Shown here: positions 1 through 32,567 of the stretch, in pieces
Position numbering within the stretch: position 1 is the first letter of the stretch
Layout: each line of letters starts with the position of its first letter
NCBI GenBank assembly: GCA_964357805.1
Contig: CAYHMS010000005.1
Coordinates: forward strand, 1 to 32,567
Length of the DNA stretch: 32,567 nt
Direction: 5' to 3'
Source: an uncultured Candidatus Saccharibacteria bacterium
GTDB taxonomy: Bacteria; Patescibacteriota; Minisyncoccia; Phycocordibacterales; Phycocordibacteraceae
The notes under the pieces: generated by a model
What the model saw: the letters and a program-made list of their open reading frames with translations, nothing else
Databases searched by the model: none
What the model was told of the DNA's origin: nothing
Translations under genes and position numbers: made by a program

Positions 1-156
1 CGTCTTTATCTCAACGTGCGTTATGAAACCAAGCTCTTTAAGTTTCTTCGCGATGGCAACGAGGTGGGAAGAATACGGCACCGACACCTCTTTCTTGCCA
101 ATGGCCGCGGCATTCTGGAGACGGATAATAAAATCGCCGACGCGGTCAGTTATCAT
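1..156 (-). CDS. rpsH: 30S ribosomal protein S8 (partial, runs off window)
   Basis: Own translation from ATG at 156: MITDRVGDFIIRLQNAAAIGKKEVSVPYSSHLVAIAKKLKELGFI, a typical uS8 N-terminus; follows rpsN. Confidence 0.95.
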   Translation of the reverse strand, partial: MITDRVGDFIIRLQNAAAIGKKEVSVPYSSHLVAIAKKLKELGFITHVEIKT

Positions 157-175
157 AGATAGTGAGTCATCGAAT

Positions 176-445
176 CTACCATGATGCTTTCTTAACGCCC
201 GGTATCTTCCCCTCGCGCGCGAGCTCGCGGAACTGGATGCGCGAAAGACCAAAGGTTCGCATATAGCCGCGGCTGCGACCCGTGATCGCGCAACGACTCT
301 TCAGTCGCACCGGCGAGGAATTTCTCGGGAGCTTCTGGAGTCCCTCGGAGTCACCAGCCAACTTCAAAGCCGCACGCTTAATGGCGTACTTCTTCACGAG
401 TTTGACCTTTTTGGCGTATCGCGCCAGTTGGGACTTTTTGGCCAT
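176..445 (-). CDS. rpsN: 30S ribosomal protein S14 (89-aa, Zn-independent type)
   Basis: [43 protein letters not shown]. Confidence 0.97.
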
Positions 446-484
446 AGAAAAAATAATGGCTCCGAAGAGCGTGCCTAGAGAATA

Positions 485-1036
485 TCAACGTTTTGTGCTC
501 GAGTCAATGATAAGCGGAAGGCCCAGGTGGCGCAGGAAGGCCTCGGCTTCATCCTTAGAACGCGCCGTGGTGACGATGGTAATGGCGAGGCCGAAGATGT
601 CCTTCAGGTCTTCGTCGGAGGTCTCGGGGAAGATGGTGTGCTCACGGACACCGACGGTGATATTCCCCATATCATCAATGGCTTTCGCCGAGATGCCGCG
701 GAAGTCGCGCGTGCGCGGGAGCGCGATATGGATGAGCTTGTCTACGAAATCGTACATCCGCGCGCCGCGGAGCGTGACCTGGAGCCCGACCGTATCGCCC
801 TCGCGCACCTTGAAGGCGGCGATAGAGAGACGCGCGCCGCGCGCCGCCGGCTTCTGCCCTGTAATCTTCGCGAGGCGGTTCTCAATGAGTTCTAATTGCT
901 TTTTGTCGCGTTTCTTGCCGACACCCGAAGACACAATAACTTTGCTGATACGCGGGCTCTGCATCGGGCTCGTGTAGCCGAACGTCTCCGCGAGCGCGAG
1001 GTAAGTCGATTGCTGACGCTGTTTGGTAATAGACAT
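485..1036 (-). CDS. rplE: 50S ribosomal protein L5
   Basis: ITGQKP..SIAAFKVREG..VTLRGARMYDF..ALPRTRDFRG. Confidence 0.97.
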   Translation of the reverse strand: MSITKQRQQSTYLALAETFGYTSPMQSPRISKVIVSSGVGKKRDKKQLELIENRLAKITGQKPAARGARLSIAAFKVREGDTVGLQVTLRGARMYDFVDKLIHIALPRTRDFRGISAKAIDDMGNITVGVREHTIFPETSDEDLKDIFGLAITIVTTARSKDEAEAFLRHLGLPLIIDSSTKR

Positions 1037-1038
1037 AA

Positions 1039-1257
1039 TTATTTTTCTACAATCTTCACATTGGAGACATGAATCGGTCGGGACTTCTCAATAATTCTGC
1101 CGACCTTCCCCGCACTGCCCTTCAGGTGGCGCTTGTAGAGCGCGACGCCCTCCACGATAACTCTGTCCTCGCGCGGGAGCGCGCGCAGAACAACGCCGGA
1201 CTTGCCTTTGTCCTTCCCCGTTATCACCTTTACCTTATCTCCTTTTTTTATTTTCAT
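1039..1257 (-). CDS. rplX: 50S ribosomal protein L24 (short form)
   Basis: [24 protein letters not shown] motif, PIHVSNV. Confidence 0.95.
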
Positions 1258-1265
1258 ACAAATAA

Positions 1266-1643
1266 TTACACGACTTCAGGCGCGAGAGATACGATAGAGT
1301 GCCAACCGCGCTCGGAAAGCTCGCGTGGCACCGGACCGAAGATACGGTTCCCTTTCGGTGCCATCTCCTTGCCCTGCTTCTCGATGAGTACGACCGCATT
1401 CTCATCAAAACGAATGTAAGAGCCGTCCTTGCGGGCAAAGGGTTTGGTCTGCCGCACGACGACCGCGCGATAGATATCCTTTTTCTTCACCGCTTTCCTC
1501 GGAGCCGCAGTCTGTATGGAAACAACAACCGTATCGCCAATGCCGGCATAGCGACGCTTACTTCCGCCAAGCACCTTGAAAATCCGAGCGACCTGACCGC
1601 CGGAATTGTCCGCAACAGAGACGATGGATTGGGGCTGCAACAT
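1266..1643 (-). CDS. rplN: 50S ribosomal protein L14
   Basis: [38 protein letters not shown]. Confidence 0.98.
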
Positions 1644-1649
1644 ATAAAG

Positions 1650-1678
1650 CTAGGCGCTAGGCGCTAGGTTACTAGCAA
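1650..1678. repeat. CTAGGCG-type heptamer tandem array at rpsQ 3' end
   Basis: ctaggcg ctaggcg ctaggtt a ctagcaa. Confidence 0.7.
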
Positions 1679-1910
1679 TACGGAAACGCTTGCGCTTGCT
1701 GATTGGACGCGTCGCGACTATGGTCACCGTGTCGCCCACCTGCACGGTATTGCCCGGGTCGTGCGCGAGGAATTTTTTCGAACGTACGAAGTACTTCTTA
1801 TATTTCGCATTTTTTACGTAGCGATTGACCTTGACCGTCGCAGTATCCTTCATCGCCGCCTTGACGACGATGCCGACGAACGATTGGGGACGGGAAGTTT
1901 TTTGTTCCAT
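1650..1910 (-). CDS. rpsQ: 30S ribosomal protein S17
   Basis: MKDTATV..KYKK..SKKFLAHD..GDTV.I..TRPISKRKRF. Confidence 0.96.
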   Translation of the reverse strand: MEQKTSRPQSFVGIVVKAAMKDTATVKVNRYVKNAKYKKYFVRSKKFLAHDPGNTVQVGDTVTIVATRPISKRKRFRIASNLAPSA

Positions 1911-1913
1911 ACA

Positions 1914-2114
1914 TTATGCTGCGCGAAGTTTACGAGCATGCTGTTCAGTGAGCACGCGGGCGATTATGGTGCGAAGTTTCCGTGGGGCGTTCGATTCTTT
2001 GGCACGTGCGCCGGCGGCCGAAAAACGCTCCGTGCGGAACGCGGCTCGTGTATCAGCGAGAATCCTCGCGAGTTCTTGATCGGTTTTCGTCGTCATATGG
2101 TCTTTTTTTGTCAT
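1914..2114 (-). CDS. rpmC: 50S ribosomal protein L29
   Basis: Position between rplP and rpsQ; RKLRTIIARVLT. Confidence 0.9.
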   Translation of the reverse strand: MTKKDHMTTKTDQELARILADTRAAFRTERFSAAGARAKESNAPRKLRTIIARVLTEQHARKLRAA

Positions 2115-2137
2115 AGAAATGGAGAAAAAGCAAGGAT

Positions 2138-2560
2138 TTACCTGCGTGCGATGATGGAGGTCGTGACCGGCAGTTTCATACTCGCCTGCCGCAAGTGTGC
2201 GCGGGCGATATCCTCGGGCACTCCATCGATTTCGAACAGTATTCGACCGGGACGTACCTCAAAGACATAGTGCTTCGGATCGCCCTTACCGCTGCCCATG
2301 CCTACCTCCGCAGGTTTGGCCGTTACCGGGCGGTCCGGGAAGATGCGTATCCAGAGTTTGCCCGTCTTCGCGGTCGCGCGCGTGAGCACCTTGCGCGCCG
2401 CCTCAATCTGGTTGCTCGTCACACGTGCACTCGTGAGCGCCTTGAGCCCGAACGAGCCGAACGCGACGGTGGTGCCGCGCGTTTCCGGACGATTTCTGCG
2501 CTTTTCGCTCTTGCGCTGCGTCTGCCACTTGCGATGTTTTACTTTCTTAGGGAAAAGCAT
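2138..2560 (-). CDS. rplP: 50S ribosomal protein L16
   Basis: MLFPKKVKHRK..QIEAAR..WIRIFPDRPVT..MGSGKG. Confidence 0.98.
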   Translation of the reverse strand: MLFPKKVKHRKWQTQRKSEKRRNRPETRGTTVAFGSFGLKALTSARVTSNQIEAARKVLTRATAKTGKLWIRIFPDRPVTAKPAEVGMGSGKGDPKHYVFEVRPGRILFEIDGVPEDIARAHLRQASMKLPVTTSIIARR

Positions 2561-2570
2561 ACAAAAAAAA

Positions 2571-3251
2571 TTAACTCGTTACTTTTGTTTTCTTCTCGAC
2601 ATATTTATTGCCGCGATAAATCCACACCTTGATACCGATGACGCCGTACGGTAGGTAGGCCTGTTCGTGCGCGAAATCAATGTCCGCGCGGAATGTCTGG
2701 AGCGGAATGCGACCTTTCTTGAGCTCTTCTTTGCGGCTCATCTCCGCGCCGCCAAGCCTCCCCGAGAGGCCGATGCGCACTCCTTCGACCTCACGCGCCG
2801 CGATAACCTTCTCGACCGTCTGCTTGAGTACACGGCGGAACGGCATCCGCTTCTCGAGCCCCTCGGCAATCATATACGCAACGACGGCCGCGTCAGTTTC
2901 CGGCTGACGTACTTCATTGATATCAAGCTTTACGACGCGACGATCCGTAGGCGCCACTTTACGTATCGCTTTCGTAAGCTCGGTACGCAGTTTGGTTGCA
3001 TTCTCCCCAGAACGGCCGATGACGAGTCCCGGGCGTGCGGTCGCAAGTATGACACGTAACTCATTCGCCGAGCGTTCAATCTCGATACCGCTGGTGAACG
3101 TGCCGCGCAATTTCTTTGTGAGGAAACGACGAATCGTCTCGTCCACTTTGATATTCTCGCGATAACTCGACTTATCGGCGGCAAACCAACGACTTTTCCA
3201 ATCTCGGATGATGCCAAGACGATGTGCGTAAGGATGTACGGTATGCGTCAT
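2571..3251 (-). CDS. rpsC: 30S ribosomal protein S3
   Basis: VHPYAHRLGIIRDWKSRWFA..RPGLVIGR..SGRLGGAEMSR..PLQTFRADID. Confidence 0.98.
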   Translation of the reverse strand: MTHTVHPYAHRLGIIRDWKSRWFAADKSSYRENIKVDETIRRFLTKKLRGTFTSGIEIERSANELRVILATARPGLVIGRSGENATKLRTELTKAIRKVAPTDRRVVKLDINEVRQPETDAAVVAYMIAEGLEKRMPFRRVLKQTVEKVIAAREVEGVRIGLSGRLGGAEMSRKEELKKGRIPLQTFRADIDFAHEQAYLPYGVIGIKVWIYRGNKYVEKKTKVTS

Positions 3252-3257
3252 AAAAAA

Positions 3258-3656
3258 TTACGTGCCCTTCATAGCTTTAGCGGAGTAGGGGGCAAGCGTC
3301 ACTTTCATCCGACTCTTGCGGCGGCGAATAAGCGAGGCGCGGCCGAAGGCGCGTGGCATATATTTCTTCAATATACCGGCGCTTTCGACAATGATGTCTT
3401 TGACGACCAAGTCGTCCCACTTCTCCTTTCCGCCGGAGGCGGATCCGCCTTCGGCGGACGCGTTCGCCGCTGCGCTCTTGATGAGCTTCGCCACGGGCTC
3501 CGAGGCGCGCTTCGGCAGGAACTGGAGCGCCACGAGCGCCGCAGACACTGACTTTCCCTTCACGAGGTCAGTGACCAGACGCACCTTGCGCGGGGTCTGA
3601 TTATGGCTCTTGAGTGTCGCGCTCGCCCTTCGTAGCTTCAGCGAAGTAGGGTTCAT
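3258..3656 (-). CDS. rplV: 50S ribosomal protein L22 carrying two in-frame palindrome-derived insertions
   Basis: TPRKVRLV.DLVKGK..KLIKSAAANA..PRAFGRA; start moved to ATG at 3656, just after the rpsS stop. Confidence 0.95.
   Translation of the reverse strand: MNPTSLKLRRASATLKSHNQTPRKVRLVTDLVKGKSVSAALVALQFLPKRASEPVAKLIKSAAANASAEGGSASGGKEKWDDLVVKDIIVESAGILKKYMPRAFGRASLIRRRKSRMKVTLAPYSAKAMKGT
3429..3458. repeat. 30-bp near-palindrome (two 15-bp hairpins) inside rplV
   Basis: Minus strand TCCGCC-GAA-GGCGGA TCCGCC-TCC-GGCGGA, codon-aligned, encodes SAEGGSASGG. Confidence 0.9.
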
Positions 3657-3657
3657 A

Positions 3658-4011
3658 TTATTTCTTAGCGGCTGGTGCGGCAGCCACTGACTCTTTTGCA
3701 GACTTCGCAGAAGCAATCTCCGCTTCCTGCTTCTTGGCCTCCATCTCTTTCTGCATCTTACCGCCGTGACGGATGAACTTCTTGGTCGGCGAGAACTCGC
3801 CGAGGCGGTGCCCCACCATATCTTCGTTCACGAGAACTTCAAGATGCTGCTTGCCATTGTGGACGCCAAAAGTAAAACCGACCATCTCGGGGCTTATCTG
3901 ACTCCGGCGCGCCCACGTTGTAATCACCCCCGCAGTAGCGGGTTTGAGGTTCTTGACCTTCTTCAAGAGTTTGACGTCTACGAAGGGTCCCTTCTTAAGT
4001 GAGCGTGACAT
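3658..4011 (-). CDS. rpsS: 30S ribosomal protein S19 with Ala/Lys-rich C-tail
   Basis: [35 protein letters not shown]. Confidence 0.98.
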
Positions 4012-4077
4012 GAAAGTAATTAAAAACCCGCTCAGCGGGATAGCTCAAAGATACAGGAATAATACATCATCGTCAAA

Positions 4078-4926
4078 TTACGCCTTGCGTTTCTTGCCGA
4101 CTTTGCGGCGGGAGATGATGTGAACATTTGAATACTTTTTCGGCGTGCGGGTCTTCTGTCCCTTGCCGGTGGGCTTGCCCCACTTGCTTTTGGCGCGACG
4201 GAGCCCGCGACCCTGTTTGCCTTCGCCACCGCCGTGCGGATGGTCAACCGGGTTCATGGCGGTACCGCGGACAGTCGGACGGATGCCGAGCCAGCGGGAG
4301 CGGCCGGCCTTGCCGATGACGACGAGATTGTATTCCTCGTTGCCGACCGCGCCGATGGAGGCCCAGCAGAGGTCAGACACTTTTCTAATTTCAGTTGAAG
4401 GGAGCTTTACCTGCGCATAACCGGCATCGTGCGCGACGACTTCAGCGAAATTGCCCGCAGAGCGGACGAGGCTTGCGCCCGCCATCGGCGAGAGCTCAAT
4501 ATTGTAGATAAATGTGCCGACAGGTATCTTGCCGAGCGGCATGCGATTGCCCATCGTGAGAGGAGCGTCCTCGCCGACGAGGAAGGTAGAGCCGACCTTC
4601 ACTTCCTTCGGCAGAATGACGTAGCGGCGCGCGCCGTCATTGTAGAGCGCGAGCCCGATGAAGGCGCTGCGGAACGGGTCATATTCAACCGTTTCTATCT
4701 TCGCGGGGATATTCTTCTTGTTGTAGGCGAAATCTATGTCGCGAAATCGTTTCTTATGCCCGCCGCCCTGATGGCGTGTGGTGATGCGTCCGAAAGCGTT
4801 GCGACCACCCTGACTGTTCTTCTTCTTCAGTAAGGATTTGTGCGGAGCATCGCCCGACAAGAGCTGCTTGTACGGCAGCGTGGTCATGTGGCGGCGGCTC
4901 TTGGTGGTTGGCTTGTAGGTTTTCAT
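4078..4926 (-). CDS. rplB: 50S ribosomal protein L2
   Basis: GRITTRHQGGGHK..EYDPFRSA..RPTVRGTAMNPVDHPHGGGEG. Confidence 0.99.
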   Translation of the reverse strand: MKTYKPTTKSRRHMTTLPYKQLLSGDAPHKSLLKKKNSQGGRNAFGRITTRHQGGGHKKRFRDIDFAYNKKNIPAKIETVEYDPFRSAFIGLALYNDGARRYVILPKEVKVGSTFLVGEDAPLTMGNRMPLGKIPVGTFIYNIELSPMAGASLVRSAGNFAEVVAHDAGYAQVKLPSTEIRKVSDLCWASIGAVGNEEYNLVVIGKAGRSRWLGIRPTVRGTAMNPVDHPHGGGEGKQGRGLRRAKSKWGKPTGKGQKTRTPKKYSNVHIISRRKVGKKRKA

Positions 4927-4929
4927 AAA

Positions 4930-4965
4930 CTAGGTTGTTAGGCGCTAGGCTCTAGGCATTAGGCG
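4930..4965. repeat. CTAGGCG-type heptamer tandem array at rplW end / rplB start
   Basis: ctaggtt g ttaggcg ctaggct ctaggca ttaggcg. Confidence 0.7.
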
Positions 4966-5330
4966 AACTGAATCGTGTCGCCGGCGTTCAGATAGACATA
5001 CGCCTTGCGGCGCGCGGCGCGGAAACCAACCCCGCGCTTGGTGCGCATCGCCTTCGGCTTCCCCGGAAGATTCACGATGCGAATTTTCTTTGGGGCGACA
5101 TTATAGAGCCCCTTGATGGCGCTCGCGATGGTAGCTTTTGTCGCGCGCGTAGAGACATCAAAAGTGTAAACGCCTTTCTCGGTTGCGATGAGGGCCTTCT
5201 CGGAGAACCACGGCGCGCGAATGACCTCGTGGGCTACTCCGCTCGGAAGCTTCGAAGTCCGCGCGCGATGCTTTCGGGCTCCTGCCTTCTGCTCCTGCTT
5301 GCTACTCACTTTTTTGCCGAAGAGTGCCAT
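4959..5330 (-). CDS. rplW: 50S ribosomal protein L23 with N-terminal extension
   Basis: P..SEKA..YTFDV..ATKATI..AI..LYNV..KAYVYL..GDTI. Confidence 0.95.
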   Translation of the reverse strand: MALFGKKVSSKQEQKAGARKHRARTSKLPSGVAHEVIRAPWFSEKALIATEKGVYTFDVSTRATKATIASAIKGLYNVAPKKIRIVNLPGKPKAMRTKRGVGFRAARRKAYVYLNAGDTIQFA

Positions 5331-5335
5331 AAAAA

Positions 5336-6004
5336 TTATTTAGATTTGGTTCGCGTCATGAGTGCCTTGAATGCCGCTTCTGGCTTCTCGATGATGAGAT
5401 ATTTGTGCGTGAGCAAGGCAACCGGGTTTAGACTGCGAATTTCTTCGGTCCCAATACCTTGGAGGTTGCTGAAACTCTTGATCACGTTTTGGTTGTATGA
5501 CGCGAGAGCAATGAGTACAGAATTCGAGCCTTTGTTTGAGAGCAGTTTTGCTTTCGCTCCTTTTGAAAGTGCGACAAGTGCATTGAGTGCCTCTTTTGTT
5601 TTTGGTGCAGCGAAAGAGAACGAATCAATGAGAATAATTTCGCCGTCTTTCGCCTTACGCGAGAGAACCGAAAGAAGCGCGCCGATGCGCATCTTACGAT
5701 TTATCTTCTCGCTATAATCACGGGTATTGCGCGGGCCGAAGGTGACTCCTCCATGTCGCCAGAGTGGTGACCTTATGGAACCATGGCGCGCCTGGCCGGT
5801 GCCTTTCTGCTTCCACGGCTTCTTGCCGCCGCCAGACACTTCAGCGCGGTCCTTAGTGTGCGCGCGATTCTGTCGCAGATTGGCCTGCATCGCGGTCGTG
5901 ACCTGGTGCACCAAGTCGCTGCGCCAGGGCGCGCCGAAGATGCTTACGGGAAGCGCGATGCTCCCGACCTTCTTCCCGTCCATAGAAAAAATAGGTGCTT
6001 CCAT
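5336..6004 (-). CDS. rplD: 50S ribosomal protein L4
   Basis: TKDRAEVSGGGKKPWKQKGTGQARHGSIRSPLWRHGGVTFGP. Confidence 0.98.
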   Translation of the reverse strand: MEAPIFSMDGKKVGSIALPVSIFGAPWRSDLVHQVTTAMQANLRQNRAHTKDRAEVSGGGKKPWKQKGTGQARHGSIRSPLWRHGGVTFGPRNTRDYSEKINRKMRIGALLSVLSRKAKDGEIILIDSFSFAAPKTKEALNALVALSKGAKAKLLSNKGSNSVLIALASYNQNVIKSFSNLQGIGTEEIRSLNPVALLTHKYLIIEKPEAAFKALMTRTKSK

Positions 6005-6006
6005 AT

Positions 6007-6639
6007 TTATTTGCTTACCACTTCCAACAGCGTGCCGCGACGGCCCGGCACGGCGCCGCTGACGATAATCTTACCTGTTTTTGCGTCAACGACGAGCACT
6101 TTCAGGTTTGTCACCGTCACACGGTCTGTGCCAAGACGGCCGGCCATCTTCATACCCTTGGCGACACGGCCTCCCGCGCGCCCGCCCGAGCCGCCGATAG
6201 AGCCCGGGGAGCGCTCGGTGTGCTTCTGACCGTGCGTGCGCGGGCCGCCATGGAAGCCGTGGCGCTTCACGACTCCCGAAAAGCCCTTGCCCTTTGACAA
6301 ACCTGAAACCTGCACGACATCGCCGACAGCAAAAATATCTGCGCTGATTGTATTTCCGACTGCTTGCTGCTCCTGCTCACTGCCTCCTTCAGGCAATCTA
6401 AATTCTTTGATTGCCTGGAATCCCTTCCCCTTCGTATGGCCGAGAACTGCTTTGCTGATATTCTTGGTGCGGCGAACGCCGACACCAACCTGAATAGCGG
6501 AGTATGCATCCTTGCCCTCCTTCGTCTTCACCTGCGTCACTGTGACCGGGTCAGCCGCGAGAATGGTCCCCGCGTGCGCGAGACCGTCCGCCGTAAAGAT
6601 ACGGGTCATCTTTTCTTTCTTAGCGAGAATAAATTTCAT
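6007..6639 (-). CDS. rplC: 50S ribosomal protein L3
   Basis: Start at ATG 6639 (MKFILAKKEKMT); SKGKGFSGVVKRHGF..GSIG..KGMKMAGR..GAVPG. Confidence 0.97.
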   Translation of the reverse strand: MKFILAKKEKMTRIFTADGLAHAGTILAADPVTVTQVKTKEGKDAYSAIQVGVGVRRTKNISKAVLGHTKGKGFQAIKEFRLPEGGSEQEQQAVGNTISADIFAVGDVVQVSGLSKGKGFSGVVKRHGFHGGPRTHGQKHTERSPGSIGGSGGRAGGRVAKGMKMAGRLGTDRVTVTNLKVLVVDAKTGKIIVSGAVPGRRGTLLEVVSK

Positions 6640-6724
6640 TGTTAAAGCAAAACGCGCGATGCAGAGACGCATCGCGCGTTCTGCCATAGGACCGGCCATT
6701 GGGCACCGTTCGTAGCGTTAGCGG

Positions 6725-6753
6725 TACTCTACCCTACCCCTCCAAAAGATGCA
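6725..6753 (-). promoter_or_regulatory. sigma70-like promoter of rplC operon
   Basis: TTGCAT-17 nt-TAGAGT; downstream leader has hairpin AACGCGCGATGC..GCATCGCGCGTT (~6651-6680). Confidence 0.65.
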
Positions 6754-6796
6754 AGAAACAGAACGGCCGCGAGTGATTAGCTCGCGACCCTTTGCT

Positions 6797-6973
6797 TCAA
6801 TCGCCATGACATCCGCCGTGTGGCACTGGACGACCGATTGGATGTGCATCAATTTCGGCACTAAGAGCATCGTAATACGCATCTTCCAGCGCTTCGGCAG
6901 CAACTTGTGCCTTTCTTGCTTCTTCATCTCTTCTCGGCGCGTCTGCAAGAAACTCTTTAAACGTCATTGCCAT
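6797..6973 (-). CDS. small hypothetical protein (58 aa)
   Basis: ATG at 6973 preceded by AAGGAGGG; MAMTFKEFLADAPRRDEEARKAQ..PHGGCHGD. Confidence 0.6.
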   Translation of the reverse strand: MAMTFKEFLADAPRRDEEARKAQVAAEALEDAYYDALSAEIDAHPIGRPVPHGGCHGD

Positions 6974-7070
6974 AGTTCTACCCTCCTTTCTGTCTGTACT
7001 AACAGTAACACACAACCGTCCTTGCGGGCTGTGTGCATTCTTAGCCTCCGTTATTACCTCATCGTCACTA

Positions 7071-7108
7071 TGTTCGTTAAGTCATACGACCGTTGTAGAT
7101 AACGAACA
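7071..7108. repeat. left inverted-repeat copy flanking PaaX-like gene
   Basis: TGTTCGTTA-20 nt-TAACGAACA. Confidence 0.85.
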
Positions 7109-7112
7109 CTGA

Positions 7113-7727
7113 TTATTGTGGTGGCGGAAGGTTGAAATGTTGGCGTAGTTTCTCATCGTGCTCTATTTCATCAGCAACTATGTAGAGAACTCCATATCCA
7201 AGCTTGAGATGTGTACGTAAAAAGACAAGGAGTTTTTCACACGGATACGGGTACGCCCATGCGCTGTCCTGAACTTTGACGAAGCCGAATTCTTTGAGAG
7301 TTTCTCGCAGCTCATCACGCACCTTCCGGCGCCTCTCCCACACATCAAACATAATGATTCTCCATTTCTGGTCCCATTTCCTCTGCTTCGTAGGACGTAC
7401 TTCTTCACGCTGGCTCAACTCTTCAGCAATTTTCATCCCCTTCTCCGTCAGCTCTATGCGAGATCCATGCTGTGTGTTCGTCCGTCTGAATATTCCTTGA
7501 GCAATCAATTCTGAATATTTCTGGCTCACTCGCCGTTTGAGTCGAGGAGAAGGTCCGATGGCTTTTTCTACATACTTGAGAAGTCTCACAGCATTTGGCG
7601 CCATAACTATCATCCCTACTCCAACAGCGAGGTATGTCGAGAGTAAAACTGCATCTCTGATTTGATTACGCTTTGCCCTATGTCTCACCCTCTCCTCAAT
7701 ACTCCCCGTCTGCGCTTTTTTCTTCAT
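7113..7727 (-). CDS. CPR PaaX-family regulator-like protein (wHTH + Cas2-like domain)
   Basis: IELTEKG wing motif, then WDQKWRIIMFDVWERRRKVRDELRETLKEFGFVKVQDSAWAYPYPC. Confidence 0.8.
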   Translation of the reverse strand: MKKKAQTGSIEERVRHRAKRNQIRDAVLLSTYLAVGVGMIVMAPNAVRLLKYVEKAIGPSPRLKRRVSQKYSELIAQGIFRRTNTQHGSRIELTEKGMKIAEELSQREEVRPTKQRKWDQKWRIIMFDVWERRRKVRDELRETLKEFGFVKVQDSAWAYPYPCEKLLVFLRTHLKLGYGVLYIVADEIEHDEKLRQHFNLPPPQ

Positions 7728-7764
7728 GTTCGTTATTCTACACGGTCGTAGGACTTAACGAACA
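7727..7764. repeat. right inverted-repeat copy overlapping promoter/start of PaaX-like gene
   Basis: TGTTCGTTA-ttctacacggtcgtaggact-TAACGAACA; contains minus-strand TAGAAT 7 nt before the ATG. Confidence 0.85.
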
Positions 7765-7834
7765 TTGGAATGTGAATAGCAAAACAAAGTGATGTGGGCT
7801 TCTCTACCCTACCCCTCCAAAAGATGCAAGAAAT

Positions 7835-7971
7835 ACGAAATCCCGCAAAGTGCGGGACTGCTTCAATAAAGATCGGAGCGAATGCCCCCGAAGAGCGACG
7901 GCACTCATCTTGACCGTGTTCGTCGACTAACTCGACCAAGTGCTAGAACGCGATCGCTCTTCGGGAGACCT
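7835..7971 (-). ncRNA. putative standalone structured ncRNA of unknown class
   Basis: Extended -10 (TGaTACACT, 7978-7986); long stem 7953-7967 pairing 7885-7899 with G-U pairs on the minus strand; terminator-like hairpin 7840-7858. Confidence 0.5.
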
Positions 7972-7995
7972 GCACGTAGTGTATCAAATGATATA

Positions 7996-8031
7996 AAACA
8001 CACAACCGCCCTGGTGAGCGGTTGTGTGTTT
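7996..8031 (-). terminator. intrinsic terminator after rpsJ
   Basis: AAACACACAACCGC/GCGGTTGTGTGTTT 14-bp stem followed by U tract. Confidence 0.75.
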
Positions 8032-8049
8032 GTGTCTTGGCGGTCTTTG

Positions 8050-8490
8050 TTAAACCATTTTCACATCTATCGTGACTCCCGACGGAAGATTGAGGTTCGT
8101 GAGGGCCTCTATCACCTTCGGCGAAGGATTGAGGATGTCGATGAGGCGCTTATGGATGCGCATTTCGAACTGCTCGCGCGCGTCCTTATAGACGAAGGTG
8201 GAGCGGTTCACCGTCCAGCGCTTAATCTCGGTCGGCAACGGGACCGGCCCGACGACGACGGCGTCAAAGCGCGCAGCAGTGTCCATAATCTGCTTCACCG
8301 ACATATCCAGAATTTTGTGCTCATACGCCTTCACGCGGATGCGGAGCTTGTGCTCTGTCACTGGAGCGGCCGATGTCGCTTTCTTTTTCGGTACGACCTT
8401 CGCTCGCGGCGCCTTCGGCGCCGCGGCCTTCTTCACCGGGGTTTTCGCCTTCGGTTTTGCTTTTGGCTTCGTTGCCATTTTTGTTGGCAT
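8050..8490 (-). CDS. rpsJ: 30S ribosomal protein S10 with Lys/Ala/Pro-rich N-extension
   Basis: [36 protein letters not shown]. Confidence 0.97.
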
Positions 8491-8513
8491 GTTGTCAGTG
8501 AGCCATTCGGAAC

Positions 8514-9713
<1,200 letters not shown>

Positions 9714-9831
9714 AGTAATCGGTTAAATTAATAAATCACGAATTAATATCCGACCGAGTCGGAAATACACTCCGGCTCGCTACTCATAACAGCAGACAAG
9801 CCAAAGAGCGACGCCAAGATGCGTTATAGGC

Positions 9832-9860
9832 ACTATACGAGAAGCGTTACGGAAATGCAA
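9832..9860 (-). promoter_or_regulatory. tuf promoter
   Basis: TTGCAT-17 nt-TATAGT. Confidence 0.75.
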
Positions 9861-10004
9861 CCCGCTAGGAGGAAAGGGGAGCATCCGGAGAACCAAATTT
9901 GAGTTTCTTCAAATCTTCAAGTTTCTGGGAAATTTCTATAGTATTAAAGATTTAGTTTTAATCCCACAATTCTACCACCAATCCAGACCAGAAATGCAAG
10001 GCCT

Positions 10005-10037
10005 TGAAAGTTAGGACATCGGATGTCCTAACTTTCA
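10005..10037. repeat. perfect 33-bp palindrome (16-bp arms, 1-nt centre)
   Basis: TGAAAGTTAGGACATC-G-GATGTCCTAACTTTCA, overlaps the stop codon of the HicA-like gene. Confidence 0.9.
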
Positions 10038-10295
10038 CTCGCCAAAACCGTTTTCTTTCCACCACACCAAGATGTCTTTCTTTTTGATTCCGAGACACAA
10101 AGAAACTTTTCTCGCCATTGAATCAGATGTGGGTAAAAGAAGTTCTTCGTTTCTTGAAGGAACGAGAACCGCGATTCCGTATTTCTCATGAGTCCACACC
10201 TGATCGTCGCCCTGATTGTTTTTCCACTTGTAACCAAAAGCTGTTAGAACCGCACGCCACTCATCAGCCCTGCGGTTCCGAAAAAAACGCGCCAT
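10035..10295 (-). CDS. HicA-like toxin (divergent)
   Basis: W..VL.AFGY.W..QGDDQVWTH....VLVP pattern, 86 aa, downstream of HicB-like gene. Confidence 0.6.
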   Translation of the reverse strand: MARFFRNRRADEWRAVLTAFGYKWKNNQGDDQVWTHEKYGIAVLVPSRNEELLLPTSDSMARKVSLCLGIKKKDILVWWKENGFGE

Positions 10296-10301
10296 GTGCA
10301 G

Positions 10302-10637
10302 TTATACCCCAAGAGCAAAATCGGGATGAAAGTTTTTAACGAAATTTGTCTCATATAGAACCCTGTCCATTGCGAAACGGCACAATATTTTAAATACAGT
10401 CCAATTGAAAAGAACACGGTACTTAAAAGGCAAGCCGACCTCCAAAGAGGGCGCTAGTTTATTATCGGCAACGACCGCTTCTACGAGAGTCTCAGTTGAA
10501 GAAATTATCGCGTCTCTCGCTTTCCCGAGCGTCTTACCGGAACGGACGATACCGGTCTCTTTACACATAGCTACATAACCATCCTCGTAAGGCATTGCGA
10601 GGAAGTTCAAAGTCAGATTTTCTATTTCTTTTTTCAT
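10302..10637 (-). CDS. HicB-like antitoxin
   Basis: Start ATG 10637; EDGYVAMCKETGIVRSGKTLGKARDAI resembles the HicB RNase H-like N-domain. Confidence 0.6.
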   Translation of the reverse strand: MKKEIENLTLNFLAMPYEDGYVAMCKETGIVRSGKTLGKARDAIISSTETLVEAVVADNKLAPSLEVGLPFKYRVLFNWTVFKILCRFAMDRVLYETNFVKNFHPDFALGV

Positions 10638-10674
10638 TGTAATGGATGGAGCGACGCCAAGATGCGTTGGCCTC

Positions 10675-10703
10675 ACTATACGCAAACTCTCTTCCAAATG
10701 CAA
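10675..10703 (-). promoter_or_regulatory. duplicate of tuf promoter driving the HicBA-like pair
   Basis: TTGCAT-17 nt-TATAGT plus an identical 20-nt leader block. Confidence 0.7.
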
Positions 10704-10780
10704 CTCTCTGCGGAAGTAAAGAAAATAGTATTTATCTACTCTCGGTATGTAAAAGGAAAGTGTGTGATACGATAGCTGGC

Positions 10781-11230
10781 ATGTGGCGCACCATTCAAAT
10801 ATGGCGACTTCTGCGGAAACTAAATAAGCAATCCCACGTGATGGAAGCAAGACATCCAGAACATGGAAAGAAAACCGGTTACCCATTTTCGGCCAGTCAT
10901 ATTGAAGTGAGTTTTTTGGAAGAAATCTCTGGAGGAGACCCAGAGAAAATGGTCAAATATAGAGACTATTTGTCCATCGCGGAAAACAATATGAAATTTC
11001 TTGAAAGTAAAGGTAGGCCAATGCCATGCCCGGACTGTGGATGTAACACCGGCCCGGAGACAAAATGGTTCCGTCTTAATGATGATGGACACGAGTTTCT
11101 TGGCGTATTTGACCTTTGCGAATACCTACTCAAAAAATACAAAGCTACTTGGGCGATACTAATTGTCCCACTCGTGACTGGCTATTTTCTCCCACACATT
11201 CTTGCTTTCTTTGCCTTGAAGATTGGATAA
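10781..11230 (+). CDS. hypothetical protein, CPDC motif and C-terminal TM helix
   Basis: Low-GC ORF; probable start ATG 10781 after TGaTACGAT; WAILIVPLVTGYFLPHILAFFAL. Confidence 0.6.
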   Translation: MWRTIQIWRLLRKLNKQSHVMEARHPEHGKKTGYPFSASHIEVSFLEEISGGDPEKMVKYRDYLSIAENNMKFLESKGRPMPCPDCGCNTGPETKWFRLNDDGHEFLGVFDLCEYLLKKYKATWAILIVPLVTGYFLPHILAFFALKIG

Positions 11231-11266
11231 ATCATACGGTACATAGGACTGCCCTATGTATTTGGA

Positions 11267-13414
11267 TTACTTCCTGCTCGCAATGATGTCAGCGGCAACG
11301 TTTGAAGGAACGGTATCGTAGTGGTCAAATTCCATGGTCATACTTCCGCGGCCTTCGGTCATAGAGCGGAGCGTCGTGGTGTAACCGAACATTTCGGAAA
11401 GAGGCACTTTGGCGCGCACGACTTTGTTGAGGCCGCGTTCGTCCATTCCCTCTATCTGACCGCGCTTGCCGGAGAGGTTCCCGGTGATGTCACCCATAAA
11501 CTGCTCGGGGACGATGACTTCAATACGCATAATCGGTTCAAGAATGACCGGCTTCGCTCTTTGCGCCGCCTCTTTAAACGCCATTGATGCGGCAATTTTG
11601 AAGGCGATTTCCGAAGAGTCCACATCGTGATACGAGCCGTCGTAGAGCTCTACCGATATATCCACCATCGGGAAGCCGGCGAGGAAGCCGCGTGCCATCG
11701 CCTCACGAATACCCTTCTCCACCGGAGCGATAAACTCCTGTGGCACCACACCTCCCTTGATGTTGTTGATAAATTCAAAATGGTCCTCGCGCGTAACGTT
11801 CTTAGAAACTTTCTTATCCGGGTCCACAGGCTCCATCTTCTTCATGCGAATCTTCACGTGACCATACTGACCGCGCCCGCCGGTCTGCTTGATGTACTTC
11901 CCTTCTGCCTCGGCGCTTCCGAGAATAGTCTCGCGGTACGCCACCTGCGGCTTACCCACATCCGCGACGACGCTGAATTCGCGCTTCATGCGTTCAACGA
12001 GGATTTCCAGATGCAATTCACCCATGCCGGAAATGATGGTCTCACCGGTCTCGTCGTCGGTCTTGATACGGAAGGTCGGGTCCTCGTCCGAGAGTTTGCG
12101 GAGCGCGACACCCATCTTCTCCTGGTCGGCCTTTGTCTTGGGCTCAATGCGGAGCGACACCACTGGCTCGGGGAATTTAATTTCTTCAAGCATAATCGGA
12201 TTCGCTTCGTCGCAGAGCGTGTGCGAAGTCTTCGTATCTTTGAGGCCAACAGCCGCGGCTATTTCGCCTGTAAATACTTGTGCGACTTCTTCGCGTTTGT
12301 CCGCCTGGAGTCGAACAATGCGGCTGATGCGCTCCTTGGAGCCGGTCGTGGAGTTGTAGACATACGAGCCGGCGGTGAGTGTGCCGGAATAGACGCGGAA
12401 GAAGGTCAATGCGCCGACGAAGGGATCGGTCTGGAGTTTGAAAGCGAGGGCGCAGAAGGGCTCATCGTCGGAGGCATGACGCTCTATCGGTTCGCCGGTT
12501 TTCGGATTGGTGCCAGTGGCGGGGTTGAGGTCCACAGGCGACGGGAGATAATCCACCACGGCATCAAGCACGAGCTGTACGCCTTTATTCTTTAAAGCCG
12601 AGCCGGTGTAGACCGGAAAAATTTCATTATTGATAACCGCTTTGCGCAAAATTGCTTTTAGTTCATCGAGCGGCGGTTCTTTGCCCTCCAGATATGTTCC
12701 CATTGCTACGTCATCTTGTTCGACGATGCGCTCAATGAGTGCAGCGCGATACTTCTTCGCATCCGCGAGAAGCACAGACGGTATCTCGCCTTCAATAACT
12801 TCCTCACCCATGTTCCCCAAGAAGGTGTATGCCTTCATCGTGAGCAGGTCAATGACGCCCTCGTGCGCCGCCTCTTCGCCGATGGGAATCTGCATACGAA
12901 TTGCCTTCGGCGAAAGCCGGTCAAGGATGCTCGCGTAGGAACTCTCAAATGATGCGCCGGTGCGGTCCAATTTATTGATGAAACAGACGCGCGGCACTTT
13001 CGCTTCGTCGGCATAGCGCCAGTTGGTCTCGGACTGCGGCTCCACGCCTGCGACACCGTCGAAGACGACGATAGCACCGTCGAGCACGCGCATTGAGCGC
13101 TTCACTTCGGCGGTGAAGTCGATGTGCCCGGGCGTATCAATAATATTGAAACGAAATTTCTTCGCCGTATCCTTCTTGTCTTTCTCGCCCGTTGTCGTCC
13201 AGAAGCAGGTAATAGCGGCTGAAGTGATGGTGATGCCGCGCTCGCGCTCCTGCTCCATCCAGTCGGTGGTGGTATCGCCTTCGTGTACCTCGCCGATTTT
13301 ATGCTGGCTGCCCGTATAGAAAAGGATGCGTTCGCTCACAGTCGTCTTCCCCGCGTCGATGTGCGCGATGATGCCGAAATTTCTTACTTTCTCAAGCGGA
13401 TAATCGCGGTTCAT
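11267..13414 (-). CDS. fusA: elongation factor G
   Basis: [40 protein letters not shown]. Confidence 0.99.
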
Positions 13415-13429
13415 AATTAAAAAAACGGT

Positions 13430-13894
13430 TTACCAAGCAAAATGGGCGAAGGCCTTGTTGGCTTCCGCCATGCGGTGCATTTCGTCCTTCTTTTTAACCG
13501 CATCGCCTTCGTTTTTAGAGGCGAGGAGGAGTTCGGCGGCGAGCTTCTCCGCCATCGGCTTCCCCTTCTTATTACGAGCGGCAGTGATAAGCCAACGGAA
13601 GGAGAGCGCGAGGCGGCGCGCCTGCGGGACTTCGCGCGGGACCTGATAGTTGGCGCCGCCGACGCGGCGCGAGCGCACCTCCATCAATGGCGAAACATTG
13701 CGGAGCGCCGCTTCGAATGTTTCCAAAGGATTCGAACCGCCTTTCTCAATAGAGGCGAGTGCATCATAGACAACAGCGCGCGCCGTATCCTTCTTACCGC
13801 TCCACATAACCGTATTGATAAAACGAGTGAGCGTTTCCGAACCGTAGGTGAGGTCGGCTCGCCAGACACGCTTCTTTTTAAGAGGGCGGCGCAT
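13430..13894 (-). CDS. rpsG: 30S ribosomal protein S7
   Basis: EVRSRRVGGANYQVP..HRMAEANKAFAHF. Confidence 0.98.
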   Translation of the reverse strand: MRRPLKKKRVWRADLTYGSETLTRFINTVMWSGKKDTARAVVYDALASIEKGGSNPLETFEAALRNVSPLMEVRSRRVGGANYQVPREVPQARRLALSFRWLITAARNKKGKPMAEKLAAELLLASKNEGDAVKKKDEMHRMAEANKAFAHFAW

Positions 13895-13896
13895 AC

Positions 13897-14310
13897 TTAT
13901 TTAGCAGACGGGCGCTTCGTGCCGTAGCGCGAACGAGAACGGCGACGCTTCTCGAGACCACTCGTGTCGAGCTTACCGCGCACGATGGTGTACTGGACAC
14001 CGATGTCCTTCACACGGCCGCCGCGAAGCATCACGACCGAGTGTTCTTGCAGATTGTGTCCCTCGCCTGGTATGTAGGCAGTGACCTCCATACCGTTGGT
14101 GAGGCGGACGCGAGCGATCTTACGTATAGCAGAGTTCGGCTTCCTCGGCGTCTTCGTAGTTACTTTAGTGCAAACGCCGCGTTTGAAGGGCGACGGATAA
14201 AACGTCGGACGATTCGAAAGCGCATTAAAACCGCGCGCCAGCGCGGGCTTGCTCGTCTTAGACGATTTGGTTGTGCGTCCTCTCTTGGAGAGTTGATTGA
14301 TGGTGGCCAT
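13897..14310 (-). CDS. rpsL: 30S ribosomal protein S12
   Basis: [36 protein letters not shown]. Confidence 0.98.
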
Positions 14311-14341
14311 TTATAAAACCCGCAAGTTGCGGGATGCAGAT

Positions 14342-14370
14342 ACTATATATAAAGATGTATAAGAACGCAA
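14342..14370 (-). promoter_or_regulatory. str operon promoter
   Basis: TTGCGT-17 nt-TATAGT. Confidence 0.7.
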
Positions 14371-14381
14371 CTCGCGGGTTT

Positions 14382-14410
14382 AGGAGCAGGAGGCAGGAGC
14401 AGTAAGCAGG
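14382..14410. repeat. GCAGNNN-type 6/7-mer array, left arm
   Basis: aggagcaggaggcaggagcagtaagcagg directly abutting the four-helix-bundle stop codon. Confidence 0.85.
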
Positions 14411-14764
14411 TTAATCCCTAAGAACACGAGAAAGACCATACAACATACGACCGATCTCTTCAGTAAGTTCAAGTGTTTTCCCATATGCAAAACGCGGATA
14501 TACGCTCTGTGCGAGCAAGATTTGTGTCTCCAGTTCGGAAAGAGACCCGTGGGCAATAGAAACAAAATGTGCGTAATCCTTCTTGGAACCACGACGGTAT
14601 CCCTCTGCAATGTTTGAGGGAATTGAAACAGCCGCCCTTTTCATTTGGTCACAAAGACCGAACTGTTCTTTCTGTGGAAACTTTTCAGTTAACGCGTAAA
14701 TCTCGCGCGCAAGTTCCATGGCTTTTTGCCAAACTGACAGTGATTGATATCCTTTCGTTTGCAT
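14411..14764 (-). CDS. four-helix-bundle protein (23S rRNA IVP / Avd-like family)
   Basis: Start ATG 14764; L.VWQKAM.L..EIY.LT.KFP..E.FGL.DQMKRAAVSIPSNIAEG..A.GSLSELETQ. Confidence 0.92.
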   Translation of the reverse strand: MQTKGYQSLSVWQKAMELAREIYALTEKFPQKEQFGLCDQMKRAAVSIPSNIAEGYRRGSKKDYAHFVSIAHGSLSELETQILLAQSVYPRFAYGKTLELTEEIGRMLYGLSRVLRD

Positions 14765-14770
14765 ACTGTT

Positions 14771-14804
14771 TCCTGCCTCCTGCTCCTGCTTACTGCTCAC
14801 TACT
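14771..14804. repeat. GCAGNNN-type array, right arm (inverted)
   Basis: tcctgcctcctgctcctgcttactgctcactact. Confidence 0.85.
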
Positions 14805-15555
14805 ATTCTATAGGCTCTCTATAGGGGTCGGCTGAATAAACCTTGAGCGGAGGTGGGGCAACGAGTACGGGGGGAGAAACGGGTTTCGGCGGTGTTGGAG
14901 GGGGAATAATGGGAGGTTTTGGCGTAAGTGGCGGATGCAGTATCGCACCTGGGAGATTCTGGGGCGGCGGTACTGTTTTTCTAAATTCAATATGGGGCTC
15001 TTCATGGTCCTCAAGCAGTTTTTCGCCAGTGACCGATGCTAAAACATTTCTCAAATCAGAACGTTGGACTGACACCGTGCCCTTCGTAGTCGGCGAGCTT
15101 GCCGACGAAGTAGGGGGACGCGTGATTGGTATCTTATTTTCCAAATGAAAATAGCTCGGCGACTGCGGGGGCGGTCCTACTACGCCAGGGGCTACAGAAG
15201 GACGCGGCCCCACCACACCCGTCGGTGGCGGCGCTTTTTTCATCTCCTCTCGCAACGGCACAAAGATTTGTGTATTCACCTCCTGTACGATGCTGTCGAG
15301 AGTTTGTTTATCAAGATTTGCTTCTTCTACGAGCGATTGAACGAACTCTGTAGAATCTTTGAGTCCAAGTAGAAGCAGAATGAGCTCACGCTCTACAACT
15401 GCCGCCTGGTCGATATGCAGCCGATTCTTCTGCATGAGATTCTTTGCGACAGTTTCCAGTTTACCGTTTGTAAAAACAGCACGTACCGGCGGCGGTACTT
15501 CTTTGAGCAATTCTTTTATATCGCTCTCGAGTGTTGAATCAAAAGGTGTGTCCAT
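14803..15555 (-). CDS. Parcubacteria-type hypothetical protein, Pro-rich linker, C-terminal DPYREP motif
   Basis: Helical N-domain (LHIDQ..E..L.LLGL), ends YSADPYREPIE. Confidence 0.8.
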   Translation of the reverse strand: MDTPFDSTLESDIKELLKEVPPPVRAVFTNGKLETVAKNLMQKNRLHIDQAAVVERELILLLLGLKDSTEFVQSLVEEANLDKQTLDSIVQEVNTQIFVPLREEMKKAPPPTGVVGPRPSVAPGVVGPPPQSPSYFHLENKIPITRPPTSSASSPTTKGTVSVQRSDLRNVLASVTGEKLLEDHEEPHIEFRKTVPPPQNLPGAILHPPLTPKPPIIPPPTPPKPVSPPVLVAPPPLKVYSADPYREPIE

Positions 15556-15564
15556 ACATCAATA

Positions 15565-17733
15565 CTACGGTGTCGCGGTCCCTCCGCTTGCTGACGGCGT
15601 TGCCGTTGGTGCCGGTGCCGGAGTCGCACCGGGTTGTGTTATTGCTCCTTTCTTAATGAGGTCCACTAGAAGTTCGGCATCTTTTTGTTCTTTTGATTTA
15701 CCTGCATTCTTAATGATATTCTCTGCGGCTTTTGTGTTCCTGTAGAGAATCTTCCCGGGACCCCACTGGATATTCCTGGCGTACTCGAGTTGTGGAGCCT
15801 TCGCAAAATCAGCGGCTCGCTTCTTCGCCGCATTCATTTTCTCAGTATTGTCATTAACTTTTTTGTCATGCTCTCTTTTCAGCGTTTCACGTTCCTTATT
15901 TTGTTCATCACGTTTCTGTTGACCACCAAGAAGCGCAGTATTAAGAGCGAGTTGCGCTCGGTCAATCTCTCCTCTATTCCCTGTAGCTTCAGCCGCTTTA
16001 AGCGCATTACGTTTTGCATCAACATCAGTATTGAATGGCTTCAGAGCAGCCGTATGTTGCGCACGAAGGGCTCCCATTTCAATTTCATTTTGATCTTTAA
16101 TAGTTTTCCCCAATTCTTCCAGTTTCTCTGCGAGCACTTTTTCTGCGGCTACCTTTTCCTTTTCTTCCTTGGTCATTTCGAGCGTAGCTGCATATTTCTC
16201 GCGTCCCTCAATAGCTTCTTTCAATTGCTGGCGGTACCCACCTTTTTGCGGAGTTCCGAGATCAATAGAAGAACCGAAAGGAAGATTCTTCAGAGGTTGA
16301 GCGCCGCGTATGTCAAAACTGGCCTTTGCGCCATAATCAAGTACACCACCGAGAGATCGCCCAACAATCGGGATATTTTTAAGCCTGTTGCTTTGGCGTA
16401 GTTTCCGAGATGCCGCTTCGAATCCCCATCCGGCAGTCGTGCGCAATCCTGCTGCGGTAAGCCCGAAGGTGAGCTTGCCGGCGGTTTTTGTTGCCCAGTC
16501 GCCGCCGAAGGCGGACCACCGCTTCGCGTAGACGATGACGGCGAGCAGGAGTCCCATCGCGACGAGGAATGAAAGTATCATGCTCGCGAAGCCGGCTAAA
16601 TCATTACCACTCACAAATCCTACCCAATTTTTTGTGCAGGGTCCGCTACCGCAAAAACCGGTGAGAAATTGAGCATCAGTGATAACGGCGAGGGCTATGT
16701 AGAGCATCATGAGCAGGATGGGCGCAGTGATAGTTTGTTCAAAAATGTTGGTCCACCATTTTTTAGCGAGGTTGGCGAATCCAGGTATTGCGAGACCTGC
16801 GAAGCCGAGTGGCGATGAAATAATGAGAAATACGAGTGCGACGAAACGCGCGATGAGTATGAACGCGAGCGAGAACAGCACGAATGCGGTGACGATGAAA
16901 AGTATGATGCCCATAAAACCAATGAGCCACGTGTTTCCACCTTTAAATACTTCTGGTCTCACTCTACCTGCAGTATAGATGGTCTGGAGTCCTAATTGCC
17001 CCATAATCTTGTTCGAAACACCATCTCTTTCAATTTGCTGCATAAAAGTCGTGTCGCGCATATAGGATGACGTCGGCAAACTACCGCCTTTAATCTGCGT
17101 ATAAAATTGCGTCGCGAAGAGGTTGCCGGTATCAACGATTGCTTCGGCTATGAAAAGAGAAAAGTTAAGGAAGATTGCCGCGACGAACATCATCGGGAGC
17201 ATTTTTTTTGAAACGCCATACCAGTCCACGTTCAGGATGGTGGTGATGCCGACAGAAAGGAAACCGAATATGAGCATAATGTTGCCGATGTCGCGCAGGA
17301 TGCGCCAGGTGACGCCGACGGCGGAGAGCCGATTCACATACTCCCCCATCGTGACGACGGTGTAGTACACCGCATAATCCAACGTAATCGCCGCGACGCC
17401 GACGAGCCACGCGAAGAGCGACATAATCCACGCCATAATTGTGCCAAACCCCTCTATGCTCGCTGGAGTTGCTGGTAAATCGGTTCTCGTGTTTGCGGCG
17501 GCGGGGTCGATCGGTGTACCAGCAGTGGTCTCCGCTGGAATACAGCCCGCATTCGCATCATACTGATAGCCGTATGCGCATGTTTCCGTTCCTGTCTGAA
17601 TGGGCTGACAACCATCATTTTCATCGTAGTTATATCCAGTTGGACAAGTTTGCGCATGCGCGGCGGGCGCTGCGCCCGCCGCGCTCACGAAGAGCGCGAG
17701 AGCGATGAACGATATGCTTAAGAAGCGCCGCAT
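15565..17733 (-). CDS. polytopic membrane protein, VirB6/TrbL-like, with coiled-coil C-tail
   Basis: Start ATG 17733 with signal peptide (AAHA|Q); W.ILRDIGN, AIFLNFSLFI..IVD.GN, R.VALVFL.I.SPLGF, WW motifs. Confidence 0.7.
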   Translation of the reverse strand: MRRFLSISFIALALFVSAAGAAPAAHAQTCPTGYNYDENDGCQPIQTGTETCAYGYQYDANAGCIPAETTAGTPIDPAAANTRTDLPATPASIEGFGTIMAWIMSLFAWLVGVAAITLDYAVYYTVVTMGEYVNRLSAVGVTWRILRDIGNIMLIFGFLSVGITTILNVDWYGVSKKMLPMMFVAAIFLNFSLFIAEAIVDTGNLFATQFYTQIKGGSLPTSSYMRDTTFMQQIERDGVSNKIMGQLGLQTIYTAGRVRPEVFKGGNTWLIGFMGIILFIVTAFVLFSLAFILIARFVALVFLIISSPLGFAGLAIPGFANLAKKWWTNIFEQTITAPILLMMLYIALAVITDAQFLTGFCGSGPCTKNWVGFVSGNDLAGFASMILSFLVAMGLLLAVIVYAKRWSAFGGDWATKTAGKLTFGLTAAGLRTTAGWGFEAASRKLRQSNRLKNIPIVGRSLGGVLDYGAKASFDIRGAQPLKNLPFGSSIDLGTPQKGGYRQQLKEAIEGREKYAATLEMTKEEKEKVAAEKVLAEKLEELGKTIKDQNEIEMGALRAQHTAALKPFNTDVDAKRNALKAAEATGNRGEIDRAQLALNTALLGGQQKRDEQNKERETLKREHDKKVNDNTEKMNAAKKRAADFAKAPQLEYARNIQWGPGKILYRNTKAAENIIKNAGKSKEQKDAELLVDLIKKGAITQPGATPAPAPTATPSASGGTATP

Positions 17734-17734
17734 A

Positions 17735-19552
17735 TCAGAAAGTGGAATATGCAGACGCGTTCGGCGTACAGACCGACGTTTTGAGCGCTTCCGCGTTCGT
17801 GCTAAGCAGGTTCGTCTGGTCAACGAGCGACGAGCCGCTTACGTTGAGCGACCCCGCCGGGCTCGCTTCTGCCCCACCGAAATTCTGCGCGTCTTGCAGT
17901 GCGTTTGCGATATCGCGCGCGGTCGGCGGCATACTCTGGAGCATCTGCACGTCAACGGCGTAGGTATTCGTGATTGAGTCAGTCATAACGGTCGGACGAC
18001 TCGGGTCGCACGATACCGATGCCCCGTCCGGCACATTCGCCTCGCACTGAACCCTGGCCACCATCGCCCGCGCAGTCGCGATTATCGGGGTTACTGCGGC
18101 GGCTTGAGCGAGAACCGGCGCTATCTTGGTCGTGAGCGCGGTCTGCGCAGCAGTTGCCTGCTCGGTCGCCGCCGTTATAAATGCAGCGAGCGTTGGGTCT
18201 GCTCCCGCCGTCGCCGTCGCCACCGCAGCGGTGCAAAAATCAGCGAGACTCCTCACGCTTGTCGAGGCGGCATTCGCCGACGCTTGTATCGTATTCCATG
18301 CCGACTCGTATTGCGCGATGCGGCCGAGCGGGTCGGCGCTCGCGACTGCGGATGCCGCCGCATCCTGATATACACCGGTATTCGAAGCGCCCAAGTAGCT
18401 CGCGCTCGGGTTGAAAGTTCCCGAGGGAGTTGTCGGCGCAAATTGACGGAGTTGAGACTGGCTTGAGCCGGAAGGATGGTCGACGCCGAAGAGACCTCCC
18501 GAACCGCCGAGAAGTTGTGTCGCGAAGTTTACGGTACTCATGATAGTCCCAACATCGCGCAAGACGCTTGTGATTTGAGGGCCTATATTTCCCATTCGCA
18601 GTATTGAATCTTGTTGGCTGCCGAGCGCCTTATTCAAACTCGCGACGATGACCGAGCCCGGCGTCTTGATGGTGCCCGGAAGACCAGTTTCTTTATCGTA
18701 ACAAGGGTCTCCAGGATTTATGCCTTCTTCACCCTCCATTTCTGTACCGTCATTGTCAGCAGTGGTGCCTCCCTCGGTCGCGCCGCACCATGAGGCAAAG
18801 CCCTGACCCCAACCGAGCTCGGCGAGGCGCGCGCCGGTGGCGCCTCCCACTCCCCGGCCGATGAGGCTCGAGAGCTGGCTCTGCGCGGCTTGATGGAGCG
18901 TATATGGATTGTTCTGAATTTGCGTCGTGAGCGCGAACCACGCTCCCACGCCGCCCTGCGACCAGTTGCCGGCAAGATAGGCATTCACATTGGGCGAAGA
19001 GCGCGCGAGCGTGTTCATATTCTCTGCCCAGAATCCGGCGAGACTCGTTTTAGAAAGATAATTGTTGCGCAGCGAGGAGGTGATGGAAGCGGCGAAGGGT
19101 GAATTGGAATTTCGTCCGAACTGATTGAAGAACCCCATTGCTTTCGCATCGCCGACCGTCTGCAGAGACCTTTGCACATCTACCACGAACTGCGGGATGC
19201 CGGTCCCGTTCGCCTGGCCGATAACAAATTTAATGACGCCGGCGGTTATCATTTTCAATAAGTTCCCCGAGAGAACGAAGGCGAGCGGCTGAAGGACATA
19301 GGCGTTTATCTGCATCGCGACACTTGCTAAGTCACCCGTAACGTTAGAGACCGTAGCAATGGTTTGTTCGATAGCAGTGATAGTGCTCTCGACCGTGGTC
19401 TTCACCTCACTACCAACCACAAGTGGATTTGTCTCAAAAACAGGAAGAGCTGCGTACGATTTCTGCGGCACCACAACAAGAAGTGCAGATGGCACAATAA
19501 CTGCACCTATGAGGAGCACCGCAAGCACCAAAGAGAAGGGGCGCATACTCAT
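17735..19552 (-). CDS. secreted/membrane-anchored hypothetical protein (possible VirB5/TrbJ-like N-terminus)
   Basis: 605-aa ORF, signal peptide followed by LPVFETN. Confidence 0.7.
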   Translation of the reverse strand: MSMRPFSLVLAVLLIGAVIVPSALLVVVPQKSYAALPVFETNPLVVGSEVKTTVESTITAIEQTIATVSNVTGDLASVAMQINAYVLQPLAFVLSGNLLKMITAGVIKFVIGQANGTGIPQFVVDVQRSLQTVGDAKAMGFFNQFGRNSNSPFAASITSSLRNNYLSKTSLAGFWAENMNTLARSSPNVNAYLAGNWSQGGVGAWFALTTQIQNNPYTLHQAAQSQLSSLIGRGVGGATGARLAELGWGQGFASWCGATEGGTTADNDGTEMEGEEGINPGDPCYDKETGLPGTIKTPGSVIVASLNKALGSQQDSILRMGNIGPQITSVLRDVGTIMSTVNFATQLLGGSGGLFGVDHPSGSSQSQLRQFAPTTPSGTFNPSASYLGASNTGVYQDAAASAVASADPLGRIAQYESAWNTIQASANAASTSVRSLADFCTAAVATATAGADPTLAAFITAATEQATAAQTALTTKIAPVLAQAAAVTPIIATARAMVARVQCEANVPDGASVSCDPSRPTVMTDSITNTYAVDVQMLQSMPPTARDIANALQDAQNFGGAEASPAGSLNVSGSSLVDQTNLLSTNAEALKTSVCTPNASAYSTF

Positions 19553-20586
19553 GGTTTCTTGACGGCTTGCTGTTTCGCTGCAACATTCTCAATGAGATTT
19601 ACGAAGGAGGCGCCCGGTGCATTAGCGGGGAGAGAAACGTCGGCTGCCGCGTACAGATTTCCTATGCGTATGAATGAATTGGCGAGCGCGAGCACCGCAG
19701 ATGGATACTGTTGGAGAGCGAGTATGGTCGCGAGAGGGTCGGTCTCTGTGCGGGTGAAATCAACGGCAATCTGACTCACGCGCATCATTGCGTTAATGAG
19801 CGCAAGAACATCAGCGGCAAGTTCCTCCGGCACCGGAAGCACCGCGAGCCCGACTGCAGAATCCCGATACGCCTTCGCTATCGAGGCGATATACGAAAGG
19901 GCGGTCGCATCGTTTTTTTCAATTGCGTCTTGAAGGTACAGTATCTCGCTCTTCGACGCATCGGCCGTATTCTTTACGAGAATCGCTTCCGCCTGCGCGG
20001 CGAACTCCATGAGCGCGCCGGGGCTCGACTCGGAGACTTTGAGGTCCTTCATTGATTTAAAATCCGGCGCGGCAACCAGAGATGCCGAAAGCGAATTGAC
20101 GGCCTGATTTGCAATATCGCTCATCTCGCTTTCAGAAAAATCCGCTCCGCCCTTCGCCTGCTTCGCCGCAACAAAGAGCGCAAAAAAGTTTTTTGCGAAC
20201 GCGGCAGTTAAGGTGCCCTCCGCCGGCGCGGGCGGGAGCGAAGAATCCACTATTTCTCCCGCGCCGGCAGAAGAAGCCCCAACTGTAATATCGGCAATCG
20301 CCTTCGGCACGACAAGACCTCGCGCGACCGCTTCGCCGTCGGCCATGCCGAGACCGAAGGTGTCGGTAAGGTGCGGGTCGGTCCCGTAAAGCGCCTCTTC
20401 CCAATCGGAAAGGCCATCGCCGTCCGTATCCTTCGCCGCGATGGCCTGGAGAAGGGCCGCCTCGGTCGAGGCCTGTGCGAGAGAAGGCGACTCGATACCG
20501 CGCGCGAGCATAAACGAACCGACAATAAGGACTGCCGCAAAGAATGTCGCGACGAACACCCTCCAATTTTGCAGAATCTGCCCCAT
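19549..20586 (-). CDS. membrane-anchored protein with TSP3-like Ca-binding repeat
   Basis: N-terminal TM; DTDGDGLSDWEEALYGTDP; start 20586 or 20595. Confidence 0.8.
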   Translation of the reverse strand: MGQILQNWRVFVATFFAAVLIVGSFMLARGIESPSLAQASTEAALLQAIAAKDTDGDGLSDWEEALYGTDPHLTDTFGLGMADGEAVARGLVVPKAIADITVGASSAGAGEIVDSSLPPAPAEGTLTAAFAKNFFALFVAAKQAKGGADFSESEMSDIANQAVNSLSASLVAAPDFKSMKDLKVSESSPGALMEFAAQAEAILVKNTADASKSEILYLQDAIEKNDATALSYIASIAKAYRDSAVGLAVLPVPEELAADVLALINAMMRVSQIAVDFTRTETDPLATILALQQYPSAVLALANSFIRIGNLYAAADVSLPANAPGASFVNLIENVAAKQQAVKKP

Positions 20587-20678
20587 AGTATGCATACGAA
20601 GTATAGCAGTTATGAGGTGCCCCACGCGGGCGGAGTACCATATATATGTGCATTATCCACACATGCTATCCTGTACTT

Positions 20679-21671
20679 ATGCGTGTTTCGCTTCCCTCTA
20701 TCACAATAGTTCTTCTTGTGTTCTCGTTTGGAGCCTGTGCATATGCGCAAACGAGTGCTTTGAACACATTTACGCTGAGTCTCTCACTCGGTTCTCGAGA
20801 TACACAAGTTATCACGCTCCAACAGGCCCTCAATCGAGACTCTGCTACTCGTATTGCAAGCATCGGCCCCGGCTCTCCTGGCAATGAGACAAATTATTTT
20901 GGGTCACTCACGAAATCAGCAGTCATTCGATTTCAAGAAAAGTATGCGAACGAGGTTTTGGTACCCGCTGGTCTGGTACAGGGCAGTGGGTATGTAGGGT
21001 TTTATACGAGAACTAAACTCAACGGGCTTTCCGAGTCGAAAGTGAGTGCGAGAGGTGTGAGCCCGCTTGATGTACCACCGGCAACCACTCCCTCTTCTTC
21101 AACCAGTATCGTCACTCCTCCAACTATTCCACAAAACCCGAATCTAAAGAATTTCGACAAATTTCTGACCGCTCTCGACAATGCGGCAATCAAACAAGGA
21201 ATTCCCGCCGCCACGCTCGCCACTATGAAAGAGCAGGCCGTGAAAGTAATCGCAACAACGACCGATTTACGCACGAATTTTTTGAAAATAGTACAAGACA
21301 GATCCACTCAAATCGTACAGGACACTTCGCTTATCGGCAGAACCTTAGCGATGGTAGAACGAACATTTAATAAGGTCTTCATTCCAAACCGTGCGCATGC
21401 TGCAGCTGGTGTTCCTTTTGGTGGAGCACTTCTGTTCGCTCTCCCCTGCAATGGCGGTGTATGGAACATCACGCTCTCACCGCTCCCTCCTACTTTTGTA
21501 ACCCTCGTCTCTTATATGTCGGGGTCCCAAGCATTCCTCTCGTACAATATACCTGCGACGAGCTGGCTTCTCGGAGAATACACGCCCGGCGCCGGTGCGT
21601 GTTGGATTGGACCGTATTACATCTACTCAGAAGGGCTGATTACGCCAATGGTCGGGTCTTCTCCGATATAA
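20679..21671 (+). CDS. peptidoglycan-binding domain protein
   Basis: Signal peptide; LSLGSRDTQVITLQQALN..GSPGNETNYFGSLTKSAVIRFQ..GYVGFYTRTKLN. Confidence 0.85.
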   Translation: MRVSLPSITIVLLVFSFGACAYAQTSALNTFTLSLSLGSRDTQVITLQQALNRDSATRIASIGPGSPGNETNYFGSLTKSAVIRFQEKYANEVLVPAGLVQGSGYVGFYTRTKLNGLSESKVSARGVSPLDVPPATTPSSSTSIVTPPTIPQNPNLKNFDKFLTALDNAAIKQGIPAATLATMKEQAVKVIATTTDLRTNFLKIVQDRSTQIVQDTSLIGRTLAMVERTFNKVFIPNRAHAAAGVPFGGALLFALPCNGGVWNITLSPLPPTFVTLVSYMSGSQAFLSYNIPATSWLLGEYTPGAGACWIGPYYIYSEGLITPMVGSSPI

Positions 21672-22416
21672 TCGCAAGCCACTGATCAAGTTTTAAGTCC
21701 TCTGCACGAGCTTTCTCCGGAATACCCCCACTTGGAAGTCCGACTTCAACGAGATTGTTCCTCACGAATTTGCGCTTATGCGCAAAGCCCGCATGCAACA
21801 GCATAAAAAATCGCTTTTCTTCTGCTTCTGTTGCAAAGTTCTTTCGAGAAATATTGCGGATAGTGAGCACGGCTGAATCCACCTTCGGTGCGGGCTTGAA
21901 AGCTCCACGCGGAACAATAAATTCACGCTTCGGTGTGCCATACGCTTTTATCGAGAGCGATAAGATACTCTCTTTACCATCATGGGCGACAATACGGTCA
22001 GCGACTTCTTTCTGCACCAAAAGCGTCATCGCGCCCGGCTGGTTCTTTGAGGTAAGAAACTTCCTAAATATGTCGCCGGTGAGATAATACGGAATATTTG
22101 CGACCAGATGATATCCCCTATTCCCCACGGTCGTAATATTTAGGGGATACGTGCGAATGTCGCCGTGTATGAGTTCCAATTTCTTTTTCGCTATCTCATC
22201 CGCAAATTCCAGTTTCAATTTTTCAAAAAGCTCTCCGTCCGCTTCAATCGCAATAATTTTTTTTGCTAACTTTAAGAGTTCTCGCGTGAGCATACCCGTC
22301 CCGGGACCGATCTCAAGTACGACGGCATCAAGCGCGAGCTCCGCAATAAGCGCGATGCGCTCCGCGATACGCGCGTGCATCAAGAAATTCTGCCCGAGTG
22401 ATTTCTTCGCATACAT
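21640..22416 (-). CDS. rsmA: 16S rRNA (A1518/A1519) dimethyltransferase KsgA
   Basis: KKSLGQNFL, VLEIGPGTG.LT, VANIPYYLT, F.PAPKVDSAV. Confidence 0.97.
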   Translation of the reverse strand: MYAKKSLGQNFLMHARIAERIALIAELALDAVVLEIGPGTGMLTRELLKLAKKIIAIEADGELFEKLKLEFADEIAKKKLELIHGDIRTYPLNITTVGNRGYHLVANIPYYLTGDIFRKFLTSKNQPGAMTLLVQKEVADRIVAHDGKESILSLSIKAYGTPKREFIVPRGAFKPAPKVDSAVLTIRNISRKNFATEAEEKRFFMLLHAGFAHKRKFVRNNLVEVGLPSGGIPEKARAEDLKLDQWLAIISEKTRPLA

Positions 22417-22456
22417 GGTGCTACACTACACCCTATAGCAGATAATTAGCTAATAT

Positions 22457-22738
22457 ATGGAAAAAATCACTCCACACGGATTCACTGAGCATGTTCGGCC
22501 ATTACTTTTTAGTGGTCACGGCTTCGATACTGAAAAAGCGAATCACGCAGAGAATGCATACAATTCTTATTTGGTGTCATCAGGGCACAAAGAACTAAAG
22601 AAGGAACACTTCAGTGATGCATTGGAGCATATTCAAGGGCATCCAGATTTTAAAAAACTAAGCCCTCATCAACAAGAGTCTTTTGTCTCCACATTAAGAA
22701 AAACTCTGGGAGTAAAAGAAGAAGTTACAACTGAATAA
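22457..22738 (+). CDS. hypothetical protein (93 aa, low GC)
   Basis: ORF fills the gap between rsmA and pcrA. Confidence 0.55.
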   Translation: MEKITPHGFTEHVRPLLFSGHGFDTEKANHAENAYNSYLVSSGHKELKKEHFSDALEHIQGHPDFKKLSPHQQESFVSTLRKTLGVKEEVTTE

Positions 22739-24719
22739 TTTCTTCTCCATCGGTCTCGTCATAATGCACGAGTGACGGGTCGATGTCGGCGAGGAAGGAG
22801 GAGGGTCCAGTTATGCAATCGCTGCCGTAGAGTTTGCGAACGCGCGCGAGCGTGAGGATGAGGCGTTCCTTCGCGCGCGTCATCGCGACATAGAAGAGTC
22901 GGCGTTCCTCTTCTTCATCGCGACTGTCTTCTCCACCAACCGGCGGACCCATACCTTGGTGCGGGAAAAGGCCTTCCTCCATACCGCTTACAAATACAGT
23001 CTCAAATTCTAAGCCTTTTGCCGCGTGCACGGTCATGAGAGTTACTCCAGTTTTTTCACCTTGACCTGCCTGCGCAGGCAGGTCCATCTCATCTTGGTCG
23101 CTCGCGAGCGCAGATTCGGCGAGAAATGCGGCGATGCCGTCTTTGCCGGGCTGGCTATCGTGTCGCGTAGCGACCGAAGCGAGCTCTTCTATATTTTCAA
23201 ATCGTTCGCGATCATTCGCGCTCCCCTCTTCATAGAGCACACGGCGCATACCGCTTTTCTCAACCACGAGTTTTACGAATGCAGAAGGCACAAGCGAGCG
23301 CGCAGCGCTCGCGAGTTCAGCGATAACACGCTCAAATGATTCGACCTTCGCAAGCTCCCCTGCACGCAATTGCGAGCGCTGTCCTGCAGCTCGCCCAGCA
23401 CCAAATCGGATTTGGTGCTGGGCGAGCTTGCCTAGGGTTATTTTCCCAATACCCCGTGGCGGAGATTGTGCCGCGCGGAGTTTATCAACCTCGCGTGAGG
23501 GATCCATTGCGAGTCGCATCCATGCGAGCGCGTCCTTTACCTCTTTACGCGCGAAGAAATGTGTACCGAGCAGTTTGTACGGCACGCCCGCGTGCAATAA
23601 CCCCTCTTCAAGCGCGCGTGACTGGAAATTAGTACGATATAAAATTGCAATCTCTTCTGGTTTCCGACCTTCCGACATCTGTTGCTTTATCCGGAGTGCG
23701 ATCCAGCGCGCTTCGTCTTCGGCGCTTCGCGCCATATGAACAATGAGCGGCTCGCCAGCGCCGCGCTCGGTCGTTGAATATTTCTCCTTCCGATTTCTGT
23801 TCTTCTCAATGACTGCATTTGCCGCATTGACGATATTTTTCGTCGAACGATAATTGCGTTCAAGAATGAGCGTCCGCGCGTCCGGATATTTTTTTTCAAA
23901 ATTCAAAATGTTCTCCATCTTCGCTCCGCGCCACCCGTATATCGACTGGTCGCCGTCGCCGACGACGAATAGATTTTTGTGTTTTTCCGCAAGCAGGCCG
24001 GCGAGCCGTTCTTGCAGTTCGTTCGTGTCCTGGTATTCATCAATATGAAGATACTCCCAGCGATTCTGCGCGAGCGCGCGAATATCGGCGTGCTCTTCAA
24101 GCATCCGTACGGGGAGCGCGATGAGGTCGTCGAAATCAAGTGCTTTCTCCGCCGCGAGCGACTTTTCGTAGCGGAGCCATACTTCCGCGGCGATGCGATT
24201 GCCGAAACCCGAACGGGCATGTTTCTCGTAGAACTCATGCACACGCATTCCTTCTCCCTTATGGCGTGAAATTCTGCCGAGAACCGCTCGTGGCGAAAGC
24301 CCTGCCTGCGCAGGCAGGTCTTTCGCTCCAACATCAAGCGCTTTCAGCGCCGCGGCCACAACCTTTTCTGAATCATCGCGGTCGTAGATGCTGAAGAAGC
24401 GCGGGACACCGATGGCTTTCCCATAGCTCTCCAAGAGCTCTCGACCGAGGCCGTGGAAGGTCGCTATAAAAGGAGACGAGGAAGTATTTTCTTCGCCAAG
24501 CATCTTTCGGACCCGCTCGCGCATCTCACGGGCGGCTTTATTGGTGAAGGTGACGGCAAGAATTTGATAGGCAGGAACGCCTTCTCGGATAAGATGGTAA
24601 ATGCGCGTCGTGAGAACGCGTGTTTTACCGCTCCCGGCGCCCGCGAGAACCGAGATTGGACCATCTGTGGCAAGCACGGCACGCCTCTGCGCATCATTCA
24701 GTCCCCCAAGATATTTCAC
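22725..24719 (-). CDS. pcrA: UvrD/PcrA-family DNA helicase with four in-frame palindromic inserts
   Basis: AGAGSGKT, TFTNKAA, DEYQDTN, VGDGDQSIY, NYRST, TVHAAKGLEF, EERRLFYVAMTRA. Confidence 0.96.
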   Translation of the reverse strand: MKYLGGLNDAQRRAVLATDGPISVLAGAGSGKTRVLTTRIYHLIREGVPAYQILAVTFTNKAAREMRERVRKMLGEENTSSSPFIATFHGLGRELLESYGKAIGVPRFFSIYDRDDSEKVVAAALKALDVGAKDLPAQAGLSPRAVLGRISRHKGEGMRVHEFYEKHARSGFGNRIAAEVWLRYEKSLAAEKALDFDDLIALPVRMLEEHADIRALAQNRWEYLHIDEYQDTNELQERLAGLLAEKHKNLFVVGDGDQSIYGWRGAKMENILNFEKKYPDARTLILERNYRSTKNIVNAANAVIEKNRNRKEKYSTTERGAGEPLIVHMARSAEDEARWIALRIKQQMSEGRKPEEIAILYRTNFQSRALEEGLLHAGVPYKLLGTHFFARKEVKDALAWMRLAMDPSREVDKLRAAQSPPRGIGKITLGKLAQHQIRFGAGRAAGQRSQLRAGELAKVESFERVIAELASAARSLVPSAFVKLVVEKSGMRRVLYEEGSANDRERFENIEELASVATRHDSQPGKDGIAAFLAESALASDQDEMDLPAQAGQGEKTGVTLMTVHAAKGLEFETVFVSGMEEGLFPHQGMGPPVGGEDSRDEEEERRLFYVAMTRAKERLILTLARVRKLYGSDCITGPSSFLADIDPSLVHYDETDGEEIIQL

Positions 24720-24898
24720 TTACGGACTATACCCCAAAACCGCTCTCCACAGGCATCTCAATGGGCGATTGACTACCGCCCCTACAGAGCTATACTCTCT
24801 GTATCGACTGATATACAGATACTCAAGAAATGGCTTATATACGCGATATGTAAGCCATTTTTGTATAAGAAAGACCCGCCGACTAGCCTTGTTTCCCC

Positions 24899-25939
24899 AT
24901 TACATTCAACCAGCAATTCTTCATACTCGGATTCGCGGCTGTCATAGGGGCTGCAGCTTTTTTGCCAGACCGCGCGAGCGCTTTCTGGCCTTTTTCTACG
25001 AATGCGGACGCGGCGACCACTGCATTTATCCCAAGCGCCTCAACGCCGGTGCTCATGGCGTCCATAAACAGGAATCCGAATGCAGGCGCGCCCATTGCGC
25101 TCGCCACCTCGGGCGGCTCTGCCCTTGTTTCTCGCAGCGGCCCCGACGGCACCATTGCCGAAATTGCGAATGATATACCGCCCGGTCGCATCTCGATATA
25201 TCCCGTACGCGAAGGCGATACTCTTTCAGAAATCGCGGATATGTTCGGCGTCACGATGGATACTATTGTCTGGGCGAACAATCTTAGTGGCAGAAACGCC
25301 GTGTTGCATGAGGGCGATATACTCATCATTCTGCCTGTCTCAGGCATCAAACACACAGTCGTGAAGAGTGATACGTTAAAGTCGCTCGCAAAGAAATATG
25401 GCGGCGATGCAAACGAAATAGCCCAGTTCAACGGCCTTGACCTTGCGGTTCCTCTCGAAATCGGTTCAATTATCATCATCCCCGGAGGCGAAATCGTCGC
25501 GCCGCCGCCGCGCGCGCGTTCTCCGTCTGTTCCTCGCGAGCCGTATGACTCCGCACAAACTGGATACTTCAGCAATCCCGTGCCGGGCGGCGTCATCACA
25601 CAAGGATTGCATGGATGGAACGGAATTGACATCGGCGCCGCTCGCGGCACACCGATTTATGCGGCGGCGAACGGAATGGTCATCATCGTGCGCAACAACG
25701 GCGCGTGGAACGGCGGCTACGGCAACTATGTCGTCATCTCGCACGACAACGGCAGTCAGACACTCTATTCTCACATGAAAAATGCGATAGTTTCTCCCGG
25801 ACCGGTCTTCAACCGTCAAATCATCGGGTACGTCGGTGCGACCGGCCGCGCGACCGGACCGCATCTTCACTTTGAAGTGCGCGGCGCGGCGAACCCCTTC
25901 ACCTCCTGCCGAGTGGGCAGCGTTTGTTCTCCTCGATAA
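24899..25939 (+). CDS. LysM-domain M23 peptidase
   Basis: Two LysM-like repeats (YPVREGDTLSEIA, HTVVKSDTL), HxxxD and HLH motifs; the signal peptide extends upstream of 24962, so the start is uncertain. Confidence 0.9.
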   Translation: MTFNQQFFILGFAAVIGAAAFLPDRASAFWPFSTNADAATTAFIPSASTPVLMASINRNPNAGAPIALATSGGSALVSRSGPDGTIAEIANDIPPGRISIYPVREGDTLSEIADMFGVTMDTIVWANNLSGRNAVLHEGDILIILPVSGIKHTVVKSDTLKSLAKKYGGDANEIAQFNGLDLAVPLEIGSIIIIPGGEIVAPPPRARSPSVPREPYDSAQTGYFSNPVPGGVITQGLHGWNGIDIGAARGTPIYAAANGMVIIVRNNGAWNGGYGNYVVISHDNGSQTLYSHMKNAIVSPGPVFNRQIIGYVGATGRATGPHLHFEVRGAANPFTSCRVGSVCSPR

Positions 25940-25960
25940 GTTTTATAGTATAATTTACTC

Positions 25961-26272
25961 ATGTCATTCTTCGAACGTTTCCGGGGCACACCTCGTCTTA
26001 CGCCAGAAGCCATTAATGCTGATCCTGGATTGGGGGCGGCACAAGCTGAGCTGAAAGCGGCTAAAGAGAGTTATGCAGCGACGTTAGCTGATTCTAAGAA
26101 TATGGATTTAATACGTGAGAAAGCAGGATTGGAAGTAGAACTCGAATTAGAAAACCTTAAACCGCAGAAGAGCCCCGAACAGGGGCGGCAAATATTGCAG
26201 CGGATGCAAGAAATAGATACTGAGATGGAAGAGGACAGAAATAGTGCACGAGAAAAAGAAAGATTGTCATAG
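25961..26272 (+). CDS. hypothetical coiled-coil protein
   Basis: 103-aa ORF with TATAAT 6 nt upstream and a terminator downstream. Confidence 0.65.
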   Translation: MSFFERFRGTPRLTPEAINADPGLGAAQAELKAAKESYAATLADSKNMDLIREKAGLEVELELENLKPQKSPEQGRQILQRMQEIDTEMEEDRNSAREKERLS

Positions 26273-26273
26273 A

Positions 26274-26297
26274 GAAAGCCGCCTGTGGGCGGCTTTC
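26274..26297. terminator. terminator between convergent genes
   Basis: GAAAGCCGCC-tgtg-GGCGGCTTTC. Confidence 0.8.
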
Positions 26298-26312
26298 GTT
26301 TTTCGTAATGGG

Positions 26313-26678
26313 TTAGATTCGAAAAATTTCTGGCGGCGGTATGTACTCCTCGGGTTCAGTTAACGTAATTGTATGGATGGGAGGACCGGCAATGTCTTTT
26401 CCCCAACGCTTTCTTGCTTCCCTCCAGCAGGCATCAACATTCTTTTTGTTGAACCATTCCTTGGTGTCTGCATTCACCATAACAACGCTCGTCATGTCTT
26501 TCGGAAGACCCTTGTGAATTTCATCCAGCAGCACTTGCGCCTTACGCTCTCGCTCCGCAATCTTTGCTATGCGCGCTCGCCATCGAGGCCCTTTTGCTTT
26601 CAGGATTTTCCGATGTAATCGAATCTGCTCGGGAGAAAACCCTGTCTCGGCAAACTCTGTTTCTCTACGTTTATCCAT
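26313..26678 (-). CDS. hypothetical protein
   Basis: 121-aa ORF with upstream GGAGG. Confidence 0.65.
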   Translation of the reverse strand: MDKRRETEFAETGFSPEQIRLHRKILKAKGPRWRARIAKIAERERKAQVLLDEIHKGLPKDMTSVVMVNADTKEWFNKKNVDACWREARKRWGKDIAGPPIHTITLTEPEEYIPPPEIFRI

Positions 26679-26737
26679 CTAACCCTCCGTTGAAAGACCT
26701 ATAATCTTTATTATACAGAAACCTCCCTTAGTTTCAA

Positions 26738-26782
26738 TTATTCAAGTCCGAACAGTCCGCGAGGGCGGTATTGGAGCGCTTC
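26738..26782 (-). pseudogene. duplicated 3' end of comM
   Basis: Encodes [14 protein letters not shown], versus [14 protein letters not shown] at 27362-27406. Confidence 0.9.
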
Positions 26783-26837
26783 GTGGTCAAGGCTTAATAA
26801 AGGTTTACTAAAACAGATAATTCTGACAGGTTAAGTT

Positions 26838-26867
26838 AAAAGGCGCATCCGCAAGGATGCGCCTTTT
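26838..26867 (-). terminator. intrinsic terminator after hicA
   Basis: AAAAGGCGCATCC-gcaa-GGATGCGCCTTTT. Confidence 0.85.
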
Positions 26868-26868
26868 C

Positions 26869-27087
26869 TTATTTCCCTTTTGTATCCCACTCTTCTCTTT
26901 TTATACCGGCTTGTCTTAAAACTTCTGAGAGCAAAAAGCGTGAGATGTCACCCATGTGAGGATTTGGGATACGAAGCTTAAATCCATCACGAGTCATAAA
27001 CATATGTTTACCGCCAGAGTTCGGACCTGCGAATCCAAACGTTCGTAATCTCTTTATCAGTTCTCGGTGAGAAATGCTCTTAAGCAT
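26869..27087 (-). CDS. hicA: HicA family toxin
   Basis: Start ATG 27087; RELIKRLRTFGF.GP.SGGKHMFM.R..LRIPNPH..DIS..LL..VLRQAGI. Confidence 0.9.
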   Translation of the reverse strand: MLKSISHRELIKRLRTFGFAGPNSGGKHMFMTRDGFKLRIPNPHMGDISRFLLSEVLRQAGIKREEWDTKGK

Positions 27088-27325
27088 GTGCCACGCTACG
27101 GAGAACGGGACCAGTGAACGGAAATCCTGGAACAGGATGATGCGAATGTACTTTGAGTAGAAGCCACTCTTCAATCACTTCGCTAAGCTCTTGACGACAT
27201 TTCTCACGAGTCTTGCCTTGCGCCCAGACACCACGGAGCCGTGGGACTTCTGCATAATACATACCATCCCCAAGGACTTTATATTTTGCACGTTTAAGAC
27301 TTTGTTCGACAAATTTGCTAATCAT
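27080..27325 (-). CDS. hicB: HicB family antitoxin
   Basis: Start ATG 27325; DGMYYAEVPRLRGVWAQGKTREKCRQELSEVIEEW. Confidence 0.9.
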   Translation of the reverse strand: MISKFVEQSLKRAKYKVLGDGMYYAEVPRLRGVWAQGKTREKCRQELSEVIEEWLLLKVHSHHPVPGFPFTGPVLRSVAHA

Positions 27326-27361
27326 ATGCCCGTCATTATAGCACAAAACTAAAATCTGTAG

Positions 27362-28921
27362 TCACTCAAACCCGAAGAGGCCGCGAGGACGGTACTGGAG
27401 CGCTTCGAGGACGAAAGCGGGCGTGACCGAGTCGGCGCCGGCGAGGTCGGCGATGGTGCGCGCGACGCGCATGGTGCGGTGATAGCTACGCGGCGAGAGA
27501 TTAAGACGCGCGGCAGCGCTCGTGAGTGTCTCTTTCGCCTGCGCACTAAAGCCGCTTTTCTCGTCGAGCTGTCGGCTCGTGAGCGCGGCATTCGTTGCAC
27601 CTCGCTTGCCGGTACGTTTCTCTACTTGCTTGCGTGCGGCAACAACGCGCTCGCGGACGAGAGCTGAAGGTTCTCCCGTTGAAAGCTTCGCAAGGGTGTC
27701 GTGCGGAACGAGCGGCACTTCTATCCAGAGGTCGAGACGGTCCACGATAGGCCGCGAGATGCGGCGTGCTTGCTTCAGCGCGGCGCGCACCGCGACGCGC
27801 GGGTCGTTTGAAAGCGTGTCTGCCGGATTCATGGCGGCGACTATCATGCAGTCGGCCGGGAACGTGATGGTCGCTCGTGCCCGCGAGACAGTAACGATAT
27901 GGTCTTCAAGCGGTTGCCGCAATGCCTCAAGCGCTCGCGACTCAAACTCGGGAAATTCATCCAAGAAAAGAACTCCCTTGTGGGCGAGTGTCACTTCGCC
28001 CGCTCTCGGGAACGCGCCGCCACCCACCATCGCGACGTGAGAGAGCGAGTGGTGCGGCGCGCGAAAGGGCGGCCAGTGCACTGCTTCACCACCAGTGAGA
28101 AGCCCGGCGGTTGAATGTATCGCCGTTACCTCCAGCATATCGTCATCGGTCAAAGGCGGAAGGATGCCAGCGAGCGCGCGGGCAAGCATCGTCTTGCCAG
28201 TGCCCGGCGGACCGTAAAAGACGATATTGTGGCGACCCGCAGCGGCGATCTCCAAGGCGCGTTTCGCGCTCTCCTGCCCTTTTATATCCGCGAGGTCGAG
28301 GGCGGGCGGGGGCGCGAGTATCCTTCGGTCGCGCACAAGGCGCGCGAGCGGCTTCTCCCCTTTCAGATGTTGCAGAAGTTCCGCGAGCGAGTTCGGCGCA
28401 TAGACGGCGATGCCTTCGGCCAGCAGGGCCTCGCGAGCATTCCCGGGCGAGACGAAAACCGTTTTGATGCCGTGTCTCTTGGCGACGAGCACCTGCGGAA
28501 GTACACCACGCACTGCGCGGAGAGTGCCGTCGAGCGCGAGTTCGCCGATGAAGAGTATTTTTTCGGTGAGGGATGCCACATCGTCAGCGGCGATGAGATA
28601 CGCGAGCGCGAGCGCGAGGTCGTAGTGCGAGCCTTCTTTCTTTAAATCCGCGGGGGAGAGCGAGAGGACGATGCGTTTGTTCTGTTGCTTGGGCGACTTG
28701 TAGCCGGAGTGGCGTATTGCGGCGCTGATTCGGTCGCGCGCCTCTTCAACCGCTTTATCGGCTAAGCCGACAACCGAGAAGTTATGCAATCCGCGCGTGA
28801 GGTCGGCTTCAACACTGACCAACTCCGCGCCGGAGCCGACCGGCTGTGCGGCGAGCGTCTTGGCGTAGCCGCTTTTCGGCACGACACGTTTAGAAAGAGG
28901 TGCGGTTTTCGCCGCGGGCAT
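27362..28921 (-). CDS. comM: ComM/YifB Mg-chelatase-family AAA+ ATPase
   Basis: [62 protein letters not shown]; start 28921 or 28954. Confidence 0.95.
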
Positions 28922-28950
28922 GGGTACTTGTGGTGAGCCTGTCGAATCTA

Positions 28951-29298
28951 TCACAAATGTTCGACACAGGTCGTAGCGGCAGGATTGGCCTCCAAACGAT
29001 CCGCTTCTATTTCTTTGCTACAGACCTCGCACTTTCCGAACGTTTTTTTCTCAATCCGTGAGAGCGCCGCAAGAATGGTGTCGTACCGCGCTTCGAGGTC
29101 TGCGAGAATGGCGATATTGCTATCGCGACTGACGACAATGTCGGCCTGGTCAACAATATCCGGCTCCGTACCGGTCTCCGACGGCACCGCTTCCCAGTCA
29201 CCGGGAACCGCGGGATTAGGGCGACCGACAGTCCTCATTTCTGATTCAAGTCTCGCCTTCTCCTCCTCGAGTTTCTTCCTAAAGTGTTTGAACTTCAT
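28951..29298 (-). CDS. DksA/TraR zinc-finger protein
   Basis: DIVDQA (DxxDxA), [30 protein letters not shown]. Confidence 0.88.
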
Positions 29299-29319
29299 AG
29301 CGTGGATAATAGCAGACAT

Positions 29320-30207
29320 TCAGGGTTGTGTACGCGAAGTTGAGAGTCGCTGTACTATCTCGGCAAAGGCAGCGGGGTCGCGTGCGATGACGAGTGTCGC
29401 CTGATTCCAATAGCCATAGAGCAGAATGCTCTTACCTGTATCATCGCGATACACGCGCACATCATGATTGCTGACGACCTCGTCGCGAAATGCGGCAACG
29501 GTCGTTGAAGCGTTTAAGGGGAAGAGCACAGCGAGGTCGCGCGGCATCGAGCGTTCCCAAGAGAGCATTCCAGCAAAAGTATCGCTATAAGAAGCGACCG
29601 AAAGTATGAAGAACGGACTTTGAGTCCCGCCGACATGTACCACGCCCGCCATACTGCTCTCCGTGCGTATATTGCGCAGCACTACGTCGGGTGCCGAAGT
29701 GTGCAGTGCGGCGAACACGCTCCTCTCGGGGGTTGTACTCGCAAGATACAGAAGCCGGACCGAACCGGAAGCAAGCAGGCGAGCGGTCGATTGTTCAATC
29801 GCTTGAGAAAGAGCCTGTCCTGTTCCAGAAATTTGTTCGCGGTCATCGACAAATATCGGCGCTAATGCACTTGGCGCAGGCTCGACGGGTGCGACTGCGG
29901 CTCGATAGCGCGTGTACGCGATATACGCGCCTGTGATGCTAGCGATAAGAAGCATTGAGCCCGCGATAGTGTAGAGAATCCCACTGCGTGAAAATTTCGG
30001 CTTTTCTTTTTCCACAACCAAGGGCCCTGAATCTTGCTCGGCTGCGAGCACCGTCGCGAATGATGCATTTTCTTCTTTTATTCGGTCGGAGAAATCACCC
30101 GCATAGGTCTTAAGCGGCGCGAGGTCAGGTTTCCCTCCCTCATGAAGAATCTCAATATCCCCCGCAAAGGTGCGGATATATTTCTTCGGTTCCTCTGTAT
30201 CCATCAC
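29320..30207 (-). CDS. membrane-anchored hypothetical protein
   Basis: IRTFAGD/LKTYAGD repeat, one TM helix, FAGMLSWE motif. Confidence 0.75.
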   Translation of the reverse strand: MMDTEEPKKYIRTFAGDIEILHEGGKPDLAPLKTYAGDFSDRIKEENASFATVLAAEQDSGPLVVEKEKPKFSRSGILYTIAGSMLLIASITGAYIAYTRYRAAVAPVEPAPSALAPIFVDDREQISGTGQALSQAIEQSTARLLASGSVRLLYLASTTPERSVFAALHTSAPDVVLRNIRTESSMAGVVHVGGTQSPFFILSVASYSDTFAGMLSWERSMPRDLAVLFPLNASTTVAAFRDEVVSNHDVRVYRDDTGKSILLYGYWNQATLVIARDPAAFAEIVQRLSTSRTQP

Positions 30208-30225
30208 TCCCCAGTGTACCGTACT

Positions 30226-30738
30226 TTAACTGCGCGAGGTGATGGTGAACTTGTGCGGGTCGTCGCACATGTCGGTGAAGGCGTGCGCCGCTTCCTTCAA
30301 CTTTGCCGAAGAGGACTTGCCGAAGGAGATAACCTCTACCTGGATGCCGTGCATATCAAGATACTCGATGAGCGGAATGAAGTCGCCATCGCCCGAAGCG
30401 ATGATGACCGTGTCGAGCTTCGGCGACATCTTGACCGCGTCAATCGCGATCCCGACGTCCCAGTCGGCTTTCTTCGCGCCGTCGGCGAATACCTGTAAGT
30501 CCTTCACCTTGGTCTCGATGCCTATCTTGGTAAGCGCTCCGAAGAAGTTCGTTTCCTCGCCACTCTCGGTGGAGATGACATAAGCGACCGCGCGGACGAG
30601 AATGCGCCCGCCCACGGCCTCTTCAAGCACCTTCGCGAAGTTCACGCGCGCTTTGTAGAGATGCTTGGCGCTGTGATAGAGATTTTGCGTGTCAATGAAT
30701 ACGCCCACACGCTGGGCTGGATGTTTGATAACTGCCAT
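30226..30738 (-). CDS. NYN (LabA/DUF88) domain protein
   Basis: VFIDTQNLY, KADWDVGIAID, SGDGDFIPL. Confidence 0.92.
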   Translation of the reverse strand: MAVIKHPAQRVGVFIDTQNLYHSAKHLYKARVNFAKVLEEAVGGRILVRAVAYVISTESGEETNFFGALTKIGIETKVKDLQVFADGAKKADWDVGIAIDAVKMSPKLDTVIIASGDGDFIPLIEYLDMHGIQVEVISFGKSSSAKLKEAAHAFTDMCDDPHKFTITSRS

Positions 30739-30743
30739 ACATA

Positions 30744-30885
30744 GTTAGCAGGAGGCAGAAAGCAGTTAGCAGTATTATGCAAATACTTTCTTCTCCCAAC
30801 TTGTTAAATTTATTAAAATTCTACGGCAAAGCCGTATCTGCAGTATAGCATTCCTGCCTACTGCTTCTGCTCACTGCTTACTACT
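30744..30885. repeat. inverted pair of GCAGNNN arrays with ~75-bp spacer
   Basis: gttagcaggaggcagaaagcagttagcagta ... ttcctgcctactgcttctgctcactgcttactact. Confidence 0.8.
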
Positions 30886-30889
30886 TTTA

Positions 30890-31156
30890 CTACTTCTTCA
30901 GTCCGAGTTTCTTAATAAGCGCGTTATAGCGACGCTTGTCGTTCGTCTCGAGATAACGGAGATGTGAGCGACGGTCGGCAACCATCTGGAGAAGTCCCCG
31001 GCGGGAATGGAAATCCTTTGGGTTCTTCTTGAGGTGCTTCGCGAGCTCGTCTATCTGCTTTGAGAGAAGCGCGACCTGCACATCTGGCGAGCCGGTGTCC
31101 GTGCCGTGCCGGGCGGTGCTTTTCATCACCGCCATCTTTTTCTTAGTGGTAAGCAT
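30890..31156 (-). CDS. rpsO: 30S ribosomal protein S15
   Basis: DTGSPDVQVALL..HLKKNPKDFHSRRGLLQMV..RR..L.YL. Confidence 0.98.
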   Translation of the reverse strand: MLTTKKKMAVMKSTARHGTDTGSPDVQVALLSKQIDELAKHLKKNPKDFHSRRGLLQMVADRRSHLRYLETNDKRRYNALIKKLGLKK

Positions 31157-31223
31157 GAGTCCCTCTACCCTACCACGCCTTCATGAAAAATGCAAGCCCC
31201 GCGCTTTCGCGCGGGACCGGTGA

Positions 31224-31850
31224 CTAGCTGAGTGAAAAAACACGGGAGCCCGAGCTTACGCGGATGCTCTCGTCATTCGTATCGTCGATAGACCACTGCG
31301 GTCCGGAGTAGTAAGCGTAGACACGACGCTCGTCGATGTAGAAGATGTTCATAGAGCCGTCGGCGAGCAGTGGACCACTTTCGCCATTTCTCTGAGCATC
31401 TGTGAGCGCCGCGATTTGCCATGTCTCGATGTTGTGTTTTTCTGGGAGCTCGCCCTTGATCTGCCGATCAGAAGCGTCCCTCGCGAGATCAAAGTAACGA
31501 AGCTTTACGGCGTCAGCACTTTCAACTACCGGCATTTCGTTATAGTAGAACCCACTACCTAGTCCTTCTCTGACGCAACTGCTTTTCTCGTCACAGAAGA
31601 ACTCATTCGGATCGAACCGCTTCGTGAGCGGACCGACTGAAATTTCTCCTCGGAAAAGCAAACAAGGCTTCTTCAAGACTGCCTTGCAGTCTGCTTTCAG
31701 GAATTCGACGAAGCGTGTCCGAGCCGAACGGTCGTTTATGGGGAGAAGGATCTGCCTTAAAGAAACTCCTTCTTTCCCCAACACGCGAATTAACTTCGCG
31801 GCTGTGTCGAGAGAATCGCTCATTACTTCGAGGGATGCGATGTTGGACAT
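31224..31850 (-). CDS. hypothetical protein
   Basis: 208-aa ORF with GGAGG upstream; Q.NGE.GPLL.DG..NIFY..GSRVFS. Confidence 0.7.
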   Translation of the reverse strand: MSNIASLEVMSDSLDTAAKLIRVLGKEGVSLRQILLPINDRSARTRFVEFLKADCKAVLKKPCLLFRGEISVGPLTKRFDPNEFFCDEKSSCVREGLGSGFYYNEMPVVESADAVKLRYFDLARDASDRQIKGELPEKHNIETWQIAALTDAQRNGESGPLLADGSMNIFYIDERRVYAYYSGPQWSIDDTNDESIRVSSGSRVFSLS

Positions 31851-31980
31851 CGGGTGCCTCCAAAAGAACTCAGCTATCCTGAAAGCGGGAAATCCGCGTT
31901 CATTAGCCGAAATGAATTGTACTAAAGATTACGGAAATTGCAAATCAATAATGTGCGCACTTCCCTGCTATACTTTCAGT

Positions 31981-32567
31981 ATGAAAGCCGAGGATGCGAA
32001 ACGACAATTTTTGGAGTACATCGAGATAGAGCGCGGGCGCGCGGTGAAGACCATTGAGAATTATGACCGGTATCTCTCGCGCTACTTCGCGCAAATGAAG
32101 ATAAAGAGCGTGAATGATATTAGCGAGCAGAATGTCCGCGACTTCCGCCTCTGGCTCAACCGCCAGAGGGGCACAGGAAGCGATTCGATGAAACGCCGGA
32201 CGCAGAATTATTATATGATTGCGCTCCGCGCGTTCCTGAAGTTTCTGCGCAAGCGCGATATTGACGCTATCTCGCCCGAGAAAATAGAGCTTGCGAAGCT
32301 TCCCGAGCGCCAGTTGGACCTTATCACCTCTGTAGAATTGGAACGACTCATGCAAGCACCACGCGATGCATTTGAAAAAGAAAAAGACCCCGACAAAGCG
32401 CGGTCGTATCTGCGGGACCGCGCCATTCTTGAATTATTGTTCTCCACGGGCTTGCGCGTCTCCGAACTCTGCGCGCTCAATGCCGATATTGACCTCTCGC
32501 GCGACGAGCTCTCGGTGCGCGGCAAGGGCGAGAAGGTCCGCGTCGTCTTCCTCTCCCCCACTGCCAA
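31981..32567 (+). CDS. XerC/XerD-like tyrosine recombinase (partial, runs off window)
   Basis: Absent from the ORF track; own translation MKAEDAKRQFLEYIEIERGRAVKTIENY..ALRAFLKFL..RDRAILELLFSTGLRVSEL..VRGKGEKVRVV. Confidence 0.93.
   Translation, partial: MKAEDAKRQFLEYIEIERGRAVKTIENYDRYLSRYFAQMKIKSVNDISEQNVRDFRLWLNRQRGTGSDSMKRRTQNYYMIALRAFLKFLRKRDIDAISPEKIELAKLPERQLDLITSVELERLMQAPRDAFEKEKDPDKARSYLRDRAILELLFSTGLRVSELCALNADIDLSRDELSVRGKGEKVRVVFLSPTA

Follow-up and report, generated by a model that had tools for sequence, protein, structure and literature searches.

What is the role of a small regulator-like gene that stands between two copies of the same palindrome, and are such palindromes operators of the protein or the ends of a mobile unit? 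We address this question for a gene in a 32,567-nucleotide stretch of DNA (contig CAYHMS010000005.1 of assembly GCA_964357805.1; hereafter, the window) from an uncultured Candidatus Saccharibacteria bacterium of groundwater. A preliminary description of the window had offered both answers, while favoring a dispersed system of cognate repeats.

A Gene Bracketed by 38-bp Palindromes

The sequence TGTTCGTTA-N20-TAACGAACA occurs exactly at 7071-7108 and at 7727-7764, a match found in none of 100 dinucleotide shuffles, and TAACGAACA occurs four times against an expectation of 0.14. The two copies, referred to here as DOWN and UP, respectively, enclose a minus-strand open reading frame (7113..7727) of 204 codons, with DOWN located 4 bp past the stop codon, and UP overlapping the ATG by its last base, the A at 7727. 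Both share the core ACGGTCGTA, which lies on the minus strand in DOWN (7085-7093) and on the plus strand in UP (7742-7750), and the copies are thus mutually inverted, with 85% complementarity across 39 nt. The inverted repeats, their placement after the stop and over the -10 box and start (TAGAAT at 7740..7735, minus strand), and their shared core are therefore as originally described. The features of the locus are as follows:

7727..7764, no strand assigned: predicted UP operator, a 38-bp palindrome with arms TGTTCGTTA/TAACGAACA and centre ACGACCGT in the direction of the gene
7071..7108, no strand assigned: predicted DOWN operator, a 38-bp palindrome with the arms of UP and the centre inverted relative to UP
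7735..7740, minus strand: -10-like hexamer TAGAAT within the UP palindrome, ending 7 nt ahead of the ATG
7113..7727, minus strand: mini-PaaX gene, 204 amino acids, without the PaaX C-terminal domain
7802..7833, minus strand: copy 1 of a 32-bp exact direct repeat, the rplC-operon promoter (TTGCAT-N17-TAGAG), upstream of the unit
6727..6758, minus strand: copy 2 of this promoter repeat, at the usual position ahead of the L3 leader and of rplC, the likely start of which is 6639
6797..6973, minus strand: small ORF of 58 amino acids that separates the unit from rplC and matches no Pfam family; other ORFs occupy its position in orthologous loci

A PaaX-Type Winged Helix Joined to a Cas2-Like Domain

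The 204-residue protein matches the Pfam family PaaX_M (PF20803) with an E-value of 5.8e-19 and, weakly, Cas2 (PF09827; E 0.0013, 19.3 bits against a cut-off of 23.8 bits), whereas neither PaaX_C nor any other further Pfam family is matched at E-values of up to 1, and the chain ends soon after the Cas2-like domain. The predicted structure (mean pLDDT 80) comprises a winged helix-turn-helix (wHTH) and a beta-alpha-beta-beta-alpha-beta domain, and its best Foldseek match is PaaX of E. coli W (8a39, E 2e-5), followed in order by Rv0674 (3kfw), SSV1 F-93, and then 3l09 and several Cas2 chains. The family match, the modeled fold, and the top structural match all support the initial assignment as a PaaX-type wHTH plus Cas2-like protein. 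The score against the PaaX equivalog model TIGR02277, at 32 bits, falls below its cut-off of 264.55 bits (264.6), and that against the NCBIfam cas2 model TIGR01573 (25.1 bits, just above the cut-off of 24.5 bits) comes from a match limited to model positions 2-39 of 96. Searching the PDB with the single protein sequence gave no match and with a profile only weak wHTH, PaaX-like, and Cas2 matches, and PADLOC returned only partial Cas2 and weak LmuC matches. We also considered an N-terminal hydrophobic stretch (residues 25-44) as a membrane anchor, but did not retain this reading, since residues 10-36 lie in the model within a long first helix preceding the winged helix.

The likeness to Cas2 consists of the ferredoxin-like fold, a QxSVW motif, and a Cas2-type Asp at the end of beta1 that is kept in at least 90% of 28 sequences but not in Rv0674; the difference is that the domain is here fused to a wHTH. 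Cas1 (PF01867) has no match in the organism's own genome (G000, 94.6% complete), while 7 of 14 control genomes have one, and the genome contains no CRISPR array of at least three repeats spaced 40-100 nt apart. Some homologues carry the name Cas2 in public records, and for mini-PaaX proteins this label is a misnomer.

The conserved Asp is one of the points that speak for mobility, that is, for the unit, or the palindromes alone, being mobile now or recently in a REP/RAYT-like or IS/MITE-like manner, such that the protein would recognize, and possibly cut, cognate hairpins that thereby spread to gene ends and permissive coding loops. We consider this unlikely overall, and the protein itself gives a first reason, as its domain matches include no HUH, DDE, or recombinase domain.

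Bracketing Is Found Across the Family

Recurrence of flanking repeats around PaaX-like genes of the CPR had been proposed as a test of the initial description, and such repeats are indeed widespread. Within the same 645-kb genome, all eight paralogues are bracketed, each by its own class of 36-38-bp palindrome; the same holds for 10 of 11 homologue loci in relatives and, as judged by eye, clearly for 9 of the 10 loci taken from further lineages of Patescibacteria (the remaining locus, L057, is doubtful). For 80 metagenome loci, 75 of them usable, we counted matches in the best 32-nt window between the two sides, obtaining 21-32 matches for UP vs DOWN, 17-21 for UP vs mid-gene sequence, and 17-24 for permuted pairs; 67 of the 75 loci score at least 23, such that their two sides match above every within-gene control. 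By sequence, the bracketed layout is the rule for a large, barely studied family of Patescibacteria regulators. Among the papers covered, in part at the level of title and abstract, we found no account of a gene bracketed by its own PaaX-type sites.

The distribution of the family is uneven, with eight copies here and zero to three in relatives, a match in 14 of 31 genomes, and presence in 9 of the 18 sampled genomes of the same genus. While such patchy copy number, as well as the presence of cognate palindromes on either side of each gene, would be in line with mobility, the paralogues within the genome share only 34-63% identity, with no near-identical pair. Furthermore, the relative orientation of UP and DOWN varies, being inverted in three and direct in five of the eight units in this genome, and opposite in 18 but the same in 8 of the units with a CGGTCG centre. 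Defined transposon ends would not vary in this way, and both the direct flanks and the lack of near-identical copies at other loci set these units apart from IS and MITE elements.

Site Anatomy and Its Co-variation with the Protein

Arms of 9 bp and a dyad centre (CGGTCG, CTATAG, or CGGCCG) are the conserved parts of the palindromes, separated by a spacer of free sequence; symmetry is 0.97-1.0 at the dyad, 0.4-0.65 over the spacer, and 0.73-0.97 for the arms. Among 86 units, the UP palindrome ends at -1 from the ATG in 32, and somewhere in the range -3..+2 in 50; where it ends at the ATG, TATAAT-like heptamers (e.g., ATATAAT, GTAGAAT, GTATACT) are found at a fixed place. As a two-hexamer consensus scan calls no -35/-10 pair (full sigma-70 promoter) at the UP site in the window, the putative promoter there is defined by its -10 hexamer by itself, the position of which, 7 nt before the ATG, suggests leaderless, autorepressed transcription. 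We note that the genuine promoter copy at 7802-7833, 38-70 nt upstream, could provide the gene with a leader containing the palindrome.

Across 91 units, arm similarity follows wHTH identity (partial rho 0.17) and centre similarity follows identity of the Cas2-like domain (partial rho 0.21), values each reached by 0 of 300 permutations, whereas no such relation is seen between centre similarity and wHTH identity (0.02, a value that 47 of 300 permutations reach); these correlations are small in size, and the units are mutually related. The pattern hints at a modular code in which the wHTH would read the arms and the Cas2-like domain the centre. Mapped onto the protein tree, the core class changes 11 times, compared to 23-33 times when labels are shuffled (first 10 of 200 shuffles), a count that is descriptive only because kin share labels.

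The symmetry of the sites could also be read at the level of RNA or single strands, with the palindromes acting as hairpins (a 3' stabilizer, terminator, or processing site) that a Cas2-like nuclease would read or cut. Some Cas2 proteins have been reported as RNases, and such a role would agree with the transcription of DOWN copies right after the stop codon, with arms that vary by class yet stay complementary, and with the folding energy of the UP region (-14.7 kcal/mol, z -3.7). However, a dyad of 6-8 bp (CTATAG, CGGCCG) forms the centre and cannot pair within a hairpin loop, and the sense-strand mismatches in DOWN copies (66 G:T vs 50 A:C) carry no RNA-type (G-U) bias; hairpin cleavage, for which the preliminary description had proposed assays, is unsupported. 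In addition, the DOWN hairpin lacks a T tail and is of ordinary stability (-13.5 kcal/mol, z -1.3), both orientations relative to transcription occur, many UP copies would be untranscribed if the mRNA is leaderless, and no Rfam family reaches its gathering score anywhere in the window. Taking these points together, we regard a hairpin function as very improbable. The missing T tail and ordinary stability also rule out the DOWN copy as an intrinsic terminator, and a part as promoter or operator of the next gene does not hold generally, as three of the eight DOWN sites lie between convergent genes.

Dispersed Sites and the Palindrome in rsmA

Besides the bracketing copies, about 28 solo palindromes (1-8 per class) are dispersed through the genome, often 0-6 bp past stop codons, bringing the total to approximately 40 sites per 645 kb. 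A good -10-like hexamer facing a nearby gene is found at only four to five of the 28. Two solo sites fall inside ORFs, and some sites of different classes adjoin with 1-bp gaps (e.g., C1:40027/40066/40105); both arrangements are unusual for classical operators. Turnover is rapid, in that one of four palindromes around one gene is kept in a relative at 83% DNA identity. The dispersed class-specific copies at gene ends, the adjoining classes, and the turnover between close relatives would each fit the mobile reading.

The same distribution bears on a further possibility, namely that the sites are bound but that their main job is as a roadblock or insulator, or in bridging and organizing DNA, at gene boundaries, with autoregulation as a side effect. 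Tus bound at TerB beside tus is a known case for comparison. Sites occur at both gene starts and gene ends, including the DOWN sites between convergent genes, most solo sites have no -10 box, and a site at either end of the unit is conserved family-wide, all of which would agree with boundary marking; against it, the locus already contains separate intrinsic-terminator-like hairpins, and a core architectural role is disfavored by the low site density and the lack of the family in half of the same-genus genomes. We consider such a main function improbable, to about the same degree as mobility.

One solo site lies in the window itself:

22112..22149, no strand assigned: solo sister-class palindrome TATCCCCTA-N20-TAGGGGATA, with the same centre, in frame in an rsmA-like ORF (21640-22416)

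This site had been taken for a third copy of the repeat (core 22127-22135), but is instead a palindrome of a sister class with different arms, and is the predicted cognate of the paralogue unit on contig C9, not of the 7113..7727 gene. In keeping with this, its arms change with those of the cognate unit (CCCC/GGGG in G000, CCGC/GCGG in G001 and G006). The proposed dispersed cognate-repeat system thus stands insofar as each paralogue has its own palindrome class at both ends plus solo copies, but not with the rsmA site as a copy belonging to this gene. The same rsmA codon position holds different palindrome classes in different species, and 22 of 30 loci have a short form of rsmA; while these observations could reflect mobility, the rsmA palindromes replace sequence rather than insert cleanly.

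Synteny and the Question of Mobility

Orthologues at 76-85% identity are found in the same tuf-rpsJ-[unit]-rplC context, with arms kept, and neighbors are likewise kept in other genomes for the C18, C28, and C4 units, such that four of eight classes (C5, C18, C28, C4) have conserved surroundings. As the units are syntenic across genomes and have no near-identical copies within the genome, mobility is not supported. A signal in its favor is that two of seven testable units have flanking direct duplications (they score 64 and 61, where the 95th percentile of the controls is 25); however, these longer duplications are copies of host promoters or gene ends, and no short duplications abutting the palindromes were found. 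In particular, the 32-bp direct repeat was rejected as a target-site duplication, being the rplC promoter, of which relatives whose rpsJ-rplC gap is short have a single copy, and its duplication falls in a spot already variable: this gap is 154-246 bp in 10 and 345-1241 bp in the other 10 of 20 measurable loci (in nine further rpsJ-rplC loci, rplC lies outside the examined locus). Among DNA contigs of four runs, none bridges an empty site; the 32-bp repeat interrupts the contigs, and loose ends occur at palindrome borders, as expected of repeats. Of the two possibilities originally offered, operators are thus favored by the PaaX-like geometry, the -10 box, the dyad, and the synteny, while mobile-element ends are unsupported.

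The closest parallel in layout is REP/RAYT, in which a gene is flanked by its own class of imperfect palindromes of approximately 35-40 nt, with class-specific solo copies at gene ends. The units described here likewise combine a gene and cognate flanking palindromes with dispersed copies of the same class, but differ in that the protein is not a Y1/HUH transposase (its only matches are to PaaX_M, Cas2, and wHTH-type families), solo copies are few per class, the centre is a double-stranded DNA dyad, and the flanks are sometimes direct. We would give slightly less weight still than to mobility in general to a selfish or domesticated module analogous to REP/RAYT, in which the Cas2-like domain, with its retained catalytic-type Asp, would nick or cut the dyad centre and the winged helices choose the arms. 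Gene ends, and tolerant coding loops like that of rsmA, might thereby receive palindromes through copying or conversion. If true, this would be a case of a Cas2-fold protein acting on DNA without Cas1.

Proposed Mechanism

Our best reading, which we hold to be probably correct, is that each unit encodes a mini-PaaX repressor that is orthogonal to the others and served by a pair of operators together with a small number of additional sites. The protein would be a minimal PaaX-type repressor, composed of a winged helix and a Cas2-like dimerization domain, without the ligand-binding C-terminal domain. By precedent of PaaX and Cas2 only, it may bind the 38-bp dyad site as a dimer, with two winged helices on the 9-bp arms, approximately 29 bp centre to centre, and the Cas2-like dimer placed over the conserved centre. 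If transcription starts at the ATG, the UP site would cover approximately -37 to +1 of the promoter, including the -10 box, which falls in the inner portion of its right side, and binding would shut off the protein's own gene. The DOWN site, with its identical arms, would be bound by the same protein, most likely strengthening repression by looping, or serving as a roadblock that insulates the cassette. Eight such proteins, each with a private arm and centre code and a few additional sites in or close to housekeeping genes, would constitute an orthogonal repressor set.

A review covering E. coli PaaX (PMC9493321) gives its site as TGATTC(N27)GAATCA (39 bp), its promoter Px as autorepressed by steric hindrance, and its middle part as a dimerization motif. 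Read as 6-bp half-sites, the palindrome described here is TGTTCG(N26)CGAACA (38 bp, ending at the ATG), a likeness in sequence only. The features shared with the PaaX repressor of E. coli and Pseudomonas (8a39, with 3l09 and 3kfw as relatives) are a wHTH followed by a Cas2-like middle (dimerization) domain, with 8a39 as the best structural match, and two inverted half-sites some 26-27 bp apart, spanning 38-39 bp in all, over the gene's own promoter, which is putative here. The differences are the length (204 amino acids, vs 316 in the 8a39 chain), the lack of a PaaX_C effector domain, the conserved dyad centre, the second site after the stop codon, and the eight orthogonal paralogues per genome.

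Auxiliary operators that act by looping are known from lac O1/O2 and gal OE/OI. As in these systems, a second predicted operator lies several hundred bp from the promoter-proximal one; here, however, it is located just past the stop codon of the regulator's own gene, a placement that is conserved family-wide.

Implications

The genomes of Patescibacteria (CPR) are tiny, and hardly any of their regulators have been characterized. For each mini-PaaX gene, the cognate site can be read from both ends of the gene, so that sequence by itself could suffice to predict regulons in uncultured organisms. The recurring CRISPR Cas2 mis-annotation of mini-PaaX proteins is corrected here. Furthermore, the occurrence in one 645-kb genome of eight protein-site pairs that do not cross-match suggests a compact set of orthogonal repressors, and the division of labor hinted at between a wHTH reading the arms and a Cas2-like domain reading the centre could be reused as genetic parts.

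A Mini-PaaX Gene Bracketed by Paired Palindromes

The mini-PaaX gene and its two bracketing palindromes (together, the unit) occupy the following positions, listed with a further palindrome in rsmA:

7071-7108: downstream palindrome, 4 bp past the stop of the ORF
7113..7727 (-): mini-PaaX ORF, 204 aa, between both 38-mers
7727-7764: upstream palindrome, whose final base is the A of ATG, with TAGAAT inside, 7 nt before ATG
22112-22149: palindrome in rsmA, TATCCCCTA-N20-TAGGGGATA, of a class (common arms and centre) that differs from the study unit's

Both bracketing 38-mers read TGTTCGTTA-N20-TAACGAACA, a pattern with no match in 100 shuffles in our window scan, and the 9-mer arm occurs four times in the window versus 0.14 expected. 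The two are 85% complementary over 39 nt and are mutually inverted copies, since the core ACGGTCGTA is present in both on opposite strands. The preliminary description of a repeat pair enclosing a PaaX/Cas2-like gene, with one copy 4 bp past the stop, its partner over the -10 box and start, and an inverted common core, is thus borne out at exact coordinates, and the arrangement recurs at paralogues. The third copy that it placed inside rsmA is not one, as that site has the centre alone in common and the arms of a different class.

The protein matches PaaX_M (PF20803) with an E value of 5.8e-19 and Cas2 weakly, and its AlphaFold model (mean pLDDT 80) comprises a long N-terminal helix, a winged helix (wHTH) and a beta-alpha-beta-beta-alpha-beta domain. 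The best Foldseek match is E. coli W PaaX (8a39, E 2e-5), followed by Rv0674 (3kfw) and SSV1 F-93, then by a Jannaschia PaaX-like protein (3l09) and several Cas2 chains. We note that almost every mini-PaaX family member keeps an Asp where beta1 ends, whereas Rv0674 lacks it. A true PaaX was rejected, as the protein scores 32 bits against the 264.6-bit cut-off of the PaaX equivalog and lacks the PaaX C-terminal domain. A working Cas2 was likewise rejected: the cas2 model is matched at positions 2-39 of 96 only (25.1 versus 24.5 bits), and searches of this genome found neither Cas1 nor a CRISPR-like array. The Cas2 label on some homologues arises because this model is narrowly passed.

Likeness to the PaaX Operator

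A review (PMC9493321) describes, for E. coli PaaX, binding to TGATTC(N27)GAATCA, autorepression at the promoter Px through steric hindrance, and a dimerisation motif in the middle part of the protein. Written with 6-bp half-sites, the study site is TGTTCG(N26)CGAACA, equal in span to the operator reported there to within one base. The upstream palindrome ends exactly at ATG in 32 of 86 units and within -3 to +2 in 50 of 86, and our units scan found TATAAT-like heptamers at a fixed place. A bound dimer would cover about -37 to +1 of the promoter region. In a second group (19 units), the palindrome lies 14-23 nt upstream, with a Shine-Dalgarno-like AGGGAG in the spacer of the member inspected (on contig C8). 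A consensus scan called no two-hexamer promoter at the upstream site of the study unit, and transcription of the gene could also come from a complete promoter copy located 38-70 nt upstream. The downstream site as a general promoter of the next gene was rejected, since three of eight lie between convergent genes.

Bracketing across the Family

The genome (645 kb, 78 contigs, 52% G+C, 94.6% complete; the window is contig C5) encodes eight paralogues by tblastn (mutual identity 34-63%), all eight bracketed by paired copies of their own 36-38-bp imperfect palindrome, inverted in three units and direct in five. Their centres, with units named by contig (C5 being the study unit), are as follows:

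Centres of the bracketing palindromes
ACGGTCGT: units C5, C9, C4
GCGGTCGG: unit C8
GACGGTCGTC: unit C18
CCTATAGG: units C3, C28
CGCTATAGCG: unit C7

The family is present in 14 of 31 related genomes and, within the genus, in 9 of 18 (0-3 copies each). Close homologues trace to Kaiserbacteria, Paceibacterota and Patescibacteria bins and to groundwater. Repeats flanking homologues, a check proposed earlier, were seen at 10 of 11 fetched loci of relatives, the exception (L010) having the upstream copy only. Across ten loci of other lineages (Staskawiczbacteria, Doudnabacteria, Saccharibacteria-labelled and Paceibacterota bins) the bracket is clear in nine and doubtful in one (L057). At the 75 of 80 metagenome loci with enough flank, upstream and downstream regions score at least 23 in 67.

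Matches in the best ungapped 32-nt window, metagenome loci
Upstream vs downstream region (75 loci): 21-32
Upstream vs mid-gene (control): 17-21
Permuted pairs (control): 17-24

An automatic finder, which at times chooses nearby terminators in place of palindromes, recognised an upstream centre in 86 of 102 units, a downstream one in 79 and both in 68. The two-sided bracket is a family rule.

Putative Arm and Centre Specificity

Covariation was assessed over 91 non-identical units, with each domain controlled for the other; the correlations are small and the units interrelated.

Partial rho, with permutations (of 300) reaching it
Arm similarity and wHTH identity: 0.17 (0)
Arm similarity and Cas2-like identity: 0.08 (3)
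Centre similarity and Cas2-like identity: 0.21 (0)
Centre similarity and wHTH identity: 0.02 (47)

This pattern agrees with winged helices on the arms and an assumed Cas2-like dimer over the centre.

Symmetry by pair position, counted from the dyad axis
Centre, pairs 1-2: 0.97-1.0
Spacer, pairs 4-9: 0.4-0.65
Arms, pairs 10-18: 0.73-0.97

The centre (CTATAG, CGGCCG or, with GT/AC in the middle, CGGTCG) forms a dyad of its own, in keeping with recognition of duplex DNA by a two-fold symmetric protein; within a hairpin loop, it could not pair. An RNA-type bias is absent, since sense-strand mismatches in downstream copies are G:T 66 versus A:C 50. Folded as RNA, the downstream copy gives a hairpin of ordinary stability (-13.5 kcal/mol, z -1.3) that lacks a T tail, terminator-like hairpins lie elsewhere in the study locus, separate from it, and Rfam gave no family match across the whole window.

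Solo Sites

Palindromes away from any unit (solo sites) are class-specific in this genome, with 1-8 per class. A generic palindrome census gave 42 matches, about three of them spurious by eye (C1:17094, C5:27837, C9:18895). Solo sites adjoin housekeeping genes, named from by-eye reading of translations, such as ung, trmD, holA, dprA, pyrH, rbfA, ftsW, ychF, rseP, comEC, smc and ftsH. Some lie 0-6 bp past a stop, two lie within ORFs and some abut each other, and most are missing the -10 box.

This assembly has no cognate unit (one of the same class) for four solo sites that combine TATCCA arms with a GCTATAGC centre (C1:40105, C6:4279, C6:28326, C38:196); a ninth unit may lie in its unassembled part. 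Elsewhere, L137 and L164 are units with the GCTATAGC centre, L168 is a looser match (TCTATAGG/TCTATAGA centres), and in another genome (G055) two such sites spaced by 671 bp probably bracket the cognate gene there.

A head-to-tail cluster at C1:40027-40142 consists of three 38-bp palindromes that belong to different classes and are separated by 1-bp gaps. It lies upstream of a PD-(D/E)XK-like nuclease gene, with a fourth palindrome 6 bp past the stop of that gene; the first alone of this cluster is conserved in a close relative (G053). Besides rsmA, the second intragenic site is a C4-like palindrome (TATCAAAAG arms) at C21:6675-6712, within a 399-aa RarA/MgsA-like ORF. One palindrome, identical over 38 nt, lies at two contig ends (C8:12-49 and C41:7-44), where the assembly probably breaks at the repeat.

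The rpsJ-rplC Gap

Genes at the study locus run tuf, rpsJ, unit, small ORF, rplC, and two exact direct copies of a 32-bp sequence (6727-6758 and 7802-7833) enclose the stretch from the unit to the small ORF. Relatives whose rpsJ-rplC gap is short carry this sequence once, as a promoter (TTGCAT-N17-TAGAGT) that follows the rpsJ terminator and precedes the L3 leader. Among 20 measurable loci, the gap spans 154-246 bp in 10 and 345-1241 bp, with other ORFs inside, in the other 10 (at nine further loci rplC lies beyond the fetched locus), and it is a variable spot among relatives. This identifies the repeat as a host promoter in duplicate, and a target duplication made by the unit was rejected.

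The gap is a hot spot for ORF inserts in the genus, from 154 to >1241 bp (window 6640-8050, loci L018-L046), and inserts tend to have partial copies of the rpsJ terminator and the rplC promoter at their flanks. Here, a decayed terminator copy (7002-7032) is similar to the rpsJ terminator (7996-8031), and the promoter duplicate is exact. A conserved leader with the hairpin GCAGAACGCGCGATGC / GCATCGCGCGTTTTGC (6645-6700, -), common to relatives, lies between the promoter and the rplC start at 6639; it could be a ribosomal-protein leader, and an Rfam scan gave no family at gathering score for it.

Mobile or Resident

Some form of sequence turnover is suggested by rsmA, where one codon position has a short form in 22 of 30 genus loci and, in the other 8, an in-frame palindrome that belongs to one of three classes, by the PD-(D/E)XK-like gene surroundings, where only one of four palindromes survives in a relative of 83% DNA identity, and by flanking direct duplications above the control 95th percentile at two of seven testable units. 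Mobility is opposed by the tuf-rpsJ-unit-rplC context that orthologues of the study gene (L047-L049, 76-85% identity) share with it, by the unchanged neighbours of the C18, C28 and C4 units in other genomes, and by the lack of near-identical unit copies in this genome. In these orthologues, the arms and -10 box are kept, and spacers and even relative orientation differ.

The rsmA site arms co-vary with the cognate unit (CCCC/GGGG here; CCGC/GCGG in relatives G001 and G006), and the units fetched from G009 and G010 included no cognate one. Among genomes in both searches, which are few and related, rsmA palindromes occur in 5 of 8 with the family versus 0 of 6 without.

Separately, a segment of about 64 bp from the 3' end of a 474-aa gene upstream of the C4 unit (C4:30560-30625) is repeated after the unit (31370-31435, ~78% identity); no such duplicate was found at a related unit with the same upstream neighbour (L172, G006).

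The palindromes read as predicted binding sites evolving alongside their proteins, not as hopping elements, although a conversion-type process may play a part. Of the two options initially offered, autoregulatory operators are favoured by orthologue context and PaaX geometry, and mobile-unit ends are opposed by synteny. Judged from sequence, an orthogonal, autoregulated family of mini-PaaX repressors with paired operators is the best explanation, and one that we regard as likely, making the mini-PaaX family of interest for regulation in Patescibacteria.

Follow-up and report, generated by a model that had tools for sequence, protein, structure and literature searches.

Inverted tandem arrays bracket a PF05635 gene in front of rpsL and nearly every surveyed member of its family

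Introduction

The PF05635 family is known mainly as an odd open reading frame (ORF) within intervening sequences (IVSs) of rRNA genes; the rRNA IVSs of Leptospira, for example, carry a PF05635 ("S23p") ORF. To our knowledge, this large family, represented by two crystal structures, has been without a known function since the 1990s. Genes flanked by inverted repeats are also familiar from REPIN-RAYT systems, where the repeats beside a gene of single copy are scattered through the genome as short inverted doublets as well, and where the repeat type is genome-specific. The cyanobacterial STRR sequences are heptameric simple-sequence repeats.

In the Coxiella IVS, a terminal stem of 28 bp holds an ORF of the same family in its loop; RNase III cleaves inside this stem and thereby removes the Shine-Dalgarno region (PMC4990558). 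Insertions in CPR rRNA have also been reported (PMC11270868). Heptameric repeats have been described as GGGAATC in Xanthomonas, with 70–75 convergent pairs per genome, and as GGGGA(C/T)T in Nostoc (Rehm et al. 2015, PMC4692102). Repeats of TAACTGA occur in Beggiatoaceae, cyanobacteria, and Bacteroidetes; those of Beggiatoaceae end 1 nt before start codons and contain stops in all frames (PMC4679880). These two papers report that heptamer repeats are over-represented in bacteria, attribute them to polymerase slippage, and regard them as translational signals or as sequences that form G-quadruplexes; a term search found that neither text mentions PF05635, S23, or four-helix proteins (PMC4692102, PMC4679880).

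Anatomy of the cassette

The window analyzed here, that is, the whole stretch of DNA at its full length of 32,567 nt, contains a PF05635 gene enclosed by two inverted tandem arrays (the arms). Along the minus strand, the stop codon TAG (14803-14805) of an upstream 250-aa gene was followed by the 5′ arm (14798-14771), the 6 nt AACAGT, and the ATG at 14764. The ORF (14411..14764, minus strand; 117 aa plus the stop codon) ended with TAA (14413-14411), and the 3′ arm (14410-14382) followed with a gap of 0 nt. The 5′ arm (14771..14798, minus strand) was a purine-rich GCAG array of approximately four units of 6 or 7 nt; it started 4 nt past the stop codon of the upstream gene, ended 6 nt short of the ATG, and contained Shine-Dalgarno-like bases (AGGA/GGAGG). 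The 3′ arm (14382..14410, minus strand) was a pyrimidine-rich CTGC array that corresponded to the 5′ arm read as its reverse complement, with the order of the parts cyclically permuted.

These coordinates agree with an earlier sequence-only reading of this DNA, which had placed inverted GCAG arms at the stop codon and 6 nt before the start codon. That reading had also proposed a perfect 17-bp stem or an alternative 14-bp register, and a repeat search found both at 100% complementarity (17 nt, 14382-14398/14771-14787; 14 nt, 14397-14410/14785-14798), together with an in-register pairing of 27 nt at 85% (14384-14410/14772-14798). Because the 17-nt and 14-nt registers are a cyclic permutation (A-B...A′-B′), they are alternatives and cannot be nested. 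The term heptamer, which the same reading had applied to the arms, needed correction: the arms were GCAG arrays, but not strict heptamers, and within the arm a 13-nt direct repeat consisted of alternating 6-nt and 7-nt GCAG units.

Matches to the arms were much more frequent in the window than in shuffled sequences, both for the 17-mer (at most three mismatches, 5 matches vs. 0.06 expected) and for the 14-mer (at most two mismatches, 9 matches vs. 0.12 expected). When 14372-14812 (minus strand) was folded as RNA, the 17-bp long-range stem was present in both the MFE and the centroid structure, and none of 100 shuffles folded equally well (z = −3.04). Complementary termini with a long stem enclosing the ORF, as in IVSs, were thus found by both the repeat search and the fold.

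The 117-aa protein matched PF05635 (E = 4.9e-37; 126.8 bits, cut-off 33.8) and TIGR02436 (122.8 bits, cut-off 24), and its AlphaFold model (pLDDT 94.8) had four helices, as befits the four-helix bundle that had been read from the sequence. Matches to Avd profiles were weak: 33.3 bits for bAvd, under the cut-off of 40, and 33 bits for the NCBIfam model DivGenRetAVD, far under the cut-off of 80. The nearest solved structure was XCC0516 (2GSC; TM 0.86, 45% identity, sequence-profile match E = 5.9e-37), followed by BT_0352 (2RLD; TM 0.83) and the Avd protein of a diversity-generating retroelement (DGR; 8UB8 chain C, TM 0.79). Solved PF05635 relatives have five chains in their crystals, and Avd in 8UB8 is part of an RNA-protein complex. 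The motif QxxRxxxSxxxNxxEG was intact, with Q40, R43, N51, E54, and G55 invariant among 15 aligned relatives; the published family motif is GxxRxxxSxxxNxxE (PMC3936711), so that the first position is Q in the window protein, not G. PADLOC returned no defense-system match.

The site in front of rpsL

The upstream 250-aa gene (14803..15555, minus strand), whose product ends in ...DPYREPIE, forms the left border of the insertion site. Beyond the 3′ arm and outside the insert lies the native spacer before rpsL (14311..14381, minus strand). In this spacer, a promoter-like segment is conserved, and a U-run follows a leader hairpin at 14319-14333. Conservation and the reading of its hexamers suggest that the promoter-like segment may serve as a promoter; a promoter scan did not flag it. 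The essential translation operon rpsL-rpsG-fusA lies directly downstream of the insert.

In relatives with an empty site, sequence homologous to 14311-14381 directly followed the stop codon of the upstream gene. We compared 30 loci of the genus that have the 250-aa gene. In 15 of them its stop codon led directly to the rpsL promoter region, with neither a PF05635 gene nor arrays, and a cassette at the rpsL-type junction was present only in the window. The comparison of filled and empty sites that the sequence-only reading had called for thus returned both. PF05635 was patchy in the genus (10 of 36 genomes), and PF05635 cassettes followed the counterpart of the 250-aa gene in five more relatives, which belong to five different families (f1, f4, f10, f16, and f18). 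The PF05635 gene and its own inverted tandem-repeat arms are one unit that was inserted, or retained only here, in this spacer.

Comparison with described systems

The cassette shares with rRNA IVSs the gene family and an ORF in the loop of a long stem made of complementary termini; in both, a ribosome-binding site lies in or beside the stem and the element is sporadic among relatives. It differs in its location between protein-coding genes and in its arms, which are tandem arrays with several pairing registers. The flanks are the 250-aa protein gene and rpsL rather than a 23S or 16S rRNA gene, and no Rfam family matched anywhere in the window. Excision by RNase III has been shown for the rRNA elements, whereas for the window cassette it would be expected by analogy; the genome encodes RNase III (TIGR02191, 251.6 bits).

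Like the heptameric repeats of Xanthomonas, Nostoc, and Beggiatoaceae, which are mostly intergenic, the arms are composed of a few tandem units of approximately 7 nt; they form a convergent pair and are gene-oriented, and such repeats often end just before a start codon. The window units, however, alternate between 6 and 7 nt, with a super-period of 13 nt. The likeness to REPIN-RAYT lies in a gene flanked by inverted repeats that are also dispersed as doublets, which we observed in the window's genome (G000) and in two others (G085 and G086). Three differences stand against it: the product of the window gene is a small four-helix bundle, whereas a RAYT is an HUH/Y1 transposase; the doublets enclose unrelated native spacers and are not mobile units with a conserved interior; and the arms are tandem arrays, not single palindromic units.

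PF05635 loci in other genomes

Of 103 loci collected for the survey, 23 came from 61 related genomes, and 80 were the best of 602 matches in GTDB species genomes; 99 were usable, as four were dropped for short flanks or N. The sequence-only reading had staked its case on the arrays being tied to this gene family in other genomes, and they were: TRF found a tandem array in a flank of 92 of the 99 loci, in many phyla. Of the upstream arrays, 65/78 had a period of 7 or 14, as did 59/70 of the downstream arrays, compared with 18/384 control windows located 400–700 nt away. Array periods were 7, 14, 8, or 13, whereas control windows were dominated by 6, 9, and 12. The median number of copies per array was 4.3, and 40 of 96 arrays had 4–5 units. 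Median gaps were 1.5 nt from the upstream stop to the 5′ array (50/65 arrays with a scorable upstream ORF) and 6 nt from the ORF stop to the 3′ array; the arms abutted the upstream stop and, at many loci, the next start codon. The upstream arm had more G than C in 60/78 cases and the downstream arm more C than G in 55/70, and neighboring genes were co-oriented with the PF05635 gene at 79/99 loci upstream and 72/99 downstream.

The two flanks of a locus resembled each other in inverted orientation. In inverted local alignment, they scored above the 95th percentile of 990 non-cognate pairs at 72/99 loci and above the 99th percentile at 56/99, and direct-orientation pairs did so at 5/99; arm complementarity within 150 nt was not significant at 27/99 loci. 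Exact inverted matches of at least 12 nt were found in 41/99 cognate pairs vs. 2/495 non-cognate pairs. Period-7 arrays were present on both sides at 29 loci. At 23 of these, the 5′ unit was the reverse complement of the 3′ unit at six or more of seven positions, compared with 14/812 non-cognate pairs, and the 29 loci contained 24 distinct heptamer types. One genome (G039) had three cassettes (L005, L022, and L029) with three different heptamers, and proteins 40–50% identical to one another occurred between quite different heptamers. Thus, the array sequence is locus-specific, yet both arms of a locus match, and a bracket of inverted arrays of approximately four tandem heptamers marks almost all PF05635 genes, both those in rRNA and those between protein genes. 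At one locus of a relative (L015), the same heptamer-armed cassette was located inside an SSU (16S) rRNA gene (RF00177, 549 bits).

Arm matching was judged by these alignment-based measures in place of RNAduplex energy, which separated cognate from non-cognate pairs poorly (only 38/100 cognate pairs under the 5th percentile); G-rich and C-rich arms from different loci also pair mutually. Mismatches between arms (2803 aligned columns, 76 loci) comprised 113 sense-G·U, 130 antisense-G·U, and 264 transversions, with no excess of sense-strand G·U, and the duplex energy of the sense strand was no better than that of the antisense strand (47 vs. 53 of 100). TAG was present in 27 of 67 units (11.2 expected; 0/300 shuffles reached the observed count), and 39 of 67 units contained a sense-strand stop codon (29.4 expected).

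Arrays without the gene

The genome of the window had nine arrays of the cassette type, and seven of them were on this 32.6-kb contig (binomial P = 3e-8, to be read with the linkage of the arrays in mind, which are not independent); reversed-pattern controls for the array counts gave about zero. An inverted pair (30748-30772/30854-30877) lay between rpsO and a gene for an NYN-domain protein. Its 5′ arm, of the GCAG type (30854..30886, minus strand), was located directly past the rpsO stop codons, and its 3′ arm, of the CTGC type (30748..30774, minus strand), ended 7 nt short of the ATG of the NYN-domain gene. This bracket contained no gene: the approximately 80 nt between its arms were the native spacer, which included a hairpin and an extended −10-like box and was conserved in relatives without arrays. 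Two solo GCAG-type arrays were coding. One was in frame in uL23 (5280..5307, minus strand; …SSKQEQKAG…), in a lysine-rich N-terminal extension, and the other was in frame in uL3 (6360..6383, minus strand; …GSEQEQQA…), where it formed a 7-8-aa insertion in a variable loop. In ribosomal proteins and the tail of DnaK, E/Q/K/A-rich peptides are also encoded by GCAG-rich strings.

The arrays at uL3, uL23, and rpsO-NYN, on which the sequence-only reading had based a protein-repeat regulon, are therefore real, and arrays of the same type do recur. The regulon itself fared less well, because the uL3 and uL23 copies are in-frame coding sequence and are common to relatives in which no PF05635 gene was found (G029; G030 and G013), and because three members of the genus (G005, G013, and G014) kept the rpsO-NYN arrays with no PF05635 match over the cut-off. 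Within the genus, rpsO-NYN arrays were present in 4/5 genomes with PF05635 vs. 3/16 without it (P = 0.025). Their type changed at the orthologous position while the arms stayed matched. In G023, the arms of the cassette (L008) and of the rpsO-NYN bracket were of the same type; in G001, the cassette arms were unlike its rpsO-NYN arms.

Gene-less brackets were also found in other genomes. In G085, eight loci had the array type of the cassette (control, 0), including one cassette, four gene-less G-to-C brackets, and two solo arrays just ahead of start codons. In G086, there were 109 pattern matches vs. 0 in the control; all 10 brackets fetched had arms of approximately four units around a mutually unrelated interior of 50–110 nt, and the arm type was that of the one bracket containing a PF05635 gene. 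In Xanthomonadaceae, at least 10 GGGNNNC-type four-unit arrays were present in 22/31 genomes with PF05635 vs. 6/30 without it (Fisher P = 9e-5, for related genomes that are not independent). Of 29 Xanthomonadaceae loci inspected by eye, 13 had PF05635 genes between accB and accC bracketed by GGGAATC-, GGGATTC-, or GTGATTC-type arrays; the type at this position differed among Xanthomonadaceae, and the arms remained matched. The published GGGAATC repeats of Xanthomonas are among the same-type arrays that occur without the gene. The cassette belongs to a widespread class that we did not find described in the freely accessible literature searched, and no link between PF05635 and heptamer arrays was found there.

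Discussion

With somewhat better than even confidence, we interpret the cassette as an IVS-type element, whose arms would base-pair in the read-through transcript, mask the ribosome-binding site of the cassette, and serve as an RNase III substrate. Because the 5′ arm starts 4 nt past the upstream stop codon, the gene presumably has no promoter of its own and would thus depend on read-through transcription. As long as RNA polymerase is still within the ORF, the ribosome-binding site, which lies in the 5′ arm, would be free. Once the 3′ arm is made, the arms would pair, over 17 perfect bp or over 27 bp with two small internal loops, and the ORF would be looped out and the ribosome-binding site hidden. 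The paired arms would be double-stranded RNA of the kind cut by RNase III; a cut would free the ORF RNA and disconnect the RNAs on either side, so that rRNA or an operon could tolerate the insert. That pairing, cleavage, and translation take place in the organism of the window is something we infer. The IVS-like cassette had already been suggested by the sequence-only reading. The anatomy, the filled and empty sites, and the cassette inside an SSU rRNA gene speak for it, but the arm mismatches carry no G·U bias (113 vs. 130). With a sense-strand G·U excess absent and duplex energies no better on the sense strand, complementarity could stem from copying at the DNA level and not from selection for RNA pairing. 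Neither the gene-less brackets (rpsO-NYN in the window, G085, and G086) nor the solo coding arrays are explained if the arms serve to excise a selfish ORF.

Copying of this kind is central to an account that we consider improbable, in which slippage makes the arrays, template switching or gene conversion (hairpin/cruciform) keeps the arms alike, the bracket has no RNA function, and the gene is a frequent passenger. It would accommodate the missing G·U signature, the high uniformity of arms within one genome at approximately four units each, the change of type at orthologous sites with arms matched (rpsO-NYN; accB-accC), and the published attribution of bacterial heptamer repeats to polymerase slippage (PMC4692102, PMC4679880). 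Slippage alone, however, would not be expected to yield a polarity that follows gene direction (G-rich upstream, C-rich downstream), a precise placement of arms at stop and start codons, or a near-universal tie to one gene family across phyla; moreover, contigs of four metagenome runs, which hide rare variants, showed no inversion or deletion joints and no indels at the arms. In another account, the protein would act on the arrays, as DNA or RNA, in a system comparable to RAYT-REPIN, which we regard as possible but doubtful and which is compatible with RNA pairing. A homopentameric, Avd-related nucleic-acid binder would recognize, copy, maintain, or process arrays, mostly in cis but at times in trans; the bracket with the gene would serve as the master copy, and the rpsO-NYN, uL3, and uL23 arrays would be dispersed products or targets. 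The recurrence of cassette-type arrays within a genome (G000, G023, G085, and G086, with reversed-pattern controls of about zero), the associations in Xanthomonadaceae (22/31 vs. 6/30) and in the genus (4/5 vs. 3/16), and the occurrence of 4–5-unit arrays alongside five-chain crystals and an Avd in an RNA-protein complex are consistent with such a system. Against it, no binding or catalytic activity is known for the family, arrays persist where no PF05635 gene was found (the three genus members, 6/30 Xanthomonadaceae, and the relatives sharing the uL3 and uL23 arrays), and cassettes of one genome may differ in heptamer (G039) or from its gene-less bracket (G001). Sequence-specific recognition would also need to change quickly, because proteins 40–50% identical lie between quite different heptamers.

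A role in translation is, in our view, more improbable still than DNA-level copying without RNA function. Ribosomes that reach the borders of the insert would meet stop codons whatever their frame, the arrays being rich in TAG and their periods not divisible by three, and the closed stem would place the upstream stop beside the downstream start, so that an operon tolerates the insert. The periods (7, 14, 8, or 13), the surplus of TAG and of sense-strand stops in the units, the arms that abut the upstream stop and, at many loci, the next start, and the Beggiatoaceae TAACTGA repeats, with their all-frame stops 1 nt before start codons (PMC4679880), would fit this role. In the window, however, the 3′ arm is followed by approximately 70 nt with the promoter-like segment of rpsL itself and no start codon, the GCAG arms contain only one stop triplet, and the explanation does not hold where a cassette lies inside rRNA. 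Low-complexity sequence around an ordinary gene, which the E/Q/K/A-encoding GCAG-rich strings might suggest, has a negligible probability, given 5 and 9 matches where 0.06 and 0.12 were expected and brackets of different sequence at 92/99 homologous loci; a chance origin is refuted by the shuffles, the survey, and the co-variation of units between arms.

The IVS architecture, an ORF within complementary termini, is general for PF05635 outside rRNA too, and the termini are tandem heptamer arrays that differ between loci and match within a locus. The "orphan" heptamer repeats of Xanthomonas are the same arrays, and two unexplained observations thereby become one testable problem. If the arms are RNase III sites, they would be a simple natural device that renders an insert in rRNA or an operon harmless; should the protein act on the arrays, the two would represent a new kind of repeat-protein partnership. 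We suggest, tentatively, that PF05635 proteins and inverted heptamer arrays may form a two-part genetic system in many bacterial phyla. In the same joint reading, and as speculatively, arrays would spread to spacer borders (past stops and before starts) and occasionally in frame within genes, and an Avd-like pentamer might write, copy, or act on them. If true, this would provide an origin and a protein partner for the Xanthomonas heptamer repeats, and possibly for those of cyanobacteria and Beggiatoaceae, as well as a first function for the family.

Three other classes were considered and rejected. The gene-less brackets are not MITEs, because their interiors are mutually unrelated and the rpsO-NYN interior is the native spacer of array-free relatives; a MITE has a conserved interior between terminal inverted repeats, with a target-site duplication. 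A frequently invertible switch was unsupported, the polarity of the arms relative to the ORF being consistent and the metagenome contigs containing no strand-changing joints. With DGR Avd, the window protein shares the fold and a weak profile similarity, but the locus has no reverse transcriptase and no template or variable repeats, and the absence of a reverse transcriptase led us to reject DGR membership. The RVT_1 matches of the genome were confined to three other contigs (C7, C8, and C22), and the reverse transcriptase on C22 adjoins a separate Avd-like gene.

Heptamer arrays at PF05635 genes

The 117-aa protein encoded in the cassette matched the PF05635/TIGR02436 profile, and a four-helix bundle was predicted for it (pLDDT 94.8); its closest solved structures were XCC0516 (2GSC) and BT_0352 (2RLD), with DGR Avd next. 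PF05635 loci were drawn from two sources: 61 related genomes, which contributed 23, and GTDB species genomes, from which the 80 best of 602 matches were taken. The latter spanned Planctomycetota, Acidobacteriota, Bacteroidota, Proteobacteria, Clostridia, and CPR, among other groups; four loci with short flanks or N were excluded, and 99 were analyzed. A tandem array (TRF) lay at most 150 nt from the gene in 92 of the 99 loci (78 upstream, 70 downstream, 56 on both sides), so that the association on which the sequence-only reading had staked its interpretation does extend to other genomes. A period of 7 or 14 was seen in 65/78 arrays upstream and 59/70 arrays downstream of the gene, vs. 18/384 control windows located 400–700 nt away, where the commonest periods were 6, 9, and 12.

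When the upstream flank was aligned with the reverse-complemented downstream flank, 72/99 loci scored above the 95th percentile and 56/99 above the 99th percentile of 990 non-cognate pairs; same-strand alignments reached that significance in 5/99. Period-7 arrays were present in both flanks of 29 loci, which together comprised 24 distinct heptamer types; within this set, the two arms agreed at at least 6 of 7 positions in 23/29 loci vs. 14/812 mismatched pairs. Arrays had a median of 4.3 units (4–5 units in 40/96 arrays). Median distances were 1.5 nt from the upstream gene stop to the 5′ array (50/65 arrays scorable) and 6 nt from the ORF stop to the 3′ array. Arms were G-rich upstream (60/78) and C-rich downstream (55/70), and neighbors were co-oriented upstream in 79/99 and downstream in 72/99 loci. 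In one locus (L015, G053:C1), a cassette with the same heptamer arms was inside an SSU rRNA gene (RF00177, 549 bits). The heptamer-array bracket is a property of the PF05635 family as a whole.

The SSU rRNA match of L015 was 1488 nt long including the ~430-nt cassette, yet covered model positions 1–1533; this rRNA has either large deletions or further insertions interrupting it. A weak PF05635-like gene (21.7 bits) adjoining a reverse-transcriptase gene in G000, the genome of the window (C22:4218–5409, L002), had no flanking arrays. It is probably the real DGR Avd of G000, separate from the cassette gene, and comparable weak matches in three other genomes (G005, G010, and G014) seem to be further cases of this kind.

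The cassette and its insertion site

All features of the cassette are on the minus strand. The purine-rich 5′ arm (14798–14771) begins 4 nt past the stop codon (TAG, 14803–14805) of a conserved 250-aa gene, and the ATG of the PF05635 ORF (14764) lies 6 nt beyond this arm. The ORF has 117 codons (14764–14411, TAA at 14413–14411), and the pyrimidine-rich 3′ arm (14410–14382) begins at the base next to the TAA; a spacer of ~70 nt follows, and then rpsL, rpsG, and fusA. The inverted-repeat search returned perfect matches of 17/17 and 14/14 and a third, in-register pairing of 27 nt (85%). The arms consist of alternating 6- and 7-nt GCAG units (period 13 nt), and the two perfect registers, as cyclic permutations of each other (A-B...A′-B′), are alternatives. 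The bracketing claimed from sequence alone was borne out in every detail: the 6 nt before the ATG, the 3′ arm abutting the stop, and the 17- and 14-nt registers. Arm-sequence matches in the window numbered 5 and 9, against 0.06 and 0.12 expected from shuffles; the bracket is real and highly nonrandom.

The 250-aa protein was used as the query against 61 genomes of the genus, including that of the window, and the 30 best loci were read. In 15 of them, rpsL lay within about 65–250 nt of the 250-aa gene stop, and the spacer was homologous to window positions 14311–14381 (conserved promoter-like segment, leader hairpin, and U-run), with neither PF05635 gene nor arrays. Among the 30 loci, the window was the only one with a cassette at an rpsL-type junction. 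In L165, L167, and L170, a PrgI-like gene rather than rpsL follows the 250-aa gene, which is the empty form of the site filled in L013. Because empty and filled sites coexist and PF05635 is patchy in the genus (10/36 genomes), gene and arms come and go together; judged from these comparisons, the cassette is one insert, gene and arms forming a unit, its distribution reflecting either a single gain or repeated loss. Six of the 23 cassettes of relatives, from five different families, lay behind the counterpart of the same 250-aa gene, and this recurrence points to an old insertion or a preferred site.

Five of the 30 loci (L152, L154, L157, L158, and L173) had another small ORF between the 250-aa gene and rpsL, with its own extended −10-like box; its product starts with MLTKEDKNW or similar and looks like a coiled-coil protein. 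The spacer ahead of rpsL appears to act as an insertion hot spot for small elements. On either side of the promoter-like segment of rpsL lie the halves of a 16-nt inverted repeat (94%; 14316–14331 and 14366–14381). The downstream half corresponds to the conserved leader hairpin and U-run and ends 8 nt ahead of the rpsL ATG; the upstream half, directly behind the cassette 3′ arm, had no counterpart in the empty-site relatives. A second contig, found in 4/4 metagenome runs, matched solely a 32-nt arm stretch (14770–14801) between unrelated sequences. Both of these flanks were absent from the G000 assembly, and they have in common an 8-nt direct repeat beside the array (by eye, loose-end consensus); the contig represents either a further copy of the array in another organism or a region missing from the assembly.

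Arrays without the gene

A second GCAG/CTGC inverted pair in the window extends from the rpsO stop to 7 nt before the ATG of an NYN-domain gene. Its interior of ~80 nt is a native spacer (extended −10-like box and hairpin), the core of which was kept in all 29 genus loci read. Arrays surrounded this core in 9/29 loci (by eye; the same nine ranked highest by computed score) and were of at least four types: GCAG in G000, TAGGCGC in G023, G001, and G081, GTAGGGG in G013, G014, G005, and G078, and CAGCCG-like in G002. Cassette and rpsO-NYN bracket had equal array types within G023 (cassette L008) and likewise within G000. In four loci (L118, L121, L122, and L136), a common insert of ~150 nt was observed behind rpsO; it contains inverted repeats, bears no relation to the heptamer arrays, and may represent a structured small RNA or a miniature mobile element.

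In G085, a Pirellulaceae genome of 7.8 Mb, the L042 cassette heptamer was present at eight loci (reversed control, 0). One was the cassette; four were gene-less brackets, each located between the stop of one gene and the start of the next, with interiors of 75–195 nt that were unrelated to one another; and two were solo C-type arrays just ahead of start codons. The GGGGACC pattern matched 109 times (control, 0) in Pseudoxanthomonas wuyuanensis (G086), and all 10 brackets examined had arms of approximately four units and unrelated interiors. A PF05635 gene was inside one G086 bracket of this type; two more PF05635 genes of this genome had a different array type or none.

Within coding regions of the window, the uL3 GCAG array encodes a 7–8-aa insertion in a loop that is variable across the genus; this array was shared by G029 only. 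The uL23 array, within a lysine-rich N-terminal extension, also occurred in G030 and G013. The PF05635 gene was not found in these three genomes. The uL23 array and the cassette 5′ arm were identical at 20/21 bases (counted by hand), by rough estimate a closer match than chance would give in a genome of 645 kb, and the two arrays are therefore related. Of the protein-repeat regulon suggested earlier, this relatedness was retained, but the coding-region arrays do not amount to evidence for it, and they are shared with relatives in which PF05635 was not found. The uL3 loop (window 6300–6420; L180–L209) is a variable insertion site with other 6–13-aa insertions in several genomes (e.g., L194, L201, L196, and L199). 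Outside the window, three more GCAG/CTGC-type arrays of G000 (C1:46155–46179, C59:1527–1543, and C20:7384–7401) are apparently in coding regions (an oxidase-like ORF, a DnaK C-terminal tail, and one other ORF).

Interpretation of the bracket

Because the 5′ arm begins 4 nt past the upstream stop, there is no room for a separate promoter and the cassette must be transcribed by read-through from upstream. We lean towards a cotranscriptional device: translation of the ORF could begin only until the 3′ arm was transcribed, arm pairing would then mask the ribosome-binding site, with the ORF looped out, and the duplex would be a predicted RNase III substrate. The AGGA/GGAGG ribosome-binding bases sit within the 5′ arm, the 17-bp long-range stem was present in both MFE and centroid structures of a 441-nt stretch (z = −3.04), and G000 has an RNase III gene. 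In Coxiella, an ORF of the same family occupies the loop of a terminal stem of 28 bp; RNase III cuts this stem, taking away the Shine-Dalgarno region (PMC4990558). For the L015 cassette within 16S rRNA, some such removal is hard to avoid. The IVS-like cassette proposed earlier survives as to family and, putatively, mode of action; being outside rRNA, the cassette is not itself an IVS. Three points count against the favored reading: sense-strand G·U pairs were not in excess among arm mismatches (113 vs. 130), duplex energy showed no sense-strand advantage (47 vs. 53), and an excision device would leave unexplained both the brackets that enclose native spacers and the solo arrays within coding regions.

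These dispersed arrays of one type would be accounted for by a partnership of protein and array resembling RAYT-REPIN, as would the genome-level association with PF05635, the narrow array length of four to five units, and the five-chain crystal forms of solved relatives. We regard it as possible but doubtful, because arrays persist where the gene was not found, those of uL3 and uL23 included, and the three cassettes of G039 have three different heptamers. The missing G·U signal agrees with a purely DNA-level origin, which is improbable given its conflict with arm polarity and placement at codons. Array periods indivisible by three and an enrichment of TAG (27/67 units vs. 11.2 expected) would fit a translational insulator or coupler, a role that suits neither the 3′ side of the window cassette nor the rRNA copies and that we consider quite unlikely. 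These readings are not mutually exclusive.

Relation to published heptamer repeats

PF05635 was present in 31/61 Xanthomonadaceae genomes, and 13 of the 29 Xanthomonadaceae loci inspected were between accB and accC, bracketed by GGGAATC-, GGGATTC-, or GTGATTC-type arrays (by eye). Rehm et al. (PMC4692102) reported GGGAATC in 70–75 convergent pairs per Xanthomonas genome and read it as a quadruplex former. The solo arrays observed here resemble the TAACTGA heptamer repeats (PMC4679880) of Beggiatoaceae, cyanobacteria, and Bacteroidetes, which end just ahead of start codons. The family has been noted in CPR rRNA insertions (PMC11270868) and scattered in cas loci (PMC3936711), with no mention of flanking repeats in the accessible parts of either paper. 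In the literature searched, we found no connection of heptamer arrays with PF05635 and no earlier description of the family-wide bracket.

At least 10 four-unit GGGNNNC arrays, the one type counted, were present in 22/31 Xanthomonadaceae genomes with PF05635 vs. 6/30 without it, the relatives being non-independent. In one member of this family (G128), the reversed control (CNNNGGG x4) matched 81 times and the forward pattern five times, which suggests that a different type of heptamer array is abundant in this genome.

Follow-up and report, generated by a model that had tools for sequence, protein, structure and literature searches.

In the REP/RAYT system, a single-copy gene is flanked by inverted palindromic repeats that are also scattered genome-wide, and the gene and repeat families co-vary. 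RAYT is an HUH Y1 transposase, and the REP repeats number from tens to hundreds per genome. Integrons comprise the IntI integrase and attI together with attC sites, which have conserved ends and a variable centre. Rickettsia palindromic elements are carried in frame in genes. In E. coli, PaaX acts as a repressor of its own promoter, Px, and the PaaX box is TGATTC(N27)GAATCA (PMC9493321). PMC1851628 and PMC5030251 place the nick sequence of pMV158 RepB, 5'-TACTACG/AC-3', on the apical loop of the hairpin IR-I.

The window, by which we mean the whole stretch of 32,567 nucleotides analysed here, contains three copies of a 38-bp element in which two outer arms (positions 1-9 and 30-38) enclose a 20-nt centre. 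Copy 1 (22112-22149, minus strand) lies in frame in rsmA and has arms of the class TATCC..GGATA. By direct reading, its plus strand is TATCCCCTA-ttccc-CACGGTCGTA-atatt-TAGGGGATA, which on the rsmA coding strand becomes TATCCCCTA-AATAT-TACGACCGTG-GGGAA-TAGGGGATA. Copy 2 (7727-7764, minus strand) has the arms TGTTCGTTA/TAACGAACA and reads directly, on the plus strand, as TGTTCGTTA-ttcta-CACGGTCGTA-ggact-TAACGAACA; its last base coincides with the A that opens the start codon (ATG) of a PaaX-like ORF. Copy 3 (7071-7108, plus strand), 4 nt past the stop of that ORF, carries the arms of copy 2 in inverted orientation with the core TACGACCGTT. Copies 2 and 3 form an inverted pair of 39 nt with 85% complementarity, the core of copy 3 being on the opposite strand with 1 mismatch. 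The loops of copies 1 and 2 are asymmetrically alike, agreeing at 15 of 20 positions in the same orientation. An inner symmetric core, TAC-GACC-GTN, sits on the same dyad as the arms, and positions 16-23 and 17-22 in it are complementary.

The recurrence of the core with its inverted arms in the window is not a product of chance. The exact central 10-mer occurs twice in the window, and with at most one mismatch it occurs six times against 1.72 expected, a number reached by none of 100 shuffles. A pattern of 17 bases that all three sites fit was matched three times, against 0.00 expected. Exactly three perfect 9-20-9 inverted repeats were found, all with the same core, whereas shuffles gave a mean of 0.2 and a maximum of 2. 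A covariance model built from 18 copies matched only copies 1, 2 and 3 in the window, with 51.1 bits (E 4.8e-10), 53.9 bits and 53.6 bits, respectively. The first-pass annotation had described a motif of the same geometry in rsmA and at 7727-7764, and this was borne out, as both have perfectly complementary 9-nt arms, a 20-nt centre and an identical central 10-mer; its two sites are real, but the copy at 7071-7108 had been missed. Perfect inverted repeats with arms of at least 10 nt are frequent in this DNA in general, with 13 in the window against 0.7 in triplet shuffles (maximum 3). Several of them fall within ORFs, one being a perfect palindrome of 41 bp in a uvrD/pcrA-like gene, and several perfect inverted repeats are likewise present in L025, the locus of a related rsmA described below.

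The PaaX-like ORF bracketed by copies 2 and 3, whose ATG abuts the one and whose stop precedes the other, is P0002 (7113-7727, minus strand; Pfam PaaX_M, E=5.8e-19), a 204-aa wHTH and Cas2-like protein that we refer to as mini-PaaX. The N-terminal wHTH and the central Cas2-like domain of PaaX are found in it, whereas the C-terminal phenylacetyl-CoA effector domain is not, and it is not equivalent to full-length PaaX: it reached 32 bits against TIGR02277 PaaX (cutoff 264.55), over positions 40-130 of 279 only. It scored 25.1 bits against TIGR01573 cas2 (cutoff 24.5) and matched PADLOC Cas2 at E=4.1e-06. PaaX_M was matched by 38 of 38 members of the mini-PaaX family. Against the PDB, a profile of the family gave weak matches to MarR-type wHTH proteins, with E. 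coli PaaX (8a39) at E=0.56, and the single sequence of P0002 had no match among PDB sequences. A -10-like TAGAAT extends across the loop and arm of copy 2, 7 nt 5' of the P0002 ATG; it was read by eye and was not called by a promoter scan.

The arrangement of gene and element recurs in L014, where a 38%-identical homologue of P0002 has an element with arms of its own, TATTGTTTA, that ends at the A of the ATG, with TACAAT 7 nt upstream, and a second copy (27.3 bits) 57 nt after the stop. The flanking copies have the same arms in both cases; those of the window are in inverted and those of L014 in direct orientation. The proposed association of the motif with the PaaX-like gene is upheld, in that copies flank this gene in the window and its homologue in L014, but no result ties the rsmA copy, with its different arms, to the PaaX-like protein of the window.

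The mini-PaaX family is large (406 cluster representatives at E<=1e-30, rising to 2,799 at E<=1e-10) and falls into paralogue classes with identities of 74-91%, about 56-66% and about 50%. Two paralogues were found on one 32,639-bp contig. On one contig, paralogues of 86% and 58% occur together with a short-loop RsmA, which argues against a simple coupling of gene and site. Among 141 family representatives, the putative recognition-helix segment was the most variable (entropy 3.11) and the Cas2-like segment the most conserved (1.57), with W118, D119, R123, D128, Q153 and S155 conserved at 0.99 and R137 at 1.0. The variability of the protein domains thus runs in parallel with that of the parts of the site. 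D128, which we take to be at the position of the Cas2 catalytic Asp, is nearly invariant, which suggests an enzyme rather than a passive repressor.

To what extent is the element found elsewhere? One pattern scan over 185,579 species genomes returned 38 matches, none of which reproduces the window's own sites. At the six free arm pairs, 11 matches had no mismatch, 3 had one, 2 had two and 22 had three to six, where the chance of no mismatch is 1/4096 per match. Fifteen of the 16 matches with 0-2 mismatches are from Patescibacteria. The element is thus a Patescibacteria-wide, dyad-symmetric 38-bp family with distinct arm classes, also placed at PaaX-like genes, and the fixed centre with complementary arms that differ between copies, proposed by the first-pass annotation, belongs to a real and widespread family (38 pattern matches, 11 with perfect arms). 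A pattern search of the kind it had recommended, run over the species genomes, did find other copies, the 15 good matches all being from Patescibacteria. The 18 aligned copies were 96.9% paired, with double changes in 5 of 9 pairs; because pairing had guided the choice of these rows, it is the distribution of mismatches over all 38 matches that counts as independent evidence. A count of G-T versus A-C pairs as a strand test (16 versus 2) was discarded as biased by T's fixed in the search pattern, and the three unforced pairs (4 versus 2) were uninformative.

At least seven arm variants were present in the family. The TGTTCGTTA arms of window copies 2 and 3 recur in L005, L007, L016 (with one substitution), L019, L023, L032 and L033, so that TGTTCGTTA/TAACGAACA is common to 7 of the 15 good genome matches across species and loci, with differences at the non-core loop positions. 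These copies come from different MAGs and different contexts, such as the rpsJ-rplC spacer, downstream of trmD and after ung, among others. Likewise, the arm class TATCC...GGATA of the rsmA copy recurs in L025, which is a 74%-identical rsmA. Since both sets of arms recur in this way, the arm sequence is conserved within classes beyond what pairing requires. The idea that arm variation points to recognition as a hairpin accordingly holds only in that the arms differ and still pair; they are not free to vary, and a duplex palindrome fits at least as well. Solo elements occupy orthologous sites across species, downstream of trmD in both L007 and L032 and in the rpsJ-rplC spacer in both the window and L005. 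At the place where the window has element, gene and element, L005 carries one element without the gene. The contigs of PaaX-like genes are short (median 2,048 bp versus 5,758 bp for RsmA, Mann-Whitney p=7e-8), and this, together with L005, hints at a mobile or strain-variable cassette. The L007 element lies 15 nt upstream of a promoter-like TTGACA-17-TAATAT; in L019, where such a site had been read by eye, the promoter scan found none.

The host of copy 1 is rsmA/ksgA (21640-22416, minus strand; Pfam RrnaAD, E=3.4e-42), which encodes the 16S rRNA dimethyladenosine transferase. It had 7941 homologues at E<=0.001, the best being 70-80% identical and the named ones being RsmA of Patescibacteria, Kaiserbacteria and Paceibacteria. 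Copy 1 encodes YPLNITTVGNRGY, just ahead of HLVANIPYY, in the surface loop between the GD motif and ANIPY. The element replaces this loop rather than simply extending it, adding 3 aa to the short type. When the loop was compared in 190 RsmA homologues, as had been suggested at the outset, the element-type loop was patchy, and even proteins with 93.6% identity differed in loop type. Relatedness was judged by pairwise identity outside the loop; a maximum-likelihood tree of 120 RsmA sequences had only 7 well-supported branches. As the type of loop does not follow how closely the RsmA proteins are related, the copy in rsmA has the look of an acquisition rather than of an ancestral feature, in agreement with the earlier idea of a dispersal into coding DNA.

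The evolution of the element within RsmA is not only patchy but also compensatory. All nine arm pairs are reachable in 48 of the 72 element-type loops, and next to YPL..NRGY, the variants YPH..KWGY and YPQ..DCGY represent exactly those codon changes that preserve the pairing (haplotype shuffle P about 0.02). The central tripeptide was AIA in 29 loops, TTV in 24, TTA in 6 and ATA in 4, and the series TTV>TTA>ATA>AIA appears, from the codons, to be a compensatory change of pair 16-23. The AIA loops (29/72, about 40%) no longer encode the TACGACCGT core, and GCn ATn GCn still forces a palindromic centre. In L025, the RsmA protein is 73.7% identical to that of the window, and all 9 arm pairs and the core are kept. 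Codon identity between the two genes was 10/11 in the element and 76/174 elsewhere (P=0.0017), a difference inflated by the retrieval of L025 by pattern; with unforced sites only, the synonymous-site test gave P of about 0.06 by our estimate. L025 is the only rsmA among the species genomes that matches the DNA pattern. We also considered a flip of the whole loop in the RsmA homologue P0003. The window copy flipped in silico gives YPLFPTVVIFRGY, and P0003 has YPYFHTVVQKLGY. The nearest loop relatives, P0242 (CPYFHTTVQKWGY) and P0252 (YPHFDTTVLKWGY), have the sense TTV and keep the same flanks, with just the central dinucleotide differing (AC to GT), and the flip was therefore rejected.

Then, what may act on these sites? 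The reading that we tentatively place first, with somewhat less than even confidence, is that the rsmA site is a copy of a bipartite, PaaX-box-like palindromic site that would be bound by a dimeric wHTH-Cas2-like mini-PaaX. The 38-bp element would be the cognate binding site of this lineage-specific family, which corresponds to the N-terminal half of PaaX without the effector domain. Each of the outer arms could be contacted by one of the dimer's two variable wHTH domains, giving rise to arm-class specificity, with the highly conserved Cas2-like core of the dimer lying over the invariant centre. At its own gene, where the site overlaps the start with the -10-like box inside and the ATG at the last base, binding would lead to autorepression, as for PaaX at Px. 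The copy in rsmA, having arms of the second class (TATCC..GGATA), would be bound by a paralogue rather than by P0002. It may have been acquired in the tolerant RsmA loop in part of the lineage with its symmetry kept, and might work as a roadblock or a titration site, or be merely tolerated.

The case for a mini-PaaX site draws on the reality of the family, the arm classes, the association with the gene, the PaaX-box architecture and the parallel variability, as well as on the several paralogue classes, the symmetry kept in rsmA and the L007 element 5' of a promoter-like site. From these features we infer protein binding, the dimer geometry, the regulation and the role of a paralogue. Counted against it are the RNA hairpin fold, the asymmetric loop likeness of copies 1 and 2, the window's lack of a paralogue for the rsmA arm class, the short-loop RsmA beside two paralogues, L005, the short contigs and D128.

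A strand-specific RNA element is an unlikely alternative to a duplex site, in which mini-PaaX, with its Cas2-like (RRM-like) fold, or some other factor would bind or cleave the hairpin of the sense transcript. As RNA, the element forms a two-tier hairpin with a 9-bp outer stem, an internal loop, a UAC/GUN inner stem and a GACC tetraloop. Through this hairpin the PaaX-like mRNA, which has its start codon within the stem, might be controlled at the level of translation, and other mRNAs, that of rsmA among them, at the level of stability or translation. Its RNA folds are better than those of shuffled sequences for copy 1 (W1; -14.5 kcal/mol, z -2.2), copy 2 (-11.7, z -3.0), L025 (-13.6 kcal/mol, z -3.7) and L014 (-8.6, z -3.7), and the covariance model favours the sense strand by 20-35 bits. 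No Shine-Dalgarno sequence lies between copy 2 and the P0002 ATG, and the copies in L013, L016 and L029 and the second copy of L014 are 3-57 nt past stop codons. Relative to neighbouring genes, 14 of 18 copies are in sense orientation (11 of 14 independent loci by our grouping; one-sided binomial about 0.03), a bias that a symmetric duplex site does not predict and that therefore counts against the mini-PaaX reading. However, copy 3/L005, L009 and L034 are antisense to every neighbouring gene, and the L007 copy is upstream of its promoter-like site. The arms are identical across species and loci, whereas pure selection for structure would allow them to drift. Rfam had no match at gathering thresholds over the whole window and none at E<=1 over 6650-8100 and 21600-22800.

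We also find it doubtful that the element acts as a single-stranded DNA hairpin or cruciform at which the DNA of a small system of mobile cassettes is nicked or recombined, in the manner of rolling-circle origins or REP/att-type sites. In that case the conserved centre would be cut by the wHTH-Cas2-like protein or by an HUH enzyme not seen here, and the gene-plus-element cassette would move and seed solo elements including the rsmA copy. The core does resemble the pMV158 RepB nick sequence (PMC1851628 and PMC5030251). The pMV158 9-mer TACTACGAC occurs complete in three of the 18 aligned copies (L016, L019, L025) and in extra copies of L024 and L032, the rsmA copy having TATTACGAC, and TACGAC is in all copies retrieved. 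However, the match covers 7-10 nt and could be a coincidence, and since TACGACCGT was fixed by the search pattern, its invariance among the matches says nothing. A gene between two same-arm copies, L005 with its likeness to an empty site, the short contigs of PaaX-like genes, the patchy RsmA loop and the 99% conservation of D128 are all in line with mobility. On the other side, neither 45 ORFs of the window nor 37 ORFs flanking the element in 15 loci included an HUH/Rep protein, a transposase or an integron integrase, and tblastn of P0002 gave no match in phage and plasmid collections. The copy number is low, with three copies in 32.5 kb of the window and 1-2 strict-pattern matches per MAG, and the solo elements keep orthologous positions across species (trmD, rpsJ-rplC). 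Folded as single-stranded DNA, the hairpin of the rsmA copy does not exceed shuffled sequences in stability (-5.5 kcal/mol, z -0.95). The farthest-reaching form, to which we give little credence, is that the Patescibacteria wHTH-Cas2-like proteins are site-specific nucleases or recombination factors, each matched to its own arm class of the two-tier hairpin; they would constitute a previously undescribed selfish or domesticated mobile system on the Cas2 fold, functionally similar to REP/RAYT or rolling-circle nick sites, that moves gene-plus-hairpin cassettes and seeds hairpins in frame in essential genes such as rsmA.

Least probable of all is that the rsmA copy is a non-functional passenger that once landed in a tolerant RsmA loop and persists as a harmless peptide in a palindrome-prone genome (for example through template-switch correction) with symmetry maintained by mutation bias: although long inverted repeats abound in the window and in L025, the AIA loops have lost the core and a single rsmA among the species genomes fits the pattern, the intact arms and core of L025, its codon identity in the element (inflated by pattern retrieval), the compensatory arm haplotypes and the palindromic centre of AIA speak against it.

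Patescibacteria (CPR) have tiny genomes with few recognised regulators and are largely uncultured. Pairing the large, diversified mini-PaaX family with the 38-bp site would open a first way into a network of gene regulation or DNA processing specific to this lineage. The rsmA case is also a clear instance in nature of symmetry in a nucleic acid constraining the sequence of a protein, with the paired changes L/N-R, H/K-W and Q/D-C, and it concerns an essential gene in which the allele of the loop does not follow the phylogeny. In the literature outside subscription-only sources, we found no paper that links PaaX-like or Cas2-like proteins of Patescibacteria to such a motif.

Compared with the known systems, the element is the opposite of integron attC, as its centre is conserved and its arms are variable, and the only integrase-family ORF of the window is Xer-like (31624-32565) and 9.5 kb off. 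It is similar to the pMV158 nic locus in being a short-stem hairpin with a conserved loop sequence. In contrast to pMV158, it is chromosomal, among housekeeping genes, at orthologous positions and with the core at the dyad centre, and the ORFs surveyed around it include no HUH Rep gene. The system is similar to REP/RAYT in that inverted copies of the element bracket a single-copy gene and further copies are scattered over the genome, and in that the gene and element families appear to co-vary; the flanked gene, however, is PaaX_M/Cas2-like and not an HUH transposase, the copy number is low, and the L014 copies are direct. With the Rickettsia palindromic elements it has in common the in-frame position in a surface loop of a housekeeping protein and the patchy occurrence among relatives, whereas here the element is 38 bp (13 codons), the loop is replaced (+3 aa) and the centre is common to the sites of a regulator-like gene. 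From PaaX of E. coli/Pseudomonas and its box, the system differs in that P0002 is without the C-terminal effector domain, has no paa genes nearby and belongs to a family with the Cas2-type Asp position 99% conserved, and in that the spacer has an invariant dyad-centred core, the arms fall into several classes, and copies also occur after stop codons and in a coding region. Nonetheless, P0002 has the wHTH and central Cas2-like domain of PaaX, and its site consists of two short inverted repeats far apart (outer 6-N26-6, equal to 9-N20-9 or 38 bp, against TGATTC-N27-GAATCA in E. coli, PMC9493321) at the regulator's own gene.

The window contains exactly three perfect inverted repeats with 9-nt arms and a 20-nt centre, and all three carry the common core. 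Shuffled sequences average 0.2 such repeats and never exceed 2. Read directly on the plus strand, the copy at 22112-22149 is TATCCCCTA-ttccc-CACGGTCGTA-atatt-TAGGGGATA and the copy at 7727-7764 is TGTTCGTTA-ttcta-CACGGTCGTA-ggact-TAACGAACA, matching the first-pass annotation, which had described two sites of one geometry with different arms. The third copy (7071-7108), absent from that annotation, combines the arms of 7727-7764 with a core mismatched at one position and runs in the opposite orientation; these two copies are mutual 39-nt inverted repeats with 85% complementarity. The pattern built from the 17 positions at which the three copies agree has no other match in the window (0.00 expected), and a covariance model of the element returned the same three sites only. 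Rfam has no match for the element.

Perfect palindromes with arms of at least 10 nt number 13 in the window versus 0.7 in triplet shuffles (maximum 3). Palindromes lie at 23388-23428, 23063-23084, 22840-22880, 17658-17684, 20411-20447 and 10005-10037, and the uvrD/pcrA-like gene contains a 41-bp perfect palindrome. The related rsmA locus L025 has several palindromes too, within rsmA and a helicase gene. This abundance suggests that palindromes in coding DNA are a general tendency of these genomes.

The window covers a ribosomal-protein/EF-G/EF-Tu region of a Patescibacteria genome; where RsmA homologues bear names, these are Kaiserbacteria, Paceibacteria or Minisyncoccota. The 204-aa ORF of P0002, the PaaX-like protein (7113..7727, minus), is situated between rpsJ (8050..8490, minus) and rplC (6007..6699, minus). 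The copy at 7727-7764 terminates at the A of the ATG of P0002, and the copy at 7071-7108 lies 4 nt past its stop. P0002 matches Pfam PaaX_M (E=5.8e-19), the 'central Cas2-like domain' of PaaX. The match to the PaaX equivalog covers positions 40-130 of 279 only (32 bits, cutoff 264.55), and the cas2 model is passed narrowly over its first 39 positions (25.1 bits versus a cutoff of 24.5). Based on the partial equivalog match and the PaaX_M and cas2 matches, P0002 is a 'mini-PaaX', a wHTH plus Cas2-like protein that lacks the effector domain. Phage and plasmid collections contain no match to it.

A profile search of cluster representatives returned 5,549 matches at E<=0.001, of which 2,799 reach E<=1e-10 and 406 reach E<=1e-30; most of the best 150 listed span nearly the whole length (about 170-220 aa). 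Neighbours in the ESM Atlas are PaaX_M clusters of Roizmaniibacteriota, Minisyncoccota and Zambryskiibacteriota. Among 141 representatives, variability peaks in the putative recognition-helix segment (mean entropy 3.11) and is lowest in the Cas2-like segment (1.57), with W118, D119, R123, D128, Q153 and S155 conserved at 0.99 and R137 at 1.0. D128 presumably occupies the position of the Cas2 catalytic aspartate. The variable wHTH and conserved protein core parallel the variable arms and conserved centre of the element.

In S10, the rpsJ product, the Pfam S10 domain (residues 50-144) is preceded by an N-terminal extension of ~45 residues rich in Lys, Ala and Pro. A 58-aa acidic ORF (6797-6973, minus) with a strong Shine-Dalgarno immediately follows the PaaX-like gene and the element copy at 7071-7108; it has no Pfam, NCBIfam or PADLOC match. 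A perfect 32-nt direct repeat, CTCTACCCTACCCCTCCAAAAGATGCAAGAAA, occurs at 6727-6758 and 7802-7833 (spacing 1075 nt), on the minus strand upstream of rplC and of the PaaX-like gene, respectively, each time shortly after a terminator-like hairpin (6789-6765 and 7859-7839); read by eye as TTGCAT-N17-TAGAG(T/A), it may be a duplicated promoter. Elsewhere in the window, an ORF of the 23S rRNA-intervening-sequence protein/bAvd-like family (14411-14800) lies beside three large ORFs without Pfam match (250, 752 and 605 aa; 14803-19552), and the region 14411-19552 may be a variability or defence-type locus. The ORF at 26869-27174 has a HicA toxin-family match (E=3.7e-08).

The search for further copies that the first-pass annotation had called for was run on species-genome contigs and did find low-mismatch copies elsewhere. 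The 17-base pattern, which is strict and so under-counts copies and fixes the core among its matches, identified 38 loci, the window's own genome not being among them. It also fixes three of the nine arm pairs, leaving six free pairs for the mismatch count. The mismatch distribution is bimodal, with 11 loci at zero, 3 at one, 2 at two and 22 at three to six. Patescibacteria MAGs (labelled Paceibacterota, Kaiserbacteria, 'Patescibacteria group' or 'Saccharibacteria') account for 15 of the 16 low-mismatch loci; the remaining one, L004 from an actinobacterium, is no more than a long perfect palindrome. The high-mismatch loci, from Bacteroidales, Enterobacterales and others, are taken as chance matches. 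Six of these, from Bacteroidales/Prevotellaceae MAGs (L002, L006, L011, L018, L026 and L036), have in common an identical 29-nt stretch, ACTTCTACGACCGTTCAGCC-TAGGCTGAA, with a 7-bp hairpin of its own, which is an unrelated repeat family of those genomes.

The two window copies at the PaaX-like gene share the arm class TGTTCGTTA/TAACGAACA with L005, L007, L016 (one substitution), L019, L023, L032 and L033, and the rsmA copy shares TATCCCCTA with L025; close variants of the latter are TATCCACTA (L009) and TATCCGCTA (L024), and the other arms are five more single variants. The arm variation had been read at first pass as conserving structure only. This holds in that complementary arms vary between copies, but within a class the same arms recur in different species and at different loci, with differing free loop positions, so that the arm sequence itself is constrained. 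Extra neighbouring copies with another arm type and 24-nt centres occur in L024 and L032. Here, two or three elements of differing arm classes form tandem clusters (L024 1957-2081, L032 1935-2038) that include a ATATCAAA..TTTGATAT type, whose arms are 10 nt and whose centre is 24 nt long, and the L024 cluster has one reversed copy with arms of ~7 nt. In L023, a direct repeat of ~45 nt (GTCGCCGGGG.CATGACGCGAGGTTTTTGTTTGG.AATTATTT) lies on both sides of the element (~1900-2130).

Among the pattern loci, tblastn found a PaaX-like gene in L014 only (38% identity). The L014 element has its own arms, TATTGTTTA/TAAACAATA, its last base is again the A of the first ATG, and these arms recur, in direct orientation, in a second copy 57 nt past the stop. 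L005 aligns with the window on the left (terminator-like hairpin) and right (TTGGAATGTG.ATAG...AAAAGATGCAA) of the gene and has one element and no PaaX-like gene where the window has the gene. In the same kind of data, contigs with PaaX-like homologues have a median of 2,048 bp versus 5,758 bp for RsmA homologues (Mann-Whitney p=7e-8), and 59% versus 21% fall below 2.5 kb. The gene-free L005 and the short contigs point towards a cassette that is strain-variable or repeated; the L005 state would also follow from deletion between the arm repeats. Both copies of the CTCTACCCTACCCCTCCAAAAGATGCAAGAAA repeat are present in L005 in diverged form.

The copy at 22112-22149 lies within rsmA/ksgA (21640..22416, minus; Pfam RrnaAD E=3.4e-42) and encodes YPLNITTVGNRGY, directly N-terminal to HLVANIPYY. 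An element-type loop (13 residues, YP...GY) is found in 46 of 120 close RsmA homologues, a short loop (FDIxxLPKGY) in 63 and a long loop (NWDFEMYLNSRYSVKDG...; NWDFEMYLNSRYSVKDGT.DY) in 11, for example the homologues P0030, P0043 and P0049. Outside the loop, the element-type P0009 is 93.6% identical to the long-loop P0043 and 89.8% identical to the short-loop P0027, and mean RsmA identity is the same within as between loop types (0.76-0.80). The long-loop allele is likewise scattered among close relatives of element-type and short-loop RsmA. Because loop type is uncoupled from relatedness, the loop is exchanged, gained or lost far faster than the remaining protein. This independence supports the earlier proposal of dispersal into coding DNA, with allelic exchange as an alternative.

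In an enlarged set of 190 parsed loops, 72 are element-type, and all nine arm pairs are encodable in 48 of the 72. Rare arm variants compensate exactly at the codon level (YPL..N-R-GY, YPH..K-W-GY, YPQ..D-C-GY), and shuffling 30 haplotypes gives P=0.02-0.026. At nt 16-24, the central tripeptide of the 72 loops is AIA in 29, TTV in 24, TTA in 6, ATA in 4 and other in 9. Its fixed codon positions run A16..T23, then A16..C23, then G16..C23, so that a pair centred on the dyad of the arms changes in a compensatory way. The compensation in the arms and at 16-23 indicates that the rsmA element is kept symmetric even with the canonical core replaced, either by selection or by palindrome-correcting mutation. 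The only rsmA for which DNA was retrieved, L025 (73.7% protein identity), has both the core and all nine arm pairs intact.

How might the element work? Its position at the gene start, the conserved arm classes and the parallel in domain variability favour, tentatively and at somewhat less than even odds, a duplex site that dimeric mini-PaaX would occupy. According to the review PMC9493321, the PaaX family operator consists of two inverted repeats of 6 bp separated by 27 bp, and autorepression takes place at Px. Under a duplex-site reading, the rsmA copy would imply a mini-PaaX paralogue with TATCC-class specificity; the window shows none. Action as an RNA hairpin survives as a reading: the sense strand forms a hairpin of two tiers capped by a GACC tetraloop (-8.6 to -14.5 kcal/mol, z -2.2 to -3.7), and 14 of the 18 copies, or 11 of the 14 independent loci, are sense to neighbouring genes, whereas three loci are antisense, the arms are conserved in sequence and the L007 element lies upstream of a TTGACA-17-TAATAT site. 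A single-stranded DNA nick or recombination site also survives, as the element centre is similar to the nick sequence of pMV158 RepB (TACTACG/AC, located on the IR-I loop; PMC1851628, PMC5030251) and the PaaX-like gene is cassette-like in appearance, but there is no Rep/HUH, transposase or integron integrase among 45 window ORFs or 37 flanking ORFs, the copy number is low and the rsmA copy folds no better than shuffles as ssDNA.

Nothing in the literature searched ties PaaX-like or Cas2-like proteins of Patescibacteria to a motif; a passing remark in PMC3710099 is that integron cassettes often carry Cas2-like proteins. Returning to the duplex site, we file the element as a putative PaaX-type bipartite operator with a truncated regulator. 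It is unusual in its invariant centre, its arm classes and its cassette-like polymorphism, and in having an in-frame copy that evolves compensatorily inside an essential gene.

Follow-up and report, generated by a model that had tools for sequence, protein, structure and literature searches.

How did one and the same 18-bp palindrome come to stand twice, in frame, within a single helicase gene? In the window, by which we mean the whole stretch of 32,567 nucleotides analyzed, the palindrome CCTGCCTGCGCAGGCAGG has exactly two matches, and both fall in a gene for a PcrA/UvrD-type helicase (Table 1). No third site was found in the window at ≤3 mismatches, and two or more matches were seen in 0 of 100 dinucleotide-preserving shuffles of the window (mean 0). 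On the coding strand GA directly precedes both copies, and both read LPAQAG in frame, just as the initial annotation of this DNA had described for the pair.

Table 1. The helicase gene of the window and the palindromic features within it
Feature	Position	Strand	Description
Host gene, PcrA/UvrD-type superfamily 1 helicase	22725..24719	minus	664 aa, open, full length; contains both copies
Copy 1	24301..24318		18-bp perfect palindrome; splits the ancestral GAG of pcrA as GA/G; LPAQAG is residues 135-140
Copy 2	23065..23082		18-bp palindrome; splits the ancestral GAT of pcrA as GA/T; LPAQAG is residues 547-552
Extended hairpin, copy 1	24293..24326		stem lengthened by pairing of the host sequences GCGAAAG and CTTTCGC on either side, except for one C/T mismatch; DNA -17.1 kcal/mol (z -5.9), RNA -23.8 kcal/mol
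Perfect 22-bp palindrome	23063..23084		copy 2 together with GA and TC from the target; from the palindrome census; as a hairpin, DNA -10.1 kcal/mol (z -4.5)

The two copies in pcrA and their empty sites

The 664-residue frame aligns with PDB entry 1pjr over residues 4-650 (E 6e-145) and scores 635 bits against NCBIfam TIGR01073 (pcrA), under the equivalog cut-off of 911. Pfam domains PF00580 and PF13361 are present in homologues of the helicase. Neither insert occurs in any of 27 aligned orthologues. At site 1 these read KE|LSPR (DNA GA|G), and at site 2 most of them read MDQGE (DNA GA|T CAA). Excising the 18 bases from the window's gene yields GAG CTT (KE L) at site 1 and GAT CAA (D Q) at site 2, which are the orthologue codons, and no target duplication is visible at either site. 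This agrees with the sequences that precise removal was expected to restore (KELSPR and EMDQGEK), and the empty sites support the earlier view that a frame-preserving mini-element was inserted without duplicating its target.

Site 1 corresponds to a gap in the alignment to 1pjr, and site 2 aligns with the linker at which chain 2pjr_A stops. Judging from these alignments, both insertion sites are probably loops, site 2 being a putative flexible linker. This linker appears to have been filled in many lineages, either by the LPAQAG element or by other hairpin families. Across 120 PcrA homologues, an LPAQAG-type insert is found at site 2 in 7 rows, which require 7 changes on the tree, and a single clade for these rows is rejected (p 1.5e-8, with 55 of the 120 rows used). 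A HPSTRSGQ-type insert is present in 22 of the 120 homologues and LPAGRQ in 2. Another insert lies at or beside site 2 in genomes G009 and G005.

The initial annotation had taken the insertions to be recent. Two observations do not bear this out: one PcrA homologue (P0008), only 80.7% identical to that of the window, has LPAQAG at both sites, and Logan contigs of two studies all contain both inserts. Placing the two proteins as sisters is not rejected (p 0.32). The same contigs list no insertion or excision polymorphism at either pcrA copy (0 differences); as contigs drop rare variants, the comparison is silent on empty sites of low frequency.

Distribution, flanks and decay of the element

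The genome to which the window belongs (G000, ~645 kb), that of a groundwater bacterium which the source names of homologues place as Kaiserbacteria-like within the Patescibacteria, contains nine copies of the 18-mer at ≤2 mismatches, compared to none for a reversed control. The initial annotation had also considered that only two copies might exist, with orthologues carrying LPAQAG in scrambled codons; the nine copies, and the orthologues without insert, are not what such a history would leave. All nine lie inside Pfam-recognised genes, which encode PcrA (two copies), a PIF1-like helicase, PolA, SecD, LemA, glutaredoxin, a KhpA-like protein and L25. The LPAQAG frame is used in 8 of the 9. Frame counts here take the longest ORF, a rule that at times gives the wrong frame: one copy elsewhere (L051) is scored as PACAGR by this rule, whereas its G000 orthologue is the KhpA-like gene, in the LPAQAG frame.

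Besides the nine 18-mers, G000 has about 12 copies of sister forms, which are 20-21 bases long. Throughout the family an 8-bp stem (CCTGCCTG/CAGGCAGG) is conserved, and the centre is short and variable. It is CG in the 18-mer, and CCGG in the sister 20-mer (read LPAGRQ); one-off copies have ACCGA or TCGG. None of the three frames of the 18-mer contains a stop. Among 23 family copies in G000, four pairs lie <1.5 kb apart, compared to 1.2 expected (p 0.03). Clusters within single genes are also seen, in pcrA, gyrA and a TraG-like gene (two copies in each).

The element is patchy, and its copy number differs between congeners. A copy is present in 28 of 222 genomes of the genus, with 1 to 23 copies each, and absent from the other 194; the reversed control gave 0 in all 222. 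We aligned 21 congener copies with the corresponding G000 sequence. Eight of these pairs show an 18-base gap in G000 and no duplication, and in five the copy is common to both and partly decayed. Such copies, common to orthologues, are old and decaying. Their rate of decay is about that of the flanking sequence: G000 (C8) and G006 differ at 3 of the 18 letters, for example, and G000 (C10) and G009 at 2 of the 18.

The 18-base unit enters whole, at purine|pyrimidine steps and without target duplication. Among 136 distinct exact copies, 107 have a purine at -1 and 103 a pyrimidine at +1, with no further preference and no fixed target tetra- or pentanucleotide. The site bias suggested in the initial annotation thus exists in this looser form, and not specifically as insertion after GA. 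We also considered an extended palindromic target and rejected it, complementarity between -1 and +1 being seen in 52 of the 136 copies versus 44.7 ± 5.0 expected given the base composition, a difference that is not significant.

Many Patescibacteria have the identical sequence, as do members of some other phyla. The exact 18-mer occurs in at least 113 stretches of a species-genome collection. By our own count, 47 of the 80 listed titles are Patescibacteria, and the loci listed include stretches of 32-40% GC. The longest ORF, subject to the errors noted above, reads LPAQAG in 48 of 83 copies. One genome of the Sphingobacteriales (G238) has 70 copies, and another genome (G241) has 17. At the five G238 loci viewed, the covering ORFs are short (36-86 aa), and hence those five copies look extragenic.

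Related elements and candidate enzymes

Elements of this sort are known elsewhere; the 18-mer is unusually short, and it is common, letter for letter, to distant bacterial groups. In Di Nocera et al. 2013 (PMC3733652), intragenic REPs tagged with GTAG or CGTC are described as short GC-rich stem-loops. REP length is given as 20-40 bp, and the CGTC class has a stem of 8-9 bp, a loop of 4-5 and no dedicated transposase. REPs are dispersed and strain-variable, and some lie wholly within ORFs and are read as extra residues. Among the hosts of intragenic REPs are many genes of replication and repair, including those for the helicase UvrD/Rep, for DNA polymerase I, UvrABC and RecBCD; certain ORFs contain two hits, and two species have different REPs at about the same recB site (PMC3733652). 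The 18-mer is also a short GC-rich stem-loop with many copies that vary between genomes and are read in frame, and its hosts likewise include replication and repair genes, PcrA/UvrD and PolA among them, with pcrA hit twice. It differs in being a perfect palindrome of only 18 bp, below the REP range, in having a Patescibacterium as host, and in that all nine G000 copies are intragenic, whereas REPs are mostly extragenic, downstream of ORFs, and the intragenic ones a minority. Further differences are the occurrence of the exact 18-mer across phyla and the lack of a tag at the foot of the stem (GTAG in only 2 and CGTC in only 3 of the 136 distinct exact copies). REPs are usually lineage-specific. 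Letter-for-letter identity across phyla is odd for a REP.

Rickettsia palindromic elements (RPEs), which Ogata et al. reportedly described in 2000 as inserted in frame in the genes of a reduced genome, where the peptide segments they add are tolerated, are ~100-150 bp long and known only from Rickettsia. The 18-mer is similarly an in-frame palindromic repeat in an ORF of a reduced genome, with a predicted extra peptide that appears to be tolerated, but it is 18 bp long (6 residues) and widespread. In MITEs an internal segment lies between terminal inverted repeats, and insertion gives rise to a target duplication; in Coxiella, non-autonomous MITEs inserted in frame can reportedly extend proteins. 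In contrast, the 18-mer has no internal segment and no duplication at the pcrA sites or in the eight filled/empty pairs. IS200/IS605 elements are hairpin-dependent, produce no target duplication and go in 3' of a tetra- or pentanucleotide of fixed sequence; the hairpins at their two ends are different. The 18-mer shares with them insertion without duplication and differs as a single symmetric hairpin with a purine|pyrimidine preference only. RPEs are also named in the REP study (PMC3733652). In the literature searched we found no mention of LPAQAG, LPAGRQ or the 18-mer, and the matches listed (top 12-15) for Patescibacteria combined with palindromic, in-frame, RAYT or REPIN elements held nothing relevant.

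A likeness to REPtrons and TIRtrons, in which a RAYT or TIRYT gene has its own REPs or TIRs on its flanks, lies in four Y1 HUH genes of G000 (contigs C44, C3, C23 and C29), each of which is bracketed by its own dispersed palindrome. These Y1_Tnp/RAYT-like ORFs match PF01797 (45, 31, 30 and 21 bits) and contain the HUH motif and catalytic tyrosine (MPNHFHLL and Y..YIHLNP). Three of them were tested against NF047646 and scored 52, 35 and 32 bits, under the curated cut-off. Copies of their hairpins are dispersed, numbering 27, 7 and 5; several of these fall within long ORFs, one of them in frame inside its own transposase gene; the palindromes are partly arranged as close inverted doublets. The 18-mer departs from this pattern. 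Its CCTG hairpin flanks none of 37 Y1-family loci in 10 genomes, most of which have a hairpin of their own on both sides, and the failure to find a cognate enzyme among these loci counts against a REP reading. Y1 genes are also present in 5 of 5 congeners that do not carry the 18-mer, so their presence explains nothing of its patchiness. TnpB was rejected as a candidate, PF07282 being absent above cut-off in 5 of 5 genomes. The 18-mer does occur 110-185 bases upstream of a RAYT-like start at three loci (G000 C23, L090 and L088), where it lies inside the neighbouring gene (L25 in G000), and a variant is found 138 bases upstream of one at L208. We rejected this nearness as a cognate link, because other hairpins bracket the RAYT-like genes in question (C23, L090 and L208) or stand at the 3' end only (L088).

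Origin of the 18-mer

We consider it probable that each of the two 18-mers is a copy of a small mobile hairpin element, non-autonomous and REP-like. Its mover would be a RAYT/TIRYT-like transposase of the Y1 HUH class that works in trans on the hairpin in single-stranded form, along the lines proposed for REPs. Such an enzyme is the most likely candidate and is put forward tentatively, since none of the four RAYT-like genes is flanked by the 18-mer. In a gene-dense genome of ~650 kb, nearly every landing place would be a gene, and the only survivors would be insertions that preserve the reading frame without introducing a stop and that land in surface loops able to tolerate them. Insertion at an NR|Y codon would keep the preceding residue (NRC) and add Leu-Pro-Ala-Gln-Ala-Gly, a small flexible peptide, after it. 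The initial annotation had seen in the two inserts an active system for adding peptides to proteins; the pattern instead matches selfish DNA that has passed through the sieve of selection, with stop-free frames and survivors in loops.

Other origins have to be weighed against this one. One, which seems unlikely, is an orphan hairpin element that has a mover of its own, is possibly carried between cells or phyla, and prefers certain loops and genes. This would explain the perfect copies in Patescibacteria of 32-55% GC and the 70 copies in the Sphingobacteriales genome; genes of replication and repair (PcrA, PIF1-like helicase, PolA, GyrA) would be its preferred hosts, at particular loops, and the PcrA linker would have been independently targeted, not merely tolerated, at least six times. 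Alternatively, a transposon with terminal inverted repeats of 9-10 bp (CCTGCCTGC...GCAGGCAGG) may have excised and left its ends abutted, with 18- or 21-base scars surviving in genes. A loop-less perfect palindrome is what two abutted inverted ends would give, and the 20-21-base sister forms and the excess of close pairs agree with it. Yet no gene of G000 stands between two separated half-sites, the solo half-sites there are few and unpaired, and two copies at L092, 2.3 kb apart, enclose DUF3822, RsmD-like and CoaD-like genes and no transposase; for the last two reasons we also rejected a larger element with 18-mer ends. Most transposons with terminal inverted repeats leave a target duplication, which is missing from the pcrA sites and the filled/empty pairs, and a conserved stem with a variable centre suggests a hairpin and not a pair of ends. 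One caveat here is that repeated transposons are often lost from MAGs, and hence the absence of a full-length element is weak evidence. We regard an excision footprint as improbable.

Copying between loci could also need no transposase at all: replication or repair may switch templates at hairpins, or the block may pass from lineage to lineage through recombination with foreign DNA. That no cognate enzyme was found among the Y1 loci examined would fit, as would the clusters within pcrA, gyrA and the TraG-like gene, the many replication and repair hosts and the repeated filling of PcrA site 2. This origin is nevertheless quite improbable: target sites have no homology to the element except the purine|pyrimidine step, the flanks of filled and empty sites differ as the species do, with no imported tracts seen in aligned pairs, and identical blocks in genomes of 32% and 55% GC from different classes need a sequence-specific agent. 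Preservation of the exact sequence across phyla, a hairpin stable as both DNA and RNA, and the bias of hosts to replication and repair genes might suggest a selected functional motif, such as a binding site, an uptake signal or an RNA hairpin. However, the motif appears as an 18-base block and not via point changes, 194 of the 222 congeners do without any copy, old orthologous copies decay about like their flanks, and copy numbers are far under those of uptake signals, all of which makes selection for a function very improbable. Chimeric junctions can produce palindromes, but an assembly or library artefact is hardly credible given that Logan contigs of two studies bridge both copies, that decayed and orthologous copies are found in other species, that copies lie in frame in real genes, and that the reversed control is empty throughout the genus.

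If the 18-mer is a REP-like hairpin, it suggests how selfish DNA can persist in bacterial genomes that are among the smallest and most gene-dense: a short sequence with no stop in any frame can be translated as a loop that does no harm. The 18-mer would also serve as a convenient marker for recent changes in the genomes of uncultured Patescibacteria, and annotators would do well to treat LPAQAG and LPAGRQ loops of 6-7 residues as inserts, not conserved motifs. Its identity across phyla and repeated arrival at one helicase linker lie beyond current knowledge of REPs, and the four small candidate enzymes of a single genome make the movement of REP-like hairpins testable. Of the 11 runs listed by the DNA search of contigs, none is recorded as RNA. 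The stretches expected from read-through across the pcrA inserts are KDLPAQAGLSPR and EMDLPAQAGQGEK.

Two palindromic inserts in pcrA

A scan of the window and translation of its genes confirmed the report in the initial annotation that an 18-bp palindrome lies twice in frame in pcrA, directly after GA, adding LPAQAG (see table). Two matches were reached in none of 100 shuffles of the window, and no further site was found there with up to three mismatches. The host frame scores 635 bits against TIGR01073 and aligns with PDB 1pjr over residues 4–650. The coding strand is GA|CCTG...CAGG at each copy; LPAQAG occupies residues 135–140 (site 1) and 547–552 (site 2). Site 1 falls in a gap of the alignment with Geobacillus PcrA, and site 2 lies opposite its GTEQAAEGD linker. 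The chain of 2pjr_A ends at residue 548, facing residue 546 of the window's PcrA, which we take as a sign that site 2 may be exposed and flexible.

Features of the window and Y1 genes elsewhere in its genome (C numbers are contigs of that genome)
Feature	Position	Strand	Remarks
18-mer CCTGCCTGCGCAGGCAGG, site 1	24301-24318		one of exactly two copies in the window
18-mer CCTGCCTGCGCAGGCAGG, site 2	23065-23082		the other copy
pcrA, PcrA/UvrD helicase	22725..24719	minus	664-aa open frame containing both copies
RAYT/TIRYT-like Y1 HUH gene	C44:1836-2693	+	own bracketing palindrome TACAAGGTTcAACCTTGTA
RAYT/TIRYT-like Y1 HUH gene	C3:8697-9431	-	own bracketing palindrome TGATGGACACGtCGTGTCCATCA
RAYT/TIRYT-like Y1 HUH gene	C23:3246-3929	-	own bracketing palindrome ATGAAAGACCTCgGAGGTCTTTCAT
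RAYT/TIRYT-like Y1 HUH gene	C29:1442-2182	-	own bracketing palindrome CAAGGCctcGCCTTG

We searched for pcrA in 40 relatives and aligned the 27 full-length orthologues returned as loci, leaving out L035 and L037 (split or partial) and relatives without loci. None of the 27 has an insert of any kind at site 1, where the residues are K(E/D/Q/K)|(L/F/H/M/V/Y). Since the orthologous DNA there is ...GA(G/A) CT., excision of the 18 bases from AAA GA[18]G CTT restores KE L. LPAQAG is likewise missing from all 27 at site 2; MDQGE or LDQGE (GAT CAA/CAG GG.) stands there in many orthologues of the same genus, and GA[18]T CAA without the 18 bases gives D Q. Neither site shows a target duplication against the 27 orthologues. 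The proposal that precise removal restores plausible codons without duplication thus holds. Among 120 database homologues (75–81% identical), LPAQAG at site 1 is confined to P0001 (the window's own PcrA), P0002 (its near-identical database entry) and P0008.

The stretch is present in eleven sequencing runs of four studies as Logan contigs, in which rare empty alleles are invisible. No indels are listed at the stretch. Contigs of run X1 match it without a difference over its full 2201 bases, and a second study contributes X6 and X7, whose contigs run through both palindromes, again with 0 differences. With two studies in agreement, an assembly artefact can be dismissed, and the inserts must be the majority form.

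A dispersed repeat family and its target

Counted genome-wide, as the initial annotation had suggested, the 18-mer has nine copies in the window's genome (645 kb, 78 contigs, 52% GC; placed by the source names of the PcrA homologues, Ca. Kaiserbacteria/Patescibacteria): four exact, four with one mismatch and one with two. The reversed sequence has no match. With nine copies, and no LPAQAG among the 27 orthologues, the data depart from a case of two copies only and orthologues encoding LPAQAG in scrambled codons. All nine lie in Pfam-recognised genes, encoding PcrA (two copies), a PIF1-like helicase, DNA polymerase I, SecD, LemA, glutaredoxin, a KhpA-like KH protein and ribosomal protein L25. 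Eight use the LPAQAG frame (variants MPAQAG, LPAQAE, LFAQAG), and the copy in the PIF1-like helicase reads PASAGR. A sister family of ∼12 copies has the same stem, as CCTGCCTGCC|GGCAGGCAGG or in variants whose centre is, for example, TCGG or ACCGA, and reads LPAGRQ(G/A); its hosts are GyrA and a TraG/VirD4-like ATPase (two copies each), IF-2, S6, ArgRS, GluRS, a SpoU methylase and adenylate kinase. By plain count, PcrA, the PIF1-like helicase, PolA, GyrA and the TraG-like ATPase hold 8 of the ∼21 family copies. The genome has 54 perfect palindromes of ≥16 bp, where Markov-1 simulations give ∼11.

A search of 222 species genomes of the genus found the 18-mer (≤1 mismatch) in 28, which hold between 1 and 23 copies; the reversed control gave 0 in every one of the 222. 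Of 30 copies retrieved from relatives (five congeners supplied 25), 20 encode an LPAQAG-type peptide under a longest-ORF rule. When relatives' copies were aligned with the window's genome (21 pairs), eight faced an 18-base gap without duplication (L009, L044, L046_1507, L047, L050, L054, L059, L061). Five were common to both genomes and variously decayed, with 3/18 letters differing in one (C8 versus genome G006), 2/18 in another (C10 versus G009) and a 3-base deletion in one shared copy. Four faced other sequence, in two cases a different palindrome (GTAGGACC-TCGGA-GGTCCTAC and GCCCCAGCGCTGGGGC), and four aligned poorly. Since old copies decay at roughly the rate of their flanks, the perfect ones are likely to be relatively young.

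When each prokaryote species was represented by a single genome, exact matches came up in at least 113 stretches. By title, the 80 matches listed comprise 47 Patescibacteria spread over many classes (WWE3, Woese-, Gottesman-, Beckwith-, Shapiro-, Dojka-, Uhr-, Nomura-, Yonath-, Zambryski-, Wildermuth-, Kaiser- and Saccharibacteria), 27 from other phyla (Bacteroidota, Terriglobia, Gammaproteobacteria, single others) and 6 unlabelled. As the 18-mer is 72% GC and some of its loci are 32–40% GC, those matches cannot be due to chance. In 83 copies of the matches listed, the longest ORF reads LPAQAG in 48, PACAGR in 20 and CLRRQ in 15. Whole-genome counts were 70 in G238 (Sphingobacteriales), 17 in G241 (a Patescibacterium of 32% GC), and 12, 8 and 4 in three others. 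The copies seen in G238 lie within short ORFs and some adjoin a longer repeat, so there the 18-mer behaves as an ordinary extragenic repeat. In that genome, at 1718-1736 of locus L193 (contig C190), a CCTG-family variant, CCTGCCTACCGCAGGCAGG, opens a truncated RAYT-like ORF now starting MPACGRQ.

Site bias is evident across 136 distinct exact copies, with a purine before the 18-mer in 107 and a pyrimidine after it in 103; the target is therefore an R|Y step, of which the GA originally proposed is a special case. The two flanking bases show no excess complementarity (52 versus 44.7 ± 5.0 expected, 136 copies). Insertion into an NR|Y codon, between positions 2 and 3, keeps the preceding residue (NRC) and adds exactly LPAQAG, ending GGY; the residues before L, mostly D, G, S, N, H, Y and R, fit this rule. 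The 18-mer is stop-free in all three frames, and selection would most simply explain why the LPAQAG frame is commoner than the Cys/Arg-rich ones.

PcrA site 2 and the age of the inserts

PcrA site 2 is an insertion hot spot. Among the 120 homologues it is empty in 74, LPAQAG-type in 7 (one with a nested insert, LPAMPAHAGQAG), HPSTRSGQ-type in 22, LPAGRQ in 2 and other in 15. The seven LPAQAG rows require seven changes on the homologue tree (insert columns removed), and a tree that holds them as a single clade is worse by 260 log-likelihood units (p-AU 1.5e-8; 55 of the 120 rows, namely the seven, their neighbours and representatives). The initial annotation regarded both pcrA inserts as recent. 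They could be older, because P0008 has both and may be the sister of the window's PcrA (sister relation not rejected, p 0.32); the alternative to shared ancestry is that both sites were hit twice.

The second insert family in this linker, (H/R)PSTRSGQG, spans many lineages and is also seen in relatives G009 (L014) and G005 (L019), its DNA in G005, CCCCTCGACTCGCTCGGGGCAGGGG, forming an imperfect hairpin only. In some congeners PcrA is ∼1020 aa, with the helicase match in two pieces (L035, G024:C9). Homologue P0091 (1016 aa) matches PF14890, presumably an intein-type domain, so that this gene family would include an intein.

Relation to known systems and a candidate mover

The feature is real and was correctly seen; what was taken as evidence of an active system for adding peptides is best read as an intragenic REP/RPE-like hairpin element. 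Di Nocera et al. (2013, PMC3733652) describe REPs wholly within ORFs in several species, one ORF hit twice, and two species whose recB genes carry distinct REPs at nearly the same position. Their CGTC REPs (stem 8–9 bp, loop 4–5) have no transposase of their own, 'TIRYT' genes, which are RAYT-like, have palindromes of their own on either side, and the intragenic repeats of Rickettsia conorii are equated with RPE-4 and RPE-6. Against these accounts the likeness is close, hosts included (PcrA, PIF1-like helicase, PolA, GyrA, TraG-like ATPase). The 18-mer differs in its missing tag (GTAG at 2 and CGTC at 3 of the 136 distinct exact copies), minimal size and perfect symmetry, wholly intragenic copies in the window's genome, host phylum, and exact identity across phyla. 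Neither the 18-mer nor its peptides were found in the papers searched.

Four ORFs of the genome (227–285 aa) match PF01797 (Y1_Tnp), with the HUH motif MPNHFHLL and the Tyr in Y..YIHLNP. Three were scored against NF047646 (REP-associated tyrosine transposase), giving 52, 35 and 32 bits (cut-off 80). The hairpin cores of the C44, C3 and C23 types are dispersed in 27, 7 and 5 copies, many C44-type copies as close inverted doublets and several hairpins within long ORFs; the C23 transposase gene contains its own hairpin in frame, read GMKDLGGLSF. REPtron/TIRtron-like systems with hairpins that insert into genes are therefore at work in this genome. By analogy, a Y1 enzyme would be the candidate mover of the 18-mer. 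The argument is one of analogy because the CCTG hairpin flanks none of 37 Y1 loci examined in 10 genomes, Y1 genes are present in all five congeners without the 18-mer, and TnpB (PF07282 above its cut-off) was not found in five genomes.

The three-hairpin arrangement at C44 is conserved in congener G049 (L180), and C23 has an N run, of bases withheld or not assembled, at 2131-2230. The hairpin CAAGGTTnAACCTTG occurs at 27 sites (e.g. C6:25967/25985, C8:20493/20516, C26:7549/7567), often in REPIN-like inverted doublets 18–27 bases apart, with copies inside long ORFs such as those of 609 aa (C8) and 831 aa (C9). The gyrA gene (C18:6698-9232) has, besides two CCTG-family 20-mers (8406, 9165), a perfect palindrome of 30 bp at 7202, TCCGCCAGAGGCGGATCCGCCTCTGGCGGA. 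C4:11199 holds a 30-mer almost identical to it, and the 14-mer core, AGGCGGATCCGCCT, recurs at window 3437-3450. The palindrome (T)GGTATGATATATCATACC(A), which resembles a pair of overlapping extended -10 boxes face to face, occurs ∼8 times (C4:28918, C12:8667, C12:10304, C20:8278, C20:7789, C34:1964, C1:14879, C39:1866). A long hairpin, TGAAAGTTAGGACATCGGATGTCCTAACTTTCA, lies at window ∼10005-10037, its core GACATCGGATGTC occurring twice more on C8 (13903, 13928). Palindromes of a G run followed by a C run (G11CGC11, G10C10) are found at C1:17081-17104, C14:10429-10448 and C14:10457-10472.
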